From Aetokthonos hydrillicola CCALA 1050 (GTDB lineage: Bacteria > Cyanobacteriota > Cyanobacteriia > Cyanobacteriales > Nostocaceae): DNA of 64,000 nucleotides. Positions 1-64,000 of this stretch are shown here, piece by piece (position 1 is the stretch's first letter; each line of letters starts with the position of its first letter). Below the pieces are notes generated by a model. The model searched no databases. It was not told the DNA's origin and saw nothing but the letters and a program-made list of their open reading frames with translations. The stretch is taken from the NCBI RefSeq assembly GCF_017591665.1, contig NZ_JAAKGC010000030.1, forward strand, positions 19,483 through 83,482, read 5' to 3'. A program made the translations under genes and the position numbers.

Positions 1-249
1 TTCGTCAAAGTAATTTATAGATTAGCAGATGCATGGAAGAGGACCCTTCCATCAGTCATTTTTTATAAACTAAGGAAGAAACCTAGAGATGAATCTACGT
101 TTCCTTGGTAACCTGATTGTATTGCCATAACATCTGTTGAAGAGACAACCAGATTATTGCAGCTGCTGCAACGAATAAGGCAATAGTATCATCGTTCAAT
201 AACTTGATCAGATATTATAAGTCCTGTACGGTTTAGATTTTAAGGGAAT

Positions 250-453
250 TCAGAAATTTTGTAACATGGTCATCGACACACTCCGCCAAATCGCTGAAAC
301 CCTATATTTTTGGTTGGAGTGTGTCGATCGCTTATGGGGTAAGGTTTTGATCTCTATGTCTTGCTTGATTTTTGGGAAGTTGTATAATGTTTTTCAGGAG
401 TGTGTCGATTTGTCGTCTGAAACCCTTACACAGTAAGGGCTCCTAGACGAACT
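250..453 (+). promoter_or_regulatory. CRISPR leader for array 1, AT-rich and ~90% identical to the leader of array 2
   Basis: The ~200 bp immediately 5' of the first repeat is near-identical to the reverse complement of 11391-11590, which lies between cas2 and array 2. It contains repeated gtgtgtcgat motifs. Confidence 0.75.
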
Positions 454-2081
454 CCCTACCGACTGGGTTAAATCGGATTAGTTGGAAACCAGGAACAAGG
501 TTAATGCCCCTATTATTCAAGCCCTACCGACTGGGTTAAATCGGATTAGTTGGAAACAAATTACGCTACCATAGACTTGATGTGCGCTTGATTAACCCTA
601 CCGACTGGGTTAAATCGGATTAGTTGGAAACTAGTGCAATCTGTGGTCAGTCAGTACTGGCCTAAAGCCCTACCGACTGGGTTAAATCGGATTAGTTGGA
701 AACCATAATTCCCCCACGCTCCATTTCCATTGTTCGGAAACCCTACCGACTGGGTTAAATCGGATTAGTTGGAAACGACTGCTAAATCAATCAAGACGAT
801 CCGGCGACCAGGTTTCCCTACCGACTGGGTTAAATCGGATTAGTTGGAAACTCTCATTCACTCTTGTATTGGCTATTCTTGCACTTAACCCTACCGACTG
901 GGTTAAATCGGATTAGTTGGAAACATCATATTCGGTCACTATGAATTTTTGGGGATAATCCCTACCGACTGGGTTAAATCGGATTAGTTGGAAACTTCTA
1001 AGACATCATGGGAGATGTCTTATTTTTTTCTCCCTACCGACTGGGTTAAATCGGATTAGTTGGAAACCTTTATTTCTTCTCAGTTTTGTCGTTTCCATCA
1101 CTCCCCTACCGACTGGGTTAAATCGGATTAGTTGGAAACATTAATACCCAGGTGGCAGCTATTGCCAAAAAAAAGCCCTACCGACTGGGTTAAATCGGAT
1201 TAGTTGGAAACCCCAAGTTTCGCCAAGGAATTGGTATCCCCAGGAACCCTACCGACTGGGTTAAATCGGATTAGTTGGAAACAAAAGTTGAAAATTCAGG
1301 AAAGAAACTTTCCCCTACCCTACCGACTGGGTTAAATCGGATTAGTTGGAAACCTGCATCCTGAACCGCGTTCAGAACTGGGTCACCAGCCCTACCGACT
1401 GGGTTAAATCGGATTAGTTGGAAACTGTATGATGGTCGTTTTTCGACAGGAGAAATTAGCGGACCCTACCGACTGGGTTAAATCGGATTAGTTGGAAACG
1501 GTGCATTCGGATAGTTCCTCTTTGGTGAGGAAACCCTACCGACTGGGTTAAATCGGATTAGTTGGAAACAATTTATCAGAAGAATTTCCCCAAGCGCCAC
1601 CACCCCCCTACCGACTGGGTTAAATCGGATTAGTTGGAAACTTCCACTGCTCAAAAGGTTCCCAGTCGTTTAGTTTGAAAACCCTACCGACTGGGTTAAA
1701 TCGGATTAGTTGGAAACATTCTGCAAATCGCCCACTTTTGCTGTTGGATTCGCAGTCAACCCTACCGACTGGGTTAAATCGGATTAGTTGGAAACGTTGG
1801 GTTGCGTCTTGCGGCCTTACATTCGGCAACTTCCCTACCGACTGGGTTAAATCGGATTAGTTGGAAACGAGGGGGCTGTGGTTTAGGGATAATGAAATAT
1901 CCAAACCCTACCGACTGGGTTAAATCGGATTAGTTGGAAACTTGCGGGTTTGCATTGCAATTTCCTGTGCCATCCCTACCGACTGGGTTAAATCGGATTA
2001 GTTGGAAACTTATCTTCAACATTTGCAACAAAAGCTATCGCAACTCCCTACCGACTGGGTTAAATCGGATTAGTTGGAAAC
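454..2081 (+). CRISPR. CRISPR array 1: 23 copies of a 36-nt repeat CCCTACCGACTGGGTTAAATCGGATTAGTTGGAAAC with 22 unique spacers of ~32-40 nt
   Basis: Perfectly conserved direct repeats with a period of ~70-75 nt and unique spacers, read directly from the sequence. The small ORFs called inside it (LPTGLNRISWK peptides) are repeat artefacts. Confidence 0.97.
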
Positions 2082-2115
2082 CATTTTGGTCATTGTTAAG
2101 AATATCCCTAAATCC

Positions 2116-2538
2116 TTAAAAAGACCAAGGATTAATGATTACAACCCCTGTTGAGGCAAAATCTTTTTCGTTACGCGTGACAAGTGATAGAGAGTTATGA
2201 AGTGCGATGGCTGCAATGAGAGAATCCATTGCGGGTAGAGATCGCCCCGAAAATTCTAGTTGCCCAACTAAGTTTCCCCACAACACCATTGTTGAGAAAT
2301 CAATACTTAAAATTCTGTTTTCAAAGCGTAGCGGTAGTGTTTCATTTAACCAAGTTGTTAGAGATTCTTTGCGGTTAGATGCAGTCATTTTGCTAATACC
2401 TTTAGCGATTTCGCCAATTGTGATGACGCTTAGATAAAGTGTTTCTGGCACTTGGGCATCTAGCCAATCTAAAACTTGTTGATTTGGTTGTTTGGCAATC
2501 AGTTCGGAAATCAAGCAAGTATCAAGGAGGTAGCTCAT
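2116..2538 (-). CDS. vapC: PIN-domain toxin, VapC family
   Basis: 140 aa. The N-terminus MSYLLDTCLISEL carries an acidic residue typical of PIN domains. It overlaps the upstream small gene by 4 nt (ATGA), the usual toxin-antitoxin arrangement. Confidence 0.75.
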   Translation of the reverse strand: MSYLLDTCLISELIAKQPNQQVLDWLDAQVPETLYLSVITIGEIAKGISKMTASNRKESLTTWLNETLPLRFENRILSIDFSTMVLWGNLVGQLEFSGRSLPAMDSLIAAIALHNSLSLVTRNEKDFASTGVVIINPWSF

Positions 2539-2762
2539 GGGGTGAAGCTATCACGGGCTTGACTGAGATCTCGGCTTAGGTCTAATTCTGAACTGACTTC
2601 AGCTAGGGGGGATTGACGGAAAAACTCTGAGAGTTTGGTGGTTTGTTCTGGGTAGGAGTTGTTATTCTGTGTGGTCAGGCTTTGGGCGAGTAGTTGGATA
2701 ATGTACAGCTTATCGTTAGCTGAGAGATTCAGGAGTTGTTGTTCGAGTTCTGGGATAACCAT
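2535..2762 (-). CDS. Small antitoxin-like protein paired with VapC
   Basis: 75 aa, translationally coupled upstream of the PIN gene. Its N-terminal PELEQQLLNLS...IIQLL pattern recurs in a second small orphan ORF at 34006-34176. Confidence 0.55.
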   Translation of the reverse strand: MVIPELEQQLLNLSANDKLYIIQLLAQSLTTQNNNSYPEQTTKLSEFFRQSPLAEVSSELDLSRDLSQARDSFTP

Positions 2763-3151
2763 ACTGGGGGTTAAGTTGAGGATAAATTTATTTTACTTTC
2801 CGCATCAGGGATCATCGTTTAATTTGCCGCCAGGCTAGAGTATCCGCCGAGATAATTGCACTCAGGGTTGTGTTATTGCGAAGCTGTAACGCACCTTGAA
2901 TTTGTGGCGGTGCGCCGCTTGACGACAACACAACAGCAATATTGGGAGAGGAAAATCCACACCCCAATTTGCCTCCCCTAAGTTAATATTTCTTAACATA
3001 GTTTGAAATATTAACGCCGACTTACTTAAGCGATCGCCTCCAGGTGATCGCTGTTTATTTGGGAGAATAGCTGATAGGTAAAAGCGTCTTCCACCCATAG
3101 GTTTTAATAGAAAACAAGAAAACAAAAACCCAAAACGAAGGGTAAAAGAGC

Positions 3152-3724
3152 ATGAGAAATCTTCATCGAGTGATGATTATTGCTGATGGCGATAACGCTT
3201 TTATGGCTGCGCATAATTTTAATCGCAAAATAGATTGGTGTAAGATGCGGGACTATTTAGCTGACCCAAAAGAAGGGAGAGAGTTAATTGAAATGGTGAT
3301 TTATATCGGTTTACCTCCTGCAAAAGAAAGATTTGAGGAACAGCGAAAAAGTAAAGAAAAATTTATTTATTGGGCAAAGAGTAATGGTTTTTTAGTTGTT
3401 GCTAGAGAAGGTAAAGCTAAGGGTGAAGATTATGAAAGCAATGTTGATGTTGTCATGGCAATTGATGCGATTCAGTTAGCTTTAGAAGTAAAACCAGATA
3501 TTGTAGTTTTAGTAACTGGAGATTCTGATTTCGCTTATTTAGCAGAGAAATTGAGAAGACGAGGAATAAGAGTTGAAGTAGCTTCAGTTGAACAATCTTT
3601 AGGGAGTGAGTTGAAAATTGCAGCTAATAGCATAGTGGATTTAAGTGAGGTTTTTGATAAATTTGCGCAACATGATGTCAACGAAAATTATCATCGTATA
3701 GGCAGTTCCACCGTCTTTGATTGA
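3152..3724 (+). CDS. NYN/LabA-like (PIN-fold) ribonuclease domain protein
   Basis: 190 aa. The IIADGDN...VVLVTGDSDF acidic motifs are characteristic of the NYN/LabA (DUF88) family. Confidence 0.65.
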   Translation: MRNLHRVMIIADGDNAFMAAHNFNRKIDWCKMRDYLADPKEGRELIEMVIYIGLPPAKERFEEQRKSKEKFIYWAKSNGFLVVAREGKAKGEDYESNVDVVMAIDAIQLALEVKPDIVVLVTGDSDFAYLAEKLRRRGIRVEVASVEQSLGSELKIAANSIVDLSEVFDKFAQHDVNENYHRIGSSTVFD

Positions 3725-3768
3725 TGAAATCATAGTACTGCAAACAACGAAAAATAAAAGGGTTTTTT

Positions 3769-4173
3769 ATGAAAACAGTCAATGGAAAGTTAATCAATCA
3801 AGAACAAATTCAGTGTGATAAATTGACCCATATGACGGAGGAAATTACCCAACGCTGTGATTATTTAGAATCTGAATATCTACAGAAGATAAATCAAGAA
3901 ATTGATAATACAAAATCTTGTCTTGAAAAGCTAGAGCAAAAAATCTGCTTTTTGGAGGATGTAACATTCAAACAAGCTAAGCAGTTGTCATTTCTTAAAA
4001 TAATGAGTGTTATTGGTCTACTTGGCTTGTTCTTTATATTTGGCATAAACCATCAACCGCAAAATGAAAGTATTAAACCGCATAAAAAGCAGTCAAAATA
4101 CACCACCGATAAAGAGATGGTGTTTCAAGAAAAGTTTCAATTTCTGTCTCGTCCACAGAGGATGAGCTTTTAA
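3769..4173 (+). CDS. Hypothetical coiled-coil protein with a C-terminal transmembrane helix
   Basis: 134 aa with a hydrophobic stretch IMSVIGLLGLFFIFGI. The 3' end overlaps a locally repeated DNA segment (4092-4130 resembles 4450-4486), so the C-terminus is uncertain. Confidence 0.35.
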   Translation: MKTVNGKLINQEQIQCDKLTHMTEEITQRCDYLESEYLQKINQEIDNTKSCLEKLEQKICFLEDVTFKQAKQLSFLKIMSVIGLLGLFFIFGINHQPQNESIKPHKKQSKYTTDKEMVFQEKFQFLSRPQRMSF

Positions 4174-4217
4174 ACAAGTATTTATTCTGACTCCTGATAA
4201 AAAATCGAGGAAATAAA

Positions 4218-4415
4218 ATGAGAGCAATTGTCAATGGTAAATTGGTTGATTTACCACAAGGTACAACAGTCGAAGAATTACGAAAAAAAATGCCAGAAAT
4301 TGGTCAAGATGATGTGATGGAAGAAAGTTTTAGTGGTACTCGTCCTTTGAAGAGTAATGAAGCACTAAAAGAAGGTTCAAAAATTTGGACTATGCCAAAA
4401 ATTGTGAAAGGGTAA
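4218..4415 (+). CDS. Ubiquitin-like beta-grasp protein (ThiS/MoaD-like), candidate Ubl of a Bil/Bub-type system, ending in a single glycine
   Basis: 65 aa. The MRAIVNGKLVDLPQGTTVEEL...LKEGSKIWTMPKIVKG* pattern matches ThiS/MoaD with a C-terminal Gly. There is a GAGGA ribosome-binding site, and the gene lies immediately upstream of the E2-like and JAB-E1 genes. Confidence 0.6.
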   Translation: MRAIVNGKLVDLPQGTTVEELRKKMPEIGQDDVMEESFSGTRPLKSNEALKEGSKIWTMPKIVKG

Positions 4416-4630
4416 TAAAAAGGAGTCAGGAGTCAGAATACAGGAGGCAGAATACACCAACCATAAAGGGATGGCGTTTTAGCACTCCTGAATCAACCCC
4501 TCCGCAGAGTAACGAGTAGACAAGGTAGTTCATTCTGACTCCTGACTCCTGACTCCTGAATTCTTCTTCGATTTTTGTTTATCCAATAATCTAGGTTCAG
4601 TTTCTGAGTGTTGAATGAAGAGGGTGAAGT

Positions 4631-5116
4631 ATGGCAGTTACAATTAGCCAAGAAAAATCGGGATTTAAACCCAGCGCGCGAATTATACAAGAACTCAAAT
4701 TGTTAGAAAAAGTAGCCAAAAATGTAATTGTTGGTAGCAAAACAGTAAGTCAGACAAAATACACGGCTATTCTGATTAAGGGGATGCCATTATCTTCTAG
4801 AAAGTTTAAAGTTTCCAACACAGATGTTTTGTTTTTATTACCACCAAATTATCCTCAGCTTCCTCCTATTGGCTGCTATCTAAATTATCCATGGAGTACT
4901 GTAGGAGAAGGAGACCATCACTTCACTAGACAAAGCTACTATGGAGCACCATTTTTGAGTGAAGAAGGATGGTATTGGTACTGTGTTGGATTAGGTGGAG
5001 GATTTAACCATGAAGTGTGGTTAAATTCTTGGAGACCTAGCCATAATCCAGAAAAAGGTCATAATCTTTCTACTTTGTTTGTGACAGCACGCCACGCAAT
5101 TAATAGTGACGAATAG
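4631..5116 (+). CDS. E2-like (UBC-fold) ubiquitin-conjugating enzyme homologue
   Basis: 161 aa. LLPPNYPQLPPIGC matches the E2 signature FPxxYPxxPP followed by Cys. The gene sits between the Ubl and the JAB-E1 gene. Confidence 0.55.
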   Translation: MAVTISQEKSGFKPSARIIQELKLLEKVAKNVIVGSKTVSQTKYTAILIKGMPLSSRKFKVSNTDVLFLLPPNYPQLPPIGCYLNYPWSTVGEGDHHFTRQSYYGAPFLSEEGWYWYCVGLGGGFNHEVWLNSWRPSHNPEKGHNLSTLFVTARHAINSDE

Positions 5117-5130
5117 GAAATTTAAAAATC

Positions 5131-6573
5131 ATGAATAAACCTTCTACAATTTCTGTGCATGTGGCACCAAAAATGTGGTCTGAGTTTCGAGAATCTATGG
5201 TTCAGTCTCGGATGTTTAATGAGGAAGTTATTGGTTTTTTATTTTGTCAGCGTCATCAAGTTTCTAAAAGGAAATTCCGATATATTCCTAAAACTTGGGT
5301 CGTTCCTGCTTCTGATTGCTATGAACATCAATCAGCTAGTGGGTTAGTTTTAAAACAGCATTTTCATTCTTATCTGTTAGAAAATCATCTTCAACCTGGT
5401 ATGGATGTAGTTCACATCCACACCCATACAAGTCCAAATTTTCCAGACTTTTCGTATGTTGACGACCGTTATGAATCTGAATATGCAAGATTTATTGCGT
5501 CTCATTTTCCTAAAAAACCTCGTTTGATTTCCGGGGTGTTTGACGAAAATCTAAAATATGGTCAATTTCGGATTTGGGATAGGAAAGGGCAGAAATTTGA
5601 AAATGTTCAATTCTACAATTCGTTATTTATGGTCTCTAACCCTGAAGAGAACATGAAAAATACAAATTTTATGTTTGCTCGCCAAAAAATATTTGGTGAA
5701 GCCAATCAAAACGTTTTGAATCAGCTAAAAGTTGGACTTATTGGGTGTGGTGGAATTGGTTCAATTTTTGCAGAATTATTAGGACGTTTGGGTGTGAAAA
5801 ATTGGGTATTAATTGATCCAGATCAATTGGAGACAGTTAATCTCAATCGAATGCCTGGTGCTACACAAGAAATGGTAGACCAACAATGGTATAAAGTACA
5901 TTATGTCAAGCATCTAATCAAAAAAATTTACCATCAGGGTTCTTGTGTCAAAACAATATCAACTACAGTTGAAAGCGAATCAGCCAAGCAAGAAATCGCA
6001 AGCTGTGATTTAGTAGTGGTAGCGACTGACAATCATCTTTCTCGTAAAACTGCTCAAGAATTAGCCTTGCAGTATATGCGTCCTTTGGTGTGTTTAGGAA
6101 CTCATATAGATCTGAAATCAGATCATACACCGCGCATGTATTGCAGAATTACCGTTCCTCCTTTGGGAGGTGGTTGGTGTTTGATGTGCGGTAATATTAT
6201 CAACCTGCAACGTGCAGCCTTAGAGTCTGCACCTTTAGAGATTAACAAGATGGCTGCAAGTGCTGGTTATTTAGAAGGAGTGAATGACCCAGCCGTATTT
6301 TGGTTAAATAGTATTTGTGCAAGTACAGGTGTTGGTGTCATTCATGGGATGATCAGCGGTTTTTTAAATGTTGATTCTGGGATTGATTGGATTTATGAGT
6401 TTCCCGTTAGTGATTGGCGTAAGACGAATATAGAGTATTTGCACAATGACGATTGTTACTTTTGCGGGCTTAATAATTCCGAGGAAGTCGAAACCTCCGA
6501 AAATTCAGATTTTATAAAGAAGAATTCAGGAGTCAGGAGTCAGGAGTCAGAATACATCCGCTACCTAGAATAA
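5131..6573 (+). CDS. JAB/JAMM deubiquitinase fused to an E1-like (ThiF/MoeB-type) activating enzyme
   Basis: 480 aa. The N-terminal HIHTHTSPNFPDFSYVDD is a JAMM-like HxH...S..D metal site. The central LIGCGGIGS...DPDQLETVNLNRM is the ThiF/E1 Rossmann and adenylation motif. Two CxxC pairs follow (CLMCGN, CYFCGL). The last ~15 aa are encoded by STRR heptamers. Confidence 0.85.
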   Translation: MNKPSTISVHVAPKMWSEFRESMVQSRMFNEEVIGFLFCQRHQVSKRKFRYIPKTWVVPASDCYEHQSASGLVLKQHFHSYLLENHLQPGMDVVHIHTHTSPNFPDFSYVDDRYESEYARFIASHFPKKPRLISGVFDENLKYGQFRIWDRKGQKFENVQFYNSLFMVSNPEENMKNTNFMFARQKIFGEANQNVLNQLKVGLIGCGGIGSIFAELLGRLGVKNWVLIDPDQLETVNLNRMPGATQEMVDQQWYKVHYVKHLIKKIYHQGSCVKTISTTVESESAKQEIASCDLVVVATDNHLSRKTAQELALQYMRPLVCLGTHIDLKSDHTPRMYCRITVPPLGGGWCLMCGNIINLQRAALESAPLEINKMAASAGYLEGVNDPAVFWLNSICASTGVGVIHGMISGFLNVDSGIDWIYEFPVSDWRKTNIEYLHNDDCYFCGLNNSEEVETSENSDFIKKNSGVRSQESEYIRYLE

Positions 6574-6820
6574 ATAGCAACTACTACTCTTTTAAGTTAA
6601 ACGTAGGTTGGGTTGAGGAACGTAGACGCCCCTAGCGGCTTCCCGCAGGGTAACCCAACATTTTTAGGATTTTGTTGGGTTTCGCTGTCGCTCTACCCAA
6701 CCTACAATTATCCTTAACCGAACCGTATTGCATTCGCCCCTACATATCGTACCTGTATCATGCTTTTCTTGAAAGTGATAACTGATAACTGTTCACTATT
6801 AAAATATCCAGGGAGATGTT

Positions 6821-7852
6821 ATGAAATTTAGAAATGCTAAAGGCAATCTGGCTGTTATTTTTCTCATGACTTTATTTTGCTTAAGTGTTTTTAGTTATGG
6901 AGTATACGCAAGCTATTACGGATTGCTATTATTTCAGCAAGGAGCTTTTAATTTTATTATCGGTCTGTTCTTTTTGGTTTGTATTGGTATCCCTAGTATT
7001 TACTGGGTGCTCACAACCATGTACAGATATTTTGCTGCTGTACCTTCTTATGTTAATCAAAGAAAAATACGAGTTATTAACCCTCTTTTAGTACACGAGA
7101 AAGGATTATATTCTGAAACTGAAAAATGGTTATGTACGAGGGTTAAAGAGTTAGCTCAAGCAGAAGGATTACCCAAAACTCCAGTAGTAGGAATTGAATT
7201 ATGTGATGACAATCCTAATGCTTATGCAGTGGGTGCAACTCGTTCTTATGCGATGGTTGTTGCTACTACTGGTTTAATCAAACAATTAAGTCACAGAGAA
7301 GTTGCTGCGGTGATGGCGCATGAATTAGGACATATTGCGAATCTAGATACGATGGCAAAAACTCTTCTTTCCGCTGCTTTGGATGGTGTGATGCTAATAC
7401 TTTTTACGCCAATGTTGCTGATTGTTTGGTATTTTGGGAGATTTGTGGCTTTATTAATGCTGGCTGCAGGTGTAATTTATGGTCTGATGGGTAATTGGCA
7501 GCACGCAACAGGCTTTTTTGTGGGTGTATTGGTTTGGATTCTTTTAATGATGTTGCCGATGATAACAAAGTTCTTGGTTACATTATTGACTTTTTGGCAC
7601 AGTCGTTGGCGCGAATATCACGCTGATGCGGTTGCAGCTAGGTTAACGAGCGTTGATGATATGGTATCAGCCTTGGTAAGGCTTGACCGTTTACCTTTCG
7701 AACCACCGAAAAAAAATAAAGAACAAATGGCTACTTTATGGATTCGAGTGGCGATGACTCAAGAAACAGGTGTGTTTCACTGGTTAAAGCATACACACCC
7801 ACCTATTCACAAAAGAATTGAAGCTTTAAGACGTGGATTTTATTTGAGATGA
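6821..7852 (+). CDS. M48 family zinc metalloprotease (HtpX-like), integral membrane
   Basis: 343 aa with the HELGH zinc motif (VMAHELGHIANLD) and several hydrophobic helices. Confidence 0.85.
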   Translation: MKFRNAKGNLAVIFLMTLFCLSVFSYGVYASYYGLLLFQQGAFNFIIGLFFLVCIGIPSIYWVLTTMYRYFAAVPSYVNQRKIRVINPLLVHEKGLYSETEKWLCTRVKELAQAEGLPKTPVVGIELCDDNPNAYAVGATRSYAMVVATTGLIKQLSHREVAAVMAHELGHIANLDTMAKTLLSAALDGVMLILFTPMLLIVWYFGRFVALLMLAAGVIYGLMGNWQHATGFFVGVLVWILLMMLPMITKFLVTLLTFWHSRWREYHADAVAARLTSVDDMVSALVRLDRLPFEPPKKNKEQMATLWIRVAMTQETGVFHWLKHTHPPIHKRIEALRRGFYLR

Positions 7853-7923
7853 TTGCTTGTGGAAATGGCATTTCTCTCAATTGTAATAGTAAACCCTGTT
7901 CAAAAATATACTAAAACTAAAGT

Positions 7924-8913
7924 ATGTACAGCTATCATATTGAGTTAAACGGTGAAGTGTTGCACGTTGGATTTAATCGTAATCTTCCGTCTCAGGGCGA
8001 TCGCATAGTCCGAGATGCGCTAGAAGTCGTAAGCCAAAAAATTGATTCTGGGGAAATTACAGGAGGTAAACGTATTTTAATTGACGGACCACAATCTGTT
8101 CCTGTTGCTTACGTGCTTTCTCACAAACTTGCGCATTTATACCAAGTCGTCGCAATTTTAGATCCCAAACTTGGTAGTAAAGTAAGTACACCAAATGGTG
8201 CTATTAGACACAAAACTTATATCGTCACCTCTGTACATGGTTCCGCAGAATATCAAGTCGGTGATTTGATCGAAACAACTGAATCTCAGAAAGAGCGATC
8301 GCTGATCAAAGTTGTTTTGTGCGGTCCTGCAAAGTCAGGAAAATCCTGTTTGCGAGATGGTTTAAAAAGAGCTATTTTAGGCAGATTAGGTGCACCTTAT
8401 CCTTATGTCATCACCGCTTGTCCAGATGGGGAAGGCTCTTGGCATCAAGAAGCTTATGAAAACAATCAGTCAGCAGCGAAGGATTATAAGTATAATAATA
8501 AAGCAGATTTTACACCTGAGTTTGCACAACAAGCTGCTAAATGGGTACAGGGTGCAAACCAGTTAATCAATATTATTGATGTTGGTGGTAAAACTTCTCC
8601 AGAAAATAAAATAATAATGAAAGAAGCAACCCACGCTGTCATTTTGTCAGGAGATGTAAACAAATTTCCTGAATGGGAAGTTTTCTGCCAAGAATTAAAT
8701 CTTAAAATCGTTGCCAAGATTCACAGCCAATTACATGGCGTTCAAGATGAGGTTATGCAAGCTGATAATTGGCAAGAACAAACGAACGAATTGTTAGAAA
8801 CCGCCCCATTACTAACAGGTAGCGTACATCGATTAGAACGTGGAGAAAATGTATCAGATCGTCCAATGGTCAAAGCATTGGCTGATGTGTTGAAACATTT
8901 AACAAAGTGTTAA
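7924..8913 (+). CDS. Hypothetical P-loop (GPAKSGKS) protein with an internal tandem duplication; speculatively a Csx3-like CRISPR accessory protein
   Basis: 329 aa. LIDGPQSVPVAYVLSHKLAHL (first half) parallels VLCGPAKSGKSCLRDGLKRAI (second half, Walker-A-like). It lies adjacent to the array 2 trailer. Confidence 0.4.
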   Translation: MYSYHIELNGEVLHVGFNRNLPSQGDRIVRDALEVVSQKIDSGEITGGKRILIDGPQSVPVAYVLSHKLAHLYQVVAILDPKLGSKVSTPNGAIRHKTYIVTSVHGSAEYQVGDLIETTESQKERSLIKVVLCGPAKSGKSCLRDGLKRAILGRLGAPYPYVITACPDGEGSWHQEAYENNQSAAKDYKYNNKADFTPEFAQQAAKWVQGANQLINIIDVGGKTSPENKIIMKEATHAVILSGDVNKFPEWEVFCQELNLKIVAKIHSQLHGVQDEVMQADNWQEQTNELLETAPLLTGSVHRLERGENVSDRPMVKALADVLKHLTKC

Positions 8914-9094
8914 GTGTTTCAAATCATCTGATTTAACTCTAATTAAAGAGGGTTGAGAAACATAGCGTTACTCAACCTTTGTTTATGCTTTTTAATTGAG
9001 TAAGTACTCATTCATTTTGAGTGAAAAAAATTTCACCACCACGCATGAAAGAGGAATATTCCCTACTCAGAGTTGCCCGAAAGATCCGCCCCAT

Positions 9095-9275
9095 CTGACA
9101 TCTTGCACCCCGGCTGAATCAGCCCGATATCCTGCCCTACACTTAAGTGTAGGGCTAATAGCTTAAGTCCATTGAAATGGACTGAAATCCTTGCTCAGTC
9201 CTCTTGAGAGGACTTTAGCTATCAACAAGCGATTTAAATCGCTGGCTGGCTGACAGCCCAGGTGCAAGATATCAG
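9095..9275 (+). mobile_element. 181-bp MITE copy A with 15-bp terminal inverted repeats CTGAYATCTTGCACC
   Basis: It matches 12127-12307 over its whole length with identical TIRs. Its internal perfect palindrome (GCCCTACACTTAAGTGTAGGGC) differs between copies by compensatory changes. It overlaps the 3' end of the 9272-9904 gene. Confidence 0.8.
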
Positions 9276-9904
9276 CCATGCCCTCTTGACGTTTCTCCCT
9301 GCAAAATCCCAATAATCGTCCGGGTTACAAACTCTAAATCCTGCGGCACTGGATGCAGAGGCAAATACTGTACCACATGATGTGCAGCGCGATCATACAG
9401 ACCAAATCGCCAAATTTCCCCGGTTGAAACTGCACCGTACAAAATAGGACTCTCACTTTCTACCCAGCGATCCAGCGCAATTAATTCAACGGCAAGCTGA
9501 GTAAAGCCTTTGGTCAAGTCCGATTGTTTTGCTTCAATAATCAGAAGATTACTCGGGCTGGGAATATAGTAGTCTAGGGAGCCTTTTAACCAATTGCTCA
9601 CACTAACCGTATACTCAATATTGATTGAATAGTCTAACAGATCGCAAATCCGATCAAGCAACGGAAAAATCAATGCCTCCCGACGAGCCTGTTCAGTGGT
9701 TGTATTCACCCGTTTGAGTCTGCGCCGCATACTGAGTGCAAGTTCAGGCAGCCAATCTAATTCAGACTGCGTGTAAGGGAGATCTTCGCGATCGCTGCGC
9801 TCGATCGTACAGCCCAAATCTGCCAAAATATCTTCCGGTGAGTAAGGCAATTCAAAATACTTGCTAAAGGTGTAGGACTCGTTTGGATCTAAAACCTTGG
9901 GCAT
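9272..9904 (-). CDS. PD-(D/E)xK nuclease-fold protein (probable start at MPKVLDPNES)
   Basis: DYYIPSPSNLLIIEAKQSD matches the D...(D/E)xK core. A GAGGAG ribosome-binding site lies 10 nt upstream of the ATG at 9904. The longer ORF reaching 10075 would overlap the neighbouring gene. The last codons fall inside the MITE TIR. Confidence 0.55.
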   Translation of the reverse strand: MPKVLDPNESYTFSKYFELPYSPEDILADLGCTIERSDREDLPYTQSELDWLPELALSMRRRLKRVNTTTEQARREALIFPLLDRICDLLDYSINIEYTVSVSNWLKGSLDYYIPSPSNLLIIEAKQSDLTKGFTQLAVELIALDRWVESESPILYGAVSTGEIWRFGLYDRAAHHVVQYLPLHPVPQDLEFVTRTIIGILQGETSRGHG

Positions 9905-10058
9905 GGTGTCGATCTCCTCACTGAAACAGTATACCCATTCTATCGAAGCTCCTAACTTTTCACAGTAATTAAAGCAGGAAGCCCATGAAGACAAGGTTAT
10001 TCTAGATTTAGAACAACCTTGTCTGTTATGCGCGACATGGGAGGAAGGCGACGCGACT

Positions 10059-10259
10059 TTAGTCGCCGTCAACACTCTTTTCGACTAATAATATTAGTTG
10101 ACGCCCCCATCTCTCCATTAATTCACTAGCGCTAATACCTTGTTGTTTTGCGGTTTCGGTAATCCCTTTCCATGCAGTATCAGTTAATCTGGTGGCACGA
10201 GGTTTTTTGATTTCGTCATAAAGAACTGGTATATTTCGTGTTCTTTTTACTCCTTTCAT
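10059..10259 (-). CDS. Small ribbon-helix-helix (CopG/Arc-like) DNA-binding protein
   Basis: 66 aa. KKPRATRLTDTAWKGITETAKQQGISASELMERW fits a beta-strand plus two helices RHH pattern. It is abutted by a 27-bp inverted repeat. Confidence 0.4.
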   Translation of the reverse strand: MKGVKRTRNIPVLYDEIKKPRATRLTDTAWKGITETAKQQGISASELMERWGRQLILLVEKSVDGD

Positions 10260-10261
10260 AT

Positions 10262-10459
10262 GGTTCTTGCGTACTTAGCGTGCTAAATATGTTGAAAAAT
10301 AAGCTTGAAATCCTTGCTGGGATAAGATGACAGCCATTATTTACTGCCTTTTAGGTCTGATGATTAAAATTTTGGCTATAAGCGCCTGTAAGCCTTGATT
10401 TTAAAACAAAGTTATCGACTGTAATTAAAAATTTAGCACGTTAAGTACGCAAGAACCGG
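10262..10459. repeat. Near-perfect 27-bp inverted repeat (GGTTCTTGCGTACTTAGCGTGCTAAAT) whose arms lie ~145 bp apart, between the RHH gene and the array 2 trailer
   Basis: Arms at 10262-10288 and 10433-10459 with one mismatch. Either a MITE-like element or a large operator or hairpin. Confidence 0.6.
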
Positions 10460-10497
10460 GGGAAATAATTTTTTCTCTAACATGTCGCAGTTCGCTG

Positions 10498-11390
10498 GTT
10501 TCCAACTAATCCGATTTAACCCAATCGGTAGGGCTAAATTACCTGAATTCAATCGTATGGGTGTGCTCGTTTCCAACTAATCCGATTTAACCCAATCGGT
10601 AGGGCATGCATGTGAAGGAGAACGCAAATGCTCTTATTACTGTTTCCAACTAATCCGATTTAACCCAATCGGTAGGGCAACTGAACCATTAGCTCGTGCT
10701 AATGTCAGTAAAGGTTGTTTCCAACTAATCCGATTTAACCCAATCGGTAGGGTGGTGGTTCTAACTGGCCTCATCCTGATCTTTACAGGTTTCCAACTAA
10801 TCCGATTTAACCCAATCGGTAGGGGGCACTTCAAGAATGACCCAACGCAGATTTCTAGCGTTTCCAACTAATCCGATTTAACCCAATCGGTAGGGTTCTA
10901 TCCGGGATAACTGGCGGGACTTACCTCCTTTAGTTTCCAACTAATCCGATTTAACCCAATCGGTAGGGATAAAAAAGCACGAACAGAAGAAAAAATCAGG
11001 TTTCCAACTAATCCGATTTAACCCAATCGGTAGGGTTGGTTTTTTGCATAACAGTGCAATTGCAGACCAGAGTTTCCAACTAATCCGATTTAACCCAATC
11101 GGTAGGGCGCTTTCAAAAAGTGTTGTCCACGCGATTTTATGTTTCCAACTAATCCGATTTAACCCAATCGGTAGGGTCAATGGGTGAAAAATCCCAGCGG
11201 TGCGGTTGTTGTTTCCAACTAATCCGATTTAACCCAATCGGTAGGGGTAAGACGACTGTCTTTCTCTAATCCAGAAAGATTATGGTTTCCAACTAATCCG
11301 ATTTAACCCAATCGGTAGGGACCCGACTATTATTCCCATGGAACTTTCAGGGAAGTTTCCAACTAATCCGATTTAACCCAATCGGTAGGG
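10498..11390 (-). CRISPR. CRISPR array 2: 13 copies of the repeat GTTTCCAACTAATCCGATTTAACCCAATCGGTAGGG (one A/G difference from array 1) with 12 spacers; leader and cas2 on the high-coordinate side
   Basis: Direct repeats with unique spacers read from the sequence. Orientation is set by the adjacent leader and cas2. Confidence 0.97.
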
Positions 11391-11608
11391 AGTTCGTCCA
11401 GGAGCCCTTACACAGCAAGGGTTTCAGACGACAAATCGACACCATCCTGAAAAACATTATAAACGTTGTGGAAAATCGAGCAACAGACAAGCCTCAAAAC
11501 CTTACCCTGTAAGCAATCGACACACTCCAACGGAAAATATAGGGTTTCAGCGATTTGGCGGAGTGTGTCGATGACCATGTTACAAAATCTCCTTAATATC
11601 TCTAAAAT
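11391..11608 (-). promoter_or_regulatory. CRISPR leader of array 2
   Basis: It lies between the cas2 stop and the first repeat and is near-identical to the array 1 leader in reverse complement. Confidence 0.75.
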
Positions 11609-11884
11609 CTAGATCACGTAATACTTTGGCGGTGTCGTTGGTTCTTCACTACCAATAGTTAAGACCCTAGAAACAGCTTCTTGTGAAACCCAGTAAAAGC
11701 GGACATTATCCTCAGATGGTTTCACCAATTTCTTCGATTTTTCAAAAAGTTGCCGCATTTCCTCCAAGCTTAAAAAACATTCAAACACAGAAAACTGCAC
11801 CCTTCGGCCGTAACCCTCTAGAAAATTGGATAACTTCGTACGTCTCTTATCATCAGGAATATCATACACAACGACCACTAACAT
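11609..11884 (-). CDS. cas2: CRISPR-associated endoribonuclease Cas2
   Basis: 91 aa. MLVVVVYDIPDDKRRTKLSNFLEGYGRRVQFSVFEC is the canonical Cas2 N-terminus. It is directly leader-proximal. Confidence 0.92.
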   Translation of the reverse strand: MLVVVVYDIPDDKRRTKLSNFLEGYGRRVQFSVFECFLSLEEMRQLFEKSKKLVKPSEDNVRFYWVSQEAVSRVLTIGSEEPTTPPKYYVI

Positions 11885-12126
11885 GTTTATTAGTAAGAAT
11901 TAATACTTCATAAAAGTATAGATTTTTTTACTTTTTAATACAAATTAAGTAATTATACAAAATCTGATTCATTGAAAAATGAAGTTTTCAAAGGGTTTCA
12001 GATAGAAACAAAGTCTCTTCTCCTAAGATGCACATTTTAGAATGCCTGTATAGCAAGGGTTTTAGAACTCCCGAAAAATGTGCTTCTTTCATATGTTGCT
12101 AGCACCATTTTGGCGCTAGTTGGAGG

Positions 12127-12307
12127 CTGACATCTTGCACCATTCTCAATCAGCCCGATATCCCGCCCAGAACTGAAGTTCTGGGCTAATAGCGCGCATT
12201 CCATTGAAATGGACTGAGGTTCTTGAGCAGTCCTCTTGAGAGGACTTTAGCTATCAGACAGCGATTTAAATCGCTGGCTGGCTGACAACCTAGGTGCAAG
12301 ATATCAG
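12127..12307 (+). mobile_element. 181-bp MITE copy B, same family and same orientation as copy A
   Basis: Same TIRs (CTGACATCTTGCACC ... GGTGCAAGATATCAG). The internal palindrome GCCCAGAACTGAAGTTCTGGGC differs from copy A by compensatory changes. It lies in the intergenic region between cas2 and RT-cas1. Confidence 0.8.
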
Positions 12308-12329
12308 TCTTCCCCCTTAAGGTGATTTC

Positions 12330-12445
12330 CGAGAAAGAAAATACCTGGGGAGTGCGAGTTTCGGCTTCGCTCAACTCAAGGTTTCGACTTCGCTCAACTC
12401 ACGATCTCTCAGTTGGTTGAGCGAAGTCGAAACCAACGGCGACGG
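12330..12445. repeat. Small hairpin repeat element (GTTTCGACTTCGCTCAAC ... GTTGAGCGAAGTCGAAAC); a second copy is inverted at 47276-47365
   Basis: The two loci share ~90 bp with an internal inverted repeat. Confidence 0.7.
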
Positions 12446-12467
12446 TATATTTATTCCTGTAAATCAC

Positions 12468-14642
12468 CTAAGCTGCTCTTAAAAAAGATTCATAGGGAGT
12501 CCCTGATAATAAATAGCGTTTATACCGCCTTACCTGTAATTGAATTACATGTCTATATGTAGCTGCAGAAATTAAATCTGGGTGAGAAACTTCTTCATTC
12601 ATCCGGCTTTCAAATTGTTTAAGAAACACTTTCCGTGCAGACTGGCTTAAATATACACCTCCCGTACTCGCAACTAGATCAAAATCATTTGGTTTAAATT
12701 CATTATTATTAATCACCTTCAAAACCAAACTATCAACAATAGGAGAGCGAAACTCTTCCATCAAATCAAAAGCTAAATATGGCTTGCACTTTTCACCATA
12801 ATGAAAATTACCTATATACGGTGAAATACCTTCAGCAATAATAAAACTCAACACGTTGTTGAACAAAAGCGTATAACCAAAACTCAACAACGAATTCACT
12901 TCATCAATAGGGGGTTGACGAAATCGCTGGGAAAAACTGAAAGCCGAATTGGTAATTAACTTACCAAAAGCCGGAAAATATCTCGCAGCAGCAATACCTT
13001 CATAACCGCGCAATGTATCTAAATTGTCTACATATTCCACAGCGTTAATATCTTGATTAATACCATAAATAGCCTTTTCCAAATCTTCTATTTTGCGTCT
13101 ACGATTAAATCGCATTAACAACTGCTTAGAATTCATTAACTTACCTAAAACAATCGCTTTAGATACGTTATATTGAAAATAATCATCATTGCGTCTCTCT
13201 ATTTGTATTAGATGTGTTTCAAAATTAATAGATTCTTCACTCCACAGATGACCGTGGTATTGTCCAGATTGGCTCAGAAATAATACAGGAATTTGCTCTT
13301 CCAAACAGGCATTAATTACAGGAGTCGATAATTGAATATTACCAAACACTATAATTTGTTGTACTTCTCGAATCGGTACTTCTAGTTTAGGCTTTTCTGA
13401 AACATGAATAATAAAACGTTGATAATCCTTATAGATTGAAGTTCCTTGTTCAATAAGGTAAATAGCTGCCATTTCTTGACTCCAAATATTTTTTTGAAAA
13501 AGGCTGTTTTCATTATCTTGTTGCTCATTAGTAGATGATTCTATCTCTACCTCTGCTAGATAGGGTTGATGTAAATAAGCAATATTACTAGAAACTACCC
13601 CCCCAACCTCATTCTGATTCTCTTGTAATAAAGACTGACTTTCTAATTCTCTTTGCTCATAACCTTGAGGTTCTTCCTGTTTTTTTTTAGTTTGTTTTTT
13701 TACTTGCTTTTCCTCTATCCCCGACTTTAACTTAACTGTGTTTGCATCAACCGGAAAAATCGCATTTTCTATAAAACCATGACCTAAAAACCGAAAACCA
13801 CGGTTAAAATTAGTAATTTGAGTTTTTTCCGTATTTATCGTCAAACCCATTGAATCCAACAAATTGACAATTTCTAATTGAGCTAATAAAATTCTTTCTT
13901 GACTGTGGGATAAAACCACAAAATCGTCCGCATAACGCACAAGTTTTAAATCTGTTGCGCTAACTAACTCATCAAATTCATGTAGATAAATATTCGCAAG
14001 TAAGGGAGAAACTACCGCACCTTGAGGGATCCCTTTTTGTGGCAATATCAATCCTTCTAATGTTAACATTCCGACAGATATCCAAGATTTAATTAAACAT
14101 AAAATTCCCGAATTATCTATATGTAATCTTACTTCTTTTAATAACCTGAAATGGTCAATATTATCGAAAAATTTTGCAATATCCGCATCAAAGACCCATA
14201 CATAACCCATATCTCGCCAATCAGCAATTTTCTCCACAGCATTGATATAAGATAAATTAGGGCGATAGGCAAAACTAACAGGCAAAAATTTTTCTTCAAA
14301 TACTGGATTTAGTACATTTAATAACGCCTGCTGGACAATTCTATCTCGAACTGTTGGTATTTTTAACTCCCTTTGCTTACCATTTTTTTTGGGAATAACC
14401 ACCTGTTTATATGGCTGAGGTTCATAAGTGCTATTAGCAACAGCACGAAGTAATTGATAAATATTCACAGTTTGATTAGAAGCAAAGCTATCAATTGTTT
14501 CTCCATCTATCCCCGCACCACCCCTGTTTCCAGCAACCTTTTCCCAAGCACGTTGAAAGTTATTTATATCCAGGAATTGGCTAATAATATCTGTCATAAA
14601 ATCTCCCACAGTAAAATGAAAATTTGTAACCTTTTTGAACAA
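12468..14642 (-). CDS. cas1: Reverse transcriptase-Cas1 fusion (RT-Cas1), the type III-associated adaptation enzyme
   Basis: 724 aa. The N-terminal half has group-II-intron-like RT motifs (AGIDGETIDSF, FDADIAKFFDNIDH, IPQGAVVSPLLANIYL, YADDFVVL). The C-terminal half is Cas1-like (IREVQQIIVFGNIQLSTPVINACLEEQIPVLFL ...). The exact start is uncertain (M at 14642 or internal MTDII). Confidence 0.9.
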   Translation of the reverse strand: MFKKVTNFHFTVGDFMTDIISQFLDINNFQRAWEKVAGNRGGAGIDGETIDSFASNQTVNIYQLLRAVANSTYEPQPYKQVVIPKKNGKQRELKIPTVRDRIVQQALLNVLNPVFEEKFLPVSFAYRPNLSYINAVEKIADWRDMGYVWVFDADIAKFFDNIDHFRLLKEVRLHIDNSGILCLIKSWISVGMLTLEGLILPQKGIPQGAVVSPLLANIYLHEFDELVSATDLKLVRYADDFVVLSHSQERILLAQLEIVNLLDSMGLTINTEKTQITNFNRGFRFLGHGFIENAIFPVDANTVKLKSGIEEKQVKKQTKKKQEEPQGYEQRELESQSLLQENQNEVGGVVSSNIAYLHQPYLAEVEIESSTNEQQDNENSLFQKNIWSQEMAAIYLIEQGTSIYKDYQRFIIHVSEKPKLEVPIREVQQIIVFGNIQLSTPVINACLEEQIPVLFLSQSGQYHGHLWSEESINFETHLIQIERRNDDYFQYNVSKAIVLGKLMNSKQLLMRFNRRRKIEDLEKAIYGINQDINAVEYVDNLDTLRGYEGIAAARYFPAFGKLITNSAFSFSQRFRQPPIDEVNSLLSFGYTLLFNNVLSFIIAEGISPYIGNFHYGEKCKPYLAFDLMEEFRSPIVDSLVLKVINNNEFKPNDFDLVASTGGVYLSQSARKVFLKQFESRMNEEVSHPDLISAATYRHVIQLQVRRYKRYLLSGTPYESFLRAA

Positions 14643-14699
14643 CGTAATCAGAAAGAGTTTTCTAGAAAATTCCTATTTGATATTTCAAATTTAAAACCT

Positions 14700-15032
14700 T
14701 GTCTATGAGTCGATAAGACAGACAATAGGTAGGTTGGGTTGAGGGACGAAACCCAACATTTTTAGATTTTTGTTGGGTTTCACTTCGTACCCCTACGGGG
14801 AAGCAAGCTACAACCCAACCCAATACTGCTCGGTTAAGCCGAAAATTTAAATTTAATCTAGGTTGGGTTGAGGAACGAAACCCAACATTTATAAGGATTT
14901 GTTGGGTAACGCTTATGCGCTCTACCCAACCTACGATTTTCCAAAACCCCGTGCAGTATTGCAGCCCAACCTACTACTGTATGGTTTTATGAGTCGTTTA
15001 TTCTGACTCCTGACTCCTGACTTCTGACTCCT
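14700..15032. repeat. Cluster of dispersed palindromic 'gttgggtt/aacccaac' repeats plus STRR heptamers (CTGACTC)n
   Basis: Several copies of aggttgggttgagg..aacccaacat units. Related copies occur at 6600-6700, 33770-33850, 50100-50450, 54890-54990 and 56640-56790. Confidence 0.8.
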
Positions 15033-15035
15033 TTT

Positions 15036-16517
15036 TTATCTATAAAGCTGATAAGTAGCTTCCATATCTTCTTTCATACGCTGTCGTAAACTCCAAGGTA
15101 AAATTACTTCAACATTTTGTCCCCAAGCTCTGAGACGCATAACGATATTATTATCGTCTTGGCGATAATAAATTTTGCGGTAAACACTGTTTTTATTGGA
15201 ATTCAATTTTGAAAATAAATATTGTTGTTCTGGGAATGAAGAAGTGTTATTTTTTATTAAAAATTCAACTTGCTTTTGAGAAATTTTTGTAAACATTTCA
15301 TCTCGTTCAGTTCCTTGGATATTATTAGCGTAAAAATACTGATTAAATCTTAAAACAAGTAATTCCGGTGGCTTGTGGATATCAAATCCCCAAGCTGATA
15401 ACATTTCATCTTTAATATCTTGAGGACTCGGGGGATATTTACCCCAACATTTAGTTATAAAGCTTTTAGGAATATTGCTATTGCTTAAATCTGTTGGCAA
15501 TTCATCTAATTTAAGAATGCGATCAAGTCGATAATCGTACCAGTTAATTTCATTCCAACTATGTTCACTATCTCTTTGTGGTGTTTGACCGTAAGCAAAT
15601 AAATAAAAGCCACGTTGGTAGTAGTAAATACAAACGGGATAAACAATACAAGTAACTGTATCTTGATATAGTTTTGCACTCTTGTATGTTAATTTTATGA
15701 ATGAAGTTTTATCTTTTGACCAAATTTGTTTCAATTGCTTTTGTAATAATTTTACATGAATGTATAGTTGTGGATGTACTATATATTCTGTATGTATAAA
15801 GAACCTTTGAATCCCATTAATTGGCTTAGATAAGGAGTTATTGAGTGCAGATAATTCTTCATGTGTAAATTGCTTACTCGTAGCTCCTAGATTTTCAACA
15901 CAATCCCAGAAAATTTGTGGTATTTTTTTTACTTTTACATACTTATCTTGATTATCTACTTTTTTTATATTTAACCAGCCAAGATTAACTAATGTCCGAA
16001 AATCATAGTCTTTTAAATTACGACAAGTTACAGCAAATAACCTTCCATCAGGTATGGTTTTAGAAAAGCCGTGATATTTTTGACTATTCTGATTATCAGA
16101 TGAGTCTTGATCTGTGTTGTTAATGCTTCCAGTCAATAGTAAATTTTCTAACTCATCAGATTCAATAGAATAATACTTATGAAATGACTGACACCATTTA
16201 TTTTTTTCAATGCTTAGATTTGATGTAAATAACCACTCACTTAATTTTCTCGCACATCGGCATTCTTCATGGTGTAAAGTAGGAACATTATCGCGTGCAT
16301 GATGCTTTGTCGCATCCTGAAAGAATAAATCTCTCCATTGCAGAAAACTAAATTCTTCTTCTAACTCCAATGTTGCTTCATTATTATCACCTCCGTATAT
16401 AGAATGTAAAATTACCCACAGCCTTATCGCTTTTACTAAGTTTTGTTTCAGAGAACCAGGTACAAGTAGCTTTAAAACTTCTACACTAGGAGGATATTTA
16501 AAAATGTCTCTCGTCAT
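15036..16517 (-). CDS. WYL-domain protein, a putative CRISPR-associated regulator or accessory protein
   Basis: 493 aa. QRGFYLFAYGQ...WYDYRLDRILKL matches the WYL-domain core (xWYLvAY ... FRLDRI). It lies immediately upstream of RT-cas1 on the same strand. Confidence 0.55.
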   Translation of the reverse strand: MTRDIFKYPPSVEVLKLLVPGSLKQNLVKAIRLWVILHSIYGGDNNEATLELEEEFSFLQWRDLFFQDATKHHARDNVPTLHHEECRCARKLSEWLFTSNLSIEKNKWCQSFHKYYSIESDELENLLLTGSINNTDQDSSDNQNSQKYHGFSKTIPDGRLFAVTCRNLKDYDFRTLVNLGWLNIKKVDNQDKYVKVKKIPQIFWDCVENLGATSKQFTHEELSALNNSLSKPINGIQRFFIHTEYIVHPQLYIHVKLLQKQLKQIWSKDKTSFIKLTYKSAKLYQDTVTCIVYPVCIYYYQRGFYLFAYGQTPQRDSEHSWNEINWYDYRLDRILKLDELPTDLSNSNIPKSFITKCWGKYPPSPQDIKDEMLSAWGFDIHKPPELLVLRFNQYFYANNIQGTERDEMFTKISQKQVEFLIKNNTSSFPEQQYLFSKLNSNKNSVYRKIYYRQDDNNIVMRLRAWGQNVEVILPWSLRQRMKEDMEATYQLYR

Positions 16518-16831
16518 GGTGTGTTTTGCTGCTTATCGTTGGATGCTTCTAGATTAACAGCAGATGGAAGAGGCATCTTCCCATTAAAAAATCAACTTCG
16601 ATTTATGAATATTCAATCCTTGAACATGCCAATTGCTGCGATCTGCGCTCCGCGCAGCAGCGAAGCTATACCAGAACAAGCTTTATCTGAGGAAACTCCC
16701 CTGATCATCCCACAGAAAACCTCTGAGTCCAAAATCTTCGTTAATCTTAGCCGAGATAGTCACTTAAACCCCTATGCTAACGATTGGGTTTAACTATAGC
16801 TGCTTATTGTCAATCATTAAAAAGCGGTTAG

Positions 16832-18136
<1,305 letters not shown>

Positions 18137-18138
18137 AA

Positions 18139-18262
18139 AGGAGTCAGGAGTCAGGAGTCAGAATTCAGGAGTCAGAAGTCAGGAGCCAGGAGTCAGGAGT
18201 CAGAATTCATTATCTCCCCCTGCTTCCTAACTTTTGACTTTTGACTTTTGACTTTTGACTTA
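18139..18262. repeat. STRR heptanucleotide tandem repeats (AGGAGTC)n followed by (TTTTGAC)n
   Basis: Read directly from the sequence. Similar tracts occur at 4421-4458, 4531-4562, 6524-6556, 15001-15034, 42858-42886, 42968-42991, 45252-45284, 45383-45415 and 62713-62746, often as inverted pairs flanking genes. Confidence 0.85.
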
Positions 18263-18291
18263 CCCGGAGGGGTTGCTCCCTGCCCCCTCAT

Positions 18292-19350
18292 TTAGGGATA
18301 AAATCCGAACTTCGGTAAACCCAGAGTTTCGTCCCAACCCATCATGACATTTAAACATTGAATTGCTTGCCCTGCCTGCCCTTTGATTAAATTATCAATT
18401 GCTGACATGACAATAATTCGGCCAGTACGTTGGTCAACTTCTATACCAAGATAACAAAGATTACTGCCACAAGCCCACTTGGTTTGGGGGTATGTACCTG
18501 CTTCACAGACTTTCACCCAAGGGGAGTTGCGGTAGAATGCTTTATATATAGTAATTAAGTCATCTCTTACCAAACCGGGATCGCGTAGTGTTGCGTACAC
18601 GGTCGCCAAAATTCCTCTTACCATTGGTATGAGGTGCGGTGTAAATTGTACAGTGATTTCGTGTCCTGCTAAATCAGTGCAAATTTGCTCGATTTCTGGC
18701 GTGTGGCGATGACGGGCAACATTGTAAGCTCCGAGGGAGTTATCTGCTTCAGCTAGCAATAAGTTAACCTTGGCTTGACGCCCACCACCTGAAGTACCAG
18801 ATTTTGCATCAATAATAGCTGTTTCTGGTACGATTAACCCTTGCTTGAGAAGTGGTGAAAGTGCAAGCAGGCTAGCTGTGGGATAACACCCAGGACACCC
18901 AATAAGCTGCGCCTCAGCAATGCGATCGCGATACAATTCAGGTAATCCATAAACTGCTGCTTGAGCAGTGGCTTGATCGCTTCTTTGAGTATTATACCAA
19001 CTTGTATAAGTTGCTAAATCTTTAAATCGGTAGTCAGCACTGAGATCCAGAACTTTACATCCTTTCTCAAGAAGTTGTGGCGTTATTTGGCAAGCTAGAC
19101 CATTTGGCAAAGACAGAAAAACTATCTCACAACTTTGTGCAATAACTTCTGGATCTACCGGCTTAATTTGTTGAGTGACTGCATCAGCTAGATGCGGATA
19201 GAGTTCTGCAAACTGTTTTCCAGCACTGCTGTCTCCACCTAAATATACTAGTTCAACTGCCGGATGATCCATCAGCAGTCTGACTAACTGTACTCCGCCA
19301 TAGCCTGACGCGCCAACAATCCCAATCGGTACGCGCCTCAAATTACTCAT
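18292..19350 (-). CDS. argC: N-acetyl-gamma-glutamyl-phosphate reductase
   Basis: 352 aa with an N-terminal [10 protein letters not shown] Rossmann motif and overall ArgC similarity. Confidence 0.93.
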
Positions 19351-19657
19351 AACATGACATCCTTATCCGCTTTGATTTAATTCGTTGTTAGTTATCCTAC
19401 AAGAAGCTCGTTCCCAGCAGGATACCGCGTTTACTTCTACAGTTCTTGCAAAGTGGGGAACAGTGCACCAAACCAGTTGCGCCGCGTTAGTTTTGTCTTA
19501 TCAGCTATAGCATAACGGTTAATCGACCGACTGATTGCTCTAGCACTGTCGTTGTGCTCGAGTCCTAAAACCCAATTTTAGCGACAGATATTTTCGCTAT
19601 GTTATCGAATCATGGCTTCTGAAGGTGTCTAAAAGAGCTACAATTTAAAAGTACGAT

Positions 19658-21442
19658 TTGTTAAAAAAAATTACGTTTGTTAGCTGGAAACTCTCTGTGT
19701 CGCAGCCGAAGACCACCAACCAGTCAAATGAGACTTACAATAACTCTCCTGACCAGAATACAGGAGAGGCATCTACTTTTTCAACTCAACCTTTTGAATT
19801 CGATTCTATAGAAACCGCTTTGGCAGATCTCAAAGCTGGTCGTGTCATTGTAGTTGTAGATGACGAAAATCGAGAAAATGAAGGTGACTTGATTTGCGCC
19901 GCTCAATTTGCTACCCCGGACACAATCAATTTTATGGCGGTGGAAGCACGAGGGTTAATTTGTCTGGCTATGATGGGCGATCGCCTAGATGAGCTAAACT
20001 TACCTTTGATGGTTAGTAACATTACAGACACTAACCAAACTGCTTTTACCGTTAGCATTGACGCAGGACCGCATTTAGGCGTAAGTACAGGAATATCCGC
20101 TGAAGATCGCGCTCGGACAATCCAAGTTGCAATCAACCCAGCTACAAAAGCTGATGATTTACGGCGTCCTGGTCACATTTTCCCAATTCGTGCTAAACAA
20201 GGTGGGGTACTCAAACGAGCAGGACACACAGAAGCGGCTGTGGATTTAGCTAGGCTGGCTGGTTTGTATCCTGCTGGTGTTATTTGTGAAATTCAAAACC
20301 GTGATGGTTCAATGGCAAGGCTGCCACAGTTGATCGAGTACGCCAAGTATCATAATCTAAAAATTATTAGCATTGCTGACTTAATTAGTTACCGACTTCA
20401 ACACGACCGGTTAATCCTGCGTGAAACTGTTGCAGAGCTACCAACTCAATTCGGTAATTTTAAAATCTACGCTTATCGTCACACTCTCGACAACACTGAA
20501 CACGTTGCAATTGTCAAGGGAGAACCGTCAGAATTCGATGACAATCCAGTGATGGTGCGGATGCACTCGGAATGCTTAACTGGAGATGCTTTGGGTTCTT
20601 TGCGTTGTGACTGTCGTATGCAGCTACAAGCAGCACTGAAAATGATTCAAAACGCTAATCAAGGTGTTGTGGTTTACCTGCGACAAGAAGGACGAGGTAT
20701 TGGACTGATTAATAAATTAAAAGCCTATTCTTTACAAGATATGGGGCTAGATACAGTAGAAGCAAACGAGCGTTTAGGATTTCCCGCTGATTTGCGAGAT
20801 TATGGGATGGGCGCACAAATGCTTATGGATTTAGGTGTCCACAAGATTCGTTTAATTACTAACAATCCTCGTAAAATTGCCGGTTTAAAAGGATACGGTT
20901 TAGAAGTTGTGGATCGTGTACCGTTGTTGATTGAATCGAATGATTACAATTCTTATTACCTAACAACAAAGGCAAATAAGCTCGGTCATATGCTGCTACA
21001 AACTTATCTTGTAACAGTAGCGCTCCATTGGGAAGATGATCCACAAGCAGTGACAGAACGGTATGAGCGTTTAGAGACGTTGCGGCACTTAGCAAAAACC
21101 CAGGATTTATTATTACAGGAAGAAGCTCGCCCGTTGGCGATCGCCTTATTTGATAAACCATCATTAACTGTACATTTAGGTTTTGACCAGCCTAAGTTAG
21201 CATCCCATGAGTGGTACGAAAACAATGGTCATCCTTATGTACAGGCGATCGTGCAGATTCTAGATAAGATAGCAAGTTTACCTTACGTTCACAAGCTAGA
21301 GTTTTTGCTTTCTCCTGGCGTTGATCCCCTCAGCAATTTACAAGTACAACTAGATAGGCAAACATTCCCTCCTGGTTTTTTGCCTTCGTCAATTTGCTGT
21401 GAGCATTTGCAAACACAGAAAATTTACAGCTTCGAGAAATAA
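19658..21442 (+). CDS. ribBA: Bifunctional 3,4-dihydroxy-2-butanone-4-phosphate synthase / GTP cyclohydrolase II with a cyanobacterial-type C-terminal extension
   Basis: RibB motifs ([21 protein letters not shown]) and RibA motifs ([22 protein letters not shown]). 594 aa as called; the true start may be internal. Confidence 0.93.
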
Positions 21443-21609
21443 CTGTTAGCTGTTTAGATCCTGTTACAGACTAACTTGCCAAGCAATACTTGGTCAATCA
21501 TTGTAAGGCTCTTTTATATCTCCGTACAGATAGTAACTAGAGCTACACAATGAAAGTCATTTGTAGTTGTTTTTATTTGATGAGAGTAATAGTAACTAAA
21601 AAAACTCGT

Positions 21610-22362
21610 CTAAATAGGGTCTGTAGTTTGTTGTAGTGGAAGCAAGGGCTCGTTGAGTAATTTTGTAGATTCCTTATCTAGATTTACATTCTCTGCTGTT
21701 AACAATTCTTTCCAATCAGTTTTTAACCCCTGATCATTAGGATGAGAGACAAGTTGCTGTGCTAGTGTACCAAGGCTATCTTGCCAAATACCAGCTTCTG
21801 CATAAATATTGACAAGCTCTTTTGCAGATGCATTTTTTAGCTTTGTTGCCAGTTGAGAGTCAGGGCTAATACGTCGAATTCCACCCTCGACCACTTTATC
21901 CTGAGAACGCTCTTTAGGATTGCAAATGACAGAGAAGAACCAACGGTACTGCTTGCCTGCCTCAAGAGAAGTTTGAGTCAGAGGTATACTGACAATTCCA
22001 CTCTTGCTAGTTGACTTATAGATTTGCTTAGCTAGGACAACTTGTTGGTCGTTATCTTGCACAACAAACTCTATTGTTGCAGAAGTTTGAGGAACATAGA
22101 AAAAGAAGACGGGTTTCGCTTGGGTTGTTAACACTATGTTCGATTTAGGAACTATAGCCACCAGATGTTCGTTTGGTGATAAACATTGTTGTTGTATCGA
22201 GCGTGAGCCCCCTGCTACACGCCTACCTGGTACTCCTAAACCATCGGGTGCTTTAAATATTATTCGGGCTTGTGCCGTTGTCCAAGGGACGAGAAAGGAC
22301 AAGCCGAAAATAACAGCTACGGACTTTAGCCAGAGTCGATTGTGTTGTGCAATAGTCTTCAT
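21610..22362 (-). CDS. Secreted hypothetical protein with a signal peptide, possibly DUF928-like
   Basis: 250 aa. The N-terminal hydrophobic signal is followed by AQA. It is adjacent to the TpsA-like gene. Confidence 0.5.
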   Translation of the reverse strand: MKTIAQHNRLWLKSVAVIFGLSFLVPWTTAQARIIFKAPDGLGVPGRRVAGGSRSIQQQCLSPNEHLVAIVPKSNIVLTTQAKPVFFFYVPQTSATIEFVVQDNDQQVVLAKQIYKSTSKSGIVSIPLTQTSLEAGKQYRWFFSVICNPKERSQDKVVEGGIRRISPDSQLATKLKNASAKELVNIYAEAGIWQDSLGTLAQQLVSHPNDQGLKTDWKELLTAENVNLDKESTKLLNEPLLPLQQTTDPI

Positions 22363-22710
22363 AAGAATAATGGTGCGGGGAAACCTGATTCAATGCATTT
22401 GAATAAGGAACCGCCCTCTCCATACTAGGTTGACAAAATGACGTGCATGAATATATATATAGTATACGAATGAAATCACCCAAATGGACGAAATTAGATC
22501 ACTCTAAAGTAGACATTTTTTTCCCAAAGTTCGTCATAGCCTGCTTTTACGGTAAAATCAAAATTTCTCATAACTTAACGTTTGGGTCAACTACGAGTAT
22601 TAGGCATCAGGCTTACTCTGTAACTGTCCAGTAGTAGTAGTGATATCTCCACCTCTGGGGGAGGAGTTTCCGGAAATGTTAGCAAATATTTCACTCCTAG
22701 AACGCTTAAC

Positions 22711-25542
22711 TTAACGTTTAGGGCAACTACTAGTATTAGGCAGAACCTTCTCAGAGGAATCAGCAATCAGTGTGACTTCTCCTTTGTTGTTGAACACCCA
22801 ACCCGTGGCAGGTACAATGGCGATGTGATCCTTTGTTTCTAAGGGAACCCTTCGACTAGAAAGACGCTGTGATTCGGATAGTTTTTGTAGGCTGACGATG
22901 TTAGGTAATCTATTATCAGACCAAATTGCATCACTGGTGAGTAGGTCATAAGGACTAGGAGGTAACCCACCACGTCCAGTAACCGTCAATTCATTAAATT
23001 TCGTTTGACTTGCAGTCGTGCAGCTAGTATCTACTAATCTAGAAGCCTCCACTACAACTGTAGGGAAAGTCATTAAACCTAAGCTTTGATCTATATCCGA
23101 CGTATTAAAAGTTACTGTACCAGCGCTATTATATTGAGAGCTAACATCAACGTCATTAGTTCTGTTTCCAAAGGTGGCTTGACCTTGAGTTAAACCAAAA
23201 ATTCGTCTTGAGGAGATTGTAATGTTACCTCCCCTACCTTGAGAAGCACTAGCAATAATATCACTATTTTGTAACAAAGGTGCAACGACAAAACCGTTCT
23301 TAGCATCAATCCTAATGTTACCTCCTTTGGCACCAGTATCAGGATTTGCTTTAGCAGAAATGCGACTCCCATTTTGCAATAATAATAAATCTAAACCTTG
23401 TAGGGTAATATTAGCTCCAGGATCAGAGCTATCTATTGCAGTTTCAGCCGTCAGATTTCCAGAGTTTAGACGAATCTCTTTAGCAGCGATCGTCAAATTA
23501 CCTGCTTGCCCACTAGGACTACTGACCGTCAGGCTTCCTGCCTTCTCAATTTGTAACTGTCCAGTAGTAATATTAATATCTCCACCTTTAGCTGTGGAAT
23601 TTCCGGAAGTGTTGGCAAATATTCCACTTGCAGAAGAGCGATTAGGATTTAGATCTGGGCGATTCTGAGCGCGCCTTATTGCATCAGCTTTAGCTTGTTC
23701 AGGAGTAAACCTAGGGGAGCCATCTCTGTTTCTTTGCCTCAAATTATTCTGAGTAAAATCATCAGCGATCAGGTTAAATACAGTAGATCTGTCTGGGTCG
23801 ACACCTGAGATGATAACACGGTCTTTAACGTTGAGATTGACATCACCTGCATTACCTGTACTAAAAGCAGTAGTGCTCAGTTGCCCACCACTAGTTAGCT
23901 CAAAAGTATTTGCAATAATAGTTATATTGCCACCGACAGCATTACTGCTACTTTCTGCTCTTAAAATTGCCCCATCCGATACACGTAAATTTTTGGTAGT
24001 AATGTTGATATCACCAGCGTTCGTACCTCTACTTGATTTCTCACTAGTCGTTGCTAACGTAGTGTATAAGTAAGTGCTAGCGCGATCATTATTGCCGCGT
24101 GGTATGAGTGGTGCTCTACCTGAAATTTCTACTTGATCTGTGCCGGTGATTTGAATACTACCGGAGTTTAGACCGCTAAATGCTCTGGAGGATATTTCTG
24201 CACCACCTGTAACAGAAACAGATCTTCCACTAATACTTATATCACCTGCATTGCCTAGGTTTGGATTAACCTGAGCACCTGGAGATCCCACACCTGTGGA
24301 GACTAAGCTATTTTGAAACGAGACTGAACCAGACAAAGATTTTACTGTGATGTTTCCAGAGTTTCCCCGTCTAAAAGCTGTACTTACAAGGGAACTGTTG
24401 TTTGCTAGTGAGATAGAGTTGTTTGCTTCAAGTGAAATATTTCCTGCATTTCCTCCAAAATTGCTGACATTCAAAAAAGAATCATTTAATGAGATATCGC
24501 CCTTGGCTGTGAGTGATATATCTCCGCTACCAAGACTGTTGCCATTACCTAAGGTGGAAATTACTGAAGTTACTTGCTTATCAGGGCCAGTAAGAAAAAT
24601 TGAGCCTGTGGCGTCTAAAGAGATATTTCCAGTACGTGCTTTCTGTCCAGAATTACTTGCATCTAGTGCAGTTGTACTTTGATTATTGATGGAAATATTA
24701 CCACCTTTAATATTAATGTCACCAGCGTTGCGCGCATTTTTAGGAGAAACAACTACCTGAGAATCATTGACCAGAAAAATATCTCCTCGCGTTATATTAT
24801 CAGAGATATTTAACTTAAGAATATTACCATTTATCCCCAGTCCCACAGTTCCTGCACCTGTCACACTTGCAAGTTCTATTTGTCCACTTGGTGCAGATAA
24901 TTTTGTGCCATCTAAAGTCAGATTTCCTCCTAGCAATAATAAACTCTGACCTTCTAAAACGCTTAAGTTACTACCTGAATTCGTACTAATCGGTTGTGGC
25001 GGTCTGAGGGAAGATAAAAAACCGCTAGGATCGCCAACTAAAGTGAGTAAACTACTAGGACCACCGGGATTAGTTGCACTAAACTGACCTCCATTCGACC
25101 ACACCAATCCATCTAGCGTTGTAGCGACAAAAGAACCCCTAGTGGTACTGCCTATATTTAATCTTGCATTTTGTCCAAAGACGATACCACTGGGATTGAT
25201 CAAGAACAGATTCACATTTCCTGCGGAAATTAAACCATCGATTGTAGAGCGAGAACGACCAGTAACTCGTGATATGATATTTTGGATGTTCACACCGCTT
25301 TGAAAAGTTGCCGTCTCACCTGTGTTGAGGTTGAAACGTCCAAAGCTGTGAAATAAATTATTGCCTACCGTTTGACCGTCTGTTTGTTGGATAGTGTATC
25401 TAGGACCATTTAGGCTTCTCGCCGCACCAAGGGTTCCATCTAAGGTAATGCTTTGCGCAAAAACACATTGGCTGGTGGAAGCGATCGCTCCTCCTATAAC
25501 AAACGCAAGCCTTAAACTCAATCGCATCCACCCTTCTACCAT
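22711..25542 (-). CDS. Filamentous haemagglutinin N-terminal (TPS) domain exoprotein, TpsA-like, with beta-helical repeats
   Basis: 943 aa with a signal peptide. It carries the NPSGIVFGQNARLNIGS TPS-domain motif and is a long Gly/Asn/Ser-rich repetitive beta-helix. Confidence 0.8.
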   Translation of the reverse strand: MVEGWMRLSLRLAFVIGGAIASTSQCVFAQSITLDGTLGAARSLNGPRYTIQQTDGQTVGNNLFHSFGRFNLNTGETATFQSGVNIQNIISRVTGRSRSTIDGLISAGNVNLFLINPSGIVFGQNARLNIGSTTRGSFVATTLDGLVWSNGGQFSATNPGGPSSLLTLVGDPSGFLSSLRPPQPISTNSGSNLSVLEGQSLLLLGGNLTLDGTKLSAPSGQIELASVTGAGTVGLGINGNILKLNISDNITRGDIFLVNDSQVVVSPKNARNAGDINIKGGNISINNQSTTALDASNSGQKARTGNISLDATGSIFLTGPDKQVTSVISTLGNGNSLGSGDISLTAKGDISLNDSFLNVSNFGGNAGNISLEANNSISLANNSSLVSTAFRRGNSGNITVKSLSGSVSFQNSLVSTGVGSPGAQVNPNLGNAGDISISGRSVSVTGGAEISSRAFSGLNSGSIQITGTDQVEISGRAPLIPRGNNDRASTYLYTTLATTSEKSSRGTNAGDINITTKNLRVSDGAILRAESSSNAVGGNITIIANTFELTSGGQLSTTAFSTGNAGDVNLNVKDRVIISGVDPDRSTVFNLIADDFTQNNLRQRNRDGSPRFTPEQAKADAIRRAQNRPDLNPNRSSASGIFANTSGNSTAKGGDINITTGQLQIEKAGSLTVSSPSGQAGNLTIAAKEIRLNSGNLTAETAIDSSDPGANITLQGLDLLLLQNGSRISAKANPDTGAKGGNIRIDAKNGFVVAPLLQNSDIIASASQGRGGNITISSRRIFGLTQGQATFGNRTNDVDVSSQYNSAGTVTFNTSDIDQSLGLMTFPTVVVEASRLVDTSCTTASQTKFNELTVTGRGGLPPSPYDLLTSDAIWSDNRLPNIVSLQKLSESQRLSSRRVPLETKDHIAIVPATGWVFNNKGEVTLIADSSEKVLPNTSSCPKR

Positions 25543-26542
25543 ATTTAACCGCTTTAGGTATAACTGCTGCTTACAATCTCTGTTTACAGTTTATTTGTAG
25601 TTGTGACTTTTGTTGTGTTACAAATTGTGAACGTTTCCATAAAGCAATTTGTGATTTTTGTCAATTCCCTTTTTTGCAAAAAAGATTACTTAAAAGAAGG
25701 ATTTAATTTTTCTTTTTATGTGCAAAAATTTACATGCGTATTTCATGACAATTTACCTGTCAAATTCATTGACTTGTTATTACCACTTGCGTTATTCTTT
25801 CTCATAATGAGATAGACCCCAGAGTATGTATAGTTGCACTGGGGTCTTAATGGTTTTCCTGAAATAGTTTGCCGACTGAATATCAGGAAATTAGATATCA
25901 CAGCAGCCGAAGGACTGTTTGTTCTAGCATGTCAAACTCCAACTACAAAAGCAAAGCTTTAGAAATCTTGACGACAGGCCTAGCACTATAGAGTACGTAT
26001 TATGAGGGCCGTCGTTTGACAATTGTAACATGAACTATTTTATGAGGTGGGGCGCAATCTACCACGGCCCTCGTTAAAAGTAAGAAGTCTTTGTGCAGCA
26101 AGTAGTGAGATAGAAACCAAAAAATCACAATTAACCCCATCCTCATTGAGTTCCCATAACAGTCATGATTTGTGAGAATTGTAAGAAGCACTATGATGAC
26201 CTAAATACTAGAATTGTGCATAAGCTTTTCAATACCAGCATATTAGTAATTTTGGTCGTAATTTTTACCCTATTTGCAACTCATACTATATTGGGTGAAT
26301 ATTATCCTTCCCAGGATCAAAAACCACCTAGTGGTTACACTGACTCATCAGGAGTCAGATGAAGGTAGTCTGCGTTGACTTCCGAAATTTATGCAACAAC
26401 AAGTGTAGTATTATATTCAGTTCTGCCTCATATCTAATAGGGCTTTTCCAGGGTTGGCTATTCTACCTGTTCTCTATAGAGAACAGGTAGAATGCCTAGT
26501 ATATAAAACTCGGAACTTAAAAACATAGAGAAGCCAAAAGCA

Positions 26543-29500
26543 ATGATTAGTCAAGTTTCAGAGAAAAAGATGCATCTCGTCAGGTGGCTGCTGGCGATTG
26601 GCTGGCTGACATTAATAGCGTCGTTGTTTTACGATCCGATTTCCACGTGGTTGACAGATCCCAATCATGAATTTAGTCCGTTTCATCTGAACCTATCACA
26701 TTGTGTAAAAGTGCAAGGAGCGTGCCTACCACAAAAAACATATGGCATGGGAGCAACAATATTCTGGGCAGTAGTTCTACCAATAGGGATCATGACACTG
26801 CTAGTGTTCGGTCATGAATTTTGGCGCAGGATTTGCCCATTGTACTTCTTCTCGCAAATTCCCCGCTCGCTGGGCATCCAGCGTAAAAGAAAAATTACCA
26901 ACCCAAATACTAATACGATTCATTACGAATTAGCAGGGGTAGATAAAGAATCTTGGTTAGGTCGCAATTATTTATTTTTGCAACTGGGTTTGTTTTACCT
27001 GGGTTTGAATATCCGGATTTTGTTTGTCAATGGCGATCGCACAGCCATGGGCATCTTCTTCTTATTGACAATTGGTGCAGCCATTAGTATTGGCTTTTTA
27101 TATAAAGGAAAAAGCTGGTGTCAATACTTTTGCCCAATGGCACCAGTAGAAATGTTTTATACAGGACCAAAGGGTTTACTAGGAAGCGAAGCACACCTCC
27201 AGCCACCGCAAAGCATCACCCAGTCAACCTGTAGAACAGTAGACGATTCGGGCAAAGAAAAGAGTGCCTGCGTAAGTTGTCAATCGCCTTGTATAGATAT
27301 TGATGCAGAACGCTCCTATTGGGAAGGAATCACAAGACTCGACCAAAAACTGGTCTTTTATTGTTACTTCGGCTTGATGTTAGGATTTTACGTATTCTAC
27401 TTCTTGTATGCTGGTAACTGGGACTACTATTACTCAGGAGCGTGGGCTCATGAAGAAGGGCAGTTAAGCACCTTATTCAAACCAGGATTTTACATATTCG
27501 ATCAAGCAATTCCAATTCCCAAGATTGTAGCAGCACCGTTAACCCTAGCAGTGTTCGCTGCTCTGAGCTTGATAGTCTGTCAGCTTCTAGAAAACGCTTA
27601 TAGAGGCTACCTCGAAAGGAAAAACAAATACTTAAACGAAGAACAAGTGTTGCACGTTTGCTTCATGATATGTACGTTTATCTCTTTCAACGTGTTCTTC
27701 TTGTTTGGCGATCGCCTGAATGTTGACTTGTTACCCAGTTGGGTGATTATTATCTATAATGCCGTAATTGTGGCATTGAGCAGCTCATGGCTATATCGCA
27801 GTATAGGAAGAAGCAAAGAGAGATATTCCAGAGAAAGTCTAGCAGGTAGTCTCAGAAGACAGTTGAACAAACTACCAGTAGACTGGTCCAAGTTGCTAGA
27901 AGGACGCTCATTGCAAGATCTACTGCCAGAACAAATCTACGTATTAGCAAAAGTACTACCAGGGGTGAACCGTGCAGACAGAGTACGAGTCTATAAAGGA
28001 GTATTACGAGAAGCATTAGCAGAGGGAAATATAGATTCAGCAGAGAGTTTAGAAGTCCTCAAGGATACGCGAAAAGAATTAAACTTAAGCGATGAGGAAC
28101 ATTACTCTGTGTTAACGGAAGTAGGGTTAGAAGACGTCAGCTTACTAGATCCACAAAAGCAACTCACTCGGGAAAACAGATTGCGCATAGAAAGCTATCG
28201 ACGTGGATTAGAATTATTAATTTTAGAACTGGTTGAAAGTGGGACACCCTTAGCTGAAGTAATGAAGCGTAAGCAAAAGCAAATTATCGCTTTGAGACAG
28301 GAGTACGCAATCACTACAGAAGAACAAGAACAAATCCTAGCAGAAATGTTTAATCAAGACGGACCACTGTTGCGGACAGCAGCCGTCTTGTTAGGACAGT
28401 TACAAGATTTAGCTGTAAGTAGTCAAATCCTGTACAACTCAGCACCAAATCCGCAAGCACCAGTTTTTGTTTTTCTGAGAACAGCCGTCAAAGAGAAGGA
28501 AAAACTCATTGCAATCCAGTTATCCAGCATTTTAGAAATGCTGGGAGATACTTCTGAAGCCGTCAACATTGCTCGTGCAATGGGTGTATTAGCAGCCAAT
28601 GTAATTGGGGAAATTTTGCAATCTGAGGATGAGTCTGTAAACTGGAATAAGCGTCTGTCTCCAAGAATCATTGCTTCATTACAACAAACTTTCCATTCAA
28701 CAGAGTCTCTCCAATTATCAACCAACCTTGGGTTCATCACTACTGATTTTAATCAGCAATTAACAACAAGTAGTCCAGATGAATTGATAACGCAACTAGG
28801 TGGTAAGCAAGCATCGACACCAAACGCACTTAATGATGTTTTGCTAAAGCTAATACAAGATATAGATCCCCTAGTGCAAGCAGCTAGTCTTTATGCTTTG
28901 GATCAAAATAATCCTTCTGTTGGCTTTCAACAAGCTAATCAGATACTCAATACCAAGCAAAATAAAGATTGGCTTTTACAAGAAACAGCCGAACAAATTC
29001 TTGGTCAAAATCCCCAGCAAACACAGGGGACAAAGGTACCAACTCTGATTGCACAAGTCAGAGTGATGGGAAAGACACAAACCCGGATGTTTCAGCAGCC
29101 AACAATTCAAGTTGGACGAGGACGCGAGAATGATATCGTGATTTTGGATAACCGTGTTTCTCGACAGCATGCAATCTTTTATCTTGACGAGAAAGGCCTT
29201 AGCGTCAAAGATTTAGGAAGCAGTAATGGTGTAAGTGTTGGCAAGGAATATATTCAAAACCAGCAAAAGCAATTAAAATCGGGAGATTTTGTCCGGTTTA
29301 CCAGTGGAGATGATTTAGTCATCCACGTGCAGTGGGAACTACGACCAATGCAAGTACAAACAGTTACAGAATATGTATCAACGCTAGAAAAGCTGTTTTG
29401 GCTTTACAGCAGTAGCTTTTTCCAAGGGCTGAACCCAAATGTTTTAATTGAACTAGCTCGAAATTCTTGTGTGCGAGTTTATCGTCCTCACGAAGAAATC

Positions 29501-29809
29501 TGCAAACTAGGAAAACCTGCTGTTGAACTGATAGTGATCATTGATGGTGAAGCAACTGCATTTTCGATTAATACAACGCAGGCTCGAACTATTCTACCAG
29601 GGGAAACAATAGGTGAACTAGATGTGCTAACCCATAGCAATTATTCAGCAACAGTAGCAGCAGGAGAAAGAACTAAGTCTTTAGCTATCAGTGCCAAAGA
29701 CATTGAGAGAATGCTCTCGTCTAACTCACTTCTTTCGAGAAATCTCTTGAAAATTGTCACCAATCGCTTACAGCAAAATATAGCACAAACATCCGTCACT
29801 CGAATATAA
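26543..29809 (+). CDS. Large membrane protein with a Cys-rich N-terminal polytopic domain, an FHA domain and a C-terminal cyclic-nucleotide-binding domain
   Basis: 1088 aa. The N-terminal transmembrane region has CPLYFF/CQYFCPMAP/CVSCQSPC cysteine clusters. The FHA core is VGRGRENDIVILDNRVSRQHAIF...GSSNGVSV. The cNMP-binding-like C-terminus includes GETIGELDVL. Confidence 0.6.
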   Translation: MISQVSEKKMHLVRWLLAIGWLTLIASLFYDPISTWLTDPNHEFSPFHLNLSHCVKVQGACLPQKTYGMGATIFWAVVLPIGIMTLLVFGHEFWRRICPLYFFSQIPRSLGIQRKRKITNPNTNTIHYELAGVDKESWLGRNYLFLQLGLFYLGLNIRILFVNGDRTAMGIFFLLTIGAAISIGFLYKGKSWCQYFCPMAPVEMFYTGPKGLLGSEAHLQPPQSITQSTCRTVDDSGKEKSACVSCQSPCIDIDAERSYWEGITRLDQKLVFYCYFGLMLGFYVFYFLYAGNWDYYYSGAWAHEEGQLSTLFKPGFYIFDQAIPIPKIVAAPLTLAVFAALSLIVCQLLENAYRGYLERKNKYLNEEQVLHVCFMICTFISFNVFFLFGDRLNVDLLPSWVIIIYNAVIVALSSSWLYRSIGRSKERYSRESLAGSLRRQLNKLPVDWSKLLEGRSLQDLLPEQIYVLAKVLPGVNRADRVRVYKGVLREALAEGNIDSAESLEVLKDTRKELNLSDEEHYSVLTEVGLEDVSLLDPQKQLTRENRLRIESYRRGLELLILELVESGTPLAEVMKRKQKQIIALRQEYAITTEEQEQILAEMFNQDGPLLRTAAVLLGQLQDLAVSSQILYNSAPNPQAPVFVFLRTAVKEKEKLIAIQLSSILEMLGDTSEAVNIARAMGVLAANVIGEILQSEDESVNWNKRLSPRIIASLQQTFHSTESLQLSTNLGFITTDFNQQLTTSSPDELITQLGGKQASTPNALNDVLLKLIQDIDPLVQAASLYALDQNNPSVGFQQANQILNTKQNKDWLLQETAEQILGQNPQQTQGTKVPTLIAQVRVMGKTQTRMFQQPTIQVGRGRENDIVILDNRVSRQHAIFYLDEKGLSVKDLGSSNGVSVGKEYIQNQQKQLKSGDFVRFTSGDDLVIHVQWELRPMQVQTVTEYVSTLEKLFWLYSSSFFQGLNPNVLIELARNSCVRVYRPHEEICKLGKPAVELIVIIDGEATAFSINTTQARTILPGETIGELDVLTHSNYSATVAAGERTKSLAISAKDIERMLSSNSLLSRNLLKIVTNRLQQNIAQTSVTRI

Positions 29810-29877
29810 AGATTTATAGATTGACATGGACGACATGTCCGTCTCAATCTATAAATCTATAAAATGTCTCTACCAGT

Positions 29878-31248
29878 ATGTTGAAAATCAAAATAATTGA
29901 TCCGCAAAAGCCAAATCAAGTACAAGAAGTAGATTTAAATCCAGAAAATATGCTCAACCATGAGTGCTTGATTGGTCGGTTTACAAACTGTGATTTAGTT
30001 TTAGATAGTGGGGAGATCAGCAGAATGCACGGGAAAATTTGTTACAAGGAGGAAAATTATTATTTTGCGGATCTTGGTAGCAGATGTGGTTCTCGGATTA
30101 ACGGTGAAAATATCCAAATCAATCAAGATTATCCCCTCAAACCCCAGGATATGATTCAAATTGGTCGGTTTTTCTTGATGATTTTGGACTTTGGTTCAGA
30201 GAATAAAGAAAACGTATTACAGGAAGAGACAACAATAGTAGAAAAAAAAGAAGTCCAATCCAAGACTCAGGAAATTGTAGAACCAGTTGCCAAATCTCCC
30301 TATGTGTCTCCTGAAGAATATATGCCATTGGCGAAGGTAGAACCTTCACAACTGCAACGTTGGATCAAGGGAGAATTAACAGTTCGTTGTATTGATATTA
30401 TTGATGAAACTCACGATGTGAAAACTTTTCGCTTCGTGGCTGATCCTCCTGTTTTGTTCACCTACAAGCCTGGTCAGTTTGTCTCCTTCAATCTCCAAAT
30501 TAATGGTGAAGATATCTCACGATCTTACTCGATCTCCTCAACCCCTTCACGTCCACATACCTTAGAAGTCACTGTTAAACGTGTTCCTCTTCCCCCCAAT
30601 TCTGGCTCTGAAATCTCAAGAAATTTGGTTTCTAACTGGCTGCATGAAAATGTCACTGTTGGTTCTAAAATCAAGTTGGATGGTCCACTGGGTAAGTTTA
30701 CCTGCTTTGCTCACCCTAGCCAAAAGCTGTTGTTTATTTCAGCCGGTAGTGGTATAACACCAATGATGTCGATGTCTCGGTGGCTGTGTGATACAGGAGC
30801 TAATTGCGATATTGTCTTTTTCCACTTCGCCCGCTCTCCTCGTGATATCATTTTTCGGCAAGAATTAGAACTTATGTCCGCAAGGCATACCAATTTTCAT
30901 CTAGCAATCTCTATTACTCGGAAGGAGCGAGGTCATAGCTGGATGAGTTTAACTGGTAGGCTGGATGCTAATATGTTACAAGTTGTTGCACCAGATTTTC
31001 GCGATCGCACTGTCTACGTCTGCGGACCAGATACTTTCATGGAAAGTGTTAACCTGATAATGGAAAGCATGGGTTTTCCTCTGGAGAACTACTATGAGGA
31101 AAGCTTTGGTTCTCCAGGGAAGAAGTCTAAACTGGCTAGCAATACACCTAGTCAGCAAGTCACACCTAACGTGCAACAGCCAAGTTTAAAAGACATCTTC
31201 AGGAATTTACCGACAGAGGATCCTTCTCAATCCCCTGTAGAAAGCTAA
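29878..31248 (+). CDS. FHA domain fused to a ferredoxin-NADP reductase-like FAD/NAD(P)-binding oxidoreductase domain
   Basis: 456 aa. The N-terminal FHA is LIGRFTNCDLVLDSGEISRMHGKI...GSRCGSRING. It is followed by RSYSISS (the RxYS FAD motif), ISAGSGITPMMS and YVCGP (NAD(P)-binding). Confidence 0.65.
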   Translation: MLKIKIIDPQKPNQVQEVDLNPENMLNHECLIGRFTNCDLVLDSGEISRMHGKICYKEENYYFADLGSRCGSRINGENIQINQDYPLKPQDMIQIGRFFLMILDFGSENKENVLQEETTIVEKKEVQSKTQEIVEPVAKSPYVSPEEYMPLAKVEPSQLQRWIKGELTVRCIDIIDETHDVKTFRFVADPPVLFTYKPGQFVSFNLQINGEDISRSYSISSTPSRPHTLEVTVKRVPLPPNSGSEISRNLVSNWLHENVTVGSKIKLDGPLGKFTCFAHPSQKLLFISAGSGITPMMSMSRWLCDTGANCDIVFFHFARSPRDIIFRQELELMSARHTNFHLAISITRKERGHSWMSLTGRLDANMLQVVAPDFRDRTVYVCGPDTFMESVNLIMESMGFPLENYYEESFGSPGKKSKLASNTPSQQVTPNVQQPSLKDIFRNLPTEDPSQSPVES

Positions 31249-31479
31249 CCTGAGCCTACTGTACAAATTGCTAATAACACTCAAACTGCTGTGGCCTTCT
31301 CTAAATCAGGGAAAGAAGTTCCCACAGATGGTGAAGAACTAGTAGAGGTAGGTGGAAATAAAGGTACCATCTAAAATAGGTAAAAAGCTCGCAGGATAAA
31401 ACTCTTTTTTTTTACTTTTACCTTGTTTTACTTGCCGCTTTTCATCACAATTCCAACAAACTTGAAAGTTATAATTTAG

Positions 31480-33606
31480 TTGCTTATGCTTGCTGGCTTT
31501 AAAAAGATTTTGACACAACCTGCTATTATTGCTAGCGTAATTGTAAGTGGGTTGCTAATTGGGTTTCAAGAGTTGGGAGTGCTAGAGCCTCTAGAATTGC
31601 AGGCTTTCGACCAAATGATGCAAAGGCGTCCTGATTTAGGCAAAGATAACAGAATCCTAATTGTAGCATTTACTGAAAACGATATTCAAAAACTAAAACA
31701 GTCATCGCCAAATGGTGCCACTTTAGAAAAAGTATTAACTAAATTAGAGCGCTATCGACCAAAAGCAATCGGTTTAGACTTCTTCCGGGATGTTCCAGTA
31801 GAGCCTGGTCATCAGAAGCTATTAACACATATAAAGAAAAGTGAAACTATTATCCCTCTATGTAGAGTAGGAGGAGACAAGATTCCGGCGGTACCACCAC
31901 CAACAGGAATAGACCCTCAAATTGCAGGATTTGCTGATATTCCAGAAGATGGAGATGTCGTGATTCGCCGTAATCTACTAGTGGTATCCCCTGATCCAAA
32001 GTCAAGTTGTACAACCCCAGCTTCATTAGGATTCCAGCTGGCTTTAACTTATTTAAATACTCAGCCGCAATTCACACCAGATGGAAATCTAATATTAGGC
32101 AAAAAGCTTTTTAAGCCTCTAGAGAGTAACTCTGGTGGTTATCACAAAATAGATGCAAAGGGATTTCAAATTCTGTTGAACTACCGTTCTGAAAAAAACG
32201 TTGCTCAGGAAGTTAGTTTAACAGATGTGTTGAGCGATCGCGTCCCGTCAAATTTGGTAAAAAACCGCGTTGTCTTGATTGGTTCAACTGCCCCGAGTTC
32301 CCAGGATATTCGCAACACACCCTACAGCGATGGTCGAGTTGATAACTCTGGTAAAATGCCAGGAGTTATGATCCATGCCCAGATGGTGAGTCAAATTCTG
32401 GATGCAGTTTCAGACAAAAGACCTTTATTCTGGTTTTTTCCACAATGGGGGGAAATTCTTTGGATATGGTGCTGGACTCTAGTAGGTGGAATTATAGCGT
32501 CCCTTATTCAGCATCCTCTTCGTCTAGGGCTTAATATTGCGGGTGTTTTCACAGCATTGCTGTTGAGTAACTTTGTCTTCTTTCTTTATGCTGGATGGAT
32601 ACCAGTAGTATCTCCTGCTTTAGGTCTACTCTTAGGAGCAGGGGTTGTTCTTGCATACATAAGATACGATAATCAACGACAGAAAGAAAAAATAGCAGTT
32701 CAGATTAAAGAGCAAAACGAAACTATCTCGCTATTGCAACTCATGTTAAGAGAAGGCGGGAATTCTACAACAGAAGTACCAACAGCAATATTTGACGGCT
32801 CACAACCAGAAAAACTACTTAACAAACGCTATAAACTTGCCGAATTACTCGGCTCGGGAGGATTTAGTTACACCTATCGTGCAGAAGATACTTATCGTCC
32901 TGGAAACCCTGTATGTGTAGTTAAGCACTTACAACCAGCTCGTAAAGATGAAGGATTTTTGGAGGTTGCTAGGCGTCTGTTTAAAACCGAAGCAGAGATT
33001 TTACAGCTTTTGGGTGAGCATGATCAAATTCCATTATTGATGGCTTATTTTGAGGAAAATAAGCAATTTTATCTTGTTCAAGAGTATGTACCAGGACATT
33101 CTCTACAGGTAGAATTATCCACTGGTAAACCTTGTACTCAGCTTCACGTTATAGCTTTTCTTAAAGATGTTTTGTCAATATTGGCTTTTGTTCATAGTCA
33201 GGGTGTGATTCATCGAGATATCAAACCTAGTAACTTAATGCGACGGGCTACCGATCAACGCATCGTTTTAATAGACTTTGGCGCGGTCAAACAACTTCAG
33301 CCTCAGCAACAACAGGAAAGCCACACAGTAGCAGTCGGTACTGTCGGTTATTCACCTCCAGAACAATTTATGGGTCAGCCAAGACTCAACAGTGATATTT
33401 ATGCTTTAGGAATGGTTGCTATTCAAGCTTTAACAGCAACACCACCCACAGCAATACAACGAGACGAAACAACAGCAGCAATGTGGCGACATCTTGCAAA
33501 AGTTACAGATAAATTCGCTGCAATTTTAGACAAAATGGTGGCTTTTGATTTTCAAAAGCGTTACCAGACAGCAGAAGAGGTTTTACAAAGTTTAAATACG
33601 CTGTAA
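31480..33606 (+). CDS. CHASE2 sensor domain fused to a Ser/Thr protein kinase
   Basis: 708 aa. An N-terminal extracytoplasmic domain is followed by transmembrane helices. The kinase motifs are GSGGFSYTY, HRDIKPSNLM, DFG and GTVGYSPPE. Confidence 0.8.
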   Translation: MLMLAGFKKILTQPAIIASVIVSGLLIGFQELGVLEPLELQAFDQMMQRRPDLGKDNRILIVAFTENDIQKLKQSSPNGATLEKVLTKLERYRPKAIGLDFFRDVPVEPGHQKLLTHIKKSETIIPLCRVGGDKIPAVPPPTGIDPQIAGFADIPEDGDVVIRRNLLVVSPDPKSSCTTPASLGFQLALTYLNTQPQFTPDGNLILGKKLFKPLESNSGGYHKIDAKGFQILLNYRSEKNVAQEVSLTDVLSDRVPSNLVKNRVVLIGSTAPSSQDIRNTPYSDGRVDNSGKMPGVMIHAQMVSQILDAVSDKRPLFWFFPQWGEILWIWCWTLVGGIIASLIQHPLRLGLNIAGVFTALLLSNFVFFLYAGWIPVVSPALGLLLGAGVVLAYIRYDNQRQKEKIAVQIKEQNETISLLQLMLREGGNSTTEVPTAIFDGSQPEKLLNKRYKLAELLGSGGFSYTYRAEDTYRPGNPVCVVKHLQPARKDEGFLEVARRLFKTEAEILQLLGEHDQIPLLMAYFEENKQFYLVQEYVPGHSLQVELSTGKPCTQLHVIAFLKDVLSILAFVHSQGVIHRDIKPSNLMRRATDQRIVLIDFGAVKQLQPQQQQESHTVAVGTVGYSPPEQFMGQPRLNSDIYALGMVAIQALTATPPTAIQRDETTAAMWRHLAKVTDKFAAILDKMVAFDFQKRYQTAEEVLQSLNTL

Positions 33607-34005
33607 TGTCTGTGCGATCGCTTATTTTGAGATCTGGAGGGGAATTAAAGCCTAATATAAAAAGAAAAAGGGGAGCTTTTCGAGAAACGTTATTTTTAAG
33701 TAAAATTTGTGACCATCACAAAATGGATCCAGAGGCAATACTGCTCGGTTAAGCTAAAAACTCAAATTAAAGGTAGGTTGGGTTGAGGGACGAAACCCAA
33801 CATTTACAAGGACTTGTTGGGTAACACGAGTGTTCAAGCCAACCTTGGTATCTTAGAAAGAGTAGTATTGCTTCCAGAAGGAATTATTTAAGCTGCAGGC
33901 ATAGGATAAATTTTAAATCTTACGGTGCTTCGCGATCGCAGAAATTAGTTCTCCCTATCCTTGAAACTTTCATTATGGTTACACCTGTCAGAATATTTAG
34001 AAATC

Positions 34006-34176
34006 CTACATAGATTGTTTTAACTCTTCTGCTTCAGCATCGCTTAAAATACCTGCAAATTTTGCTAAAGGATGGATTGTGCGTGTCCTTTTAACTCTAT
34101 GTAAAAAATCCAGTACTGTTTGTACTATATCGTCAGGAGCTTGTTCAAGTTCTTGGATCAATTCTTCGCGATTTGT
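34006..34176 (-). CDS. Small orphan antitoxin-like protein of the same family as the VapB-like gene at 2535-2762
   Basis: MTNREELIQELEQAPDDIVQTVLDFL resembles MVIPELEQQLLNLS...IIQLL. There is no adjacent toxin. The ORF track extends it to 34257 at an upstream Met. Confidence 0.35.
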   Translation of the reverse strand, partial: TNREELIQELEQAPDDIVQTVLDFLHRVKRTRTIHPLAKFAGILSDAEAEELKQSM

Positions 34177-34356
34177 CATTTGGCTCTTTCTTCTTTTGCA
34201 ACCTAATATAGCTCCAGTATATCTCCTTCTGTTAGGGTTGACTTTTAAAGCTTTCATTACATATCCCGTTCGCGCAGCGTTAAGGGCGAACGGCGTTCGC
34301 CCCTACCTGAGACAGGAACATCTAGTATCAGGAATTACGAATTCCCGGCAGAGGTA

Positions 34357-36639
34357 CTAACCAAGAGAATGTGAATTCTCACTTACAGATGAGCTCCCAT
34401 TAGACTCTGCGTTAACAACCTGCTGTTGTGGTTGCATAGCTACTGTTGTTTCACCTTGCTTAGCAGTTTGATTCCACAAAATCATTGATAGCAGTCCATC
34501 AACCAACCCTTTTGTACTACCGTTGTTTCCACCAACTAGCACATCTGGAATCAGGCGAACACCTGAATCACCGATAATCTGCATCATCTGCATTGCAGTG
34601 TAACCTTGTGAACCCAATGCATCTACACCAGCACCATAGGCTTCTGCTTTTGCATTACCTGTAGCACGGATGGCTTCTGCTTCTGCATTACCTTTAAGGC
34701 GAACAGACTCAGCCTCACCAACAGCTCTTAACCGCATAGATTCAGCTTCCGCAGTTGCTCTTAAACGGATAGACTCAGCTTCACCCGTCATTTCTTTAAC
34801 TTTAGCATTTGCCTTCAGTTCAGCAATCTTCACTCCTTGTTCTGACTTCACTGTTTCTTGCTGAATATCTGCCTTGGCTTTCAGTTCAGCAATTTTGACC
34901 CCTTGCTCTGATTTCACCATGTCTTGCTGGATATCTGCCAAAGCTGTCTCTCTAACAAGTTGTTGGCGTTGTGTTTGCGCCATCTGCTGAACTTCAAAAG
35001 TTTTGCGTTGTTCTTCGGCAATTTTCCGATCTGTTTGGGTTTGCATTAGTGATGCTGGTGGCTCAATATCACCAATCAAGGTATCAATTGCCTGTACATC
35101 ATAAGCGCGCAATGCTGTTCTAATAAACTCAGCAGCTTCAACTTGCCGTTCGCTACGAGCACTGAGAAAATCTAATACTGTATAATCTTGCGCTGAGTTG
35201 CGGAAATAGTTGCCGATAGTTGGTTCTAGGACATGGTCTACTAAATTTTGCATTGAACCAACGCGAGAAATCACCTTCGGAGCATCTAAAGCACCTACAT
35301 GAATAATTTGCGCGACTTCTAAATCAAAAGCAAATCCATCTCTAGAACGTACAGTTAATGAAGCAAGTTTAGCATCATAACTATGACGTTCTGTGCGACC
35401 CGACCAATTCAAAACTATATTAGTCGTTGGAACAAGTTCAATCTTCATAATACGGGTGTTGATAGGGTGCTTACCTGGATACAACGGCTCAACCCATACC
35501 CCTTTATGTCCCGTATTCACTAAATTTCCATGAGTGAAGGATGCACCACTAATATCTTCATGTGCTTTACCAACGAAAGAAATCACTACACCGACATACC
35601 CAATGGGAATTTCAGTCATAGGAACTTGTTCAACTTGAACAAACCAAGGATTCAAGTTCCAAGAACCAGAAAGGAGAATCTGCTCTTGTAAGCCTCTTTG
35701 TCCACCACCATCAATAAATTTCTGCCCACTCTGAAAGTTATCGTGTCCCTTAATAATTGGCCCTGCAATTTCGCCACCAGGAATTGGCATACCATCTAGG
35801 GTTGTGACTATACCAACTTTATCAGAAGCAACGGTATACACCCGCAATTGTTCAGCAGTCATACCATGGGCGCTGGCATTTCCTGCCATGATGACTTTAA
35901 ATAGGGCAGTGTTAATGCGGTAAGTGCCAGCCGTCAAAAAACCCATCTGCCGACCTTTTTCCCCTCCTTGTGTCAGAAATTTGCGAGCATCCTGGAAATT
36001 ATCACAATTTACAATTTTGCCTAATATACGCTCTGGTGGGTTAGAAGCACCATCTGCTGCTACTAGTAGGGCAATTTCACCTTGAGGTACAACGACGACT
36101 GATTCTTTACGCACTGAGTACTGCCAAGGCCAATGTCCCCAATGCCAACCAGGAGCAAGGGTATCAGCCTGTAAGCCTGCTTCCCCATTCAGTGCGATCA
36201 ACCTTCCGGCGGGTAGTGAACGTCCGGAAACAGCAAACTTTTTAACGACAATACCAACTTCACGCTCGCCAATGACTACCAGTCCACCAAAAAACAAGGG
36301 AACAAAAATGACTAAACCACCGACGATAATTATACCTACGATTCCAAAAGGCTGACTCTGTGGGATTTGGGCAATTGTTACTGGTTTTATTTGATCAACT
36401 TGTACTGGTGCTATGGCGATTTCTTTTGCTGTAAGGGTTTGAGTAGAAGTCGCACTGGCAGAATGTACACCACCAGCGATCGCCTCTGGCGCAGCGCTTT
36501 GCGCGTTCGCTTCTAGCGCTGCGCTTTGCGCTATCGCCAAGGTAGCTAAGACAGATGCGGCAAAATTCAGTATTTTATGTGATTGGCACTTTGTAAAGAA
36601 ATTTTGAGAGCTTTTCATAAGGTTCGCCCAAAAGGGCAA
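34357..36639 (-). CDS. SPFH/band-7 (flotillin-like) protein with an N-terminal signal or anchor
   Basis: 760 aa with a C-terminal flotillin-type EA repeats (AEAESIRLRATAEAESMRLRAVGEAESVRLKGNAEAEAIRA) and a band-7 core. Confidence 0.75.
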   Translation of the reverse strand: MPFWANLMKSSQNFFTKCQSHKILNFAASVLATLAIAQSAALEANAQSAAPEAIAGGVHSASATSTQTLTAKEIAIAPVQVDQIKPVTIAQIPQSQPFGIVGIIIVGGLVIFVPLFFGGLVVIGEREVGIVVKKFAVSGRSLPAGRLIALNGEAGLQADTLAPGWHWGHWPWQYSVRKESVVVVPQGEIALLVAADGASNPPERILGKIVNCDNFQDARKFLTQGGEKGRQMGFLTAGTYRINTALFKVIMAGNASAHGMTAEQLRVYTVASDKVGIVTTLDGMPIPGGEIAGPIIKGHDNFQSGQKFIDGGGQRGLQEQILLSGSWNLNPWFVQVEQVPMTEIPIGYVGVVISFVGKAHEDISGASFTHGNLVNTGHKGVWVEPLYPGKHPINTRIMKIELVPTTNIVLNWSGRTERHSYDAKLASLTVRSRDGFAFDLEVAQIIHVGALDAPKVISRVGSMQNLVDHVLEPTIGNYFRNSAQDYTVLDFLSARSERQVEAAEFIRTALRAYDVQAIDTLIGDIEPPASLMQTQTDRKIAEEQRKTFEVQQMAQTQRQQLVRETALADIQQDMVKSEQGVKIAELKAKADIQQETVKSEQGVKIAELKANAKVKEMTGEAESIRLRATAEAESMRLRAVGEAESVRLKGNAEAEAIRATGNAKAEAYGAGVDALGSQGYTAMQMMQIIGDSGVRLIPDVLVGGNNGSTKGLVDGLLSMILWNQTAKQGETTVAMQPQQQVVNAESNGSSSVSENSHSLG

Positions 36640-36846
36640 TGATTATCTAATCTATAACTTCACCTAGAGTTCCCATAAATTCTTAAAGTCATCATAATTT
36701 TTTATCGTTTCTAATAAGACTTAAACAAAATTTAAGCCCAAGATGACAGCGTCAGACGTGCAATTAGCTATCAAATAATTGGTTAAAACGCGTAAACTTG
36801 CTTAAATCTCTGCTATACTAATTGCAGTTGAGTTAAGCAAGTTTTA

Positions 36847-37675
36847 ATGCAACATGTCACTCCCAAAGAAGCAGCAAAAATCCTTGGTGTCGTGGGAAAA
36901 ACCTGCTTAAAACGAGCAACCTTCCCCCATTAAAGGGTTGGGAAGTTCCACTTCTAGGTGTTGAAGGGCAAAACGCGCTGTTTTTAGGCTTTTATTGATA
37001 CTTCTTGTCATTAAGACAGCGCGTTTTGCCCAAGGTTGCTCGTTTTAAGTAGATAAATGCGTCGTCCACGTTTCCAGCCTTAGAAGATGGGAGAACGAAG
37101 GAAAGCTTAAAGCAATCCGCACACCAGGCAACCAAAGGCGATTCGTCCTCGAGGAAGTCGAGAAAGCGGCAGGAATGTCCCGGACAGTTACAACTGTTTG
37201 CTATGGACGAGTTTCGACTCATTCCCAATCAGATGATTTGCAACGACAACTTGAACACTTACGCCAACGATACCCAGAGGCGGAAATTATTTCAGAAGTT
37301 GGAAGCGGGCTCAATTTTAGGCGGAGAAAGTTCCTCTCAATTCTGGAACGAATCATCGACGGCGATATCCAACGTCTTGTCGTTGCCCATCCTGACCGAC
37401 TCGTCAGATTCGGATATGAACTGGTTAAGTGGCTATGCGAAAAATTTGAGTGTGAACTCTTGGTTCTCAATGACCGCAAACTCAGTCCAGAGCAAGAACT
37501 CGTACAAGATATGCTGTCCATCATCCACTGTTTCTCTAGTAGGCTCTACGGGCTTAGAAAATATAAGACAAAACTCAAAGAAGATTTACAAAAAGAAGTC
37601 GCGTCACTCGAAGAATGCGGGAACATCGACAAAGCTTCAGCCCAACAGTGTGCTGAAAATCAGGCTGTATCCTAG
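36847..37675 (+). pseudogene. tnpA: IS607 TnpA serine recombinase, split: the MerR-like HTH N-terminus (36847-36933) is out of frame with the HTH/catalytic remainder (37049-37675) because of a ~115-145 bp palindromic insert
   Basis: The first frame gives MQHVTPKEAAKILGVVGKTCLKRATFPH*. Downstream in the +1 frame, VDKCVVHVSSLRRWENEGKLKAIRTPGNQRRF...MSRTVTTVCYGRVSTHSQ has no start codon upstream. In between lie nested perfect inverted repeats (CTTAAAACGAGCAACC / GGTTGCTCGTTTTAAG and GGGCAAAACGCGCTGT / ACAGCGCGTTTTGCCC). Confidence 0.6.
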
Positions 37676-38816
37676 CAAGGAATTGCATCAAGTGTGGAAG
37701 TGTTGGTTAGCAGCGTACCGTTATTATTACAACGAAACAATTATTCTGTTGCGAATATTCGACGGTGTACAAAAAGTCAGTGCTGAACAACTGGATAAAT
37801 TATTGCAACAAATAGAAAATATTCCCGACTGGGTGAAAACAATTCCCGGTCACCAACGGCAAGAAGCTTGCTTTGAGGCTTACGACGCATTTAATAGAGC
37901 AAAGAAAGATGGAGGTGAGGCAAAGTTCAAATCGGTTAAAGCAGCAAGCCAAACTATCCAGTTCAAGGTCGGGAACTTCAAGAATGGTACTTGGTATTGC
38001 AACAAAACCAAGGGATTAAGGTTTACCGCGCTTGGTCAGTCTGTACCAAAAGAGTGTGAGTATGGCACAGAGCTTGTATACCGTCGTGGTAAATGGTTTG
38101 GTTGTTTTCCTCAACACAAGGAAGTTGCAACAACCGGGAGCGACAGGGTGATAGCCTTAGACCCTGGTAATCGCACTTTCTTAACTGGCTTTGATGGGGA
38201 AAACGTCTTAGAGATTGGAAAGGGAGATATCGGACGCATACAAAGATTGTGTCAGCACCTTGATAATCTAATAAGCCGTTCCACCAAAGGTAACTGCCGT
38301 AAGCGTAGAAAGATGCGCATTGCTGCTAACAGGGTAAGAGAAAGGGTACAAAATTTAATTAAGGATTTGCACAACAAAGTTGTTAACTTACTGGTTAATT
38401 CCTACAAGGTAGTATTTCTGCCAACGTTTGATTCTAGCCAAATGGTTATTAAAAAGCGCAGCGGGAAGAAACGCAGGATTAACAGTAAATCAGTACGTCA
38501 AATGCTGACACTTTCTCATTACCGGTTTGAGCAACATCTTAAGCAGGCTGCATTAAAAAAGGGTGTAATCATCGTCCTTTGCAACGAGTCTTACACCTCT
38601 AAAACATGCGGTAATTGTGGTCATGTTCACCACAAGCTAGGTGGAAATAAAATCTTTAAATGCCCACATTGCGGAATTAATGTTTCCCGTGATGTCAACG
38701 GCGCACGTAATATATTGTTACGTGCTTTGCAAGCAACTGCCTTTACCGTGACGCATGATTCTATTGTGCTTTCTGACAAGTCAGAATTGACGGATGCTGT
38801 AGTTAATCACGCTTAA
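37649..38816 (+). CDS. tnpB: TnpB (RuvC-like, OMEGA/Fanzor-Cas12 ancestor family) with a GTG start
   Basis: It begins VLKIRLYPSKELHQVWKCWLAAYRYYYNE and ends with the zinc finger CGNCGHVHHKLGGNKIFKCPHCGINVSRDVNGARNI. It overlaps the tnpA 3' end, as is typical for IS607. Confidence 0.85.
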
Positions 38817-38960
38817 GCGTTTTGATTAGCTTAAAAGTTGCACTAAGGATTACGTTCCACGGGAACACCACCAACGACAAAATAGAAACGAGATCTGTAC
38901 CTATTAGTTTTGCTGTGCAATCTTTTCTTGAAAACTGCTCGTCATCTAAGGTATATTTAT
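38700..38960 (+). ncRNA. Putative TnpB-associated omega RNA (reRNA) region at the tnpB 3' end and the right end of the IS
   Basis: Inferred only from the known organisation of TnpB loci, where the omega RNA overlaps the tnpB 3' end. Short stem-loops are visible (for example ttccacgggaa). The boundaries are not determined. Confidence 0.3.
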
Positions 38961-39006
38961 TTCCGGCATTGCCACAGGTTAGGGGGTATTTATCCCGACT
39001 CGGCAC

Positions 39007-40314
39007 ATGAGGAGTGTTAAACTATCAATGCTTGAGAGCTTCGTACAACGAATTGATAAACACCGAATAAAGTTGCATCTTGGCTGGCGTCTTCAAGTTT
39101 TCATCTTTATAACTGCTTTTGTAATTCTGATGAGCAGAAGACCAGATGCACTTTTGAATGCACAATTTTGGGCTGAAGATGGCAAGTATTGGTACGCTGA
39201 TGCTTACAACCTTGGGATTCATTCTCTCGTTTTGCCATCAAGTGGTTACTTCCAAACTATTTCTAGGCTGTTAGGTGCTGTCGTTCAATTTTTTCCACTG
39301 GTGTGGGCACCCTTCATTTTTAACCTAACCGCAATTGTTATTCAGATCTTGCCAGTTAATCTCATCGCCTCCTTACGCTTCTCGCAGTTGATACCAAGTC
39401 TTCATACGAGATTGTTTCTGGGACTTTTATATCTGGCTTTACCTAACTCTTATGAGATTCATGCCAACATCACTAATGCACATTGGCATCTAGCAATATT
39501 AGCCTGCATGGTTGTGCTAGCTACACCCAGTAGCCTTTTTATCTGGCAAGCTTTCGACGTCGGAGTTATTCTATTATCAGCATTAAGTGGACCTTTTGCG
39601 GTTTTGTTGATGCCTATCGCTACAGCCCTTTGGTGGTTACGTCGTAGAAAATGGTCATTTATTTTACTCTTATGTCTCAGTGCAGGTGCTGTAGTTCAAG
39701 GAATAACTATTTTACTATCTCAAAATTCTAACCGGTTTCAAACTTCCCTTGGGGCAACACCAGAACTATTTGCCAAAATCTTTGCGAGTCAAGTTGTCTT
39801 AGGTGCTTTACTTGGACAAAAAGGCAGTAAATTAATCACCTATTTTTCTTTTGGATACAGCACAATAGCAATCTTGCTGGCTGCCCTTGGAATTGCCATA
39901 TTCCTTTACTGCCTACTAAAAGGACCTTTAGAACTTCGGCTTTTCAGTATCTTTGCTATCGGAGTTTTTGGTATGTCGGTTTTGTCTCCAGTGGCAGGCG
40001 AGATGAATATTTCTCAGTGGTCGGTTCTATGGCGTCCTGGAACTGGTGTTCGGTATTGGTTTATACCTATGCTTGGATTTGTAACAATACTAACTTGGCT
40101 ATTGGGGGTAAAAAGACCACGTCAGCTACGTTTAACGGCTAAAATTGCGCTAGTTACTATGATTATTGGTATTATCTTAGACTGGAGATATCCAGTGTTT
40201 ACTGACTTAGACTTCAAAAACTATTCCAAGCAGTTTGTTGAAGCACCAACCGGAACTAGAGTAACAATTCCTATTAATCCACGGGGTTGGTCTATGGAAC
40301 TAATTAAGCGTTAA
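39007..40314 (+). CDS. Polytopic integral membrane protein (10 or more TM helices), possibly a GT-C-like glycosyltransferase or polymerase
   Basis: 435 aa, highly hydrophobic throughout. It lies in a cluster with methyltransferase, deacetylase and GT2 genes. Confidence 0.5.
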   Translation: MRSVKLSMLESFVQRIDKHRIKLHLGWRLQVFIFITAFVILMSRRPDALLNAQFWAEDGKYWYADAYNLGIHSLVLPSSGYFQTISRLLGAVVQFFPLVWAPFIFNLTAIVIQILPVNLIASLRFSQLIPSLHTRLFLGLLYLALPNSYEIHANITNAHWHLAILACMVVLATPSSLFIWQAFDVGVILLSALSGPFAVLLMPIATALWWLRRRKWSFILLLCLSAGAVVQGITILLSQNSNRFQTSLGATPELFAKIFASQVVLGALLGQKGSKLITYFSFGYSTIAILLAALGIAIFLYCLLKGPLELRLFSIFAIGVFGMSVLSPVAGEMNISQWSVLWRPGTGVRYWFIPMLGFVTILTWLLGVKRPRQLRLTAKIALVTMIIGIILDWRYPVFTDLDFKNYSKQFVEAPTGTRVTIPINPRGWSMELIKR

Positions 40315-40356
40315 GTTATAGCCACTCTCGTTCGCATACATCCAATTTTCATTACC

Positions 40357-41004
40357 ATGACTGACAATATTTATCGCAGCTTACCTAGATTGTATGACCG
40401 ACTGCCACTAAGTACTCAGCTTTTTGTCCGTATTCGCCTTTTTTTAAGCGATTTATACCAGTTAGAGACTTACGTGCCAAAAGAAGGTCGAATTCTTGAT
40501 ATTGGTTGTGGTCACGGTTTACTGAGTAATTTATTAGCTATTACCAGTCCACAGCGACAGGTACTTGGTATTGACATTGACGCTAAAAAAATTGCCCTCG
40601 CGCAACTTACTATAGGTACGCGAGGTAACATCCAATTTGAAATTGGTGATGCCGTTTGGCTACCTAATGGTTCTTTCCAAGCCATCACTATTGCGGATGT
40701 TATGTATCTCATCCCCCCTAAAACTCAACGTGCTATCCTAACAAGTATTGCTTCTGCCTTAGAACCAAACGGCGTATTAATTTGGAAAAGCCAGATTCAT
40801 CACCCCCGGTGGAAGTATGCTATTACCTATGCCCAAGAATTACTAATGACCAAGCTTGGTCTTACCCAAGGATCTGGTATATTTTTTATGGATTTAGAAG
40901 AGTCGCTCCAAACTATTCGTGATGCTGGGTTGGATCCAGTTGTCATACCTATACTTTCACGCCGTCCTTACAGTGATATTCTTTTCCTGGGTCGTAAACT
41001 ATAA
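40357..41004 (+). CDS. Class I SAM-dependent methyltransferase
   Basis: 215 aa with the ILDIGCGHGLLSNLL motif I. Confidence 0.8.
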   Translation: MTDNIYRSLPRLYDRLPLSTQLFVRIRLFLSDLYQLETYVPKEGRILDIGCGHGLLSNLLAITSPQRQVLGIDIDAKKIALAQLTIGTRGNIQFEIGDAVWLPNGSFQAITIADVMYLIPPKTQRAILTSIASALEPNGVLIWKSQIHHPRWKYAITYAQELLMTKLGLTQGSGIFFMDLEESLQTIRDAGLDPVVIPILSRRPYSDILFLGRKL

Positions 41005-41802
41005 CTACAGCACCAGATTTTTAAGCTGCATTGAGGTAAACTTTTCTGAGAATTTGGAAAAACAAATAAACTCTCCTTGACTTTTAAGCCATATTAAGTA
41101 TTTTTCTAGCCTGTTAATCATAGGTTTACCTGAATATTTATTAATATAATGTGGGAGTTTAAAACCTGTTATATCTGTAAATTCCCAAGGGTGAAAGTAA
41201 ATATTTAAATAATTATCGTGCTGAAGTGTTATTTTGGAATTTAATTTGATTAACCACAGAGGAAAGTTTTTAAAACTTAACCAAAACAAAGGAAATCGAA
41301 TGATTGGTGTTACTGAAACTGGGATATTAAGTAAATTGTGTGAGTAATATGCAGTTCTTGGTTGAAAGAAGTGATTATACCTTCCAGGAAGATAAGTCGG
41401 GTTGATGGAAGAATTGTATTCGTAACCTGCTTTCATTATTTCTTCTTCGTTGATCTGCTTCAATCGAGGCATTCTAAAGCCTATTATTTTATTACCAGTA
41501 AGTTCTTGCAAAAATAGCCGCGACTTTTTTAAGTCTTCTATACTAAATTCAGAGTGATAAAACCCATGAGAAGCGATTTCATGGGTTTTACTAACTTCCT
41601 GAATTACAGTTTGATTATGATCAGCAAAATTGGCTGTAACAAAAAAAGTTGCATGGATTTCTAACTTACCCAATAAAGAAAGAACAGCTTTTAACCCTTC
41701 TAAAGAAACCGCAAATTTAACAGCATTTTCAATTTTGTGTCCATATTCCTCTGGAATATCAAATTCTTCAATATCGAAGCTTAATAAAATGCTTTGATTC
41801 AT
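41005..41802 (-). CDS. Polysaccharide deacetylase (NodB-homology) family protein
   Basis: 265 aa. FDIEEFD, IHATFFV and ASHGFYH resemble the NodB Asp and His motifs. Confidence 0.6.
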   Translation of the reverse strand: MNQSILLSFDIEEFDIPEEYGHKIENAVKFAVSLEGLKAVLSLLGKLEIHATFFVTANFADHNQTVIQEVSKTHEIASHGFYHSEFSIEDLKKSRLFLQELTGNKIIGFRMPRLKQINEEEIMKAGYEYNSSINPTYLPGRYNHFFQPRTAYYSHNLLNIPVSVTPIIRFPLFWLSFKNFPLWLIKLNSKITLQHDNYLNIYFHPWEFTDITGFKLPHYINKYSGKPMINRLEKYLIWLKSQGEFICFSKFSEKFTSMQLKNLVL

Positions 41803-41987
41803 ACATTAATATCCCTAAATGATTATTGAACAATTTCGACTGTAAGGAGTATCGAGCTTTGCGTAACGAATAACTAATACTAGTGCGGAAGTATCTATTC
41901 TGGTTTAGGTAAACAGGGACTACTAATAGGAATTCTATAGTAGCCCTAAATCATTGGGAAAAATTAACCTAAACAACCATTCGAGAG

Positions 41988-42776
41988 CTACTCGATTGAA
42001 ATTCTACGACTTTTCGGTTTTTTATGAGATGATTTATGACAAGGATATCTGGAAGTGTTATACTTAAACCTTATTTTTAATAAACTAAAAAACATTCCTA
42101 TAGAATCTTTCACAAGATTGACTTTTGATTGTTTGTACAAATGATCATCTGATACTATAACTGGTATTTCTCCAATATGATACCCTTTGTTATGAGCTAT
42201 ATATATCAGTTCAACATCAAATGAAAAACCTTTCCTGTCTTGTTGTTTAAACAGATATACTGCGACATCTTTCTTAAACCCCTTGATTCCTGCTTGCATA
42301 TCGTGAAAAGGTAAATCAAGTATAATTCTCGAAAGCAAATTAAACATTTTGCCCGCAATTATCCTAATTAAACTTAATCCGTTAAGAGCATTTAAGTCCA
42401 GAACTCTACAACCAATCACGATATCAAAATATTCTAGCTTTTGAACGATGACTTTTAGGTATTCTAGTGAATAAGCTAGATCACTATCTATGTAGCAGAT
42501 ATAATCTCCTTCTGCATATTGTAATCCTGTTTTTATCGCTGCACCTTTTCCTTTGTTTTCTTGGTAAGAGATCAGCTTTATCTGACTTGTGTTTAATGAT
42601 TCCACTGTTTTTATTAAAATTTCTTCCGTCCTGTCTGTGGAACCATCATTAACAAAAATAAAATGATAGTAAGGCTGAGATTTAGAGAATTCTAAAATAG
42701 AATCTAAGGTTCTTTGTATGCATTTTTCTTCATTATAAACAGGCAGGATAACTGCTACTTTTCTCATTTTCCTCAC
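41988..42776 (-). CDS. Family 2 glycosyltransferase
   Basis: 262 aa with VAVILPVYNEE...FVNDGSTDRT GT2 (DxD-containing) motifs. Confidence 0.85.
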   Translation of the reverse strand: MRKMRKVAVILPVYNEEKCIQRTLDSILEFSKSQPYYHFIFVNDGSTDRTEEILIKTVESLNTSQIKLISYQENKGKGAAIKTGLQYAEGDYICYIDSDLAYSLEYLKVIVQKLEYFDIVIGCRVLDLNALNGLSLIRIIAGKMFNLLSRIILDLPFHDMQAGIKGFKKDVAVYLFKQQDRKGFSFDVELIYIAHNKGYHIGEIPVIVSDDHLYKQSKVNLVKDSIGMFFSLLKIRFKYNTSRYPCHKSSHKKPKSRRISIE

Positions 42777-43292
42777 TCACCTAACATCTCGGAGTATACG
42801 CATCAAGATTCTGTGACCCCTATTAAGAAGGAGTTACAAAAATTTATTGAAAAGAGATCAGGAGTCAGAATTCAGGAGTCAGAAGAATAAAGACTGGTAA
42901 AAACCTCATCTACTTGTTTCTGAGATAGGGGTTAAAACTTTTCTTAAAAGACCATCCCTTTATGGGTGGTGTATTTTGACTCCTGTATTCTGAATTCTTT
43001 TATTTATCAGTCTAGATAATAATACTCTAAAATCTTGTATTTATCCGTAGAAGTCTCGGTCTTGTGAAAAAATGGCGAAGTAAAGCTACATTATTTCTCT
43101 AGGACTTTATAAGTAAAATAAGGACTTACAATTATGTATTGTGTATAACAATGAGATGATCACCTCTTAGTACAAAATCTAACTACTGTGACTTACGTAT
43201 TGATATAATAGACAGCAGATTAGGCTCTCCTAGACTAGGACAAAGGTTGCCGGTTTTTGTCTCGTTTTTATACACAGCTAATATCAATCTTG

Positions 43293-44027
43293 TTACAAAT
43301 TACTATCCTTGTTGCTCAAGAAACCATCTTCCATATAGATAATGCGATGAGCAATATCAAGTATCCGATTATCATGAGTAACCAATAGAATTGTACAACC
43401 TTGTTCTAAAGCTAGTTTTTGCATCAGTTCAACCACATCGCGTCCTGACTTTTTATCAAGTGCTGCTGTTGGTTCGTCTGCTAAAAGGATTTTGGGTTGA
43501 CTGATTAGGGCACGCGCAATAGCAACTCGTTGCTTTTGTCCACCAGACAGATTTTCTGGATAATAATTTGCAAACCGTCCTAAACCAACAGTCTCTAACA
43601 TCGCGATCGCTCTCCCATCCATGTCCTGATCAAGGTACTCATCATGCAACTCTAGAGACATGCGGACATTATCTTTAGCTGTCAAAAACTTCATCAGGTT
43701 ATGTGCTTGGAAAACGTAGCCAATTTGGCGACGAATTAAAACTAGTTGCTGTTTACTAGCTTCACACATCTCCCTTCCTAAGATTTTTAAACTACCCTCC
43801 TGTGCAGAACGTAATCCACCCATGAGTGTTAACAGGGTGGTTTTTCCTGAACCAGAAGGTCCCGTCATAATCACAATTTCCCCAGCCTTAATTTCTAGGT
43901 TAATATTGAACAGGACTTGTTTTTTGAGGGCACCTTCTCCAAAGTAATGGTTAAGGTTATGCACACTGATGACTGGTTTTGTTGTTTGTGAGTTAATGGA
44001 GTCCAAATCACTAGTTGTTTTCTGCAT
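43293..44027 (-). CDS. ABC transporter ATP-binding protein, DevA-like
   Basis: 244 aa with Walker A GPSGSGKTT, the LSGGQKQRVAIAR signature and Walker B ILLADEPT. Confidence 0.9.
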   Translation of the reverse strand: MQKTTSDLDSINSQTTKPVISVHNLNHYFGEGALKKQVLFNINLEIKAGEIVIMTGPSGSGKTTLLTLMGGLRSAQEGSLKILGREMCEASKQQLVLIRRQIGYVFQAHNLMKFLTAKDNVRMSLELHDEYLDQDMDGRAIAMLETVGLGRFANYYPENLSGGQKQRVAIARALISQPKILLADEPTAALDKKSGRDVVELMQKLALEQGCTILLVTHDNRILDIAHRIIYMEDGFLSNKDSNL

Positions 44028-44043
44028 AATTTCGATTCTCGTT

Positions 44044-45207
44044 CTAAAATATATCCGCAGGGTCAGCAGATTGCAGTTTTCGTAGGGCGATCGCTCCCGA
44101 AATACTACACATAGCGATTGTTAAAAGTAAGACCGTTATGACTCTTTCCACATTCATAGCAATTGGTAGTAGTGTTGCAGCATAAACAATCTGATAGAGT
44201 CCTAATGCCAATAAAAGACTAGGAATATACCCAAGCACTGCCAGAAATAACGATTCTTGAACTAGAACAACTAAAAGGTAACGATCCGTGTAACCCATTG
44301 CTTTTAAGGTAGCGTATTCTGGTAGGTGATCTGAAACATCGGAGTACAGGATTTGGTAAACAATCACAATTCCAACAATAAAACCAACAACAACACCTAA
44401 CCCAAAAATAAAACCAATACCAGTGCTATTTGCCCAATAAGTTTTTTCGATTTCTGCAAAACCTTCTTTTGTCAATACCAAGACATCCTTTGGCAAACCT
44501 GTAGCGAGTTGCGATCGCACATTTTCTAAATTCGCGTTTGGTTTGAGGTGAATTAAACCCACTTCAATCTGATCTCGTTGGCGCTCAGGAAAAAGTTGTA
44601 GAAACGTTGAATCACTAGTAATGACGTTACCATCAGCAGCAAAAGATGCTCCATTGGTAAATAAACCAGCAGTTTGAATAGTTTTACGGTTCAATTGTGC
44701 TTCCAAATAACCTGTTTTTTTAAAAATATCGACCGCCCCATACTCTGGACGACTGGCTTGATCAAATAGTACTTGATTCAGTTGCTTGAGAGTATCTAGA
44801 TTTTGCGTGACTTCAGGAAAATTAAATGCAGGTTTGACTGGATCAATTCCCCATACTAAAATCGCTCGTTCCAGAAGAGTTGCCGGATTACGCCATTGTC
44901 CGGTACCAACATAAACATAACTAACTGACTCTACCCCTTCATAACTTAACACTTGGTAAAGACGGGCTCTTGAAAAGCTTTTAACGGAAAATAAGGTTTG
45001 AAATTGAGGATTAATTAAAACCAAATCTGCTTGTAAGTTACGATGTGGTTTGACGGCTGCATCAAACAACGCACCTTGAAATCCCAATTGTAAGAACATA
45101 AGAATATCAGCAAAGGCAATACCTGCAACAGCAACCGTCACACGAGTTTTTTCTTTCATCAACTGTCGCCATGCTAAGGGGGTTTTGCGAAACCATCGAC
45201 GAAGCAT
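44044..45207 (-). CDS. ABC transporter permease, FtsX/DevC-like
   Basis: 387 aa. An N-terminal TM, a large periplasmic domain and C-terminal TM helices (the MacB/FtsX pattern), adjacent to the ATPase. Confidence 0.8.
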   Translation of the reverse strand: MLRRWFRKTPLAWRQLMKEKTRVTVAVAGIAFADILMFLQLGFQGALFDAAVKPHRNLQADLVLINPQFQTLFSVKSFSRARLYQVLSYEGVESVSYVYVGTGQWRNPATLLERAILVWGIDPVKPAFNFPEVTQNLDTLKQLNQVLFDQASRPEYGAVDIFKKTGYLEAQLNRKTIQTAGLFTNGASFAADGNVITSDSTFLQLFPERQRDQIEVGLIHLKPNANLENVRSQLATGLPKDVLVLTKEGFAEIEKTYWANSTGIGFIFGLGVVVGFIVGIVIVYQILYSDVSDHLPEYATLKAMGYTDRYLLVVLVQESLFLAVLGYIPSLLLALGLYQIVYAATLLPIAMNVERVITVLLLTIAMCSISGAIALRKLQSADPADIF

Positions 45208-45416
45208 TGATTCCTCCTTATATCAAACGTCCGTTATAAAATAATGCAAAAGAATTCAGGAGCCAGGAGCCAGAATTCAGAATTAAATTCTGTATGATTG
45301 GTGTGAATTGCGGTAAGAAAAGCCGTTTTTTTATCCTGGAGACTAGGAAAAATCTTGAAATCTTGACTTCAGACATGGGGTATTCTGACTCCTGAATTCT
45401 GACTTCTGAGTTCTTT

Positions 45417-46583
45417 TCATAATTCAATTGCTGTTTGAACTTGCAAGTTAGTTAAACCTGCAACTTTTTTGCTAGCTTCTGGGTTCAGGCGAATTTTCAC
45501 CTCAACCACGCGACGGTCAAGATTTTCTCCTGGCTGGTTGCTGAAAACATTCTGCCGGTTTACCTGCAAGCCTATATGATAAACCACTCCTTGTAGTTCT
45601 CCATCAAAAGCTTGACCTGTAATAACTGCTTTGTGTCCGAGTTTAACTTTACCAATATCAGTTTGATAAACTTCTGCCACTGCTACCATCTGCTTAGTTT
45701 CAGCCAAGTCTGCGATACCTGCATCACCAATCTTTTCCCCTGTTCGTGCATGAATTTTGAGAATTTGTCCCGCCATTGGGGATCTAATATCAGCTTGCTT
45801 CAAAGCAGTTTCTGCTTTTTTGACGGATGCAGTTGCATTTTCTACTTCCCTTTTTGCTGCTTGAATATCCACAGGCCGCACTTCTGCTATCTTGTTAAGG
45901 TTTGCTTTGGCTTCACTCAATTCAGCTTTTAGTGTTTCTACTGTTTTATTTTGTGTTTCTTTTGACTGGTTAAGCTGTGCTTGTGCTGTTTCGGCAGCTA
46001 GGCGCTTGTTATCTATGGTGGAGGTGGAAATTGCTCCCTGTTCATACAACTGCTGAAAACGATTATACTCAGCGCGGGTGTTACGGACTTCTGATTGCCA
46101 ACGTGCGATCGCCGCATTTTGAACTGCAATCTCACCTGCAATCTGTGCTTGTAACCGCCGAATAGTAGATTCTTGCGCCTGAATTTCTCCCGTTTTAGCA
46201 CCAGCTTTTACCTGTGCAAGTTTAGCTTCAGCAACGCTAAGCTGTTTTTGTGCTTGTTGTAGCGCATCTTGCAAGTTCGCTTTGGAATTTAAAATTGCTA
46301 TAACTTGTCCCGCTTTGACTTGTTCTCCTTCTTTGACTAAGATTTGAGCAACGCGATCGCCATCTAAATCTAGGGGTGCAGATAAGCGAATCACCTCACT
46401 TTCTGGCTCTAGTCTTCCCAAAGCCGTGATTCTTTTAACAACAGGTGTTAGTTTCGCAGGCTCAGAGACTTTTTTAAACTGAGAAATGTTATACAGAACT
46501 ATTCCAGTGGAGATTACCCCAGCAGCTAAGACTAGACCAATTAGCCATCGATTGGTAGGCTTAAATAATACTTTCACACTCAT
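45417..46583 (-). CDS. HlyD-family membrane fusion protein, DevB-like
   Basis: 388 aa. An N-terminal TM, a coiled-coil (QAQKQLSVAEAKLAQVKAG...) and beta-barrel segments. Confidence 0.8.
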   Translation of the reverse strand: MSVKVLFKPTNRWLIGLVLAAGVISTGIVLYNISQFKKVSEPAKLTPVVKRITALGRLEPESEVIRLSAPLDLDGDRVAQILVKEGEQVKAGQVIAILNSKANLQDALQQAQKQLSVAEAKLAQVKAGAKTGEIQAQESTIRRLQAQIAGEIAVQNAAIARWQSEVRNTRAEYNRFQQLYEQGAISTSTIDNKRLAAETAQAQLNQSKETQNKTVETLKAELSEAKANLNKIAEVRPVDIQAAKREVENATASVKKAETALKQADIRSPMAGQILKIHARTGEKIGDAGIADLAETKQMVAVAEVYQTDIGKVKLGHKAVITGQAFDGELQGVVYHIGLQVNRQNVFSNQPGENLDRRVVEVKIRLNPEASKKVAGLTNLQVQTAIEL

Positions 46584-47188
46584 CTGGTCACCTCATGTTT
46601 TTCTAGATATGCGGTTAGCATTTTCCCTAGTAAGGCAAATTGTTCAGGGAAAGAAACTATTTCATTCCCCCACAAACGCTCTATGATTATGCCGTCGATC
46701 AAGCAGACTACAAAAGAAGCCAGTCTCGGATCTTGTATACCCAACAATTCACAGATTGTTTGCCGCAGTAGCTCATCAACCCGCCTCAAAACGACACTAC
46801 CCTGAATCTCATTGCGCTCTTGATGTTGACAAAAGTCGAGCAAGATGCACATGAACTTAATGAAATAATCCTCTTTTTCTAGTAAGTATGTTCCCAATGC
46901 TTCCAAACGTTGGGATAGAGAGTGTGTCCCTTCCACCACATCCATAGCAAACTGCAAATCCTTCTGAGTGATTTCTTCTACCAATTGCTCAAACAAAGCC
47001 TTTTTATTGGGAAAGTAGTGATACAAGGTTCCAGTAGAAACGCCTAAACCTTCAGCAACCTGCCGCATAGTTATGGATGCATAACCCTTCTCAGCAAACA
47101 AATCAAAGCACTTACTTAGCAATTGTTTGCGGTATTGGTCATGATCAACAATCTTCGGCATTGCTAGATAATTTTTTATATTGAACAT
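46580..47188 (-). CDS. TetR-family transcriptional regulator
   Basis: 202 aa. The N-terminal HTH ITMRQVAEGLGVSTGTLYHYFPNK is a TetR signature. It overlaps the devB-like start by 4 nt. Confidence 0.85.
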   Translation of the reverse strand: MFNIKNYLAMPKIVDHDQYRKQLLSKCFDLFAEKGYASITMRQVAEGLGVSTGTLYHYFPNKKALFEQLVEEITQKDLQFAMDVVEGTHSLSQRLEALGTYLLEKEDYFIKFMCILLDFCQHQERNEIQGSVVLRRVDELLRQTICELLGIQDPRLASFVVCLIDGIIIERLWGNEIVSFPEQFALLGKMLTAYLEKHEVTR

Positions 47189-47471
47189 TTGTTATACAAT
47201 AACACAAATTGCTAATTTATCATTCACGCACTAAGTGAGGCTGATCATCTTGGGTGATTTACACCGAATAAATATACCGCAGCCGTTGGTTTCGACTTCG
47301 CTCAACCAACTGAGAGATCGAGAGTTGAGCGAAGTCGAAACTCGCACTCCCCAGGTATTTTCTTTCTAGGAAATCACCTTGGTTCGTAGTTGCGCTTTAG
47401 CGCACTCAAGTCCAGCTACAAACCTTTCAAGTTATTTACATAACTTTACGTATTATTTCCTATTCACATCT

Positions 47472-48158
47472 TTAGTATTGCCCAAGAAAAATTTGTTTGG
47501 CAGTTAAATCTAATTCAGGAAAAGCGCGAGAAATAATGCGATCTCCTCCTCGGAATGGAGTAATCTCGTATTCATCATCAATTAACTGGCAGATAGACAG
47601 CGTTGGTTGTTTAGGATTGCCAGTAAACTTTTTAGCTCCAATTCCGAGATAATCGACGATCCAATACTCAGGAATTTTAAGGCTTTCGTATTTACCAAAC
47701 TTCATATAGTAGTCATCATCCCAATTAGTTGAAACAACTTCGACAACTAATGGAATTGAAGCACCGTACATTACCGTTGATTTTTTCTTCCACAACGGCT
47801 CATTTACAAGATTCGTCCGATTGAGTAATAAAACATCAGGTGAATAACCCGATTCATTTTTCTCTGGTTTGACTAGTGCTGTTTTTGGAATAAAGTAGGG
47901 TAAGTTTAACCGAACATATTCAAAGCTGATTTTACCTGCTATGAAGCCCACAATATCTTCATGGTCACCTACTGGTTGAACCATTTCAACAATGACTCCA
48001 TCGTGTAGTTCGTACCGTCCCCCGGTCGGTCGCCATTCTGTGAATTCTTCAAAGGTTACAAGCTGGGGTAGAGGTTGAGTCATAATGGTATCAAATTTCG
48101 CTACATTCTTTACTGAAATTATGGCTGTGCTTTTGGTCTTAGCTTTTGCACCTTCCAA
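47472..48158 (-). CDS. Uma2-family (DUF820) putative restriction-endonuclease-fold protein
   Basis: 228 aa with PEYWIVDY and D...E.K motifs typical of the cyanobacterial Uma2 family. Confidence 0.7.
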   Translation of the reverse strand: MEGAKAKTKSTAIISVKNVAKFDTIMTQPLPQLVTFEEFTEWRPTGGRYELHDGVIVEMVQPVGDHEDIVGFIAGKISFEYVRLNLPYFIPKTALVKPEKNESGYSPDVLLLNRTNLVNEPLWKKKSTVMYGASIPLVVEVVSTNWDDDYYMKFGKYESLKIPEYWIVDYLGIGAKKFTGNPKQPTLSICQLIDDEYEITPFRGGDRIISRAFPELDLTAKQIFLGQY

Positions 48159-48743
48159 GACTAATTATGTGCGATCTACGCTCCGCGCACCAGCGAAGCT
48201 ATCGCCAAGAGCGCTGCACTCAAGAGGGCAAATTCCCGTACTCCATTGGCTAATAACAGCAACTAACATGAGAGTACTATCTAAGTAAATCGTATGTAAT
48301 TTTTAATACAAATAAAAAATCTTAACAAAATAACCGTCGTTAAACATTACCTCTCTAGGAATGAAATTTCTCCAGAGTTGGGAAAACCCTTTATATAGGA
48401 ACTTTGGCGGATCATTGGTCATATCGGTTAGGAAAACTAATATGAGAGAAAAATTCAGCAAATCTAAAGAAATGCTTAAACATTAAGAAAAATTGCCAGT
48501 TTTATGAGAATCTAACTCAAAGATTACAACTCTTATTTCAAACGGGGTCAGCTTTTATAAAGATCCTGAACATAACACACTCTGGCACTTCTACAGTTTC
48601 TGTAGAGGTGTCGTTGTGTGCTAATAAAGTTGTTACGCGTCAACATCTGTATATTCTTAAATTAAGCTACTTTACAGTAGTAACTTAATTCTAAGCACAT
48701 CCAAAGGCTCGTCCCTCGCAAGCACAACAGAGAAGTAATCCAA

Positions 48744-49115
48744 ATGACAATTTTTAACAAAGATATCGTTGCACTGGCAAAAGAGAATAGCTTTTTTCGC
48801 CAAGAAATTCTGACAAATCAGCATAGTCAAATCGTGTTGATGAGTATTGAGCCAGGCGATGAAATTGGCGAGGAAACCCACGATGTAGACCAAGTGTTAG
48901 TATTCGTTGCTGGGACAGGTGAAGCTGTGTTGAACGGCGATCGCAGCACAGTTGAAGCAAACTCAATGGTTGTTGTTCCAGCAGGCACATTGCATAATTT
49001 TATCAACACTGGCTCTGTAGCGCTGAAGCTCTTCACTATTTATACGCCACCAGAAGAAGCTCCAGGAACGTTGCATCGAACGAAAGCAGAAGCGGTTGCT
49101 GCTGAAGGACATTAG
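48744..49115 (+). CDS. Cupin-domain protein
   Basis: 123 aa with the GDEIGEETHDVDQVLVFVAGTGEAVLNGD ... VVVPAGTLHNF two-motif cupin pattern. Confidence 0.7.
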   Translation: MTIFNKDIVALAKENSFFRQEILTNQHSQIVLMSIEPGDEIGEETHDVDQVLVFVAGTGEAVLNGDRSTVEANSMVVVPAGTLHNFINTGSVALKLFTIYTPPEEAPGTLHRTKAEAVAAEGH

Positions 49116-49213
49116 TTTGAATAAAGTGGCGATCGCTGGTTCGCCACTGCGCTTCCCAATCGCCCCCTGACTAAGCTGCTTTTTGCACAAGTCAAACAAA
49201 AGCTAAAATATCA

Positions 49214-49930
49214 CTACTGGGGCTTTTTTCCATTCCAATCTGTACAGACAAGACGCCCATGGACTAGCTTTCCTTTGACAATACCCGTATTTGGTAATAT
49301 ATTAGCTAGCGAGAATTGCCCTGAGACATTCTTAAACAATAGAGGCAGCATAGTAGCCAAGATAGCACCATGTGCTACAAATATCAGCACTTTAGGAGTG
49401 GATGAATATTGCTCTATTGTTTGGGTAACAAATGGTATAAAACGCTCTCGCTGATCGTTATAGCTCTCTCCACCAGGAGCTTTTGTATCGTATAGACCAT
49501 TTAGCAACCAATCTGATAGTATTTGCAAGATTTGTGGCTGTGAGGTCGTTGTGCCAAAATTAACCTCGACAATTTGAGGAGCAAGTTGTAATTGAATATT
49601 TTTTTCAAACGATAGAGCGTCAGCGGTTTGGACAGTTCGTAAGCGGGTTGAAGTGAAAATAGCCGAAACATCAATATCTTTAATCGACGAAGCAAGATCC
49701 TTAACCTGCTGAATACCTTTAAGTGTGAGAGGATAAGTAACCCCTTCGTCTAGAGGCAGATTTGATTGCGGAGGTAAAACGTTGATTTCACTCTCACCAT
49801 GTCTAATAAACCAAACTTCAAACCTAGAGCCATCTCCCGCCTTTGCTTTTGATAAAAGGGCAGAAAGTCCAACGAATGCTGGTGCTGCAGAGATAGCTTT
49901 GATTATTGTACGCCTATTAAGTCTTTTCAC
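49214..49930 (-). CDS. Histidine phosphatase (phosphoglycerate-mutase-like) family protein with a Tat-type signal
   Basis: 238 aa with the WFIRHGESE catalytic RHG motif and an N-terminal RRTIIKAISAAPAFVGLSALL signal. Confidence 0.7.
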   Translation of the reverse strand: MKRLNRRTIIKAISAAPAFVGLSALLSKAKAGDGSRFEVWFIRHGESEINVLPPQSNLPLDEGVTYPLTLKGIQQVKDLASSIKDIDVSAIFTSTRLRTVQTADALSFEKNIQLQLAPQIVEVNFGTTTSQPQILQILSDWLLNGLYDTKAPGGESYNDQRERFIPFVTQTIEQYSSTPKVLIFVAHGAILATMLPLLFKNVSGQFSLANILPNTGIVKGKLVHGRLVCTDWNGKKPQ

Positions 49931-50099
49931 TTTGATTAGTCGATATTCTGGGTAAATTTTTCAGAAAGAAACTCACGCAAGTCGCAATAATGCGATTTGC
50001 TCTACAGAATAAGCGTGATCTATTAAGCTACTTTTAAGGAATCGTTAAAGCAAAATGCTACTTGGGTTAAAACTGATACCAATTCAAAAAATGATCGAT

Positions 50100-50450
50100 A
50101 CAAATGTAGGTTGGGTTGAGGAACGAAACCCAACAAAGACAAGGCTTTGATGTGTTGGGTTTCACTTCGTACCCCTACGGGGAAGCAAGCTACAACCCAA
50201 CCTACCCATCTGTTTCATTTTTTTTCGTGAAATGGTATGACTAATTTTACGTAGGTTGGGTTGAGGAACGAAACCCAACAAAGACAAGGCTTTGATGTGT
50301 TGGGTTTCACTTCGTTCTACCCAACCTACCCATCTGTTTCATTTTTTTCGTGAAATGGTATGACTAATTTTACGTAGGTTGGGTTGAGGAACGTAGACGC
50401 CCCTGGCGGCTTCCCGCAGGGTAACCCAACAATTTTAGGATTGTGGTGGC
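50100..50450. repeat. Tandem array of ~125-bp dispersed palindromic repeat units (gtaggttgggttgaggaacgaaacccaacaaagacaaggctttgatgtgttgggtttcac...)
   Basis: Two near-identical units plus a third variant copy. The same family occurs at five other loci in the window. Confidence 0.85.
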
Positions 50451-50550
50451 GATCGCATTGCTCCCGACTTCAAAACCTTACTCGACCAAACAGATCACGC
50501 GCCAACTCCTCATCTAAGCAACCTTGTAGGAACTTCAAACCTTTCGTGGT

Positions 50551-51051
50551 ATGGGATCCGGTAAACAATTAGCTGTTCTCAAGGGTCATAACGGTGAGGT
50601 CACAAGTGTAGTATTCAGCCCAGATGGTAAGCTTTTGGCTACTGATGGTCGTGGTGGATACTACTACACAACTGCTCGCATATGGGATACATCAGGTAAA
50701 CAATTAGCTGTTCTCAAGGCTGATCAAGATGTGGACTGGAGTGTAGTATTCAGCCCAGATGGTAAGCTTTTGGCTACTGGTGGAAACGACGGAACTGCTC
50801 GCATATGGGATACATCAGGTAAACAATTAGCTGCTCTCAAGGGAGAGCAAGGTACGGTCAATAGTGTAGTATTCAGCCCCAATAGTAAGCTGTTGGCTAC
50901 TGGTGGAGAGGACGGAACTGCTCGCTTATGGCAAGTTGGGGGACTTGATGAAATACTAGCAGTGAGTTGTGATTGGGTAGGTAATTATGTAAAGAGAAAT
51001 CCTAATGTTACAGATCACACCCTGTGCGACGACGCTGGTACTCGAAAATAG
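50551..51051 (+). CDS. WD40-repeat protein fragment (about 4 blades), a possible gene remnant
   Basis: 166 aa of VFSPDGKLLATGG..DGTARIWD units. Successive ~123-bp repeat units are nearly identical at the DNA level. It is too short for a full propeller and abuts a repeat array. Confidence 0.45.
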   Translation: MGSGKQLAVLKGHNGEVTSVVFSPDGKLLATDGRGGYYYTTARIWDTSGKQLAVLKADQDVDWSVVFSPDGKLLATGGNDGTARIWDTSGKQLAALKGEQGTVNSVVFSPNSKLLATGGEDGTARLWQVGGLDEILAVSCDWVGNYVKRNPNVTDHTLCDDAGTRK

Positions 51052-51264
51052 TGTAAAATAAATAACACTCCAACCCTAGTTCTCTAAGCAGCTTTGCGAT
51101 CGCTCTATGTATTAGCACACACTATCGAAGCCAGCGCTTAGGAATTAGTTTAATGACTAAGAATACGATAACTCAGCTCTACGTGAAGTGCGATCCCTTA
51201 ACTATTCTCCTGTCCCCTGTATGCTCAGCAACTGACTCTGCTCATTCAGGGTATTGCTTGCTTG

Positions 51265-51368
51265 AAATATGAAAAGTCTTTCTAGAGTCACAATGTAACC
51301 TTAACAAAGCGATTGAAATATGAAAGGTCTTTCTAAAGTTACAATGTAACCTTAACAAAGTGATTGAC
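51265..51368. repeat. Tandem direct duplication of a ~52-bp unit (aatatgaaaagtctttctagagtcacaatgtaaccttaacaaagcgattg)
   Basis: Two adjacent copies with 4 mismatches, downstream of the HNH gene. Confidence 0.8.
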
Positions 51369-51425
51369 AAGAGCCCTATGCAGAGTGCAATCGCATTCTC
51401 ATATTTAATATGTAACACACTTAGT

Positions 51426-51839
51426 TTAAGGATATTGTTTTTGATTGATTAATGCTTGCCGTTGAAGCACACGATTAGGAACATTAAACTGAAGCAGTCT
51501 TGCAGTCCCTTGACCGATCTGAGTTTTCCCTTCTATTCTCGCGCCCTCAAAATAAAAATGTTCATCCCAAGCCAGACGACGCGGGTTAAACAATGGGACA
51601 ATCTCTTTAGTAAATCGGTCTATAGTCGCGAAATCCGAACCTTTATGACGGTTGCAAGACAAACATGAAAGTGCCAAGTTTTCAGCAATTGTTTCACCCC
51701 CATGCTTTACAGCAATAATATGGTCAACTTCATGAGTATAAATTGAAAAATCTTGATGAATTAAGCAATATTCACAGCGTCCAGCGGCTCTCTCAATGAC
51801 TAGCTTACGTACTTCGGTATCAATTGAATTAGAAGTCAT
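51426..51839 (-). CDS. HNH endonuclease
   Basis: 137 aa. CEYC...HEVDHIIAVKHGGETIAENLALSCLSCNRHK is an HNH motif with a zinc-binding CxxC pair. Confidence 0.85.
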   Translation of the reverse strand: MTSNSIDTEVRKLVIERAAGRCEYCLIHQDFSIYTHEVDHIIAVKHGGETIAENLALSCLSCNRHKGSDFATIDRFTKEIVPLFNPRRLAWDEHFYFEGARIEGKTQIGQGTARLLQFNVPNRVLQRQALINQKQYP

Positions 51840-52219
51840 TTATTTAATTCTGTATAAGCTCGTGCTTTTAGTAAAATCATCATGTGTTCTAATTGCTCAT
51901 AAACATCTAATTCTGCGAATTCCATTGTACTGATTGTTGCAGAACGATTTTTTTCTAATAATTCTTGCAGGCGTTTTTGAACTGGTAATGAAACTTTAAA
52001 AGTAATAATTTCTTCAGGTGTGGGACGCTTTATCAAAAAATCAAGAACTTCTTGATAAACTGCCGTAATATCGGTAGTCTCAGCTTGAGTTTTAGGCTGA
52101 GAGGTTGAAAGTAGATGATCAATGTCTAACAGCCGCCAAAGCAATTCGGGTAAGCGATTTTGCAGTGGTTCTAGACGTTGAGCAAGTTCATCGGGTATTT
52201 GAATTGTTAATTCTGCCAT
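51836..52219 (-). CDS. Hypothetical protein translationally coupled upstream of the HNH endonuclease
   Basis: 127 aa, overlapping the HNH start by 4 nt. Confidence 0.5.
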   Translation of the reverse strand: MAELTIQIPDELAQRLEPLQNRLPELLWRLLDIDHLLSTSQPKTQAETTDITAVYQEVLDFLIKRPTPEEIITFKVSLPVQKRLQELLEKNRSATISTMEFAELDVYEQLEHMMILLKARAYTELNK

Positions 52220-52318
52220 TGTGATTATTCATCGGTATTGAAAGAGCGTTAGCATAAACTAAACAAGCCTGTATATTTTCTAAGGTAGTTACGGAGAATT
52301 TCGTCGGATGTCTAACCT

Positions 52319-52897
52319 TCAGCCTTCTCCTGCGGTGAGTATCTGCTGTGCAGTTAGCCGCAGTTGTGGAAAAGTGTCTGACGAGATCGCTGTACTTCCT
52401 TCAAATATCTTCTCCTCATAAAGTCCCTCAACCAGCGTCAGCATGCTAACTTTATTAGTTTGGGGGTTAACGATCCAATATTCAGAAATTCCCCTAGCAG
52501 CATATTCTGAACGTTTGTAACGATAATCCCTATCTTCGTTTATCTTACCAGGAGAAACAACTTCAACAACCAAAGCAGGTGGGGGCATATCGAGAGTAAT
52601 AGTTGATCGCGTTGCACCTTGTAAAATAGCTGCAAGTTCATCCGTTAGCACAACCAGATCTGGGATGCGAGTTGTAGCACGTCTACCACTAATGACAATT
52701 TCCGCTTTATTACTCAATCTTTTGAGGGAAACAAACTTGAGGAATTGTGATAGTAAGTATATCGCAATTTGAACGTTTTTCGGGCTTTCTGGTGGCATTG
52801 CAACTAACTCTCCAGCCACCAGCTCGTATTGGGTGTCGGTGCCATCGTCGTAATTCAAGTACTCCTCAAGGGTCAGTTTTTTAGAAGTTGTGGTCAT
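52319..52897 (-). CDS. Uma2-family (DUF820) endonuclease-fold protein, second copy
   Basis: 192 aa with [11 protein letters not shown] and PDLVVL...EVVSPG motifs. Confidence 0.7.
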
Positions 52898-53080
52898 AAT
52901 GATGGGGAGTAGCGTACTGAGATTATACCAAACTTAAACCTTGCTTGAATTTAACTTGATGGGTTAAAAGTTTGTACGAGCCTCTTTGTGCGCCCTGAAT
53001 TAGAACAGAATCACTAACCTGCTTGTCACCGTTAGACAGTTTTGTCCTGATCAGAACCAACCCCTAACCCTAACTTTGTA

Positions 53081-54787
53081 ATGTTAGCCCAAGTGCATAA
53101 ATTTTTAACTGCTTCTGTTCATGAAACATCTTCTGAGTATGAGAAACACACCAAAAAATTGCTTTTTTTCTGGTTAAGTCTGAGTCTGGTATTTGCAGGA
53201 TTATATGGTGTTTTAGGACTACAAAAAGCCTTTAGCAGCGAGTACGTAGCTCAGGATGATGCACGAGAATACGTATTTTGGATGCAGCGGTTTGTTGATC
53301 CAGAGTTAATGCCTCATGATTTGATTGCAGATTATTTCAAATCGATTACGCCATTAGGATTTTCTACTGTTTACAAATTAATGGCTAGTCTAGGCATTCA
53401 TCCTTTATTGTTGAGTAAAATCTTGCCCATTGTGCTGGGCTTAATTGTCACTATCTATTGTTTTTGGCTGTGTCTCGAAATTCTTCCAGTGCCGATTGTT
53501 GGATTTATTGCTACTTTACTGCTAAATCAGAGTCTTTGGTTTAAGAGTGACTTGGTTTCTGCTACACCTAAGTCTTTTATATATCCATTGTTGTTAGCAT
53601 TTTTCTACTATCTCTTGCGAGAATCTTGGTTAATTATTTGTTTAATAATTGTACTTGAAGGACTTTTTTATCCTCCACTATTATTGATTTCTTTAGGACT
53701 CTTGTTTATTCGATCGCGCAATAATTATGTTTGGCTAATAGTGATGCTGGGATTAGGATTTCTAGTCATGTTACCCTATGCGATCGCCTCACAGAAATTT
53801 GGACCAGTTGTCAGTGCGTCCCAAGCCTGGAAAATGCCAGAATTCTGGGCACAAGGACGACATCCTTTTTTTGACAATAATTTCTGGCGATTTTGGTTCA
53901 TTGGACAACATAGTGGTATACTACCACCGTTAATGCCTCCCCTAATTTGGATGGGGTTGTTCTTACCAGTGATAGTGCGATATCCATCCCGCTTCCCCTT
54001 GATCAATCTGATCAATACTCAAGTCAAAATATTGCCGCAAATTATCATAGTGTCCTTAACGCTGTTTTTTGCTGCCCATGCCTTGATTTTAAAGCTATTT
54101 TTCCCCACCCGTTACACGGTTCATACTCTGCGAATTGTCATGGCTGTTGCTGCTGCTATCACTTTAACTGTCATGTTGGATGGGTTTCTCCGTGTTGTAA
54201 AGGAACAAAGACGTAAGTGGCAGTTAGTATTAACACTGACTTTAGCCGCTACACTTGTTTTCTATCCTCATTTGTCGGGACGCTTCCCAACAACCGACTA
54301 TCGGCACTCTGAGGAATCAGTATTGTATAAATTCCTGCAAAAGCAACCTAAAGATACTGTTATTGCAACTTTGGCTGACGAGGCTGATAATATACCGACT
54401 TTTGGCCAAAGATCTATTTTAGTAGGTAGAGAATATGCACTTCCTTTCCATCTCGGCTACTACTCCCAAATCCGCCAACGTACCAGCGATTTGATTTATG
54501 CTCAGTACAGTCAGAATTTAGCAACGGCGAAACAACTTATTCAAAAGTACAAAGTTAATTTCTGGCTGCTGGAACGCACAGCTTTTGAGGCTCAGTATCT
54601 GAGCAAAAAAACCTGGCTCAAAAGTTTTCAACCTGCTTTTACACAAGCTCTAAGCAACTTGGAACAATCTACTACTCCAGCTTTAGCAAGATTAATCAAA
54701 GACTGTTCAGTTTTAGAAACCCAGAATTTTAGTTTGTTAAAAGCAGATTGCATCGTAAATACTAAGATATTGGCAAGCACCAGTTAA
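53081..54787 (+). CDS. Large polytopic integral membrane protein, hypothetical
   Basis: 568 aa with many hydrophobic helices in the first 400 aa and a soluble C-terminal domain. Confidence 0.5.
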   Translation: MLAQVHKFLTASVHETSSEYEKHTKKLLFFWLSLSLVFAGLYGVLGLQKAFSSEYVAQDDAREYVFWMQRFVDPELMPHDLIADYFKSITPLGFSTVYKLMASLGIHPLLLSKILPIVLGLIVTIYCFWLCLEILPVPIVGFIATLLLNQSLWFKSDLVSATPKSFIYPLLLAFFYYLLRESWLIICLIIVLEGLFYPPLLLISLGLLFIRSRNNYVWLIVMLGLGFLVMLPYAIASQKFGPVVSASQAWKMPEFWAQGRHPFFDNNFWRFWFIGQHSGILPPLMPPLIWMGLFLPVIVRYPSRFPLINLINTQVKILPQIIIVSLTLFFAAHALILKLFFPTRYTVHTLRIVMAVAAAITLTVMLDGFLRVVKEQRRKWQLVLTLTLAATLVFYPHLSGRFPTTDYRHSEESVLYKFLQKQPKDTVIATLADEADNIPTFGQRSILVGREYALPFHLGYYSQIRQRTSDLIYAQYSQNLATAKQLIQKYKVNFWLLERTAFEAQYLSKKTWLKSFQPAFTQALSNLEQSTTPALARLIKDCSVLETQNFSLLKADCIVNTKILASTS

Positions 54788-55200
54788 CCTCTAAGAGGGT
54801 GTTTGAAAAGTGATTAGCTATGATTTTCATCACATTATTACCCCCCTTAATCCCCCCTTGTAATACCAATTCTAGAAAAGAATCAAACAGATTGGGTAGG
54901 TTGGGTTGAACGAAGTGAAACCCAACAAAGACAAGGCTTCGAGGTGTTGGGTTGAGGAACGAAACCCAACCTACATTTATATCAAATTTTTCGTGAATTG
55001 GTATAAAGGGGGGAAACAAGGAAAATCTAGTTCCCTCCCCTTTATAAGGGGAGGGTTAGGGTGGGGTAAAAAATGTTTGATACATCAATCATGACTTTTC
55101 AAACATCCTCTAACGATTGATGCGATATGGCAAGACACAGGAAAATCCTATTACCAATATCATGGCTAGGTTAATTTCATTTTGTGCTTGGGTGACTCTA

Positions 55201-56448
55201 TTATGGCAAGCGGCTAGTTAAATCTTGAACGTCTCCACAGGTTTTACAGTATGGTAAATTTTTGTAAGTAAGATTATGGCAATTTTGACATTCAATGTAT
55301 TGATAATAACCGCAATAGGGACAATAAGCGTCGTTATGGCGAATTTTTTTTGCACACTTGCTACAACGGGATTTTTGGACTCTGCTAACTGCTTGAAGTT
55401 TAGGATTGAAGATAACTTTTTGGCAAACCTTGATAATTCCAAAACCAATTACTGGAATTAGCAGGATATAAATATAACTGATGAGAAAAAGTAATCCATT
55501 TAAAAGTTTGCCAATAATTTCGACAAGAAACTGAAATATTGCACCAACTTGAAGAAATTCAAAGATTTTAAAGATTAACGGGATAAAAAGAATAACTAGC
55601 AAATGCCAACTCATCAGTAAGATAAGTCCATATCCCTTTCGTTGAGCGAGTTTATAGACTAATAAAGCGACGACAATTAGCGGTAAAAGAAAAAGAGCCT
55701 GAAAACCAAATTGAATACTTGGATACCAAAAGGATGCTCGTTGATAATCTTGCTTAACTTTACTAAATTTCTCCTCATTTTTTAGAAAAGCTATAAAGTT
55801 AGTACTTTCTGGTTTAGCAACTAATCCATTTTTGAGATTATCAATTTCCTTTTCAAGGGTTGTAATTGTACGATTATTTTCGTCTAACTCTTGTTTTGCT
55901 TTTTCAGCCCCAACTTCATTAATTGATTGTTCACGGGTTTGACCTGCGATTTTTTCTAAAAGAGTCGAGTCATATTGACTGCGAATATTACTATTCTCTT
56001 TTTTAAGAGTACTGATTTGTGTTTGCTTCTGGTCAATAGATTTTACAGTTTGCCGATTTTCGGAATTGTTAATTTTATCTTTGTATTCGGCATAGTTCAA
56101 ACATGTTGGTGAAACTTTCCCTAAATGTTTTTCTGCAGCTTGTTGATATGTTTGCTTTTGACTAATCTGATTGTCTCTCTCATATGGTAAGGAAATCTTA
56201 ATAATTTGATAGTCTTTATCTTTCGTGGTTTCTGTTTTGTAGTTTTGCCAGTCAGCATAACACGGATAAGCCTCTGAAGGGCTGAGATACCATCTACTAA
56301 TATCATCTAGTCCAGTAAAAACATTGATTAAGATAAAAATGTCAATCAAAATAATGACAATCAAACTCACTTTATTTAATGGTTCGTTGTTAATTGTCCT
56401 TGAGCTATTAAAAAATTGACTAAATAGACGGCGTATATTAGTGAGCAT
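55201..56448 (-). CDS. Membrane protein with a coiled-coil region and C-terminal double zinc-ribbon
   Basis: 415 aa with TM helices and the C-terminal CSKCAKKIRHNDAYCPYCGYYQYIECQNCHNLTYKNLPYCKTCG. It lies directly downstream of the caspase-NACHT gene on the same strand. Confidence 0.5.
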   Translation of the reverse strand: MLTNIRRLFSQFFNSSRTINNEPLNKVSLIVIILIDIFILINVFTGLDDISRWYLSPSEAYPCYADWQNYKTETTKDKDYQIIKISLPYERDNQISQKQTYQQAAEKHLGKVSPTCLNYAEYKDKINNSENRQTVKSIDQKQTQISTLKKENSNIRSQYDSTLLEKIAGQTREQSINEVGAEKAKQELDENNRTITTLEKEIDNLKNGLVAKPESTNFIAFLKNEEKFSKVKQDYQRASFWYPSIQFGFQALFLLPLIVVALLVYKLAQRKGYGLILLMSWHLLVILFIPLIFKIFEFLQVGAIFQFLVEIIGKLLNGLLFLISYIYILLIPVIGFGIIKVCQKVIFNPKLQAVSRVQKSRCSKCAKKIRHNDAYCPYCGYYQYIECQNCHNLTYKNLPYCKTCGDVQDLTSRLP

Positions 56449-56858
56449 ATTGTCGTTTTACAAAAGAATAGATGTGCTCCTTCACTGTTGTTTTCAGGGT
56501 GATCTACCTGCCGTAGTAAAAGCGCGATCGCTCTATTATCTGTAATAGCACATCTTTTCCAATGACCCCGATACAAAACTTAAGACTCCAAATATTTGGG
56601 ATTGATTCTTATAAGGATGTAATACCAATTCAAAAAATGATTGATACAAATGTAGGTTGGGTTGAGGAACGTAGACGCCAAAGGCGGCTTCCCGCAGGGT
56701 AACCCAACACATCAAATCCTTGTCTTTGTTGGGTTTCACTCCGTACCCCTACGGGGAAGCAAGCTACAACCCAACCTACAGAGTCTTAATGTTTACTTTA
56801 TAAATTATCTCTTACTCTAAGTCATTTTAAATCCGCCAACTTGAAGTTATTACCAATG

Positions 56859-59800
56859 TTATGGAATAGGAACGAAATCATAGTTGCTCTTATTGCCCAG
56901 TTTACCTTCTGTGCGCTCAACTATCACTAAGTGGCTTTTTTGAGAACTTTCGCCGCTATTAAACTGAATCTTACCACTTGCTCCGTCAGCACTAAAATCT
57001 TTTGCTTGCAAGGTTTCAGCTATACCCTCACGAGTGTTTTTTCTGTGCAAAGCAGCGATTAACGCTTTTGTTGCATCATAAGACGTGGCTGTTCGCCAGC
57101 TTACCAATCCTCCCCAGAGATGCTGAGATGAAGCAGTAAATTTTGAACCAGATTTATGAGCAGTTTTCCAATCCCAAGGAACCGCAACAATCATTCTATT
57201 AGCACTTTCTCCACCAAGTTCTAAGGTGACAGGCGAGTATAAACTATCCCCACCTAAAACTAACATACGCCGTTTTTTTGCGTTTTCATTTAAAACTTCC
57301 AAAGCTGGATTCAATTTTTCCGAATCAGGTAATAGTAGCATAATTTCTGCGCCAGCTTTAATTGAATCACCAATACTTTTCTGAGCATTAAAATCTCTCA
57401 AAGAAAAATCAAATTTACTCACTATATACTGGGATTTTATTGTTCGTTCAATTTCTGATTTCAAAGAACTACTATAGTCATTTTTAGAGTTATAGAAAAT
57501 GGTGATGTTTCTGGTATCTAGTTGACGCTTCTGCATATAGTCATTTAAGGCTTCTGCAGTTTGTTGATTGCTGGGAACAGTGCGGAAAAGATACTTACCA
57601 AATCCAGACACATATCTTAGATTGACTGAAGTGCTAACTGGAAAAATTGCTACTAGTCTTTTATCACTATAAACTTTGCTTGTTACTTTAGCGACATCGC
57701 TAGTAAAGTTTCCAACAACACCTAGTACATTGGGCATTTCTGTTAATGCGATCGCAACTTTTTGAGCAACGCTAGGATCATTTTCATCATCAGCGATTAA
57801 TACTCGCAGCTTTACACCCTTTATACCACCTGCTAGGTTAATTTCATTTTGTGCTAGGGCAACTCCTCGCAAAATTTCTAATGAACCATTAACATTGCTA
57901 CCTAGAGGAACTGAAACAGCGATCGTATAAGATTTGTGATCACCAATTTCCGCATTATTTTTATAAATTAATGCTTCTGGATCGTTAGGATTTTGCTTTA
58001 AATAATTTTGAAAATCTGTCGCAGCTTCAGTAAATTTACCATCAATAAACGCATCTACTCCAGCAATTTTTGCGCGATAAGGTCGATTTTGTACAAGGAT
58101 TTTTTCCCCAAAGCTGATTCTCAACTTTGGCAAAGTATTGTCGCAGATATTTTTTATTGATGTGTCATTATTAGGATAATTTTTTATCAGGTAACAACCC
58201 CTTGCGAATGCGTTGTCGAAATTCAATAGTTCCGTCTCCCAAAGCAGCGCAGTATTATCAGCACTTGCTGAAGCTAGTGTTTTGCCATCATCACTAAAGC
58301 TAACGCTATAAACCTGCTGCGAGTGTCCTTTGAGAGTAGTGATTTCTTCGCCTTTCGTTGTATTCCAGATTTTAATAGTTTTGTCATCACTTCCTGATGC
58401 TAAAATATCTGAATTAGGACGAAAACTCACACTATTAATACTTCCAATATGTCCTTTTAGTGTGTTAAGTAGCTTACCGTCAGGAATGCTCCAGAGTTTA
58501 ATAGTTGTGTTGTTACTTCCTGAAGCTAAAATTTTACCGTCAGAACTAAAACTGAGACTATTAACTCCTCCCATCGATGCTGAAAGTGTCTTAATAACTC
58601 GACGCTGCTCTACATCCCAAAGTGTGATAGTACTTATACTCCCTGAAGCTATCGTCTTACCGTCTGGACTAAAGCTGATGCTGAGAACTTTATTTTTTTG
58701 CTCTGGCAATGTTGCAATTAAATGACCTTGTCTATCCCAAAGCTTGATAAATTTGTCATCACTTCCTGAAGCGAATATCATACCATCTGGACTAAAGCTC
58801 AAGCCACCAACCCTGTCGAGATGTTTTGTTAGCGTTGTCAGTTTTACCCCATTCGCTGGATCCCAAAGTATTATATTTCCATTAATATCACCTGATGCTA
58901 GTATATGACCATCTGGACTAAAGGTGGTGGTAGTAATCTCACTTTCATGACCAACGAGTGTCCTTAGTTCTTTCCCATCGAACTTTCTCCAGAGTTTAAT
59001 ATCGTGTTCACTACCTCCAGTAGCCACAGTCTTACCATCATGGCTGATACTAATAGTAAATAGTGTTTGACTATGCCCTGTAAGAGGAATAACGTCATCA
59101 CCATCAGTGCGCCAGAGTTTGATATCAGCGTCAATACCTCCTGAAGCTAGAAGCTTACCATCCGGGCTAATATTAACGGTACGAATAGGATTACTATATG
59201 TCAAAGTTTTTAGATCTTTGCCATCTTTGACACTCCAGAATTTGATGGTGTTGTCTTTGCTCGCAGAAATCAAAGTTTTTCCATCAGCGCTAAAGGCTAT
59301 GCTATAAACATCAGATTTATGTCCATGAAGGGTTGTAATTTGTTTACCTTTTTGAACATTCCAGAGTATAATGGTGTTGTCAGCACTTGCAGAAGCTAAT
59401 ATATTACTGTCTGGACTAAAGCTGACGCTATAAACGAGAGCGCGATGCCCCGGTAATATTCTGAGTAGCTTACCATTTTGATCCCAAATCCACACTTTTT
59501 TATCTTCACTACCTGCCGCAATTAACTTACCATCAGGGCTAAAGCTAACTCCATTAAAGTTGAAAGAAGTACTCTGATGATTGTTACCTTTTTTTCCAGC
59601 TTCAGGAGTTTCTTGTAGAAGTTCAACGGTCTTAAGTAACTTTAACTTACTATCATTCACACTCCAGAGTTTAACAGTTCCATCCCAACTAGCTGAAGCT
59701 AGTATCTTCCCATCCGGACTAAAACTCACACTATAAATCTCTGCTGTATGCTCATTGCTTTTATTATCAAGTACTTTGCCGTTAATACTCCAGAGTTTGA

Positions 59801-62636
59801 TAGTTCTGTCATAACTAGCTGAAGCTAGGATTTGTCCATTTGGACTAAAACTTACACTATTAACTATATTTTTATGCCCTTTAAGAGTATTGAGCAAATT
59901 GCCTTTTAAATCCCAAAGTTTAATTGTTTCGTCAACACTTGCTGAAGCAATGATCTGTCCATTAGGGCTAAACTTGATGTTCCTGATCGTAGCGTTATGT
60001 GCTAACCAATCGTTGTGTTCTCGTAACCAGTAAACTGTTTGATCGAGAGCAGTCATTGTCTGTGACTTGATATTAGTTTCTATTCCTATTGGTAATTCTA
60101 GTTGTTTAGCCGCATTCAAACTTTTGACTAATGCTTCTAACTGCTGGCTGGAGTTAAAAGACACTTCGCTAGAAGCTAGGAATTTTTCTATCTGTTCAAT
60201 TTGAGTTTGACGCCACTGAATAAAAGCAATAGCTGATATGAGAAAAAACAGACCAAAAAGCAAACTGTCTCTCAGTCGTTTGTTGTTTTTTCGTTTTTGT
60301 AAACTAAGCCGCACAAATTGTGATTCTAGCTGATTGAACCAATTATCTGATGAGTAAAGTATTTTTTTTAGAACTTCCAAATATGGGTTTGTATCCCATA
60401 AAAACTTTGTTTGATCGTATCTTTTTCGAAAATATTTTAACCAATTATAAGGATTAGTATTCCAATGAAAATCACCGGGTTTGTGACTATCCCACTCCTG
60501 TGCAGCAGCGGTTAACCTCTGTTGTATAGTAATGACATTTTCTACTAAATTCTGCTGTTTAGGTTGTAACCACTCGCGCAGATGACTCCATCCACGTACC
60601 AAAGCATCATGAGCTGGTTCAACATATTCATGTCCGTTCTCATCTTGTCCTTTTACCAGTAACCGCGCTGCTGTAAACTCTTGTATTACGTCATCGACTT
60701 TTTCTTTAACTGGCTTTGGATATTCGAGTTCCTTCATAAAAACTCGTCTGCGAGCTAAATCACCACTACTTTCCGCCACCATCCTTAACATTACATGTTT
60801 AATGATTTTGCTATATTCTGGGTTTTTATTCACTAACTTATGGTATATTTCATCAGCTCTTTTGGTAAGGCTACCAGTGACTTTACCCAATTCTTCATAA
60901 TCCCTGTGTGTAATAATCCGGTTGTATTCTGGATATTCTTGAACATTCTTAAAAAATTTGCGGTAGAGTTCACTAAGAGTGAAAGAAAGTAATGATAAAC
61001 CGCCAGGCATATTTATCACGTCATCAATCAACTTGTCTACTAAAAGACTTTCTGATTCTTGTGTTTGTCCCTCAAAAAATAAGGCTATCTTTTCAGCCGG
61101 TTCCGCAATTGCTTCTCGTAATTCTTCACGAGTCATTTGTGACACTTGAAGCCGCCCTCTTGCCAAATAGACTTGAGCTTTTTCTTTAAATTCAGATTGA
61201 AGTAGCGAACGCAATACAGGTTCGTAGTCTGAGCGTAGTGTAACAACAATACGTAACTGTTGAGGGTATTCGACTATTGCCTTAGCTAACTGTTGTAAAA
61301 ACCGCTTTTGCTCTTTTTCAGAATGACACAGAGTGACTAATTCTTCAAATTGATCAATGAATAATAGTAATTTTCTGTTAAGATTTCTTAAAGTCCAATT
61401 ACCAACTATATCAGCAAAATAAGAGGAGTCTTCGTTAAGCTTATTTACCAAAATCTCAGTTTTACTGCCTTGAAAATTTGAAACCTCAAGCTTATGAAGT
61501 TCTCGTGCTAAAGCAGTTATAGGAGAATCCCCAGGGCGAACAGGATCTAAAATTTGAAATTCAGGTTCTTCTAATTTAGGTATAAGTCCTGCTTTCACTA
61601 AGCTAGATTTTCCTGAGCCAGAAGTTCCTAAAACAACAGTCAGTGGTTCCTTATTAACCTTCTCCTCTAGTTTTTCAATTAACCTTTTTCTCCCAAAAAA
61701 TTTATCTTGATCTTCTTTTTCAAAAGATAGCAATCCTTTGTAGGGATATCTTGGATCTTTTTCATCAGGTAGCGGAGCTTTTCTTAACGATCTATCTGCA
61801 TCAAATTCTGGTGTAAAAAATAAATATTTACCAAAATCATGTTTTTTAAGTTGACAATATCCAGGAGTTTGTCCGGTGTTCAAATCTAGAAATTTATCTT
61901 CTATATATTGAACAATCTCAGTAGTTGTAATAACACTATCTTTGTTAGTATCTGCGTTTTTTTCATTTGCTGGATCTAGAGCTTCAAGTAGTGCTTTTGC
62001 AAAGGGAGAGTGTTGACCGTCTTCTCCCCTGTCCCCAAAGCCGTACAAGACATCTGCGGCTGTTTCGTTATATGCAGACGAGGTAATAACTTCTTGTGCG
62101 CAACCAGTAATATAACGTTTATAGCGTTCTAAGTACATTTGTTCTTGCGATAGTTCTGCTTGTCTAACGACCCAACGGAAGCTCCCAGCAAAGCAGCAAT
62201 CTAAGATAATTAACAAATGACGGCTTTCTAGTTTCACTAGACTATTATGCAGTCGTCGCATTGGTAACAACCTACTGTTGTCACCTCTCATAGCATCTTG
62301 GGGATAGATAAAGCCTTGAGGTCCATCATCTTTTTCATCCCCTTTAATAGCAATACCATGCCCAGCAAAGTAAAATAAAACACGGTCATTAGGTTCTACT
62401 TTTTTGCTACCATCAGACAAGGGGATAATTTGGTTTTCAAAATTTGTTAATAATTCATTAAGCGTTTTACTTGTAGCCTGTTCATCTAAAATAGGTAAAA
62501 CGTCATAGTTATATATATCTCTCAAAACTTTTATGAGTTTATTAGCGTCATTTGTAGCAGTTTTTAATTGCCAACTAGGTTCGGCATATTTGCTGATACC
62601 AATAACGATTGCGTAACTGTTTTTGAATTCAGGCAT
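56859..62636 (-). CDS. Giant multidomain protein: caspase-like peptidase C14, NACHT/STAND P-loop NTPase, a putative TM segment, ~14 WD40 repeats and a C-terminal periplasmic-binding-protein type 1 (LivK-like) ligand-binding domain
   Basis: 1925 aa. The caspase His/Cys dyad is in YFAGHGIA and LIILDCCFAGS. Walker A is VVLGTSGSGKSSLVKAG. The hydrophobic segment is LLFGLFFLISAIAFIQW. Many GH...WD blades follow. The C-terminus (VLIADDENDPSVAQKVAIALTEMPNVLGVVGNFTSDV...) is PBP1-like. Confidence 0.85.
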   Translation of the reverse strand: MPEFKNSYAIVIGISKYAEPSWQLKTATNDANKLIKVLRDIYNYDVLPILDEQATSKTLNELLTNFENQIIPLSDGSKKVEPNDRVLFYFAGHGIAIKGDEKDDGPQGFIYPQDAMRGDNSRLLPMRRLHNSLVKLESRHLLIILDCCFAGSFRWVVRQAELSQEQMYLERYKRYITGCAQEVITSSAYNETAADVLYGFGDRGEDGQHSPFAKALLEALDPANEKNADTNKDSVITTTEIVQYIEDKFLDLNTGQTPGYCQLKKHDFGKYLFFTPEFDADRSLRKAPLPDEKDPRYPYKGLLSFEKEDQDKFFGRKRLIEKLEEKVNKEPLTVVLGTSGSGKSSLVKAGLIPKLEEPEFQILDPVRPGDSPITALARELHKLEVSNFQGSKTEILVNKLNEDSSYFADIVGNWTLRNLNRKLLLFIDQFEELVTLCHSEKEQKRFLQQLAKAIVEYPQQLRIVVTLRSDYEPVLRSLLQSEFKEKAQVYLARGRLQVSQMTREELREAIAEPAEKIALFFEGQTQESESLLVDKLIDDVINMPGGLSLLSFTLSELYRKFFKNVQEYPEYNRIITHRDYEELGKVTGSLTKRADEIYHKLVNKNPEYSKIIKHVMLRMVAESSGDLARRRVFMKELEYPKPVKEKVDDVIQEFTAARLLVKGQDENGHEYVEPAHDALVRGWSHLREWLQPKQQNLVENVITIQQRLTAAAQEWDSHKPGDFHWNTNPYNWLKYFRKRYDQTKFLWDTNPYLEVLKKILYSSDNWFNQLESQFVRLSLQKRKNNKRLRDSLLFGLFFLISAIAFIQWRQTQIEQIEKFLASSEVSFNSSQQLEALVKSLNAAKQLELPIGIETNIKSQTMTALDQTVYWLREHNDWLAHNATIRNIKFSPNGQIIASASVDETIKLWDLKGNLLNTLKGHKNIVNSVSFSPNGQILASASYDRTIKLWSINGKVLDNKSNEHTAEIYSVSFSPDGKILASASWDGTVKLWSVNDSKLKLLKTVELLQETPEAGKKGNNHQSTSFNFNGVSFSPDGKLIAAGSEDKKVWIWDQNGKLLRILPGHRALVYSVSFSPDSNILASASADNTIILWNVQKGKQITTLHGHKSDVYSIAFSADGKTLISASKDNTIKFWSVKDGKDLKTLTYSNPIRTVNISPDGKLLASGGIDADIKLWRTDGDDVIPLTGHSQTLFTISISHDGKTVATGGSEHDIKLWRKFDGKELRTLVGHESEITTTTFSPDGHILASGDINGNIILWDPANGVKLTTLTKHLDRVGGLSFSPDGMIFASGSDDKFIKLWDRQGHLIATLPEQKNKVLSISFSPDGKTIASGSISTITLWDVEQRRVIKTLSASMGGVNSLSFSSDGKILASGSNNTTIKLWSIPDGKLLNTLKGHIGSINSVSFRPNSDILASGSDDKTIKIWNTTKGEEITTLKGHSQQVYSVSFSDDGKTLASASADNTALLWETELLNFDNAFARGCYLIKNYPNNDTSIKNICDNTLPKLRISFGEKILVQNRPYRAKIAGVDAFIDGKFTEAATDFQNYLKQNPNDPEALIYKNNAEIGDHKSYTIAVSVPLGSNVNGSLEILRGVALAQNEINLAGGIKGVKLRVLIADDENDPSVAQKVAIALTEMPNVLGVVGNFTSDVAKVTSKVYSDKRLVAIFPVSTSVNLRYVSGFGKYLFRTVPSNQQTAEALNDYMQKRQLDTRNITIFYNSKNDYSSSLKSEIERTIKSQYIVSKFDFSLRDFNAQKSIGDSIKAGAEIMLLLPDSEKLNPALEVLNENAKKRRMLVLGGDSLYSPVTLELGGESANRMIVAVPWDWKTAHKSGSKFTASSQHLWGGLVSWRTATSYDATKALIAALHRKNTREGIAETLQAKDFSADGASGKIQFNSGESSQKSHLVIVERTEGKLGNKSNYDFVPIP

Positions 62637-62712
62637 AAAATGTGTACCTGCTTTTGGTAAAATACTGCAATTTTAAATGTCTATATATATGGGGCATAGG
62701 GCAGATAAACAG

Positions 62713-62746
62713 TTATCAGTTATCAGTTATCAGTTATCAGTTATGT
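62713..62746. repeat. STRR heptamer tandem repeat (CAGTTAT)x5
   Basis: Read directly from the sequence. Confidence 0.9.
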
Positions 62747-62844
62747 GTTCATCTTTGGGTTTAAGTCTGCCACCATACCCCTTGATCACTGATCACTGAA
62801 AACTCCTCACTGCGCCCCTGCTCCTCTGCTCCCTTTCAATAGCT

Positions 62845-63990
62845 CTAAACCCTAGCACAAGATGCGTTATGAGCTTGATCAATGGCGTCGGCGACATTGT
62901 CTTGTCGTGTAAGGGTAAGAGAGACTTGTTTTGTCATCCAATTATCGTTACTTGTGTCTGTATTATCTTCAGAACTAGTAGTTTCGCGATTATAGATATT
63001 ATGCATTAAGTGATTTAAGGAACCTTTTAATCCTCCTGAAGAACGACTTTTGGGTGGTGGCGAATCAAGTCCTGGTTGCTGTAGCAACCCAGCATCAAAC
63101 TCTGAAGTGCTGACAATTAACTTGAAAATTTCTTGGTATTCAGTAATGCCGCGTGATAAAAAACTTTTTGGAATTACATAACTCAATTTTCGACTTGTCA
63201 AGATTGCGCCTGGTTGTGATTTTTTTGGTAAGAATAAACTAGTTGTTTCCTCGAAGAAAGGAGGAATGCAAACTTCGTAATCTCCAGCTAGTTCTACTAC
63301 CTGAAAGTAGAGGTCTTTTTGGCTATTATTTGTGATTTTGATCTGTATGGTTGGTGCTGTCCACTTACCATTATTATAAGTGTACTCAGCACGCATTTCG
63401 GAAGTTGTTTGTTTTGAGGAAATTGTTTTCTCTGCTGAACAGATGATTACTTCCATCTCCACATCATTTAGTTTAATTTGGCTTGTGAGTGGAGTGTTCA
63501 AGTCGAGAATATTCTGCCAACGTGCAATGTGTTCTAATCGTTGAATGACTTGATGTGCAAACTCTGGTGTGTAATCGTCTCTAGCTAGAGATGGTATTTC
63601 TGGAACCGGTGTCACTAACGGACTTTTATCTGAAGCTTTTTTAATCCAGTATTGATTTTTTTCAGCTTCTATGTAGTAGTTGGCGTCTGAAACTTGTGCT
63701 ACTTCTCGAACAAATAACGAATTTTGATTATTGTAACCACATGTTGACAGTTCTTGCCGAGCAAGTTCTACACCTATAGGGTCACCTTGAAAACAAACTT
63801 TTAGCTGTGGTAATGGTAAGCTGATAATAACTGCAAAGTAAGCTTTTTCAGTTGATAAATGAGTTTTATCACCGATAATTTCTACTTTGCTTAATTCTGG
63901 CAGCACTTGCGTTACCCTAGCTCGACAAATAGCATTCGAGAATTCGCGCAGTTGTTCGGGTGAGCTGTTGTCTGGGAATATTGCTAACAA
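62845..63990 (-). CDS. Hypothetical protein upstream of the caspase-NACHT gene; the N-terminus may extend beyond the window end
   Basis: 381 aa from the ORF track. The called start is a TTG 10 nt from the window edge. No recognisable motif. Confidence 0.4.
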   Translation of the reverse strand: MLAIFPDNSSPEQLREFSNAICRARVTQVLPELSKVEIIGDKTHLSTEKAYFAVIISLPLPQLKVCFQGDPIGVELARQELSTCGYNNQNSLFVREVAQVSDANYYIEAEKNQYWIKKASDKSPLVTPVPEIPSLARDDYTPEFAHQVIQRLEHIARWQNILDLNTPLTSQIKLNDVEMEVIICSAEKTISSKQTTSEMRAEYTYNNGKWTAPTIQIKITNNSQKDLYFQVVELAGDYEVCIPPFFEETTSLFLPKKSQPGAILTSRKLSYVIPKSFLSRGITEYQEIFKLIVSTSEFDAGLLQQPGLDSPPPKSRSSGGLKGSLNHLMHNIYNRETTSSEDNTDTSNDNWMTKQVSLTLTRQDNVADAIDQAHNASCARV

Positions 63991-64000
63991 AGCCTCTTCA

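What the first reader, a model, noticed from the sequence alone, without database searches (positions are those of the whole stretch)
250..11608. Two convergent CRISPR arrays with duplicated leaders bracket an 8.4-kb cargo of defence and accessory genes
Array 1 (+) and array 2 (-) share a ~200-bp leader (near-identical in reverse complement). Their 36-nt repeats differ by a single A/G. Only array 2 has an adjacent cas2 and RT-cas1. Inverted homologous leaders and repeats ~8-10 kb apart are substrates for homologous-recombination-mediated inversion of the intervening cargo (VapBC, NYN, the Ubl system, M48 protease, P-loop protein, PD-(D/E)xK nuclease). Alternatively the cargo may have been captured into a formerly single locus. 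Either way, defence genes are nested inside a CRISPR locus.
Basis: seen in the sequence. Interest (0 to 1): 0.6.

Follow-up and report, generated by a model that had tools for sequence, protein, structure and literature searches.

The report
Rearranged CRISPR locus with ubiquitin-like accessory genes
Two CRISPR arrays in the cyanobacterium Aetokthonos hydrillicola face each other across 8.4 kb of genes that are the CRISPR system's own conserved helper genes, including a ubiquitin-like tagging pathway, and this block was flipped once in the past, so the layout is a local rearrangement of a catalogued system rather than a new kind of element.

Summary
The sequence features are real. Array 1 (+, 454-2081) has 23 repeats and array 2 (-, 10498-11390) has 13. 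The 36-nt repeats differ at one base. Each array has its own ~220-nt leader. The leaders are 84% identical, not near-identical.

The organism is Aetokthonos hydrillicola Thurmond2011. The 8.4-kb "cargo" is mostly the accessory module of a type III-B/RT-Cas1 system: NYN, CorA-like, Ubl, E2, JAB-E1, M48 and Csx3-AAA. The first five were already catalogued as CRISPR auxiliary set "UAS-33" (Altae-Tran 2023).

In 47 related loci the usual order is WYL, RT-Cas1, Cas2, leader-array, module, cas10/cmr, all co-directional. Here the leader-array-module block is inverted relative to both flanks, and a second leader and array sit beside cas2. That supports a past inversion.

I found no sign of ongoing switching. 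The repeat variants are strictly array-specific, no spacers are shared, and a second assembly shows the same orientation.

A third cas2-leader-array unit, 99% identical to leader 2, lies elsewhere in the genome.

VapBC and the PD-(D/E)xK pair are lineage-specific additions.

The ubiquitin-like genes resemble Type I Bub operons, but the E2 has invariant cysteines and there is no BubE.

The locus itself is ordinary. The uncharacterised Ubl module is the interesting part.

The parts
1..234 (-). Upstream region of cas10/cmr2. The gene itself starts 49 nt before the window and runs leftward, followed by cmr3.
   Evidence: Locus L002 is the same sequence with an offset of +2076. It shows a 564-aa Cas10 (Cmr2_N, Cas10-Cmr2_palm2) and Cmr3. 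A GGDD motif lies at residue 345 and there is no HD domain. A promoter-like site on the - strand lies at 243-214.
235..453 (+). Leader 1. It carries three copies of the 13-nt motif GGAGTGTGTCGAT (272-284 inverted, 316-328, 397-409) and a conserved TATAAT at 383-388.
   Evidence: Homology to leader 2 begins at the position of the cas2 stop codon.
454..2081 (+). CRISPR array 1: 23 repeats of the derived variant GACTGGG and 22 unique spacers.
2116..2538 (-). VapC-type PIN toxin. Lineage-specific.
   Evidence: Pfam PIN, E = 1.5e-12. NCBIfam VapC, E = 1.3e-16, below the curated cut-off. Absent from all related loci.
2535..2762 (-). Putative VapB-like antitoxin, 75 aa, overlapping the vapC start.
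   Evidence: Assigned by position only. No family match.
3152..3724 (+). NYN-domain ribonuclease, the first gene of the conserved accessory module.
   Evidence: Pfam NYN, E = 8e-25. PADLOC NYN, E = 1.6e-10. 84-87% identical in the genome-collection loci that carry it.
3769..4173 (+). 'CorA-like' small membrane protein: coiled coil plus one transmembrane helix. It evolves fast.
   Evidence: PADLOC CorA-like, E = 1e-34. No Pfam CorA match. Orthologues are 115-161 aa and about 50% identical.
4218..4415 (+). ThiS-like ubiquitin-like protein, 65 aa, ending in an invariant ...PKIVKG.
   Evidence: Pfam ThiS-like, E = 7e-4, below the cut-off. The C-terminal Gly is conserved in at least 95% of 34 orthologues. 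It is fused to the E2 in relatives.
4631..5116 (+). E2-like (UBC-fold) protein with invariant Cys82 and Cys118 and an invariant D95 and H97 (H96 in at least 90%).
   Evidence: Pfam Prok-E2_E, 26.5 bits against a cut-off of 25. Conservation. The AlphaFold model (pLDDT 64) hits only UBC E2 enzymes, weakly.
5131..6573 (+). JAB/JAMM peptidase fused to an E1 (ThiF) adenylating enzyme.
   Evidence: Pfam ThiF, E = 8e-28. The closest solved protein is Citrobacter BubCD, E = 3.7e-14, collinear over residues 22-399. Residues E32, H95, H97, S108 and D111, the GxGxxG motif and G379-Y380 are conserved in at least 95% of 40 orthologues.
6821..7852 (+). HtpX-like M48 membrane zinc protease with an HELGH motif. 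It is present in part of the family.
   Evidence: Pfam Peptidase_M48, E = 8e-29. NCBIfam HtpX matches fall below the cut-off. A match covering at least 40% of it is present in 10 related loci with the JAB-E1 gene.
7924..8913 (+). Csx3-AAA: a Csx3/Crn3-type domain fused to a P-loop ATPase.
   Evidence: PADLOC Csx3-AAA, E = 1.6e-111. The source genome names it 'CRISPR-associated protein Csx3'.
9099..9283 (.). Copy A of a 185-bp dispersed repeat element.
   Evidence: 83% identical to the copy at 12131-12315, in direct orientation.
9272..10075 (-). CRISPR-associated PD-(D/E)xK nuclease-family protein. The public gene call is 9273-9905. Lineage-specific.
   Evidence: PADLOC PD_DExK, E = 4.5e-22. 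No homologue in any related locus.
10059..10259 (-). 66-aa ORF upstream of, and overlapping, the PD-(D/E)xK ORF. Function unknown.
   Evidence: ORF and public gene call. No family match in PADLOC, the only library it was scanned against.
10498..11390 (-). CRISPR array 2: 13 repeats of the ancestral variant GATTGGG and 12 unique spacers.
   Evidence: Of the other arrays of this family, 13 of 27 carry exactly this repeat and none carries the array-1 variant.
11391..11608 (-). Leader 2. Motif copies lie at 11560-11572 and 11516-11528, a variant copy at 11435-11447, and TATAAT at 11456-11461.
   Evidence: It is 99.1% identical to the leader of a third unit elsewhere in the genome.
11609..11884 (-). 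cas2
   Evidence: Pfam CRISPR_Cas2, E = 1.4e-23. An identical protein is encoded twice in the genome.
12131..12315 (.). Copy B of the 185-bp dispersed element, in the 583-nt gap between RT-cas1 and cas2.
   Evidence: Homology with the third unit (L062) ends inside it, at 12308.
12468..14642 (-). RT-Cas1 fusion: reverse transcriptase plus the Cas1 integrase.
   Evidence: Pfam RVT_1, E = 2e-36, and Cas_Cas1, E = 1e-87. PADLOC Cas1_IIIb and RT.
15036..16517 (-). HTH-WYL CRISPR-associated protein, a likely regulator.
   Evidence: NCBIfam TIGR03985, 227 bits against a cut-off of 60. PADLOC WYL, E = 1e-132.

Best explanation
The region is the adaptation and accessory half of a type III-B (Cmr) CRISPR-Cas locus of Aetokthonos hydrillicola Thurmond2011. 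The genes between the two arrays are not foreign cargo. They are the system's own conserved accessory module: NYN RNase, CorA-like membrane protein, Ubl, E2, JAB-E1, M48 protease and Csx3-AAA. The first five were catalogued as UAS-33. Two lineage-specific additions sit at the array trailers: VapBC, and a small ORF with a PD-(D/E)xK nuclease.

In relatives the order is WYL, RT-Cas1, Cas2, leader-array, module, cas10/cmr, all on one strand. Here the leader-array-module block is flipped relative to both flanks, so leader 1 now sits back to back with the cas10 promoter. A second leader and array lie next to cas2. The layout is therefore the stable product of a past inversion together with a leader duplication or re-acquisition. 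It is not a working switch.

How it works (inferred):
- Each leader carries its own promoter, a conserved TATAAT 66-71 nt before repeat 1, and drives its array towards the module.
- RT-Cas1/Cas2 acts in trans and adds spacers at each leader-repeat junction independently. This explains why all repeats within an array are identical while the arrays differ by one base.
- crRNAs load the Cmr complex. Its Cas10 has a GGDD motif and no HD domain, so it probably makes a nucleotide signal that Csx3-AAA and the membrane and RNase accessory proteins read or remove.
- The Ubl, E2 and JAB-E1 genes form a Bub-like protein-tagging pathway. Its target and its link to the signal are unknown.
For: Shown:
- Arrays, leaders and repeat variants.
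- No spacer is shared between the arrays or with 12 other arrays.
- Accessory identities.
- Cas10 and Cmr3 lie immediately upstream of the window and run divergently.
- The NYN-to-Csx3-AAA string is conserved next to arrays of the same repeat family in 7 genome loci and, in whole or part, in most of 44 metagenome loci.
- Orientation statistics over 47 loci: cas10 is downstream and co-directional in 19 of 20; cas2 is co-directional in 18 of 18; arrays are co-directional in 27 of 30; the five loci with two or more arrays have their same-family arrays in direct orientation.
- Forty of the 47 loci show a cas gene or an array in view. The 7 without are contigs of 9 kb or less.
[quoted passage not shown] Its representative contig, JAAUYB010070855, is my locus L052.
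- The leader family is conserved in 23 leaders, including the TATAAT and three co-varying motif copies.
- Leader duplication with a cas2 3' fragment recurs in L006 and L019. L018 also has a second leader and array, but no cas2 fragment was detected there.
- The derived repeat variant fills all of array 1, whereas array 2 and 13 of 27 other arrays of this family carry the other variant and none carries the array-1 variant.
- Independent contigs of strain CCALA 1050 show the same order from cas10 to leader 2.

Inferred: the promoter function of the TATAAT, trans-acting adaptation, the signalling chemistry, and the direction of the evolutionary change.
Against: - The ancestral state is inferred from other species, not from a close outgroup. 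The closest relative (L018, 85% identical JAB-E1) is itself rearranged, with an inverted cmr operon.
- Intergenic regions are too diverged to map breakpoints.
- The join between RT-cas1/cas2 and array 2 crosses a 408-bp exact repeat shared with a second locus. The short-read assembly breaks inside it at window 11543 and 11698. That adjacency therefore rests on the window's own assembly.
- No expression, adaptation or interference data exist for this organism.
- No protospacers were found.
- The consensus promoter scan did not call the leader TATAAT, because no -35 match is present.
Confidence: 0.7

Rival explanations
1. One reading: the inverted leaders and repeats act today as substrates for reversible homologous recombination, so the population carries both orientations of the 8.4-kb block, a phase-variation-like switch of defence gene orientation.
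For: - Inverted homologous sequences bracket the block: a 237-nt arm pair including repeat 1, 88% complementary.
- Comparative data show that the block has changed orientation at least once.
- Other loci in the family also show arrays in odd positions or orientations: L025, L030, L018.
Against: - The leaders are only 84% identical and the longest perfect run is 55 nt.
- The repeats share runs of at most 26 nt, separated by unique spacers.
- The single-base repeat variant is strictly array-specific, 23/23 against 13/13. No crossover inside the arrays has therefore survived.
- Two assemblies show one orientation.
- No recombinase or invertase gene lies in 1-16517.
- Flipping would not change which promoter drives the module genes, so no obvious regulatory pay-off exists.
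Confidence: 0.08
2. The layout arose without an inversion. A separate cas2-leader-array cassette, with its PD-(D/E)xK pair, was inserted downstream of Csx3-AAA by recombination between copies of the 185-bp dispersed element. Alternatively, two formerly separate loci were fused.
For: - Direct copies of a 185-bp element at 9099-9283 and 12131-12315 bracket exactly PD-(D/E)xK, orf66, array 2, leader 2 and cas2.
- The same genome has a stand-alone cas2-leader-array unit (L062). Its homology to the window ends inside that element. It is 99% identical over cas2 and the leader.
- Nostoc loci L011-L013 and L017 have an array convergent on the cmr operon.
Against: - Insertion of a cassette does not explain why cas10/cmr lies upstream of and divergent from leader 1, rather than downstream of Csx3-AAA as in 19 of 20 relatives.
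- It also does not explain why RT-cas1 and WYL sit on the far side.
- The two element copies are only 83% identical, so they are not the fresh products of one event.
Confidence: 0.15
3. The cargo was inserted into a formerly single array and split it in two.
For: VapBC and the PD-(D/E)xK pair are absent from all related loci and sit at the array ends.
Against: - A split array would give two arrays in the same orientation with one leader. Here the arrays are inverted, each with a complete leader on its outer side.
- The core genes are conserved CRISPR-linked genes in 40 or more loci.
- No spacers are shared, and the repeat variants differ by array.
Confidence: 0.02
4. Part of the layout is an assembly artefact. 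The assembler joined RT-cas1/cas2 to the wrong leader-array, because cas2 plus leader occurs twice in the genome.
For: - A 408-bp exact repeat (window 11417-11824) is shared with L062.
- Both short-read contigs of the same organism end inside it.
- Two partial Cas2 products at contig ends are recorded for strain CCALA 1050.
Against: - The window and L062 come from a later assembly whose L062 contig is 624 kb and which spans the repeat.
- Diagnostic differences on both sides of the repeat (11825-11846 and 11414-11416) are consistent within the window.
- Even if swapped, an inverted cas2-leader-array would still sit there. Only the RT-cas1 adjacency would change.
Confidence: 0.05

Closest known systems
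[quoted passage not shown] 2023, Science; PMC10910872, Fig. 6D legend and supplement)
   Same: It has the same five gene families, and my locus L052, which is that paper's representative contig JAAUYB010070855, shows the same gene order next to CRISPR components. L052 carries a JAB-E1 57% identical to the window's, with NYN, Ubl and E2 in the same order after RT-Cas1 and Cas2.
   Different: The paper lists the set without description or experiment. The window adds the M48 protease and Csx3-AAA as frequent members. It shows the JAB domain on the E1 and the Bub-type relationship. It is also a rearranged example with two convergent arrays.
Type I Bub (6E.1) bacterial ubiquitination-like operons: BubAB, BubCD, BubE (bioRxiv 2024.11.21.623953 / PMC11601596; operon class 6e of Iyer et al. 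2006, PMC1779556)
   Same: - A JAB-E1 fusion collinear with Citrobacter BubCD (E = 3.7e-14).
- A tyrosine (Y380, conserved in at least 95% of orthologues) aligns with the Tyr of BubCD's 'RGYITGV' segment. By my count that is at or next to the published catalytic Y370.
- Ubl and E2 are fused in some relatives, as in BubAB.
- WYL regulators occur nearby, as reported for 8% of Bub operons.
   Different: - There is no DUF6527/BubE gene.
- The E2 has invariant cysteines (C82, C118) rather than the Ser-x-His of BubB.
- Ubl and E2 are separate genes here.
- The module is embedded in type III CRISPR loci, a context the Bub paper does not mention: 'CRISPR' occurs 0 times in its text.
Bacteroides fragilis type III-B Cmr system with CorA, NrN and NYN (Chi & White 2024, PMC11346440; Shmakov et al. 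2018 preprint 10.1101/270033)
   Same: A type III-B system that pairs an NYN RNase with a CorA-named membrane protein. The window's Cas10 lacks an HD domain. That the B. fragilis Cas10 also lacks one is from my own knowledge. NYN is proposed there to trim crRNA.
   Different: The window's 'CorA-like' protein has 134 aa and one transmembrane helix, with no Pfam CorA match. There is no NrN or SAM-lyase gene. Csx3-AAA, which belongs to the Csx3/Crn3 family of cA4-cleaving ring nucleases, is present instead. The signal molecule therefore cannot be assigned.
RT-Cas1/Cas2 adaptation modules of type III systems, for example Marinomonas mediterranea (own knowledge: Silas et al. 2016)
   Same: A fused reverse transcriptase and Cas1 next to cas2 and an array.
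   Different: There is no Cas6 domain on the fusion. A 583-nt gap with a dispersed repeat separates RT-cas1 from cas2. At least three leader-array units in the genome could be served by one RT-Cas1.
Multi-array CRISPR loci with paralogous leaders (own knowledge: common in cyanobacteria and Sulfolobales)
   Same: Several arrays of one repeat family, each with a conserved leader, are interspersed with cas and accessory genes. Loci L006, L018 and L019/L020 in this family have two such arrays.
   Different: In those relatives the paired arrays are in direct orientation. The convergent pair is unique to the window among the 47 loci.

Membership tests
CRISPR array | Three or more near-identical direct repeats of 23-47 nt, regularly spaced by unique spacers of similar length | tested here: met
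   23 and 13 identical 36-nt repeats. Spacers of 31-42 nt are all unique.
CRISPR array | A leader on the transcription-proximal side, conserved among arrays of the family | tested here: met
   23 leaders align at a mean column identity of 80%, including the TATAAT and the 60 nt next to repeat 1. Transcription itself was not tested.
Type III-B (Cmr) CRISPR-Cas | Cas10/Cmr2 large subunit with a cyclase GGDD motif, plus Cmr3-Cmr6 | tested here: inconclusive
   Cas10 (Cmr2_N, palm2, GGDD at residue 345) and the Cmr3 N-terminus lie just outside the window. Cmr4-6 were seen only in relative L018, not for this genome.
RT-Cas1 adaptation module | One polypeptide with RT and Cas1 domains, with cas2 adjacent | tested here: met
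   RVT_1 at residues 83-289 and Cas_Cas1 at 394-678. cas2 lies 583 nt downstream.
UAS-33 CRISPR auxiliary set | Co-occurrence of Prok_E2, ThiF, ThiS, NYN and CorA genes next to CRISPR components | tested here: met
   All five are present in order. Homologues occur on the published representative contig, L052.
Type I Bub operon | JAB/JAMM-E1 fusion (BubCD) | tested here: met
   phmmer E = 3.7e-14 to PDB 9ea4 over residues 22-399. JAMM residues and the adenylation motifs are conserved.
Type I Bub operon | Ubl-E2 fusion (BubAB) cleaved after the Ubl C-terminal Gly | tested here: inconclusive
   The genes are separate in the window. Fused 225-226-aa forms exist in relatives, with ...PKIVKG directly followed by the E2 Met in the three sequences read. 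Cleavage was not tested.
Type I Bub operon | DUF6527 serine protease (BubE) present in all Bub operons | tested here: not met
   No DUF6527 match in any cargo protein. No unassigned + strand ORF of 60 aa or more lies between NYN and Csx3-AAA.
Type I Bub operon | E2 with a catalytic Ser (Ser-x-His) and E1 with a catalytic Tyr (oxyester chemistry) | tested here: inconclusive
   The E1 Tyr is conserved and aligned. The E2 has invariant C82 and C118 and no Ser-x-His motif. The active-site loop of the model has low confidence, pLDDT below 50 for residues 86-127.
CorA Mg2+ channel family | Large cytosolic domain, two C-terminal transmembrane helices and a GMN motif | tested here: not met
   134 aa, one hydrophobic helix, no Pfam CorA match. 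Only a loose [GSCN]-[MI]-[NK] motif follows the helix. The name comes from a PADLOC model.
Csx3/Crn3 ring nuclease | Csx3 fold that binds and cleaves cA4 | not testable with these tools
   The profile match to Csx3-AAA is very strong, E = 1.6e-111. Activity is unknown.
Invertible DNA switch (phase variation) | Inverted repeats plus a dedicated recombinase, with both orientations present in a population | tested here: not met
   Inverted repeats are present, but no recombinase gene lies in 1-16517. Only one orientation appears in two assemblies. Read-level heterogeneity is not testable here.

The most novel reading that the evidence does not exclude
The Bub-like Ubl/E2/JAB-E1 pathway, with the M48 protease and the small CorA-like membrane protein, is a true effector or regulatory arm of type III-B CRISPR immunity. 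Under this reading, target-RNA recognition by the Cmr complex leads, directly or through the Cas10 signal read by Csx3-AAA, to ubiquitin-like tagging of a phage or host protein. Such a link has not been demonstrated. It would also give the functionally orphan Bub-type pathways a biological role.
Probability: 0.3. Interest if true: 0.8.

Novelty: new member of a known kind. Interest (0 to 1): 0.4.

Why it matters
The two-array layout itself is a local rearrangement and matters little beyond showing that leaders and arrays are recombination-prone in this locus family.

What matters more is the content. A complete ubiquitin-like conjugation pathway sits as a conserved, syntenic component of type III-B/RT-Cas1 CRISPR loci across many cyanobacteria. 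The authors who described Bub-type pathways state that they have no demonstrated biological role. The CRISPR-linked version offers a defined context in which to look for one: a programmable trigger, neighbouring RNase, membrane protein, protease and ring-nuclease genes, and an E2 that seems to use cysteine rather than serine.

The conserved leader, with three co-varying motif copies, is a candidate recognition element for RT-Cas1/Cas2 integration or for the WYL regulator.

Tried and rejected
- **Protospacer searches.** Two leader-proximal spacers gave no exact match in viral contigs. All 34 spacers gave no hit by blastn against phage and plasmid collections. Against the rest of the window and two other loci of the same genome there were only 13-15-nt chance matches.
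- **Rfam.** A scan of 1-17000 at E <= 0.01 found nothing.
- **Breakpoint mapping.** I compared the region upstream of cas10 and downstream of Csx3-AAA with canonical loci. Homology stops within about 25 nt of the coding regions, so breakpoints cannot be placed.
- **RT-Cas1 look-up.** Exact look-up by sequence failed, because the public gene call differs from the ORF's TTG start.
- **E2 profile against PDB.** No BubB match, only a marginal UBC hit. The E2 model is low-confidence in the active-site region. The Foldseek hits are all UBC E2s, but with E >= 0.016.
- **Promoter scan.** The consensus scan did not call the leader TATAAT.
- **Site-specific invertase.** None was found in the window. A 321-aa ORF in relative L018 gave a weak PADLOC 'putative invertase' hit (E = 5e-4) with no Pfam support.
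- **Solo gene upstream of NYN in L038-L043.** I first read it as a reverse transcriptase. It matches the Cas1 part, residues 391-715 at 34-38% identity, so it is a second Cas1-like gene.
- **Perfect run between the two leaders.** I considered whether the 55-nt identical run reflects gene conversion. It coincides with the most conserved part of all 23 leaders, so purifying selection explains it.

Full report
**1. Observation.**
Tandem-repeat and repeat-family scans find two CRISPR arrays.
- Array 1 is at 454-2081 on the + strand. It has 23 identical 36-nt repeats (CCCTACCGACTGGGTTAAATCGGATTAGTTGGAAAC) and 22 spacers of 32-42 nt.
- Array 2 is at 10498-11390 on the - strand. It has 13 identical repeats and 12 spacers of 31-39 nt.

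The two repeats differ only at position 10: C in all 23 copies of array 1 and T in all 13 copies of array 2. The repeat ends in GTTGGAAAC on the strand that leads away from each flanking non-repetitive segment, so the arrays are convergent and 8,416 bp apart.

The outer flanks are homologous. The inverted-repeat pair 253-489 / 11355-11591 is 88% complementary when repeat 1 is included. An exact alignment of the leaders alone (235-453 against the reverse complement of 11391-11608) gives 185/220 = 84%. The longest perfect run is 55 nt. 'Near-identical' is therefore an overstatement.

cas2 (11609-11884) and an RT-Cas1 fusion (12468-14642) follow leader 2. A CRISPR-associated HTH-WYL protein (15036-16517) comes next, and then housekeeping genes: enolase, asd and ribBA.

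**2. What lies outside the window.**
Exact-protein look-ups recover the same sequence in other assemblies.
- Locus L002 extends 2,076 bp to the left. It shows a 564-aa Cas10/Cmr2 (GGDD at residue 345, no HD domain) and Cmr3 on the - strand. The cas10 start codon lies 49 nt before the window. Leader 1 is therefore back to back with the cmr operon.
- Source names identify the organism as Aetokthonos hydrillicola Thurmond2011. Strain CCALA 1050 provides the short-read assembly.
- The same genome holds a third unit at another site, L062, among glycosyltransferase genes. It consists of cas2 (identical protein), a leader 216/218 identical to leader 2, and a 15-repeat array with 14 different spacers and the array-2 repeat type.
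- The window and L062 share a 408-bp exact repeat (window 11417-11824). Both short-read contigs end inside it, at 11543 and 11698.

**3. The 'cargo'.**
Profile searches give the following:

| Coordinates | Strand | Identity |
|---|---|---|
| 2116-2538 | - | VapC/PIN, with a small upstream partner ORF |
| 3152-3724 | + | NYN RNase |
| 3769-4173 | + | 134-aa protein matching PADLOC 'CorA-like' (E = 1e-34) |
| 4218-4415 | + | 65-aa ThiS-like Ubl |
| 4631-5116 | + | Prok-E2_E protein |
| 5131-6573 | + | ThiF-type E1 with an N-terminal JAMM domain |
| 6821-7852 | + | HtpX-like M48 protease |
| 7924-8913 | + | Csx3-AAA (E = 1.6e-111) |
| 9272-10075 | - | CRISPR-associated PD-(D/E)xK protein, preceded by a 66-aa ORF |

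Most of these are known type III accessory families (Shah et al. 2018; Shmakov et al. 2018; Chi & White 2024).

**4. Related loci.**
Searching for Csx3-AAA in one genome per species gave 14 loci. Searching for JAB-E1 in metagenomes gave 44 loci. tblastn with all window proteins plus Cas10, combined with repeat searches, shows a recurrent architecture on one strand: WYL, RT-Cas1, Cas2, leader-array, NYN, CorA-like, Ubl, E2, JAB-E1, (M48), Csx3-AAA, cas10/cmr. L004, L019 and L021 are examples.

Over the 47 loci that carry JAB-E1:
- cas10 is downstream and co-directional in 19 of 20.
- cas2 is co-directional in 18 of 18, and upstream in 16 of them.
- Arrays of this repeat family are co-directional in 27 of 30.
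- Five loci have two or more arrays, and their same-family arrays are in direct orientation.

Forty of the 47 loci show a cas gene or an array in view. The seven that do not are contigs of 9 kb or less. The family extends to unicellular cyanobacteria: Cyanobacterium stanieri has NYN, a 120-aa gene, Ubl, E2, JAB-E1, RT-Cas1 and Cas2.

VapBC and the PD-(D/E)xK pair have no counterpart in any locus. In several relatives the slot between array and NYN holds an antisense 311-323-aa NYN-domain gene instead.

**5. Prior knowledge of the module.**
The supplement of Altae-Tran et al. [quoted passage not shown] Its representative is contig JAAUYB010070855. That contig is my locus L052. The association is therefore catalogued, but the paper gives no description or experiment.

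The nearest characterised pathway is the Type I Bub (6E.1) operon.
- The window's JAB-E1 matches Citrobacter BubCD collinearly (E = 3.7e-14).
- It keeps the JAMM residues, the adenylation motifs, and a conserved G379-Y380 that aligns with the BubCD tyrosine in 'RGYITGV'.
- In some relatives Ubl and E2 are one 226-aa protein, with ...PKIVKG followed directly by the E2. This is the BubAB arrangement.

There are also differences.
- No DUF6527/BubE gene is present.
- The E2 has invariant C82 and C118 and an invariant D95 and H97 (H96 in at least 90%), rather than Ser-x-His.
- Its model has the UBC core but a low-confidence active-site loop. Foldseek returns only UBC E2s, weakly.

The 'CorA-like' protein fails the CorA definition. 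It has one helix, 115-161 aa, and no Pfam match.

**6. Inversion.**
Relative to the common architecture, the window keeps the two flanks (cmr genes and the adaptation module) in their usual mutual orientation. The leader-array-module block between them is flipped, and an extra leader and array sit beside cas2. A single inversion of that block is the most economical explanation. The extra leader would come either from a pre-existing inverted leader copy that mediated the inversion, or from later re-acquisition of a leader next to cas2.

- Re-acquisition is plausible because cas2 plus leader 2 is 99% identical to the L062 unit, which signals recent exchange.
- Leader duplication is recurrent in the family. 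It carries a cas2 3' fragment in L006 and L019. L018 also has a second leader and array, but no cas2 fragment was detected there.
- A truncated leader without an array sits upstream of Csx3-AAA in L010.

Several observations argue against a working switch.
- The leaders are 16% diverged.
- The repeat variants do not mix between arrays.
- No spacers are shared.
- The CCALA 1050 contig has the same order from cas10 to leader 2.
- No recombinase gene is present.

Because array 2 and 13 of 27 other arrays of this family carry the T variant and none carries the array-1 variant, the C variant of array 1 is derived. Its presence in all 23 repeats fits growth by copying the leader-proximal repeat. That is independent spacer acquisition at leader 1 after the duplication (inference).

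**7. Leader anatomy.**
Twenty-three leaders align well. All of the following are conserved:
- a 13-nt motif in one inverted and two direct copies;
- a CTGAAACCC motif in two copies;
- a TATAAT 66-71 nt before repeat 1;
- an almost invariant 60 nt next to the repeat.

The 5' half of the 13-nt motif differs between species but changes in step in all three copies. Six of 13 positions show changes on both sides, for copy 1 against copy 2 and for copy 1 against copy 3. None of 500 shuffles reaches the observed covariation score.

This fits a protein-binding site that co-evolves with its protein, alternative hairpins, or concerted evolution. The data do not distinguish these. The segment is 95% identical between leaders 1 and 2, although leader 1 no longer follows cas2. 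Its function therefore belongs to the array, not to cas2.

**8. Verdict.**
It is wrong about captured cargo and unsupported about ongoing switching.
- The locus is a rearranged member of a catalogued type III-B/RT-Cas1 family.
- The uncharacterised, conserved Bub-like Ubl pathway inside it is the feature most worth experimental follow-up.

Noticed in passing
L062 (GCA_017591595.2, JAALHA020000002.1:328758-349033), cas2 10001-10276, array 10495-11542: A third cas2-leader-array unit in the same genome, among glycosyltransferase genes and without RT-cas1. Its leader is 99.1% identical to leader 2, and it has 14 unique spacers. An IS607-like resolvase-plus-TnpB pair lies 3.5 kb downstream. The 408-bp exact repeat shared with the window is a much better recombination substrate than the leader 1 / leader 2 pair.
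   Followed up: partly
window 272-284, 316-328, 397-409; 11560-11572, 11516-11528, 11435-11447: A 13-nt leader motif (GGAGTGTGTCGAT) in one inverted and two direct copies. It occurs nowhere else in the 64-kb window. Its variable half co-varies among the three copies across 23 leaders from different organisms.
   Followed up: partly
window 9099-9283 and 12131-12315: A 185-bp dispersed element in direct orientation, 83% identical between copies. It brackets PD-(D/E)xK, orf66, array 2, leader 2 and cas2. Fragments occur in L006, L007, L018 and L037. The homology with L062 ends inside it.
   Followed up: partly
window 6591-6719 and 14717-14948: A second small repeat family, with hairpin-containing units of about 130 nt. 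One copy lies between JAB-E1 and M48, and two tandem copies lie between RT-cas1 and the WYL gene.
   Followed up: no
window 4427-4456, 4535-4559, 6526-6550, 15003-15032, 18139-18203: Heptanucleotide tandem repeats (CTGACTC / TCAGGAG / AGGAGTC) in intergenic spaces. From my own knowledge, these resemble the short tandemly repeated sequences typical of heterocystous cyanobacteria.
   Followed up: no
window ~3070-3151: About 85 nt upstream of the NYN start codon is conserved at 75-85% in 12 related loci, while other intergenic regions of the locus are not. It may be a promoter or a 5' untranslated regulatory element of the module.
   Followed up: no
L006 1610-2581, L014 319-1287, L018 6810-7745, L022 5848-6816: In relatives the slot between the array and the module holds an antisense 311-323-aa protein with a C-terminal NYN domain. 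The window has VapBC (PIN) there, so a PIN-like RNase gene occupies this position in either case.
   Followed up: partly
proteins P0053, P0061, P0062, P0088 (relatives of window 4218-5116): Ubl and E2 are encoded as one 225-226-aa protein in some relatives. This implies cleavage after the terminal Gly, as shown for BubAB.
   Followed up: partly
L038-L043, L049, L050, L057: A second, divergent solo Cas1-like gene (34-38% identical to the Cas1 part of RT-Cas1) sits directly upstream of NYN. The WYL gene follows JAB-E1 in these loci.
   Followed up: no
L018 14189-21393: In the closest relative (85% identical JAB-E1) the whole cmr operon (cas10 to cmr6, plus a CARF7/RelE-like gene) is inverted and convergent on a second, direct array. 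No Csx3-AAA is in view there.
   Followed up: partly
L010 1170-1290: A truncated leader, running from motif copy 1 to just before the TATAAT, lies between the WYL gene and Csx3-AAA with no array attached.
   Followed up: no
window 22711-25542, 26543-31248, 56859-62636: Outside the CRISPR region: a TPS-domain secreted protein next to a DUF928 gene, two FHA-domain proteins (one with a cyclic-nucleotide-binding domain), and a 1,925-aa ORF. I did not examine any of these further.
   Followed up: no

Follow-up and report, generated by a model that had tools for sequence, protein, structure and literature searches.

A putative Bub-like ubiquitin-like conjugation cassette with a NYN ribonuclease partner in cyanobacterial type III-B CRISPR loci

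The window analysed here, a stretch of 64,000 nucleotides from Aetokthonos hydrillicola CCALA 1050, contains two CRISPR arrays of opposite orientation, and a cassette of five genes lies between them. In order, the genes encode a NYN ribonuclease, a small membrane protein, a ubiquitin-like protein (Ubl), a UBC-fold E2 and a fusion of a JAB peptidase with an E1 domain. An earlier sequence-only reading had counted four genes. The cassette ORFs that it described are all present on the plus strand where it had placed them, and the defence-rich setting that it described between the arrays is seen as well. The features are as follows.

454–2081, plus strand: CRISPR array 1, 23 repeats of CCCTACCGACTGGGTTAAATCGGATTAGTTGGAAAC (repeat detection), with a leader-like sequence at about 266–450
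2116–2762, minus strand: VapBC, flanking the cassette
3152–3724, plus strand: NYN (LabA-like, PIN-fold) ribonuclease, 190 aa, first cassette gene (Pfam NYN, 8.4e-25)
3769–4173, plus strand: small single-pass membrane protein, 134 aa, with an N-terminal TxNGKL motif, a coiled coil and one TM helix (PADLOC PDLC01177 'CorA-like', 9.7e-35)
4218–4415, plus strand: Ubl, 65 aa, with the C-terminus PKIVKG directly before the stop codon (Pfam ThiS-like, 7e-4)
4423–4560, no strand assigned: MITE-like insertion that separates the genes for Ubl and E2, made of inverted-repeat GGAGTCA heptamers, outside the conserved cassette
4631–5116, plus strand: UBC-fold E2, 161 aa, BubB-like, with candidate catalytic Cys118 (motif WYWYC) and His97 (Pfam Prok-E2_E)
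5131–6573, plus strand: BubCD-like fusion, 480 aa, of a JAB/JAMM peptidase (residues ~1–170) and a ThiF-type E1 adenylation domain (~185–450; ThiF, 7.7e-28)
6821–7852, plus strand: M48/HtpX-like membrane metalloprotease, a variable accessory gene (Pfam Peptidase_M48, 8e-29)
7924–8913, plus strand: Csx3-AAA, a ring-nuclease-type type III accessory protein (PADLOC Csx3-AAA, 1.6e-111)
10498–11390, minus strand: CRISPR array 2, 13 repeats, one base unlike array 1 (repeat detection)
11609–16517, minus strand: adaptation/regulation module with Cas2 (11609–11884; PADLOC, 7.6e-28), an RT-Cas1 fusion (12468–14642; Cas1_IIIb 6e-111, RT 7e-107) and a WYL regulator (15036–16517; 1e-132)

The cassette genes keep an identical order and strand in about 80 cyanobacterial genomes, which is far beyond chance. 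The first protein scores 88.4 bits against Pfam NYN (PF01936, cut-off 24.2) and is predicted to adopt the NYN fold. It also matches the PADLOC model of CRISPR-linked NYN proteins (1.6e-10) and VPA0982 in the PDB (2qip, 8e-5). Its motifs ADGDN and VTGDSDF, which correspond to the conserved acidic active site, are invariant across 70 loci. In 70 cyanobacterial loci, the Ubl/E2 gene has NYN as its immediate upstream neighbour. This arrangement recurs in all five distant relatives whose upstream DNA can be read, with only a weak resemblance to NYN in one of them, and two or three of the five lie outside CRISPR loci. The sequence-only reading had noticed the NYN gene but treated it as a mere neighbour of the operon. 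Among relatives whose upstream neighbour can be read, NYN is an integral and universal partner of the cassette. One CRISPR-associated NYN protein is a Mn-dependent, non-specific ssRNA endonuclease (PMC11346440). Contrary to the view in that report (PMC11346440), CRISPR-linked NYN proteins are not confined to Bacteroides.

Between the NYN and Ubl genes, 66 of the 80 loci carry the gene of the small membrane protein. A single hydrophobic segment is seen in 63 of the 66 family members. N5, G6 and K7 are the sole invariant residues, and T3 and L8 are nearly invariant. Catalogues name the 134-aa protein 'CorA-like'; a search against Pfam gave no CorA match, and only the 117-position PADLOC 'CorA-like' model matches. 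We rejected a CorA Mg2+ channel or CRISPR CorA effector on account of the one TM helix, the lack of GMN conservation and the absence of a large cytoplasmic domain.

The Pfam ThiS-like match of the Ubl lies under the gathering score, and its sequence profile gave no significant match against the PDB. A naturally occurring fusion of Ubl and E2 was modelled with AF2; its Ubl portion folds as beta-beta-alpha-beta-beta-beta at medium confidence (pLDDT 76–87). Foldseek with this model retrieved ThiS, TtuB, MoaD and SAMP1 (probability 0.82–1.0, most at least 0.92; E 0.02–0.25). The model and these matches back the earlier description of a ThiS-like beta-grasp protein with a single terminal Gly, and by this modelling the Ubl is a beta-grasp modifier with an exposed or exposable C-terminal Gly. 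The terminal Lys-Gly is invariant in 78 loci; it is followed by a stop codon in 44, by a tail of 2–9 residues in 33, or by the E2 in frame. The fused form occurs in L065, P0159, P0181, P0191 and P0217, as well as in the majority of distant relatives. In the window, Ubl and E2 are separate genes, with the stop codon directly after Gly65. Their spacing is 215 nt, most often 11 nt in other loci, and it holds the inverted-repeat element, whose RNA fold reaches -72.3 kcal/mol (z = -3.7).

The E2 scores 26.5 bits against Pfam Prok-E2_E, with a cut-off of 25. Aligned to genuine BubAB by hhalign (probability 97.6%, E 4e-12), its C118 falls on the Bub Ser, and a MAFFT alignment likewise sets C118 opposite the Ser of Bub 'WSRH'. 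Bub E2 proteins have this catalytic Ser, a His at +2 and an upstream Asp (of 'PPD') and lack a catalytic Cys, whereas the cassette E2 has Cys118, a Gly at +2 and Ile80 in the place of the Asp. C118 is invariant in 35 sequences. The E2 combines a UBC fold with a Cys after an HPN-type His, and judged from its sequence Cys118 is the candidate nucleophile. The Cys beside the PP motif, which the sequence-only reading had taken as catalytic, is C82, and it is conserved in the close clade only. A UBC-fold E2 with an invariant Cys is present in every locus, sometimes fused to the Ubl.

The best PDB match of the JAB-E1 fusion by phmmer is Citrobacter BubCD (3.7e-14, residues 22–399), spanning both domains. 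The E1 also matches the PADLOC E1-E2 models (1.8e-16) and, in the PDB, Cap2 (3e-6). Down to a relative of 28% identity, the invariant positions are E32, H97, H99, S108, D111, the GxGGxG loop, R240, the CxxC pairs at 350/353 and 442/445, and G379-Y380-L381. Y380 ('AGYLEGV') stands opposite BubCD Y370 ('RGYITGV'). The E1 consists of one adenylation domain of the minimal homodimer type (about 260 aa), which is fused to JAB and lacks a Cys domain; it retains a MoeB/ThiF-type zinc site. Apart from the two CxxC pairs, no conserved Cys is found in the E1 domain, and the crossover loop contains none. The 'CGG' once proposed as its active Cys belongs to the GxGGxG nucleotide loop. In NCBIfam and RefSeq the E1 carries the name 'ThiF family adenylyltransferase'; the NCBIfam models that match it best, ThiF and MoeB, all score below their cut-offs. 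For the three proteins together, profile and structure comparison bears out a Ubl conjugation operon of the 6E/Bub class, and we regard the biochemistry of the cassette as well supported.

The JAB-E1 fusion, which the sequence-only reading had counted as part of a candidate undescribed architecture, already defines the 6E operons (Iyer 2006, PMC1779556). It is also the BubCD of the Type I Bub operon (formerly 6E.1/DUF6527), which consists of BubAB, BubCD and BubE (Ye, Gong, Chambers, Corbett 2024, bioRxiv 10.1101/2024.11.21.623953). The cassette shares with this operon a JAB/JAMM domain N-terminal to a ThiF-type E1, the crossover loop devoid of Cys and the invariant Tyr. It differs in its partners as well as in the E2 residues. 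The Bub operon includes the DUF6527 serine protease BubE, and the genuine Bub operons taken for comparison carry it; DUF6527 (PF20137) is absent among the gene families of the 80 loci and in Pfam scans of the window ORFs and conserved neighbours. Bub has a Ubl-E2 fusion that is cut after a conserved Gly, whereas the window has split genes and a single 65-aa Ubl domain, although some genuine Bub operons are split likewise. The NYN ribonuclease is a constant third partner of the cassette, together with the small membrane protein. Bub sits behind CapH/CapP, whereas the setting of the cassette is a type III-B CRISPR locus. Phage protection has so far been found for no Bub operon, and the Bub authors found none.

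The placement had been put forward as possibly undescribed, but the gene set is already listed as the CRISPR auxiliary system UAS-33 (Altae-Tran 2023 Science, PMC10910872, supplement), with the same five gene families and CRISPR association. The representative UAS-33 gene has 486 nt, the size of the cassette E2, a match made by description and length. The entry is limited to a name, a score and a count of 34 loci; it makes no mention of the JAB domain or of 6E/Bub and offers neither catalytic residues nor a mechanism. The gene set has been known since the 2023 catalogue, while its working is unstudied. RefSeq labels the Ubl, the E2 and the membrane protein 'hypothetical protein'.

Other relatives are less close. 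The antiphage system Bil (BilABCD) likewise combines a Ubl and a JAB peptidase with an E1 and an E2 that has a catalytic Cys, in a defence setting. It lacks NYN, and we rejected the cassette as a Bil system on the grounds of its minimal E1, one ~260-aa domain fused to JAB with neither a Cys domain nor a catalytic Cys. Type II CBASS Cap2/Cap3 shares related E1 domains, a JAB peptidase that reverses conjugation and a conjugation-regulated immune enzyme. However, Cap2 is an E2-E1 fusion, the CBASS 'Ubl' is the cyclase's own C-terminus, and a separate Ubl and NYN are missing. The Bacteroides fragilis type III-B system (Chi et al. 2023; Chi and White 2024, PMC11346440) has NYN beside 'CorA' in an RT-Cas1 locus, but no Ubl machinery. 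Compared with Bacteroides CorA, the 134-aa protein has one TM helix, no CorA cytoplasmic domain and no conserved GMN. The effectors differ too: cOA-type in the cassette loci, NrN or SAM-AMP lyase in B. fragilis.

The cassette sits within a type III-B CRISPR locus in all 35 cyanobacterial loci that have sufficient sequence on both sides, usually with the array to one side, the cmr genes to the other and the strand shared. A CRISPR array is upstream in 37 of the 44 loci with enough upstream flank. Downstream, PADLOC identified Cas10b and Cmr3-6 in the relatives' loci, and an annotated Microcystis plasmid has a matching layout. In the window and in one further locus (L086), the cassette has adaptation genes as neighbours, and Cmr genes are absent within reach. 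A distant relative with fused Ubl-E2 (41% identity) adjoins RT-Cas1-Cas2. The loci carry a Cmr1-6 fusion, and Cas6 was not found among their annotated gene families, as in type III-Bv. The cOA-type effectors, namely Csx3, Csx1, CARF-RelE and SAVED-TM, vary freely while the cassette is constant; Csx3-AAA occurs in 31 loci. Pfam and PADLOC profile scans detected no CARF, SAVED or other sensor domain in the cassette. JAB-E1 distances track those of RT (rho 0.87), Cas1 (0.85) and Cas2 (0.75), and not Cmr4 (0.11), as raw distances uncontrolled for the species tree and with Cmr4 distances near saturation. The cassette is co-inherited with RT-Cas1/Cas2 and not with the Cmr genes. The triad of NYN, Ubl-E2 and JAB-E1 is also found outside CRISPR, for one on a relaxase/MobC element that carries a VWA-PP2C-kinase set next to it, so that co-location might be all there is to the CRISPR link.

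Our preferred reading is that the region is a self-contained Bub-like Ubl conjugation cassette built around a NYN ribonuclease, and that in cyanobacteria the type III-B(v) CRISPR loci with RT-Cas1 have acquired it as a fixed accessory. Taken jointly with the mechanism below, we give it a probability of about one in two. By sequence and structure comparison, the E1 domain would adenylate Gly65 of the Ubl. The crossover loop contains no Cys; the invariant Tyr380 corresponds to BubCD Tyr370, and Cys118 of the E2 occupies exactly the position of the Bub catalytic Ser. The Ubl would pass from AMP to a Tyr380 oxyester, to a Cys118 thioester and to a lysine. Where a tail or the E2 comes after the Ubl Gly, the JAB domain would have to free it; in the Aetokthonos hydrillicola genome, a stop codon follows Gly65, so JAB there more likely removes Ubl from conjugates. 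From gene linkage and one motif, we infer the target to be a cassette partner, either NYN itself or Lys7 of the membrane-protein TxNGKL motif. By conjugation and JAB removal, a non-specific RNase may be switched in its activity or in its placement at the membrane, and we speculate that this RNase acts at an RNA step of CRISPR defence. It might kill or arrest the infected cell, or cut foreign or CRISPR RNA for the RT-Cas1/array module. A more specific version is improbable in our view: the Ubl-gated NYN would cut foreign RNA, and the fragments would feed spacer acquisition by the co-inherited RT-Cas1 as an innate-to-adaptive hand-over. Here the E1 Tyr oxyester would again pass to the E2 Cys thioester, a mixed-chemistry cascade not seen before, and the membrane protein would serve as acceptor or anchor through its N-terminal motif, which is Ubl-like.

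Two other readings are about equally unlikely. The cassette could be an independent innate defence merely sited in CRISPR loci as in a defence island, with its own sensing and no functional type III link, its Ubl tagging phage proteins as in Bil or activating NYN. The CRISPR-free triads, the lack of a cOA-sensing domain, the free exchange of cOA effectors around a constant cassette and the richness of the window in defence genes are consistent with this. On the other hand, every locus with sufficient flanks lies inside a CRISPR locus, usually between array and cmr and on one strand; the distant fused relative also adjoins RT-Cas1-Cas2, the distances follow the adaptation genes, and an independent screen scored the gene set as CRISPR-associated (UAS-33). 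Co-inheritance with RT, Cas1 and Cas2 rather than Cmr would suit RNA handling for CRISPR instead of killing, in which NYN trims crRNA 3' ends or cuts foreign RNA for RT-Cas1 spacers and the part of the Ubl machinery is confined to regulating or localising NYN. Both roles were proposed for the Bacteroides CRISPR NYN by Chi and White (PMC11346440). The position just downstream of the array, the adaptation neighbours in the window and L086, and the Cmr1-6 fusion in loci with no annotated Cas6 point the same way. However, the triad exists where an array or RT-Cas1 is absent, and a trimming nuclease has no obvious need of an E1-E2-DUB system. Moreover, Synechocystis type III-Bv crRNA is matured by RNase E with the cassette absent, and the B. 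fragilis NYN is dispensable for interference in E. coli (PMC11346440).

It is highly improbable that the genes encode a sulfur-carrier pathway, or one for a cofactor or metabolite, comparable to ThiS-ThiF or MoaD-MoeB, with JAB as a carrier-processing peptidase and no protein conjugation. The ThiF and MoeB annotation of the E1, its zinc site and the ThiS-like match, the sole Pfam match of the Ubl, would agree with it. Against it, the E2 with its invariant Cys is always there, the conserved set has no rhodanese, cysteine desulfurase, synthase or other sulfur-transfer gene, and BubCD and BubB, the nearest relatives of solved structure, conjugate proteins. ThiS and MoaD end in GG, whereas the Ubl ends in a single Lys-Gly.

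For Bub-type pathways, conjugation is proven biochemically. The cassette, whose chemistry and partners set it apart from the nearest relatives that have been studied, has in its locus a defined, programmable trigger, the target RNA seen by the type III-B complex, and an obvious output enzyme, the RNase; the role of bacterial Ubl conjugation thereby becomes directly testable. On the preferred reading, type III systems would gain a layer of protein modification, perhaps on the side of adaptation. The pairing of an E1 Tyr with an E2 Cys would stand midway between thioester cascades and those that use oxyesters throughout, which bears on the evolution of ubiquitin chemistry. The membrane-protein gene, the missing Bub protease, the Cys-for-Ser E2 and the type III-B/RT-Cas1 co-inheritance are points that the sequence-only reading did not contain.

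The Synechocystis type III-Bv system works in the absence of the cassette. The similarity of the array 1 leader is visible as shared ORF translations. The M48/HtpX-like gene is found in 12 of the 80 loci; we liken it by class to the peptidase accessory gene of Synechocystis CRISPR3, which affects the crRNA level (PMC6546367).

The cassette consists of five closely spaced genes on one strand (+), spanning 3152-6573 of the window:

3152-3724, +, NYN ribonuclease (Pfam NYN 8e-25; match to the PADLOC CRISPR-linked NYN model)
3769-4173, +, membrane protein of 134 aa (PADLOC 'CorA-like' CRISPR-linked model, 9.7e-35)
4218-4415, +, Ubl of 65 aa, C-terminus PKIVKG and then the stop codon (Pfam ThiS-like 7e-4, below threshold)
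4631-5116, +, E2 of 161 aa (Pfam Prok-E2_E, 26.5 bits against a threshold of 25)
5131-6573, +, JAB-E1 of 480 aa (Pfam ThiF 7.7e-28)

The JAB-E1 protein shows 100% identity to an NCBI record from Aetokthonos hydrillicola Thurmond2011. The sequence-only reading had proposed a Ubl/E2/JAB-E1 operon with an adjacent NYN gene. The genes found at these positions bear this out, but the reading overlooked the 134-aa gene (3769-4173) between NYN and Ubl. The Pfam check of its three proteins succeeded for E2 (Prok-E2_E over threshold) and E1 (ThiF 7.7e-28), whereas the ThiS-like match of Ubl remained below threshold. Its interpretation is supported with regard to a Bub-like pathway, but the active cysteines that it assigned to E2 and to the 'CGG' of E1 require correction. 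NCBIfam holds no specific family for the Ubl, E2 or membrane protein.

Comparing 35 E2 sequences with identity down to 21% revealed that Y74, P75, G81, W114, W116, C118, W134 and P136 are invariant and H97 is nearly so. C82, directly after PP, had been taken as the active site; this position keeps its Cys only in the close clade and changes to F, V or I elsewhere among the 35 sequences, and the assignment was abandoned. A PDB search with the close-clade profile gave no meaningful match, and the search succeeded only once distant relatives were added. In a profile-profile alignment (probability 97.6%, E 4e-12) with the BubAB of Pseudanabaena PCC 7367, a genuine Bub operon with an adjoining DUF6527 gene, C118 coincides exactly with the Bub 'S-x-H' Ser, and Ile80 with the Bub Asp. 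When three genuine Bub E2s were aligned by MAFFT, two gave the same placement and the third required a small shift. Since C118 is placed on the Ser of the Bub catalytic motif, the cassette E2 appears to be a thiol counterpart of the Bub enzyme. AF2 with a shallow alignment gave a pLDDT below 50 for the E2 core (residues 82-127), and a run on a diverse alignment was used in its place.

The solved Citrobacter BubCD aligns with JAB-E1 across both domains (3.7e-14). The JAMM residues (E32, H97, H99, S108, D111), the GxGGxG loop, the adenylation Arg in NLNR and two CxxC pairs, which correspond to a MoeB/UBA5-type zinc site, are all invariant, including in a relative of 28% identity. We found no Cys in the E1 crossover loop. 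The loop contains an invariant G-Y-L, in which Tyr380 is aligned to Tyr370 of BubCD, an essential residue proposed as an oxyester nucleophile (Ye et al. 2024, 10.1101/2024.11.21.623953). 'CGG' was rejected as the active Cys of E1, since it is the GxGGxG nucleotide loop. C396 was also dismissed as the nucleophile, because it is not conserved in the distant relative.

The C-terminal KG of Ubl is invariant across 78 loci. The stop codon directly follows the Gly in 44 loci, including the window, and a variable tail of 2-9 residues follows in 33 loci. In one locus (L065) and in four proteins (P0159, P0181, P0191, P0217), the E2 continues in frame after the Gly. An invariant Gly with varying sequence behind it is the classic signature of a modifier that needs a peptidase to expose it. 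The Ubl is predicted with medium confidence to adopt a beta-grasp fold, and Foldseek matched its model to ThiS, TtuB, MoaD and SAMP1. From sequence alone, this identity is weak; the Ubl profile found nothing significant in PDB, with ThiS at E 0.38.

The 134-aa protein evolves fast and combines one TM helix with a coiled coil. Its 'CorA' identity was rejected, as it has no second TM helix, cytoplasmic domain or conserved GMN. N5, G6 and K7 are the sole invariant residues of this family, and T3 and L8 are nearly so. We notice that this TxNGKL motif matches VNGKL in the first hairpin of Ubl, so that both proteins start with T/V-x-N-G-K-L (3769-3795 versus 4218-4247); because different codons encode it, the similarity is maintained in the protein sequence. 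As a guess, the membrane protein might offer an acceptor lysine, or a docking strand resembling Ubl through which the machinery or NYN is recruited to the membrane.

Scanning one genome per species yielded about 200 genomes with a relative, of which the best 80 were taken. All 80 are labelled cyanobacteria except one MAG labelled Acetobacteraceae. The genes keep the sequence NYN, membrane protein, Ubl, E2, JAB-E1 throughout. When all ORFs in the loci were clustered, only the five cassette families were near-universal. Downstream, Cas10b (with GGDD), Cmr3, Cmr4, Cmr5 and a long Cmr6 are present in 37 of the 56 loci with enough flank. Upstream, 37 of 44 loci contain an array, and 31 of 44 contain RT, Cas1 and Cas2. 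Every locus with both flanks long enough (35/35) shows CRISPR-Cas features, and a complete Microcystis aeruginosa NIES-2481 plasmid is arranged likewise, its annotation calling the three small genes 'hypothetical'. In cyanobacteria, the cassette is a fixed part of type III-B loci that bear RT-Cas1. The cOA-type accessories differ by locus: Csx3-AAA, CARF-RelE, Csx1, SAVED/CARF-TM and TM-NYN. In 18 loci (L024:6741-7709(-), L009:6515-7486(-) and 16 others), a second NYN protein, membrane-anchored and about 322 aa long, is encoded divergently immediately upstream of the cassette. It is absent from the window and matches the PADLOC CRISPR-linked NYN model over its full length (1.9e-134).

In raw pairwise comparisons, uncorrected for the species tree, JAB-E1 distances correlate with those of E2 (rho 0.79), NYN (0.68), RT (0.87), Cas1 (0.85) and Cas2 (0.67). 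No correlation was found with Cmr4, Cmr5 and Cmr6 (rho 0.0-0.07), whose distances are near saturation. When both comparisons are restricted to the same 19 loci, Cas2 gives a rho of 0.75 and Cmr4 one of 0.11. As the distances track RT, Cas1 and Cas2 and not Cmr, the cassette seems to be inherited together with the adaptation/array module, and the effector modules to be swapped, a reading of uncorrected distances with Cmr near saturation. Between two loci (L010 and L012), JAB-E1 diverges by 8% and Cmr4 by 46%, the Cmr exchange being independent of the cassette and adaptation genes.

Distant relatives also keep the NYN gene. It is immediately upstream of a distant Cys-type Ubl-E2 (P0243). One locus (L086) reads RT-Cas1, Cas2, a gene without assigned family, NYN, Ubl-E2, JAB-E1, and a CRISPR-free locus (L082) reads sigma factor, NYN, Ubl-E2, a gene without assigned family, JAB-E1. 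Another (L091), on a relaxase/MobC element and also CRISPR-free, has a tight NYN/Ubl-E2/JAB-E1 operon whose NYN is 31% identical to that of the window. A weakly NYN-like gene lies upstream in L089. DUF6527 is found in none of these five contexts, whereas each of the three genuine Bub operons has DUF6527 and a Ser-type E2 and no NYN. The core is therefore taken as NYN, Ubl/E2(Cys) and JAB-E1, a type that is sister to Bub. What marks the cyanobacterial CRISPR-linked clade is that Ubl and E2 are encoded separately and that the membrane protein is present. The E1 resembles that of Bub in having the Tyr and no Cys. The cassette differs from Bub in that its E2 is of the thiol and not the Ser type, an NYN RNase replaces the DUF6527 protease, and a membrane protein is added.

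The biochemical identity of the cassette is well supported; its target, trigger and biological role we infer. Comparison with the relatives shows that JAB exposes or removes Ubl at Gly65 and that E1 adenylates it. The Ubl-AMP would then pass through a Tyr380 ester and a Cys118 thioester to a lysine, and the conjugation target is probably within the cassette. The one CRISPR-linked NYN studied so far is a Mn-dependent, non-specific ssRNA endonuclease, which leaves the signalling molecule SAM-AMP intact (PMC11346440). Given this activity and the constant partnership of NYN, its RNase may be the output, with conjugation and deconjugation as the switch. The RNase may arrest infected cells or may prepare RNA for the array/RT-Cas1 module. 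Co-inheritance with RT-Cas1 speaks for the latter; the CRISPR-free operons speak for an effector that was autonomous at first and was recruited afterwards.

Operon type 6e, in which a JAB-E1 fusion accompanies an inactive-looking E2, was reported in 2006 (PMC1779556) and characterised as Bub in 2024 (10.1101/2024.11.21.623953). Altae-Tran et al. 2023 list the exact gene set in their supplement as the CRISPR auxiliary candidate UAS-33, and their main text names it in a figure legend only (PMC10910872). It is missing from surveys of type III accessories and effectors, and we found no description of a CRISPR-linked Ubl mechanism beyond this catalogue entry. The association with CRISPR is thus already catalogued; the features established in this analysis are without description in the literature found. 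Chi and White 2024 stated that CRISPR-associated NYN is confined to Bacteroides type III systems (PMC11346440); contrary to this, about 70 cyanobacterial genomes have NYN genes in their type III-B loci.

On the left, the cassette is flanked by a VapBC pair and a CRISPR array of 23 repeats. On the right follow an M48 peptidase, Csx3-AAA, two ORFs without family matches and a 13-repeat array, beyond which lie Cas2, an RT-Cas1 fusion and a WYL regulator. No Cas10 or Cmr genes are present within the 64-kb window. The arrays (454-2081 and 10498-11390) carry a single repeat type in opposite orientations, with one base different between them, have similar leaders (266-450 and 11391-11600) and are both oriented towards the cassette; cas2/RT-cas1 adjoin only the second within the window. 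An Rfam scan of 1-12000 gave no matches, and promoter and terminator scans found no more sites than in shuffled sequence.

An inverted-repeat element of GGAGTCA heptamers (4423-4560; RNA fold -72 kcal/mol, z -3.7) separates the Ubl and E2 genes, a gap that is most often 11 nt in other genomes. The same heptamers make up the 3' end of the JAB-E1 ORF (6520-6573), giving a lineage-specific tail (SGVRSQESEY...). The M48/HtpX-like peptidase (6821-7852), between JAB-E1 and Csx3-AAA, is found in 12 of the 80 loci; in Synechocystis CRISPR3, deletion of the peptidase accessory gene slr7088 lowers crRNA levels (PMC6546367). The two ORFs between Csx3-AAA and the second array (267 and 66 aa; 9272-10259, -) have no family matches, and weak relatives of the former (28-30% identity) lie near the cassette in two loci (L074, L076). 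Further defence-type genes encode a 1088-aa protein with a C-terminal TIR-like domain (26543-29809), a protein with a PD-T4-6-like kinase domain (31480-33606), a TnpB/Cas12f-like protein (37203-38816) and a 1925-aa caspase-HEAT repeat protein (56859-62636).

Follow-up and report, generated by a model that had tools for sequence, protein, structure and literature searches.

An RT-Cas1 adaptation module of Aetokthonos hydrillicola probably belongs to a linked type III-B (Cmr) CRISPR locus

An RT-Cas1 fusion, cas2 and a WYL-domain gene of Aetokthonos hydrillicola, lying in the 64-kb stretch of DNA analysed here (the window), are best explained, with a probability that we put at about 85%, as the adaptation module of a linked type III-B (Cmr) CRISPR locus. 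The initial annotation had described a stand-alone module. However, a contig of Aetokthonos hydrillicola Thurmond2011 matches window positions 1-11543 at 100% (offset 2077), and on it the start codon of cmr2/cas10 lies 49 nt to the left of window position 1, followed by cmr3, cmr4, cmr5, cmr6 and a CARF-RelE gene, all transcribed leftward and outside the window. The apparent orphan status is a result of where the window was cut.

RT-Cas1/Cas2 in cyanobacterial III-B loci, WYL regulators beside CRISPR and cas6-less III-B systems are already described. Our literature search found no published CRISPR analysis of Aetokthonos. The locus is complete, with two arrays, a common leader, Cmr effectors, a CARF-RelE effector and a Csx3-family gene, and would offer a reasonable natural test case both for spacer acquisition by RT-Cas1 in a Cas6-free system and for the role of the recurrent WYL/HD_4/Csx3 set and the ThiS-like/E2/E1 cassette in type III immunity. 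Its features within the window are the following.

1..453, plus strand: array 1 leader and divergent intergenic region towards cmr2 (from the contig match and the operon on Thurmond2011)
454..2081, plus strand: CRISPR array 1, 23 identical repeats, 22 unique spacers of 32-42 nt
3152..7852, plus strand: cassette of NYN RNase, CorA-like protein, ThiS-like 65-aa ORF, Prok-E2_E, ThiF/E1 and M48 peptidase
7924..8913, plus strand: Csx3-AAA, 329 aa, an accessory protein of type III systems from the Csx3 ring-nuclease family (PADLOC 1.6e-111)
9272..10075, minus strand: CRISPR-associated PD-DExK protein (PADLOC PD_DExK 4.5e-22)
10059..10259, minus strand: 66-aa ORF, with PD-DExK at the distal end of array 2
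10498..11390, minus strand: CRISPR array 2, 13 identical 36-nt repeats CCCTACCGATTGGGTTAAATCGGATTAGTTGGAAAC, 12 unique spacers of 31-39 nt
11391..11608, minus strand: array 2 leader, about 200 nt homologous to the array 1 leader by alignment
11609..11884, minus strand: cas2, 91 aa (Pfam CRISPR_Cas2 PF09827 1.4e-23; NCBIfam cas2 5e-20)
11885..12467, no strand: expanded RT-cas1/cas2 intergenic region, 583 bp, with elements a and b and an AT-rich stretch at about 11890-12030
12468..14597 (ATG start) or to 14642 (TTG start, longest ORF), minus strand: RT-Cas1 fusion (Pfam RVT_1 and Cas_Cas1)
14598..15035, no strand: 438 bp separating the WYL gene from RT-cas1, the site of HD_4 in many relatives
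15036..16517, minus strand: TIGR03985-family HTH-WYL-WCX protein, 493 aa, predicted ligand-sensing transcription regulator

The effector operon and the organization of the locus

Window and Thurmond2011 contig together give one contiguous locus of ~24 kb, in which the cmr genes start ~0.5 kb from array 1 and ~11.6 kb from cas2. From the left, the order is CARF-RelE, cmr6, cmr5, cmr4, cmr3, cmr2, leader and array 1, and a VapBC-like pair, followed by NYN, CorA-like, ThiS-like, E2, E1 and M48 genes and then Csx3-AAA, and ending with PD-DExK, array 2 and its leader, cas2, RT-cas1 and the TIGR03985 WYL gene. PADLOC recognized Cas10b (4e-185), Cmr3 (4e-17), Cmr4 (7e-27), Cmr5 (2e-65), Cmr6 (2e-221) and CARF-RelE (1e-150) in the effector operon, and a GGDD cyclase motif can be read from the sequence of the Cas10, so that the type III-B gene set of Cas10/Cmr2, Cmr3, Cmr4, Cmr5 and Cmr6 is complete beside array 1. 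A Cmr2 paralog, 80% identical, occurs elsewhere in the genome as a solo gene with the other cmr genes absent nearby.

These results bear unevenly on the initial annotation. Its affiliation of the module with type III was right, the linked cmr2-cmr6 operon being that of type III-B, and the search for type III effector loci that it proposed located this operon directly beyond the left edge of the window. Its view that the interference genes must be elsewhere or absent does not survive, given that they sit in the same contiguous locus. The reported lack of cas10, csm/cmr and cas6 in 64 kb is borne out by profile searches of window ORFs of at least 120 aa, which found none of these domains, but it is an edge artefact when taken as a property of the locus, because the window begins 49 nt past the cmr2 start codon. 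Finally, the genes in its module inventory were correctly named, yet the two arrays, Csx3-AAA and the PD-DExK gene were left unmentioned.

Repeats are perfectly uniform inside each array, and the array 1 repeat equals that of array 2 except for T10C. Array 2 lies directly downstream of cas2; its leader, which includes a TATAAT box ~55 nt before the first repeat, is ~85% identical to the array 1 leader over ~200 nt. Among the matches listed, many cyanobacteria carry the same repeat next to cmr operons, WYL genes and RT-cas1/cas2, and a colinear order of WYL, RT-cas1, cas2 and array is found in five related loci.

Adaptation genes, regulator and accessory proteins

RT-Cas1 is a single minus-strand ORF with RVT_1 at residues 83-289 (Pfam, E=2e-36) and Cas_Cas1 at residues 394-678 (Pfam, E=1e-87), as initially annotated; the adjacent minus-strand cas2 was likewise corroborated (PF09827, E~1e-23). 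[quoted passage not shown] Translation from the ATG at 14597 gives 709 aa and from the TTG at 14642, as the longest ORF, 724 aa; an exact-protein look-up found the ATG-start form on record and left the TTG-start form unmatched. The initial annotation would have fallen with a Cas1 half devoid of catalytic residues, but the RT motif A Asp and YxDD and the Cas1 Glu-His-Asp/Glu active sites are all intact, and D139, D224, D225, E533, H599, D611 and E614 are invariant across 32 relatives. H599 aligns with H873, the experimentally tested active-site His of Thiomicrospira RT-Cas1, while the position equivalent to Thiomicrospira R835, which is important for ssRNA ligation (PMC8102632), is occupied by Gln. 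No Cas6 domain was detected in the Aetokthonos RT-Cas1, and the family, among the relatives compared, consists of cyanobacterial members without one. The gene is adjoined by cas2, leader and array 2.

The 493-aa protein falls just under the Pfam WYL cut-off (20.2 vs 21.8 bits). Its assignment as a WYL protein, which the initial annotation had made dependent on profile support, nevertheless holds: it matches NCBIfam TIGR03985 (227 bits) and the PADLOC WYL (1e-132) and HTH-WYL (1.5e-107) profiles, relatives ~40% identical to it pass Pfam WYL and WCX, and the fold agrees, the top 30 significant Foldseek matches in the PDB for its AF2 model (pLDDT 83.4) all being HTH-WYL-WCX proteins (DriD, PafBC, BrxR, CapW; probability 1.0). 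The N-terminal region (~230 aa) is far bigger than a plain wHTH and contains four invariant positions, H73, H82, C86 and C88, which as residues suggest a possible metal site. The suggested WYL-CRISPR link is sound for type III loci generally and not for RT-Cas1 as a specific partner; the TIGR03985 WYL family is better described as accompanying type III loci at large, usually together with an HD_4 gene. In four related loci, in pSYSA and in at least 11 same-repeat loci, the WYL gene is followed by HD_4, which tblastn with the relatives' protein showed to be absent from the window.

Among the accessory genes, Csx3-AAA has homologs in at least 11 same-repeat loci, and the NYN/CorA-like/ThiS-like/E2/E1/M48 cassette recurs by same-repeat arrays in many genera among the matches listed. 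A JAB domain at the E1 N-terminus, suspected from a JAMM-like motif, was rejected for want of Pfam support. The PD-DExK gene, also annotated from a later start (210 aa), is not conserved in related loci. Neither the WYL protein nor Csx3-AAA gave a useful match in sequence searches of PDB chains.

Repeats, proposed mechanism and alternative readings

Our searches turned up no cas6 in window ORFs, in a 10-kb stretch past cmr2 or in the genes that recur as neighbours across the related loci listed (at least 117). The initial annotation had proposed looking for cas6 elsewhere in the genome; our search answers this at the scale of the locus, and a cas6 may still lie elsewhere in the genome. Relatives have a recurrent 253-aa ORF separating RT-cas1 from the WYL gene; we considered it as a Cas6 candidate and rejected this, as it is the HD_4 protein. 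The repeat has a predicted 5' stem-loop and a 13-nt 3' tail. Its stem (6-11/18-23) is present in the centroid fold, the minimum free energy being no better than that of shuffles, and covaries with Microcystis DR4, a related repeat with a compensatory stem change that has been assigned to cas6-less III-B cassettes (PMC4428289). Further, the tail matches that of Synechocystis CRISPR3, read from pSYSA, at 11/13 bases, and there RNase E yields a 13-14 nt handle (PMC12464536).

By analogy with these and other characterized systems, RT-Cas1 and Cas2 would assemble into an integrase and add spacers to either array at its leader-proximal repeat, drawing them from DNA and, via reverse transcription, from RNA. 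The pre-crRNA would be cut not by Cas6 but, as at Synechocystis CRISPR3, by host RNase E just 3' of the repeat stem-loop, and the handle left behind would be the 13-nt AUUAGUUGGAAAC. The Cmr complex would then bind target RNA and Cas10 would make cyclic oligoadenylate, a signal predicted to activate the CARF-RelE effector and to be broken down by the Csx3-family protein. The WYL protein may control transcription of the locus in response to a ligand, a DNA- and ligand-binding role that we infer from DriD, BrxR, CapW and sll7009, the last of which is a Synechocystis WYL protein that represses a CRISPR system (PMC4012209). The two repeat elements inserted between RT-cas1 and cas2 probably contribute structured RNA without ending transcription.

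It is conceivable, although improbable, that the Cmr lineage seen here, which is compact and has neither HD nor cas6, represents a III-B variant of its own among cyanobacteria, marked by three linked features. First, the TIGR03985 WYL sensor, normally paired with the HD_4 hydrolase and the Csx3 ring nuclease, may gate expression of RT-Cas1-driven adaptation. Second, RT-Cas1 may operate entirely without Cas6. Third, cyclic-oligoadenylate signalling may be wired to the conserved inter-array cassette (a ubiquitin-like conjugation set of ThiS-like, E2 and E1, together with NYN, CorA-like and M48); if true, the cassette would give type III immunity an effector arm not yet characterized.

We consider it unlikely that the adaptation module is decaying, with insertions uncoupling cas2 from RT-cas1, HD_4 lost and the arrays left as static relics. 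The insertion noted initially, a MITE and a hairpin of together ~580 bp, is indeed present as two dispersed, strongly folding repeats within the 583-bp gap: the MITE-like element a with terminal inverted repeats (12127-12315; further copy at 9095-9283) and element b with a 19-bp hairpin (12319-12467; further copy at 47254-47380), both far more stable than shuffles (z=-9.2 and -5.6, respectively). Seven related loci have a gap of 0 bp, which together with these hairpins and the missing HD_4 would suit decay, as would the protospacers that were not found, there being no phage match for any of the 34 spacers (0/34, concatenated spacers against a phage collection). The spacers also gave no self-target in the window or related loci. 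The spacer content of array 1 is also identical in a second assembly covering it, and therefore no recent acquisition is evident. Against this, all three ORFs are full length with every catalytic residue kept, and the uniform repeats and similar leaders speak for maintained arrays. In addition, the gap contains no terminator-like site, the 46 nt directly upstream of cas2 are conserved, and six related loci have gaps of 650-851 bp, so expansion is evidently tolerated. No Rfam family was matched in window positions 1-17000.

An autonomous RT-Cas1/Cas2/WYL module, whether it merely records spacers or serves a distant type III system in trans, is very unlikely: the effector-free window, the distant Cmr2 paralog and the reported precedent that about half of RT-cas loci lack effectors and that the module can act in trans (Silas et al. 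2017, PMC5513706) would favour it, but that paralog is solo, and the cmr2 to cmr6 and CARF-RelE genes just outside the window flank array 1, whose repeat and leader match those of the array beside cas2.

Comparison with known systems

One of the closest known systems to the linked III-B locus is cyanobacterial RT-Cas1 branch 5 (Silas et al. 2017; Arthrospira platensis III-B-RT), which likewise has RT-Cas1 without a Cas6 domain, is restricted to cyanobacteria and is tied to III-B genes and arrays with untraceable protospacers, as here (PMC5513706); we infer the placement from taxonomy and domain architecture. A. platensis differs in carrying an additional separate Cas1, none of which was seen at the Aetokthonos locus.

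The best solved homologs for the RT and Cas1 parts are the Thiomicrospira/Marinomonas Cas6-RT-Cas1/Cas2 integrases (7kft; PMC8102632). The Thiomicrospira and Aetokthonos proteins share the YADD/FADD motif and the Cas1 active-site His, whereas the Aetokthonos one has no N-terminal Cas6 domain, no cas6 at its locus, Gln at the R835 position and, unlike Thiomicrospira/Marinomonas, a long RT-Cas1 linker of low complexity.

Synechocystis sp. PCC 6803 CRISPR3 (III-Bv, on pSYSA) is also a cas6-less Cmr locus (PMC12464536), similar in its 36-nt repeat, whose 5' stem-loop has a predicted counterpart in Aetokthonos and whose 3' tail is identical at 11/13 bases, and in a cas region that holds the TIGR03985 gene sll7078 (32% identical), with the HD partner gene kept there. 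It encodes plain Cas1 with no RT, in contrast to the RT-Cas1 of Aetokthonos, and its Cmr2 has 979 aa with an N-terminal extension versus 564 aa, the Aetokthonos protein being without ~215 N-terminal aa of its counterpart. With Cmr2 at 23% identity and no match of the Aetokthonos Cmr6 in pSYSA-6803 at 1e-10, the RNase E analogy draws on how the repeat is built and on the lack of a cas6 rather than on close homology, and we rejected assignment to subtype III-Bv proper on account of the remote similarity between these Cmr proteins and those of Synechocystis. Finally, the Aetokthonos WYL protein has the same three-part fold and defence-locus edge position as DriD, PafBC, BrxR, CapW and Synechocystis sll7009, from which its enlarged N-terminal region sets it apart.

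Extent of the type III-B locus

The RT-cas1, cas2 and WYL genes were initially annotated as a stand-alone adaptation module with interference genes elsewhere or absent, but they sit at one end of a type III-B locus that is contiguous over ~24 kb. Inside the window the lack of effector genes stands, with no Cas10, Csm/Cmr or Cas6 domain in any ORF of at least 120 aa (all such ORFs scanned), while beyond the window it does not. A public contig from Aetokthonos hydrillicola Thurmond2011, 100% identical to window 1-11543, reaches 2,076 nt further left, and on it the start of cmr2/cas10 lies 49 nt to the left of window position 1, with the gene and array 1 running divergently. This gene encodes 564 aa with an intact GGDD motif and is followed by cmr3, cmr4, cmr5, cmr6 and CARF-RelE (PADLOC E-values for the six of 4e-185, 4e-17, 7e-27, 2e-65, 2e-221 and 1e-150, respectively). 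The module therefore looks stand-alone only because the edge of the window falls inside the locus, and the type III affiliation proposed for it holds. A module that really was an orphan would not have been a novelty either, since about half of RT-cas loci are documented without effector genes (Silas et al. 2017, PMC5513706).

Features of the locus
454-2081, plus: CRISPR array 1, 23 repeats, repeat differing from that of array 2 by one base (T10C)
3152-7852, plus: inter-array cassette (NYN RNase, CorA-like, ThiS-like, Prok-E2_E, ThiF/E1, M48/HtpX-like peptidase)
7924-8913, plus: Csx3-AAA fusion (PADLOC 1.6e-111)
9272-10259, minus: PD-DExK protein and overlapping 66-aa ORF (PADLOC CRISPR-associated PD-DExK, 4.5e-22)
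10498-11390, minus: CRISPR array 2, 13 identical 36-nt repeats, beyond the leader adjoining cas2
218 nt directly downstream of cas2: leader of array 2
11609-16517, minus: cas2, RT-cas1 and WYL ORFs, all intact, extent as initially annotated
12127-12315: MITE-like element a, pairing termini (z=-9.2), copy at 9095-9283
12319-12467: element b, perfect 19-bp hairpin (z=-5.6), copy at 47254-47380
L018 (locus of a relative), 2387-2968: HD_4 (SpoT-type HD) gene after a TIGR03985 WYL gene; also in L128, L130, L131 and L133, in many cyanobacteria and on Synechocystis pSYSA

The original gene calls hold, though the module as described omitted both arrays, Csx3-AAA, the PD-DExK gene and the inter-array cassette. 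VapBC-like PIN toxin pairs at 2116-2762 (minus; distal end of array 1) and at L125:18412-19100, on the identical contig just past CARF-RelE, bracket the effector side. A second Cmr2, 80% identical, lies amid housekeeping genes in the same genome (L127, JAALHA020000004.1 200946-222592) with no other cmr genes around it, and may be a remnant.

Adaptation genes, arrays and accessory cassette

The RT-Cas1 ORF spans 724 aa and likely starts at the ATG at 14597, giving a 709-aa product already present, identically, in the database. Its RVT_1 (83-289, E=2e-36) and Cas_Cas1 (394-678, E=1e-87) domains, a 297.8-bit match of the RT part to the group II intron RT/maturase model, and a match of both halves to the best solved relative, Thiomicrospira Cas6-RT-Cas1 (7kft, E=2.9e-64), bear out the fusion, as Pfam does Cas2 for the 91-aa ORF; the RT starts near the N-terminus, so a Cas6 domain would not fit. 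Across 32 aligned members of the family (48-83% identity), RT aspartates D139 and D224/D225 (YADD) and Cas1 residues E533, H599, D611 and E614 are invariant, which disposes of the possibility that the Cas1 half lacks its catalytic residues. H599 aligns with H873 of the Thiomicrospira enzyme, a residue tested by mutation (PMC8102632). All of the best 120 homologs carry RVT_1 and Cas_Cas1 only, and every named one is cyanobacterial, in keeping with the branch that Silas et al. 2017 describe as specific to cyanobacteria (PMC5513706).

The 583-bp gap between cas2 and RT-cas1 contains, as first noticed, a MITE-like element (a) and a hairpin repeat (b), each with a second copy in the window; neither element leads into a U-tract, and no site resembling a terminator turned up in the gap. 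Gaps in relatives range from 0 bp (7 loci) up to 650-851 bp (6 loci), so enlarged gaps are a recurrent and tolerated feature. Immediately ahead of cas2, 46 nt are conserved.

The two leaders share ~85% identity over ~200 nt and a TATAAT box, and all 34 spacers are unique (31-42 nt). T10C disrupts one base pair in the stem of the repeat; it occurs in 23/23 repeats of array 1 and 0/13 of array 2, each array being uniform through its terminal repeat. The repeat of these arrays was found in more than 117 stretches from Nostoc, Scytonema, Brasilonema, Calothrix, Coleofasciculus, Symploca, Microcoleus and others; around it, tblastn matches listed among these loci comprised Cas2 (34), RT-Cas1 (23), WYL (18), Cmr2 (14), Cmr6 (15), NYN (20), E1 (17), E2 (12) and Csx3-AAA (11), and WYL, RT-cas1, cas2 and array are colinear, in that order, in five Nostocales loci.

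Many cyanobacterial genera carry the cassette next to cas2, cmr2 or an array of this repeat. It encodes a CorA-like protein of 134 aa whose hydrophobic C-terminal stretch is TM-like, a ThiS-like ORF of 65 aa with a terminal Gly (weak match, E=7e-4) and a 480-aa ThiF/E1 protein. The abbreviation list of Fig. 6D in Altae-Tran et al. 2023 (PMC10910872), on putative CRISPR auxiliary genes, includes NYN, ThiS and Prok-E2, and we found no description of a mechanism for them. The most interesting points still to be followed are both outside the original finding: this ubiquitin-like cassette and the WYL/HD_4/Csx3 set. Csx3-AAA was detected by neither Pfam nor NCBIfam, and related loci do not conserve the PD-DExK gene and the overlapping 66-aa ORF found at the distal end of array 2.

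Elsewhere in the window, a TnpB/Cas12f-like gene (37203-38816, plus; Cas12f1-like TNB domain 3e-19, weak OrfB_IS605) probably belongs to an IS605-family element. A further part also looks defence-gene-rich, with two Uma2-family endonuclease genes and one HNH gene (47472-48158, 52319-52897 and 51426-51839) and an nSTAND1 NTPase of 1925 aa that carries numerous WD40 repeats (56859-62636, minus).

The predicted WYL regulator

The WYL protein scores just below the generic Pfam WYL cut-off (20.2 versus 21.8 bits; WCX weak), yet the call is upheld by four lines of evidence: strong NCBIfam TIGR03985 membership (227 bits, cut-off 60), PADLOC CRISPR-linked profiles (WYL 1e-132, HTH-WYL 1.5e-107), many full-length homologs (~40% identity, among 552) passing Pfam WYL and WCX, and the predicted fold. 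The AlphaFold model (37 sequences, mean pLDDT 83.4) gave 30 significant PDB matches, all to HTH-WYL-WCX regulators (DriD, PafBC, BrxR, CapW). In the enlarged N-terminal region of the protein (15036-16517), H73, H82, C86 and C88 are invariant across 37 family members, a possible metal-binding site; we know of no such feature in DriD, BrxR or CapW.

The conserved unit is a pair, WYL and then HD_4, that stands divergent from a Csx3-family gene, as seen in distant relatives. In L128 and L130 this unit adjoins genes for type III effectors, and RT-Cas1 is absent from the surrounding 10 kb; in L131 and L132 it directly heads SAVED-cmr2-cmr6. In this gene context the protein is most readily understood as a regulator acting for the type III locus as a whole; its proposed CRISPR linkage stands, and partnership with RT-Cas1 describes it less well. 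HD_4 lies between WYL and RT-cas1 in 11 same-repeat loci; the window, including the corresponding slot (14598-15035), holds no trace of it, and the gene is cleanly lost from this genome.

crRNA maturation and relation to known systems

Searches for cas6 came up empty in the window, over the 10 kb past cmr2 and among the recurrent neighbours listed for related loci, where weak singletons are possible. A predicted stem of 6 bp in the repeat (positions 6-11 / 18-23) leaves exactly 13 nt on its 3' side: AUUAGUUGGAAAC. Microcystis DR4, which keeps the stem via a compensatory change, was assigned to cas6-less III-B cassettes (PMC4428289), and the likewise 36-nt repeat of Synechocystis CRISPR3, as read from pSYSA, yields a 13-nt handle made by RNase E (PMC12464536) that is identical to the tail here at 11 of 13 positions. 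Together these features support, by analogy, RNase E-type crRNA processing; on the other side, the fold energy of the repeat is unremarkable, and the Cmr proteins resemble those of Synechocystis only distantly. The Synechocystis CRISPR3 cas region on pSYSA also contains a WYL/HD pair (sll7078 and an HD gene). The locus is a cyanobacterial RT-Cas1-bearing, cas6-less type III-B system of a kind already known.

Follow-up and report, generated by a model that had tools for sequence, protein, structure and literature searches.

A cyanobacterial orthocaspase with nSTAND1, WD40, and LivJ-like domains: a candidate single-pass membrane signaling protease of Aetokthonos hydrillicola

Introduction

Membrane orthocaspases that carry a predicted sensor region outside the cell have been described in cyanobacteria. 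For the caspase-AAA_16/NACHT-TM-WD40 layout, represented by Ava_0039, Ava_3079, and GEI7407_1667, the WD40 region is predicted to lie outside, and a receptor-to-executioner cascade has been proposed (PMC7475262). A "Metacaspase-NACHT-WD40" architecture was catalogued by Asplund-Samuelsson et al. 2012 (PMC3501461). The caspase-TM-Peripla_BP_6/ANF_receptor layout, exemplified by an approximately 841-aa protein from Nostoc punctiforme (WP_012410137.1), was found in 8 of 473 orthocaspases (PMC8283722) and, as cited in later papers, goes back to Jiang 2010 and Asplund-Samuelsson 2012.

Here, we describe a 1925-aa protein from A. hydrillicola. Because reviews already describe membrane orthocaspases with either WD40 repeats or an ANF receptor outside the membrane, this protein is best regarded as a composite of known layouts. 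It shares with Ava_0039, Ava_3079, and GEI7407_1667 a C14 dyad, a P-loop STAND-type NTPase, a single helix, and WD40 repeats, with the protease predicted to be inside and the WD40 region outside, and it has a common core with the "Metacaspase-NACHT-WD40" proteins. By contrast with the former, it possesses an additional 450-residue C-terminal module (TPR-like helices and a LivJ-like periplasmic-binding protein [PBP] domain), and its NTPase is now classed as nSTAND1, not NACHT or AAA_16. In its predicted layout, it also resembles the caspase-TM-PBP orthocaspases, which likewise combine a cytoplasmic caspase with one helix and, outside, a type I PBP from the subfamily found here, as in the representatives P0281, P0312, and P0383; however, those proteins have neither a STAND NTPase nor WD40 repeats, whereas 14 WD40 blades part the PBP from the helix in the 1925-aa protein.

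Results

Gene and domain order

The window analyzed was a 64,000-nucleotide stretch of the A. hydrillicola CCALA 1050 genome. The ORF list and translation gave a complete gene at 56859..62636 on the minus strand, with an uninterrupted frame of 1925 codons plus a stop that starts with ATG. The product is 100% identical to P0001, named "nSTAND1 domain-containing NTPase [Aetokthonos hydrillicola]" by NCBI. Pfam searches, hydropathy, and a structural model gave the order Peptidase_C14, nSTAND1, hydrophobic helix, 14 WD40 blades, short helical linker, and LivJ-like PBP, and thus bear out the preliminary description of this locus, which had read a caspase His/Cys dyad, a STAND NTPase, a hydrophobic segment, WD40 repeats, and a LivK-like PBP in that order. 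An ortholog from Scytonema sp. UIC 10036 (P0002, 1933 aa) is colinear with the 1925-aa protein (64% identity, 100% coverage), and the two are 63 to 72% identical in each annotated domain; identity drops to 43 to 58% where short linkers and the membrane-spanning helix lie. This rules out an assembly or frameshift artifact as the source of the fusion.

Caspase and NTPase domains

The caspase-like p20 domain (Peptidase_C14, PF00656) covers aa 8 to 260 (61857..62615, minus strand) with an E value of 1.6e-17 and a score of 64.4 bits (cut-off, 21.4), which is the profile support expected of a "true" orthocaspase. Catalytic His93 (62358-62360, minus strand) lies in the motif FAGHG, and catalytic Cys148 (62193-62195, minus strand) lies in LDCCFAG. 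In an alignment to the yeast metacaspase Yca1 structures (4f6o and 7qp0), the GHG motifs coincide, and the second Cys of DCC falls on the Cys of DSCHSG. The His and Cys motifs are retained in 113 and 119 of 120 homologs, respectively, so the dyad proposed earlier is conserved. The profile of EACC1-associated caspases (NCBIfam NF047832) gave 57.6 bits, below its curated cut-off of 140.

The NTPase domain occupies aa 298 to 719 (60480..61745, minus strand) and matches PF20703 (nSTAND1) with an E value of 7.8e-96 and a score of 322 bits (cut-off, 27.1), over profile positions 1 to 375 of 379. It belongs to the nSTAND1 class of Kaur et al. 2021 (PMC8195603). The Walker A motif within it, GTSGSGKS (aa 337-344; 61605-61628, minus strand), is retained in 117 of 120 homologs, and the Walker B motif reads LLLFIDQFEE. 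The domain had been labeled NACHT; the NACHT profile (PF05729) scored 22.2 bits, under the Pfam gathering threshold of 26.7 and 300 bits lower than nSTAND1. We therefore reject membership in the NACHT family, which is another family of the same STAND class, and the assignment to that class itself holds.

Membrane helix and predicted topology

A single transmembrane helix is predicted at aa 788 to 808 (LRDSLLFGLFFLISAIAFIQW; 60213..60275, minus strand), preceded by KRKNNKRLRD. It contains the sole hydrophobic 19-mer of the protein (aa 788-806, Kyte-Doolittle maximum of 1.96). A hydrophobic 19-mer occurs at the equivalent place in 103 of 119 homologs; its position is conserved although its sequence is not, in agreement with the putative membrane segment suggested previously between the NTPase and WD40 regions. 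Lys plus Arg residues flanking the helix average 5.6 on the N-terminal side versus 1.7 on the C-terminal side, and the N-terminal side is richer in all 103 helix-bearing homologs. These features strongly suggest that the caspase and nSTAND1 domains are cytoplasmic and that the WD40 repeats and PBP lie outside, in the periplasm or possibly the thylakoid lumen. Such an N-in/C-out arrangement with one helix is that of membrane-bound orthocaspases (PMC7475262); here, it is a prediction from hydropathy and the positive-inside rule, applied across the homologs. Because no second helix separates them in the WD40-containing forms, the WD40 and PBP regions are placed on the same side of the membrane. 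A caution is that approximately 1100 residues of β-propeller and PBP would have to be exported behind an internal anchor that comes late in the chain, which is plausible. Cytoplasmic LivJ-like proteins such as AmiC exist; therefore, the PBP fold alone is no proof of an outside location.

WD40 region and C-terminal module

Fourteen WD40 repeats, predicted to be extracytoplasmic, span aa 876 to 1470 (58227..60011, minus strand; Pfam WD40, 14 stretches, E value of 1.8e-137), enough for two seven-bladed propellers. The repeats have a period of 41 to 42 aa and a mean repeat-to-repeat identity of 36% at the protein level and 60 to 79% at the DNA level. The WD40 and PBP regions are as conserved between orthologs as the enzymatic domains, and the repeats have diverged from one another; we therefore see no sign of arms-race sensor diversification.

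The propellers are followed at aa 1471 to 1570 (57927..58226, minus strand) by a linker and a three-helix TPR-like predomain (model helices 20-30, 34-47, and 52-63), which has a weak TPR_11 match and is matched in a family alignment of 41 sequences. It opens with RISFGEKIL, the motif that comes after the signal anchor in stand-alone homologs; RISFGEK-type motifs are visible in P0190, P0202, and P0161. Profiles, PDB matches, and the model identify aa 1571 to 1925 (56862..57926, minus strand) as a type I periplasmic-binding domain of the LivJ/LivK-like Venus-flytrap kind. The earlier proposal of a PBP1-like region was upheld by the profile search, in which Peripla_BP_6 matched aa 1571 to 1897 (E value of 2.4e-30, 106.8 bits; cut-off, 31.7) and ANF_receptor gave an E value of 1.3e-15. 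A PDB sequence search with the domain found LIV-binding proteins. The AlphaFold model of aa 1502 to 1925 (pLDDT 89.9, pTM 0.90) shows a two-lobed Venus-flytrap fold in the predicted structure; its top Foldseek matches were 4n0q, 3hut, 4q6b, and 3ip5, and its TM-scores to Leu-bound LivJ/LivK-type binding proteins, normalized to the target, were 0.81 to 0.87, the range covering 4n0q, 4q6b, and 3ip5. The ligand-anchoring residues Ser79, Thr102, Tyr150, and Glu226 of Escherichia coli LivJ correspond to S1646, T1669, Y1721, and D1797. S1646, Y1721, and D1797 are invariant, and T1669 is nearly so, in the 41-sequence alignment. This conservation of residues that anchor the α-amino and α-carboxylate groups in LivJ suggests an amino-acid-like ligand.

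The PBP also resembles a cyanobacterial family of stand-alone, membrane-anchored PBPs encoded near Ser/Thr kinase genes, to which it is 45 to 49% identical, with 99 to 100% coverage in nearly all of the matches listed. All five stand-alone relatives that were read have an N-terminal signal-anchor helix, and the fused module begins at the motif after that helix. In most architectures among 150 PBP-bearing representatives, including TM-PBP, X-TM-PBP, caspase-TM-PBP, and caspase-nSTAND1-TM-PBP, a predicted helix comes a short way before the module. At the four loci of stand-alone relatives that were read, a Ser/Thr kinase gene adjoins in two and lies two to four genes off in two, PBP_like_2 genes are present in every case, and transporter genes are absent; these neighborhoods point to sensing rather than transport. 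The helix, its charge bias, and the recurrence of the PBP after a membrane helix strengthen the original suggestion that a small-molecule or extracytoplasmic ligand is sensed through the C-terminal part.

Distribution among relatives

More than 100 homologs at 36 to 48% identity span aa 1 to approximately 1500, and filamentous cyanobacteria very commonly carry the caspase-nSTAND1-TM-WD40 core. Versions extended by the PBP appear in at least 13 more clusters formed at 50% identity; the clade of the 1925-aa protein itself is small, adding two Scytonema sequences at 64 to 67% identity. The domain order is identical in unstudied database proteins from Scytonema sp. UIC 10036, Phormidium ambiguum (WP_073597500.1, 2330 aa), and Microcoleus sp. 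K1-B1 (WP_333484618.1, 1905 aa), and Mojavia pulchra MBW4566220.1 (2973 aa) has the caspase-nSTAND1-TM-PBP order without WD40 repeats. These caspase-nSTAND1-TM-(WD40-)PBP proteins bear automated names only and vary in length and WD40 count, and the PBP modules of the database proteins with or without WD40 are 45 to 67% identical to that of the 1925-aa protein. STAND-linked PBPs are mostly mutual nearest neighbors, except that stand-alone and STAND-linked PBPs tie at 50% for the clade described here. The 1925-aa protein is an uncharacterized variant within a cyanobacterial family that is common and has been catalogued before.

Gene neighborhood

Upstream, in the same orientation, is a second orthocaspase (Peptidase_C14) gene (62845..64000, minus strand), of which the window, like the contig, holds only the 3' part of at least 384 codons. 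This part encodes the noncatalytic C-terminal region, 65% identical to residues 323 to 684 of a 684-aa Peptidase_C14 protein, and NCBI has it as a partial caspase (P0389, 384 aa) from a contig of 83,482 bp. The "uncharacterized 381-aa protein" with a TTG start that had been placed here is an artifact, the frame being open to base 64000. The intergenic gaps are 208 nt on the upstream side and 410 nt on the downstream side, and the 410-nt spacer to the downstream membrane zinc-ribbon gene holds a repeated palindromic, MITE-like element. A same-strand caspase-family gene lies upstream in three of the six loci examined (this one and two of five others); the zinc-ribbon gene is absent from all five of the others. 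With such gaps, a palindromic element in the spacer, and neither neighbor conserved across orthologous loci, the three-gene operon suggested initially gives way to a gene that acts as a self-contained unit, with the upstream orthocaspase as a possible, facultative partner.

Discussion

We consider it somewhat probable that the 1925-aa protein is a single-pass membrane signaling protease of the cyanobacterial orthocaspase-STAND family, encoded by a self-contained gene, in which an outside ligand leads to caspase activation. An amino-acid-like small molecule would occupy the PBP and/or a macromolecule would bind the WD40 propellers, altering the association state of the outside part. This change would permit NTP-dependent oligomerization of the cytoplasmic nSTAND1 domains and, through proximity, activation of the caspase domains, which would then cut cytoplasmic substrates, possibly including a neighboring stand-alone orthocaspase. 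The affected cell of the filament may die, stop growing, or undergo some other drastic change of state. These steps are drawn by analogy with other STAND proteins and single-pass receptor kinases. PknB, a single-pass receptor kinase, consists of a cytoplasmic kinase, a transmembrane helix, and extracellular PASTA repeats; it likewise has an N-terminal cytoplasmic enzyme, one helix, and C-terminal extracytoplasmic ligand-binding repeats, but where PknB has a kinase, the 1925-aa protein would deliver its output through a caspase-like protease under the control of a STAND NTPase.

That the caspase-STAND-WD40 part and the PBP are two genes joined through an error in sequencing or assembly or through recent loss of a stop codon, leaving a functionless fusion, is scarcely credible. 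The closest nonfused ortholog (P0004, Scytonema NUACC21, 1526 aa) does stop just past the WD40 region, and the PBP part equals a whole stand-alone protein without its signal anchor. However, the fusion is colinear and nearly gapless in both Scytonema UIC 10036 and Scytonema PMC 1069.18, the same order recurs in the further clusters, including those of P. ambiguum and Microcoleus, and no PBP gene lies downstream in NUACC21, so comparison of the sequences already contradicts this reading. It is also very improbable that the C-terminal domain is a working substrate-binding protein of an ABC transporter and that the protein serves mainly for uptake, even though NCBI names P0002 and P0003 "ABC transporter substrate-binding protein" and the solved structures nearest to the PBP are HAAT-family transport proteins. 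No HAAT-type permease or ATPase gene was found among the genes searched in 41988..64000, where one 568-aa ORF is without a Pfam match, or in orthologous loci, and LivHMGF-type genes were likewise absent among those searched within approximately 15 kb in the window, at loci L001 and L003, or beside the stand-alone relatives. The sole ABC genes nearby (43293-46583) are an HlyD/FtsX/ABC_tran set that looks like an exporter, and the PBP is covalently tied to a 1500-residue signaling protein.

The remaining readings concern where the sensor lies and what the signal does. An effector, a STAND NTPase, and a repeat sensor make up the tripartite logic of Avs and bNACHT, with which the domain order of the 1925-aa protein agrees. 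In outline, it resembles these systems and the Apaf-1 apoptosome, and ligand-driven oligomerization with proximity activation would be expected by inference (PMC8195603). A cytoplasmic Avs-like abortive-infection sensor, in which the WD40 and PBP domains read a phage protein or metabolite and trigger the caspase while the helix is buried or peripheral, would also suit the match to the generic "caspase" candidate-defense model of PADLOC (E value of 1.4e-13), accompanied by HEAT-ARM_XIII through the WD40 repeats and weak mad8 and ATPase-Toprim_I-B matches. Some neighborhoods fit as well: the UIC 10036 ortholog lies approximately 2 kb from cas1/cas2 (RAMP genes approximately 7 kb away) and near a UPF0175/DUF3368 gene pair, a PBP-bearing relative at locus L011 has a further caspase gene and a CHAT-nSTAND1-WD40 gene in its cluster, and Uma2 nuclease-like genes occur near the gene in the window. 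Nevertheless, none of the PADLOC Avs models matched the protein, its NTPase clade is nSTAND1, and its caspase is fused rather than recruited. The sensors of Apaf-1, Avs, and bNACHT are cytosolic, whereas the sensor half here is predicted to be outside, given the conserved helix with its uniform charge bias and the outside anchoring of the PBP module in the other architectures that carry it. Orthologs show no sensor hypervariability, and two family members (Brasilonema and Moorena) sit amid metabolic or regulatory genes. We therefore no longer hold to the Avs-like identity entertained at first and regard this reading as improbable. A nonlethal role for the same membrane receptor, in which periplasmic amino-acid or nitrogen status or wall-turnover products lead to limited proteolysis of specific cytoplasmic regulators and hence to acclimation or differentiation instead of death or immunity, is a less remote but still tentative possibility. 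It accords with the amino-acid-anchoring residues of the pocket, sensor domains conserved as much as the enzymatic ones, the conserved kinase and PBP_like_2 neighborhood of the stand-alone relatives, and at least one orthocaspase homolog that is reported to act in stress attenuation rather than death (PMC7889975). Against it, STAND-plus-caspase combinations are classically linked to death or immunity pathways (PMC8195603, PMC3501461), and the clusters with caspase, CHAT-STAND, and CRISPR genes at some loci suit conflict systems better. Rather doubtful, finally, is a transmembrane, apoptosome-like death receptor, in which a periplasmic amino-acid-type signal would act through the LivJ-like and WD40 domains on nSTAND1 oligomerization and the fused initiator caspase, with the adjacent orthocaspase as executioner; if true, a multicellular bacterium would possess an "extrinsic" route to programmed cell death, and a STAND/NLR-type switch would be sensing the outside, not the inside, of the cell.

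Returning to the membrane signaling protease that we favor, the 1925-aa protein is for now one more uncharacterized representative of a large family that has already been catalogued. Switches of the STAND/NLR type are considered to sense inside the cell, and this family appears to put the sensor half outside the membrane. The PBP variant offers a concrete handle, since a LivJ-like pocket is far easier to screen for ligands than a WD40 surface. If a ligand were found, it would become tractable to test whether extracellular cues switch on bacterial caspase homologs, whether a signal from across a membrane can drive a STAND NTPase, and whether a receptor-mediated cell-death or state-switch pathway exists in filamentous cyanobacteria, including the toxin-producing "eagle-killer" Aetokthonos.

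Domain organization of the caspase-nSTAND1 protein

Aetokthonos hydrillicola is a true-branching, filamentous cyanobacterium. According to the ORF list and its translation, the gene at 56859..62636 on the minus strand is an uninterrupted 1925-codon ORF with an ATG start, and its product is 100% identical to the database protein P0001, named "nSTAND1 domain-containing NTPase [Aetokthonos hydrillicola]" by NCBI. Exact look-ups of this protein, and likewise of P0277, in the contig collection gave no entry. In a genome-contig search with its C-terminal region, the sole match was an unrelated Clostridia locus at 26% identity, and Aetokthonos itself was not recovered. Profile searches with the whole protein and with excised segments showed its domain anatomy: Peptidase_C14 (aa 8-260, E 1.6e-17), nSTAND1 (aa 298-719, E about 1e-95), a strongly hydrophobic 19-mer that is the only one in the protein (aa 788-806), 14 WD40 stretches (aa about 876-1470, E 1.8e-137), and a periplasmic-binding domain (hereafter PBP; aa 1571-1897, Peripla_BP_6 E 2.4e-30 and ANF_receptor E 1.3e-15). 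The caspase dyad and the PBP domain proposed in the preliminary description were borne out. In the alignment with yeast metacaspase Yca1 structures the dyad is intact, with His93 (FAGHG) and Cys148 (the second Cys of LDCCFAG) matching the GHG and DSCHSG motifs of Yca1; of 120 homologues, 113 retain the His motif, 119 the Cys motif, and 117 Walker A. The NTPase is of the STAND type as described, but belongs to nSTAND1 (322 bits) rather than NACHT (22.2 bits, below the 26.7-bit threshold). Kaur et al. 2021 (PMC8195603) introduced the name nSTAND1 for a distinct clade within STAND. An EACC1-caspase label failed its profile test, and all NCBIfam matches of the protein were below threshold.

Predicted membrane topology

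The putative transmembrane (TM) segment recurs as a hydrophobic helix between the NTPase and the first WD40 blade, at the same place in 103 of 119 homologues, and the helix sequence itself is not conserved. The 15 residues N-terminal of the helix contain on average 5.6 Lys and Arg versus 1.7 in the 15 residues C-terminal of it, and the N-terminal flank is richer in Lys and Arg in all 103 homologues. Under the positive-inside rule, this bias argues strongly for a cytoplasmic location of the caspase and NTPase, with the WD40 region outside. Because the caspase-nSTAND1-TM-WD40-PBP forms have no predicted second helix between WD40 and PBP, these two regions would lie in one compartment, which points strongly to a single-pass membrane protein with WD40 and PBP together outside; this outside half may lie in the thylakoid lumen.

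The architectures that carry the PBP module were surveyed by an exhaustive search of representatives followed by our own domain mapping. The closest relatives of the module are stand-alone proteins of ~470 aa from a widespread cyanobacterial family (45-49% identity, with 99-100% coverage for nearly all matches listed). An N-terminal signal-anchor helix was present in all five stand-alone sequences read, and the fused module starts at the RISFGEKIL motif that follows the anchor in the stand-alone proteins (family alignment and three of the five sequences). In most architectures, namely TM-PBP, X-TM-PBP of ~800 aa (including caspase-TM-PBP), and caspase-nSTAND1-TM-PBP, the module comes shortly after a predicted helix. 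These architectures lend independent support, short of proof, to the predicted outside location of WD40 and PBP.

Distribution and evolution of the PBP-extended form

Among filamentous cyanobacteria, the ~1450-aa caspase-nSTAND1-TM-WD40 core is extremely frequent; of the 120 matches listed, more than 100 align over 69-81% of the query with 36-48% identity. Proteins extended by the PBP are less frequent, yet they recur. Scytonema sp. UIC 10036 has a colinear orthologue of 1933 aa (64% identity), Scytonema sp. PMC 1069.18 has a close but partial one, and the same domain order occurs in at least 13 further 50%-identity clusters of 1889-2700 aa, including those of Phormidium ambiguum IAM M-71 and Microcoleus sp. 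K1-B1. In four clusters, e.g., that of Mojavia pulchra, the PBP follows straight after the helix without WD40. The 1526-aa protein of Scytonema sp. NUACC21, the nearest orthologue lacking a PBP, stops just past the WD40 region, and no PBP gene lies downstream of it. Taken together, the colinear orthologues, the recurrent clusters, and the PBP-less NUACC21 protein show that the WD40-PBP fusion is real and that the module was gained or lost within the family. The stand-alone family is its probable donor. STAND-linked PBP modules mostly have one another as nearest neighbors; for the query clade, apart from the two Scytonema relatives, stand-alone and STAND-linked PBPs tie at 50% identity.

The WD40 repeats are of old origin and have diverged; their identities of 36% at the protein level and 60-79% at the DNA level rule out recently homogenized, hypervariable repeats of the fungal NLR type. 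Faster divergence of sensor than of enzyme domains between orthologues was not seen; the sensors are as conserved as the enzymatic domains, with identities of 63%-72% for the annotated domains.

Parts of this architecture have precedents. Metacaspase-NACHT-WD40 proteins already appear in a 2012 catalogue, as does an ANF_receptor-bearing metacaspase (PMC3501461). In a 2021 survey, Peripla_BP_6 is reported in 8 of 473 cyanobacterial orthocaspases, and two supplementary entries, both of 841 aa, have Peptidase_C14 followed by Peripla_BP_6, one with a helix at aa 379-401 (PMC8283722). A 2020 review explicitly proposed both that WD40 of caspase-AAA_16/NACHT-TM-WD40 orthocaspases lies outside the cell and that these proteins initiate a caspase cascade (PMC7475262). 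The 1925-aa protein shares the caspase-NTPase-TM-WD40 order and the predicted outside WD40 with those orthocaspases, and differs in its added PBP. No published description of WD40 and PBP jointly on a STAND-caspase was found in open-access text. The protein belongs to a known and catalogued, though uncharacterized, family, within which it represents a composite form seen repeatedly in public data.

The PBP domain and its putative ligand

For aa 1502-1925, an AlphaFold model based on a 41-sequence alignment was confident (pLDDT 89.9, pTM 0.90) and contained three helices, forming a TPR-like pre-domain, ahead of the PBP fold. Its best Foldseek matches in PDB were the Leu- or Ala-bound LivJ/LivK-type binding proteins 4n0q, 4q6b, and 3ip5 (target-normalized TM-score 0.81-0.87), and class C GPCR Venus-flytrap modules stood lower in the list. 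Ligand-contact residues were placed by aligning E. coli LivJ, numbered consistently with the published ligand-contact residues, to the PBP family profile. On this alignment LivJ Ser79, Thr102, Tyr150, and Glu226, which hold the α-carboxylate and α-ammonium groups of the ligand, correspond to S1646, T1669, Y1721, and D1797. Because the family alignment shows no variation at S1646, Y1721, and D1797 and hardly any at T1669, an amino-acid-like ligand is plausible.

An ABC-transporter SBP label failed its test. Four loci of stand-alone TM-anchored PBPs (L004 5562-9491, L006 7001-10754, L007 7001-10367, and L008 3215-8416) contain no ABC permease or ATPase genes. At all four, the stand-alone PBP lies beside one or two PBP_like_2 genes, and a Ser/Thr kinase gene is adjacent (L004), in the same cluster (L008), ~3 kb upstream (L006), or not called (L007). 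These loci look like an uncharacterized sensor cluster.

Genomic neighborhood

The three-gene operon suggested in the preliminary description is not supported. Upstream, a same-strand caspase-family gene (62845..64000, its 3′ part) is separated by 208 nt, a spacer with tandem repeats 5′ of the start codon at 62710-62744 (CAGTTAT ×5, 100% match), 62783-62799 (TGATCAC ×2.4), and 62810-62833 (an 8-mer ×3), which resemble cyanobacterial STRR sequences. Such an upstream gene occurs in three of six loci examined: in the window, in NUACC21 with a methyltransferase gene between, and, 78 nt away and differing in its C-terminal region, at the metagenomic locus L011. The UIC 10036, Brasilonema, and Moorena loci lack such a gene. 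The pairing is suggestive, yet facultative. Another caspase-beside-NTPase pairing was seen in Tolypothrix sp. FACHB-123 (L010 1222-5103), where a 612-aa homologue of the upstream protein is followed 70 nt on, on the same strand, by a gene for a 657-aa KAP_NTPase.

Downstream, a 410-nt spacer precedes a minus-strand gene for a 415-aa protein (55201-56448), which has one N-terminal helix (aa 29-47), at least four more predicted hydrophobic segments (aa 247-339), four CxxC motifs, and a long hydrophilic stretch that is possibly a coiled coil; its zinc-ribbon matches were all below threshold (DZR, 24.3 versus 27.3 bits). This gene is absent beside the related genes at all five other loci (UIC 10036, NUACC21, L011, Brasilonema, and Moorena), and its product showed no similarity to that of the gene downstream of P0098, the 2145-aa PBP-bearing relative at L011. 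The 410-nt spacer contains a palindromic MITE-like element (56651-56780) with terminal inverted repeats TGTAGGTTGGGTT...AACCCAACCTACA. Counting copies with at most one mismatch, the window has 13 occurrences of the 13-mer terminal repeat, apparently mostly between ORFs, against 0.05 expected; the element is also seen near 6602-6706, 14728-14869, 33772, 50105-50385, and 54895-54975. Promoter and terminator scans of 55000-64000 gave fewer sites than shuffled sequence, and neither intergenic gap has a terminator-like site.

Elsewhere in the window, a plus-strand 568-aa ORF beside the zinc-ribbon gene (53081-54787) had no Pfam match at E≤0.001. A 166-aa WD40-only ORF (50551-51051, plus; three or so repeats, E 3.1e-33), flanked by palindromic-element copies, could be a fragment of some other WD40-repeat gene. 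The match of a plus-strand 537-aa ORF (37203-38816) to Cas12f1-like TNB (E 3.2e-19) suggests a TnpB/Cas12f-like protein, perhaps of transposon origin. A run of signaling and secretion genes spans 22711-36639: a TPS-domain (two-partner secretion) protein (22711-25542, minus), an FHA and cNMP-binding protein (26543-29809, plus), an FHA and FAD/NAD oxidoreductase (29878-31248, plus), a CHASE2-Ser/Thr kinase (31480-33606, plus), and an SPFH/Band 7 protein (34357-36639, minus).

Proposed function

We propose that a ligand on the PBP and/or WD40 surface would alter the association state of the outside part, which would license NTP-dependent oligomerization of nSTAND1 and switch on the fused caspase by proximity. 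The active caspase would then cut cytoplasmic targets, perhaps including the adjacent orthocaspase, and the outcome could be death, abortive infection, or a regulatory switch. We give this receptor-protease model as a whole slightly better than an even chance. A version confined to non-lethal regulation is rather unlikely. Some family members are placed among metabolic genes (the Brasilonema and Moorena loci), and such settings, together with the conserved sensors and the old, diverged WD40 repeats, point away from a conflict role.

The preliminary description also raised an Avs-like system. On such a reading, the protein would be a cytoplasmic sensor. Several neighborhoods hint at a conflict-system context and favor this reading: the UIC 10036 orthologue (L001 1-9511) lies ~2 kb from cas1/cas2, with RAMP genes ~7 kb off and a UPF0175/DUF3368 gene pair near; at L011 (1-7923), a 1142-aa Peptidase_C14-DUF7379-LCAT-like protein precedes P0098 by 78 nt and a divergent CHAT-nSTAND1-WD40 gene completes a cluster of protease-STAND genes; and the window has two minus-strand genes of the putative restriction-endonuclease-like Uma2 family within 10 kb (52319-52897 and 47472-48158) and, ~42 kb away, a 724-aa RT-Cas1 adaptation protein (12468-14642, minus; RVT_1 E 2e-36 and Cas1 E 1.1e-87). 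However, the PADLOC matches comprised a generic caspase model, HEAT-ARM_XIII (driven by the WD40 region), and, weakly, the two ATPase-type models mad8 and ATPase-Toprim_I-B; neither an Avs model nor a specific defense system was among them, and the metabolic settings and the equal conservation of sensors and enzymes also speak against this reading. We regard the Avs-like sensor as improbable. Overall, the preliminary observation largely held, and its interpretation did so in part. The protein is mainly of practical value: its tractable PBP domain offers a way to test the long-proposed "extrinsic" orthocaspase pathway and the notion of a membrane-spanning STAND switch.
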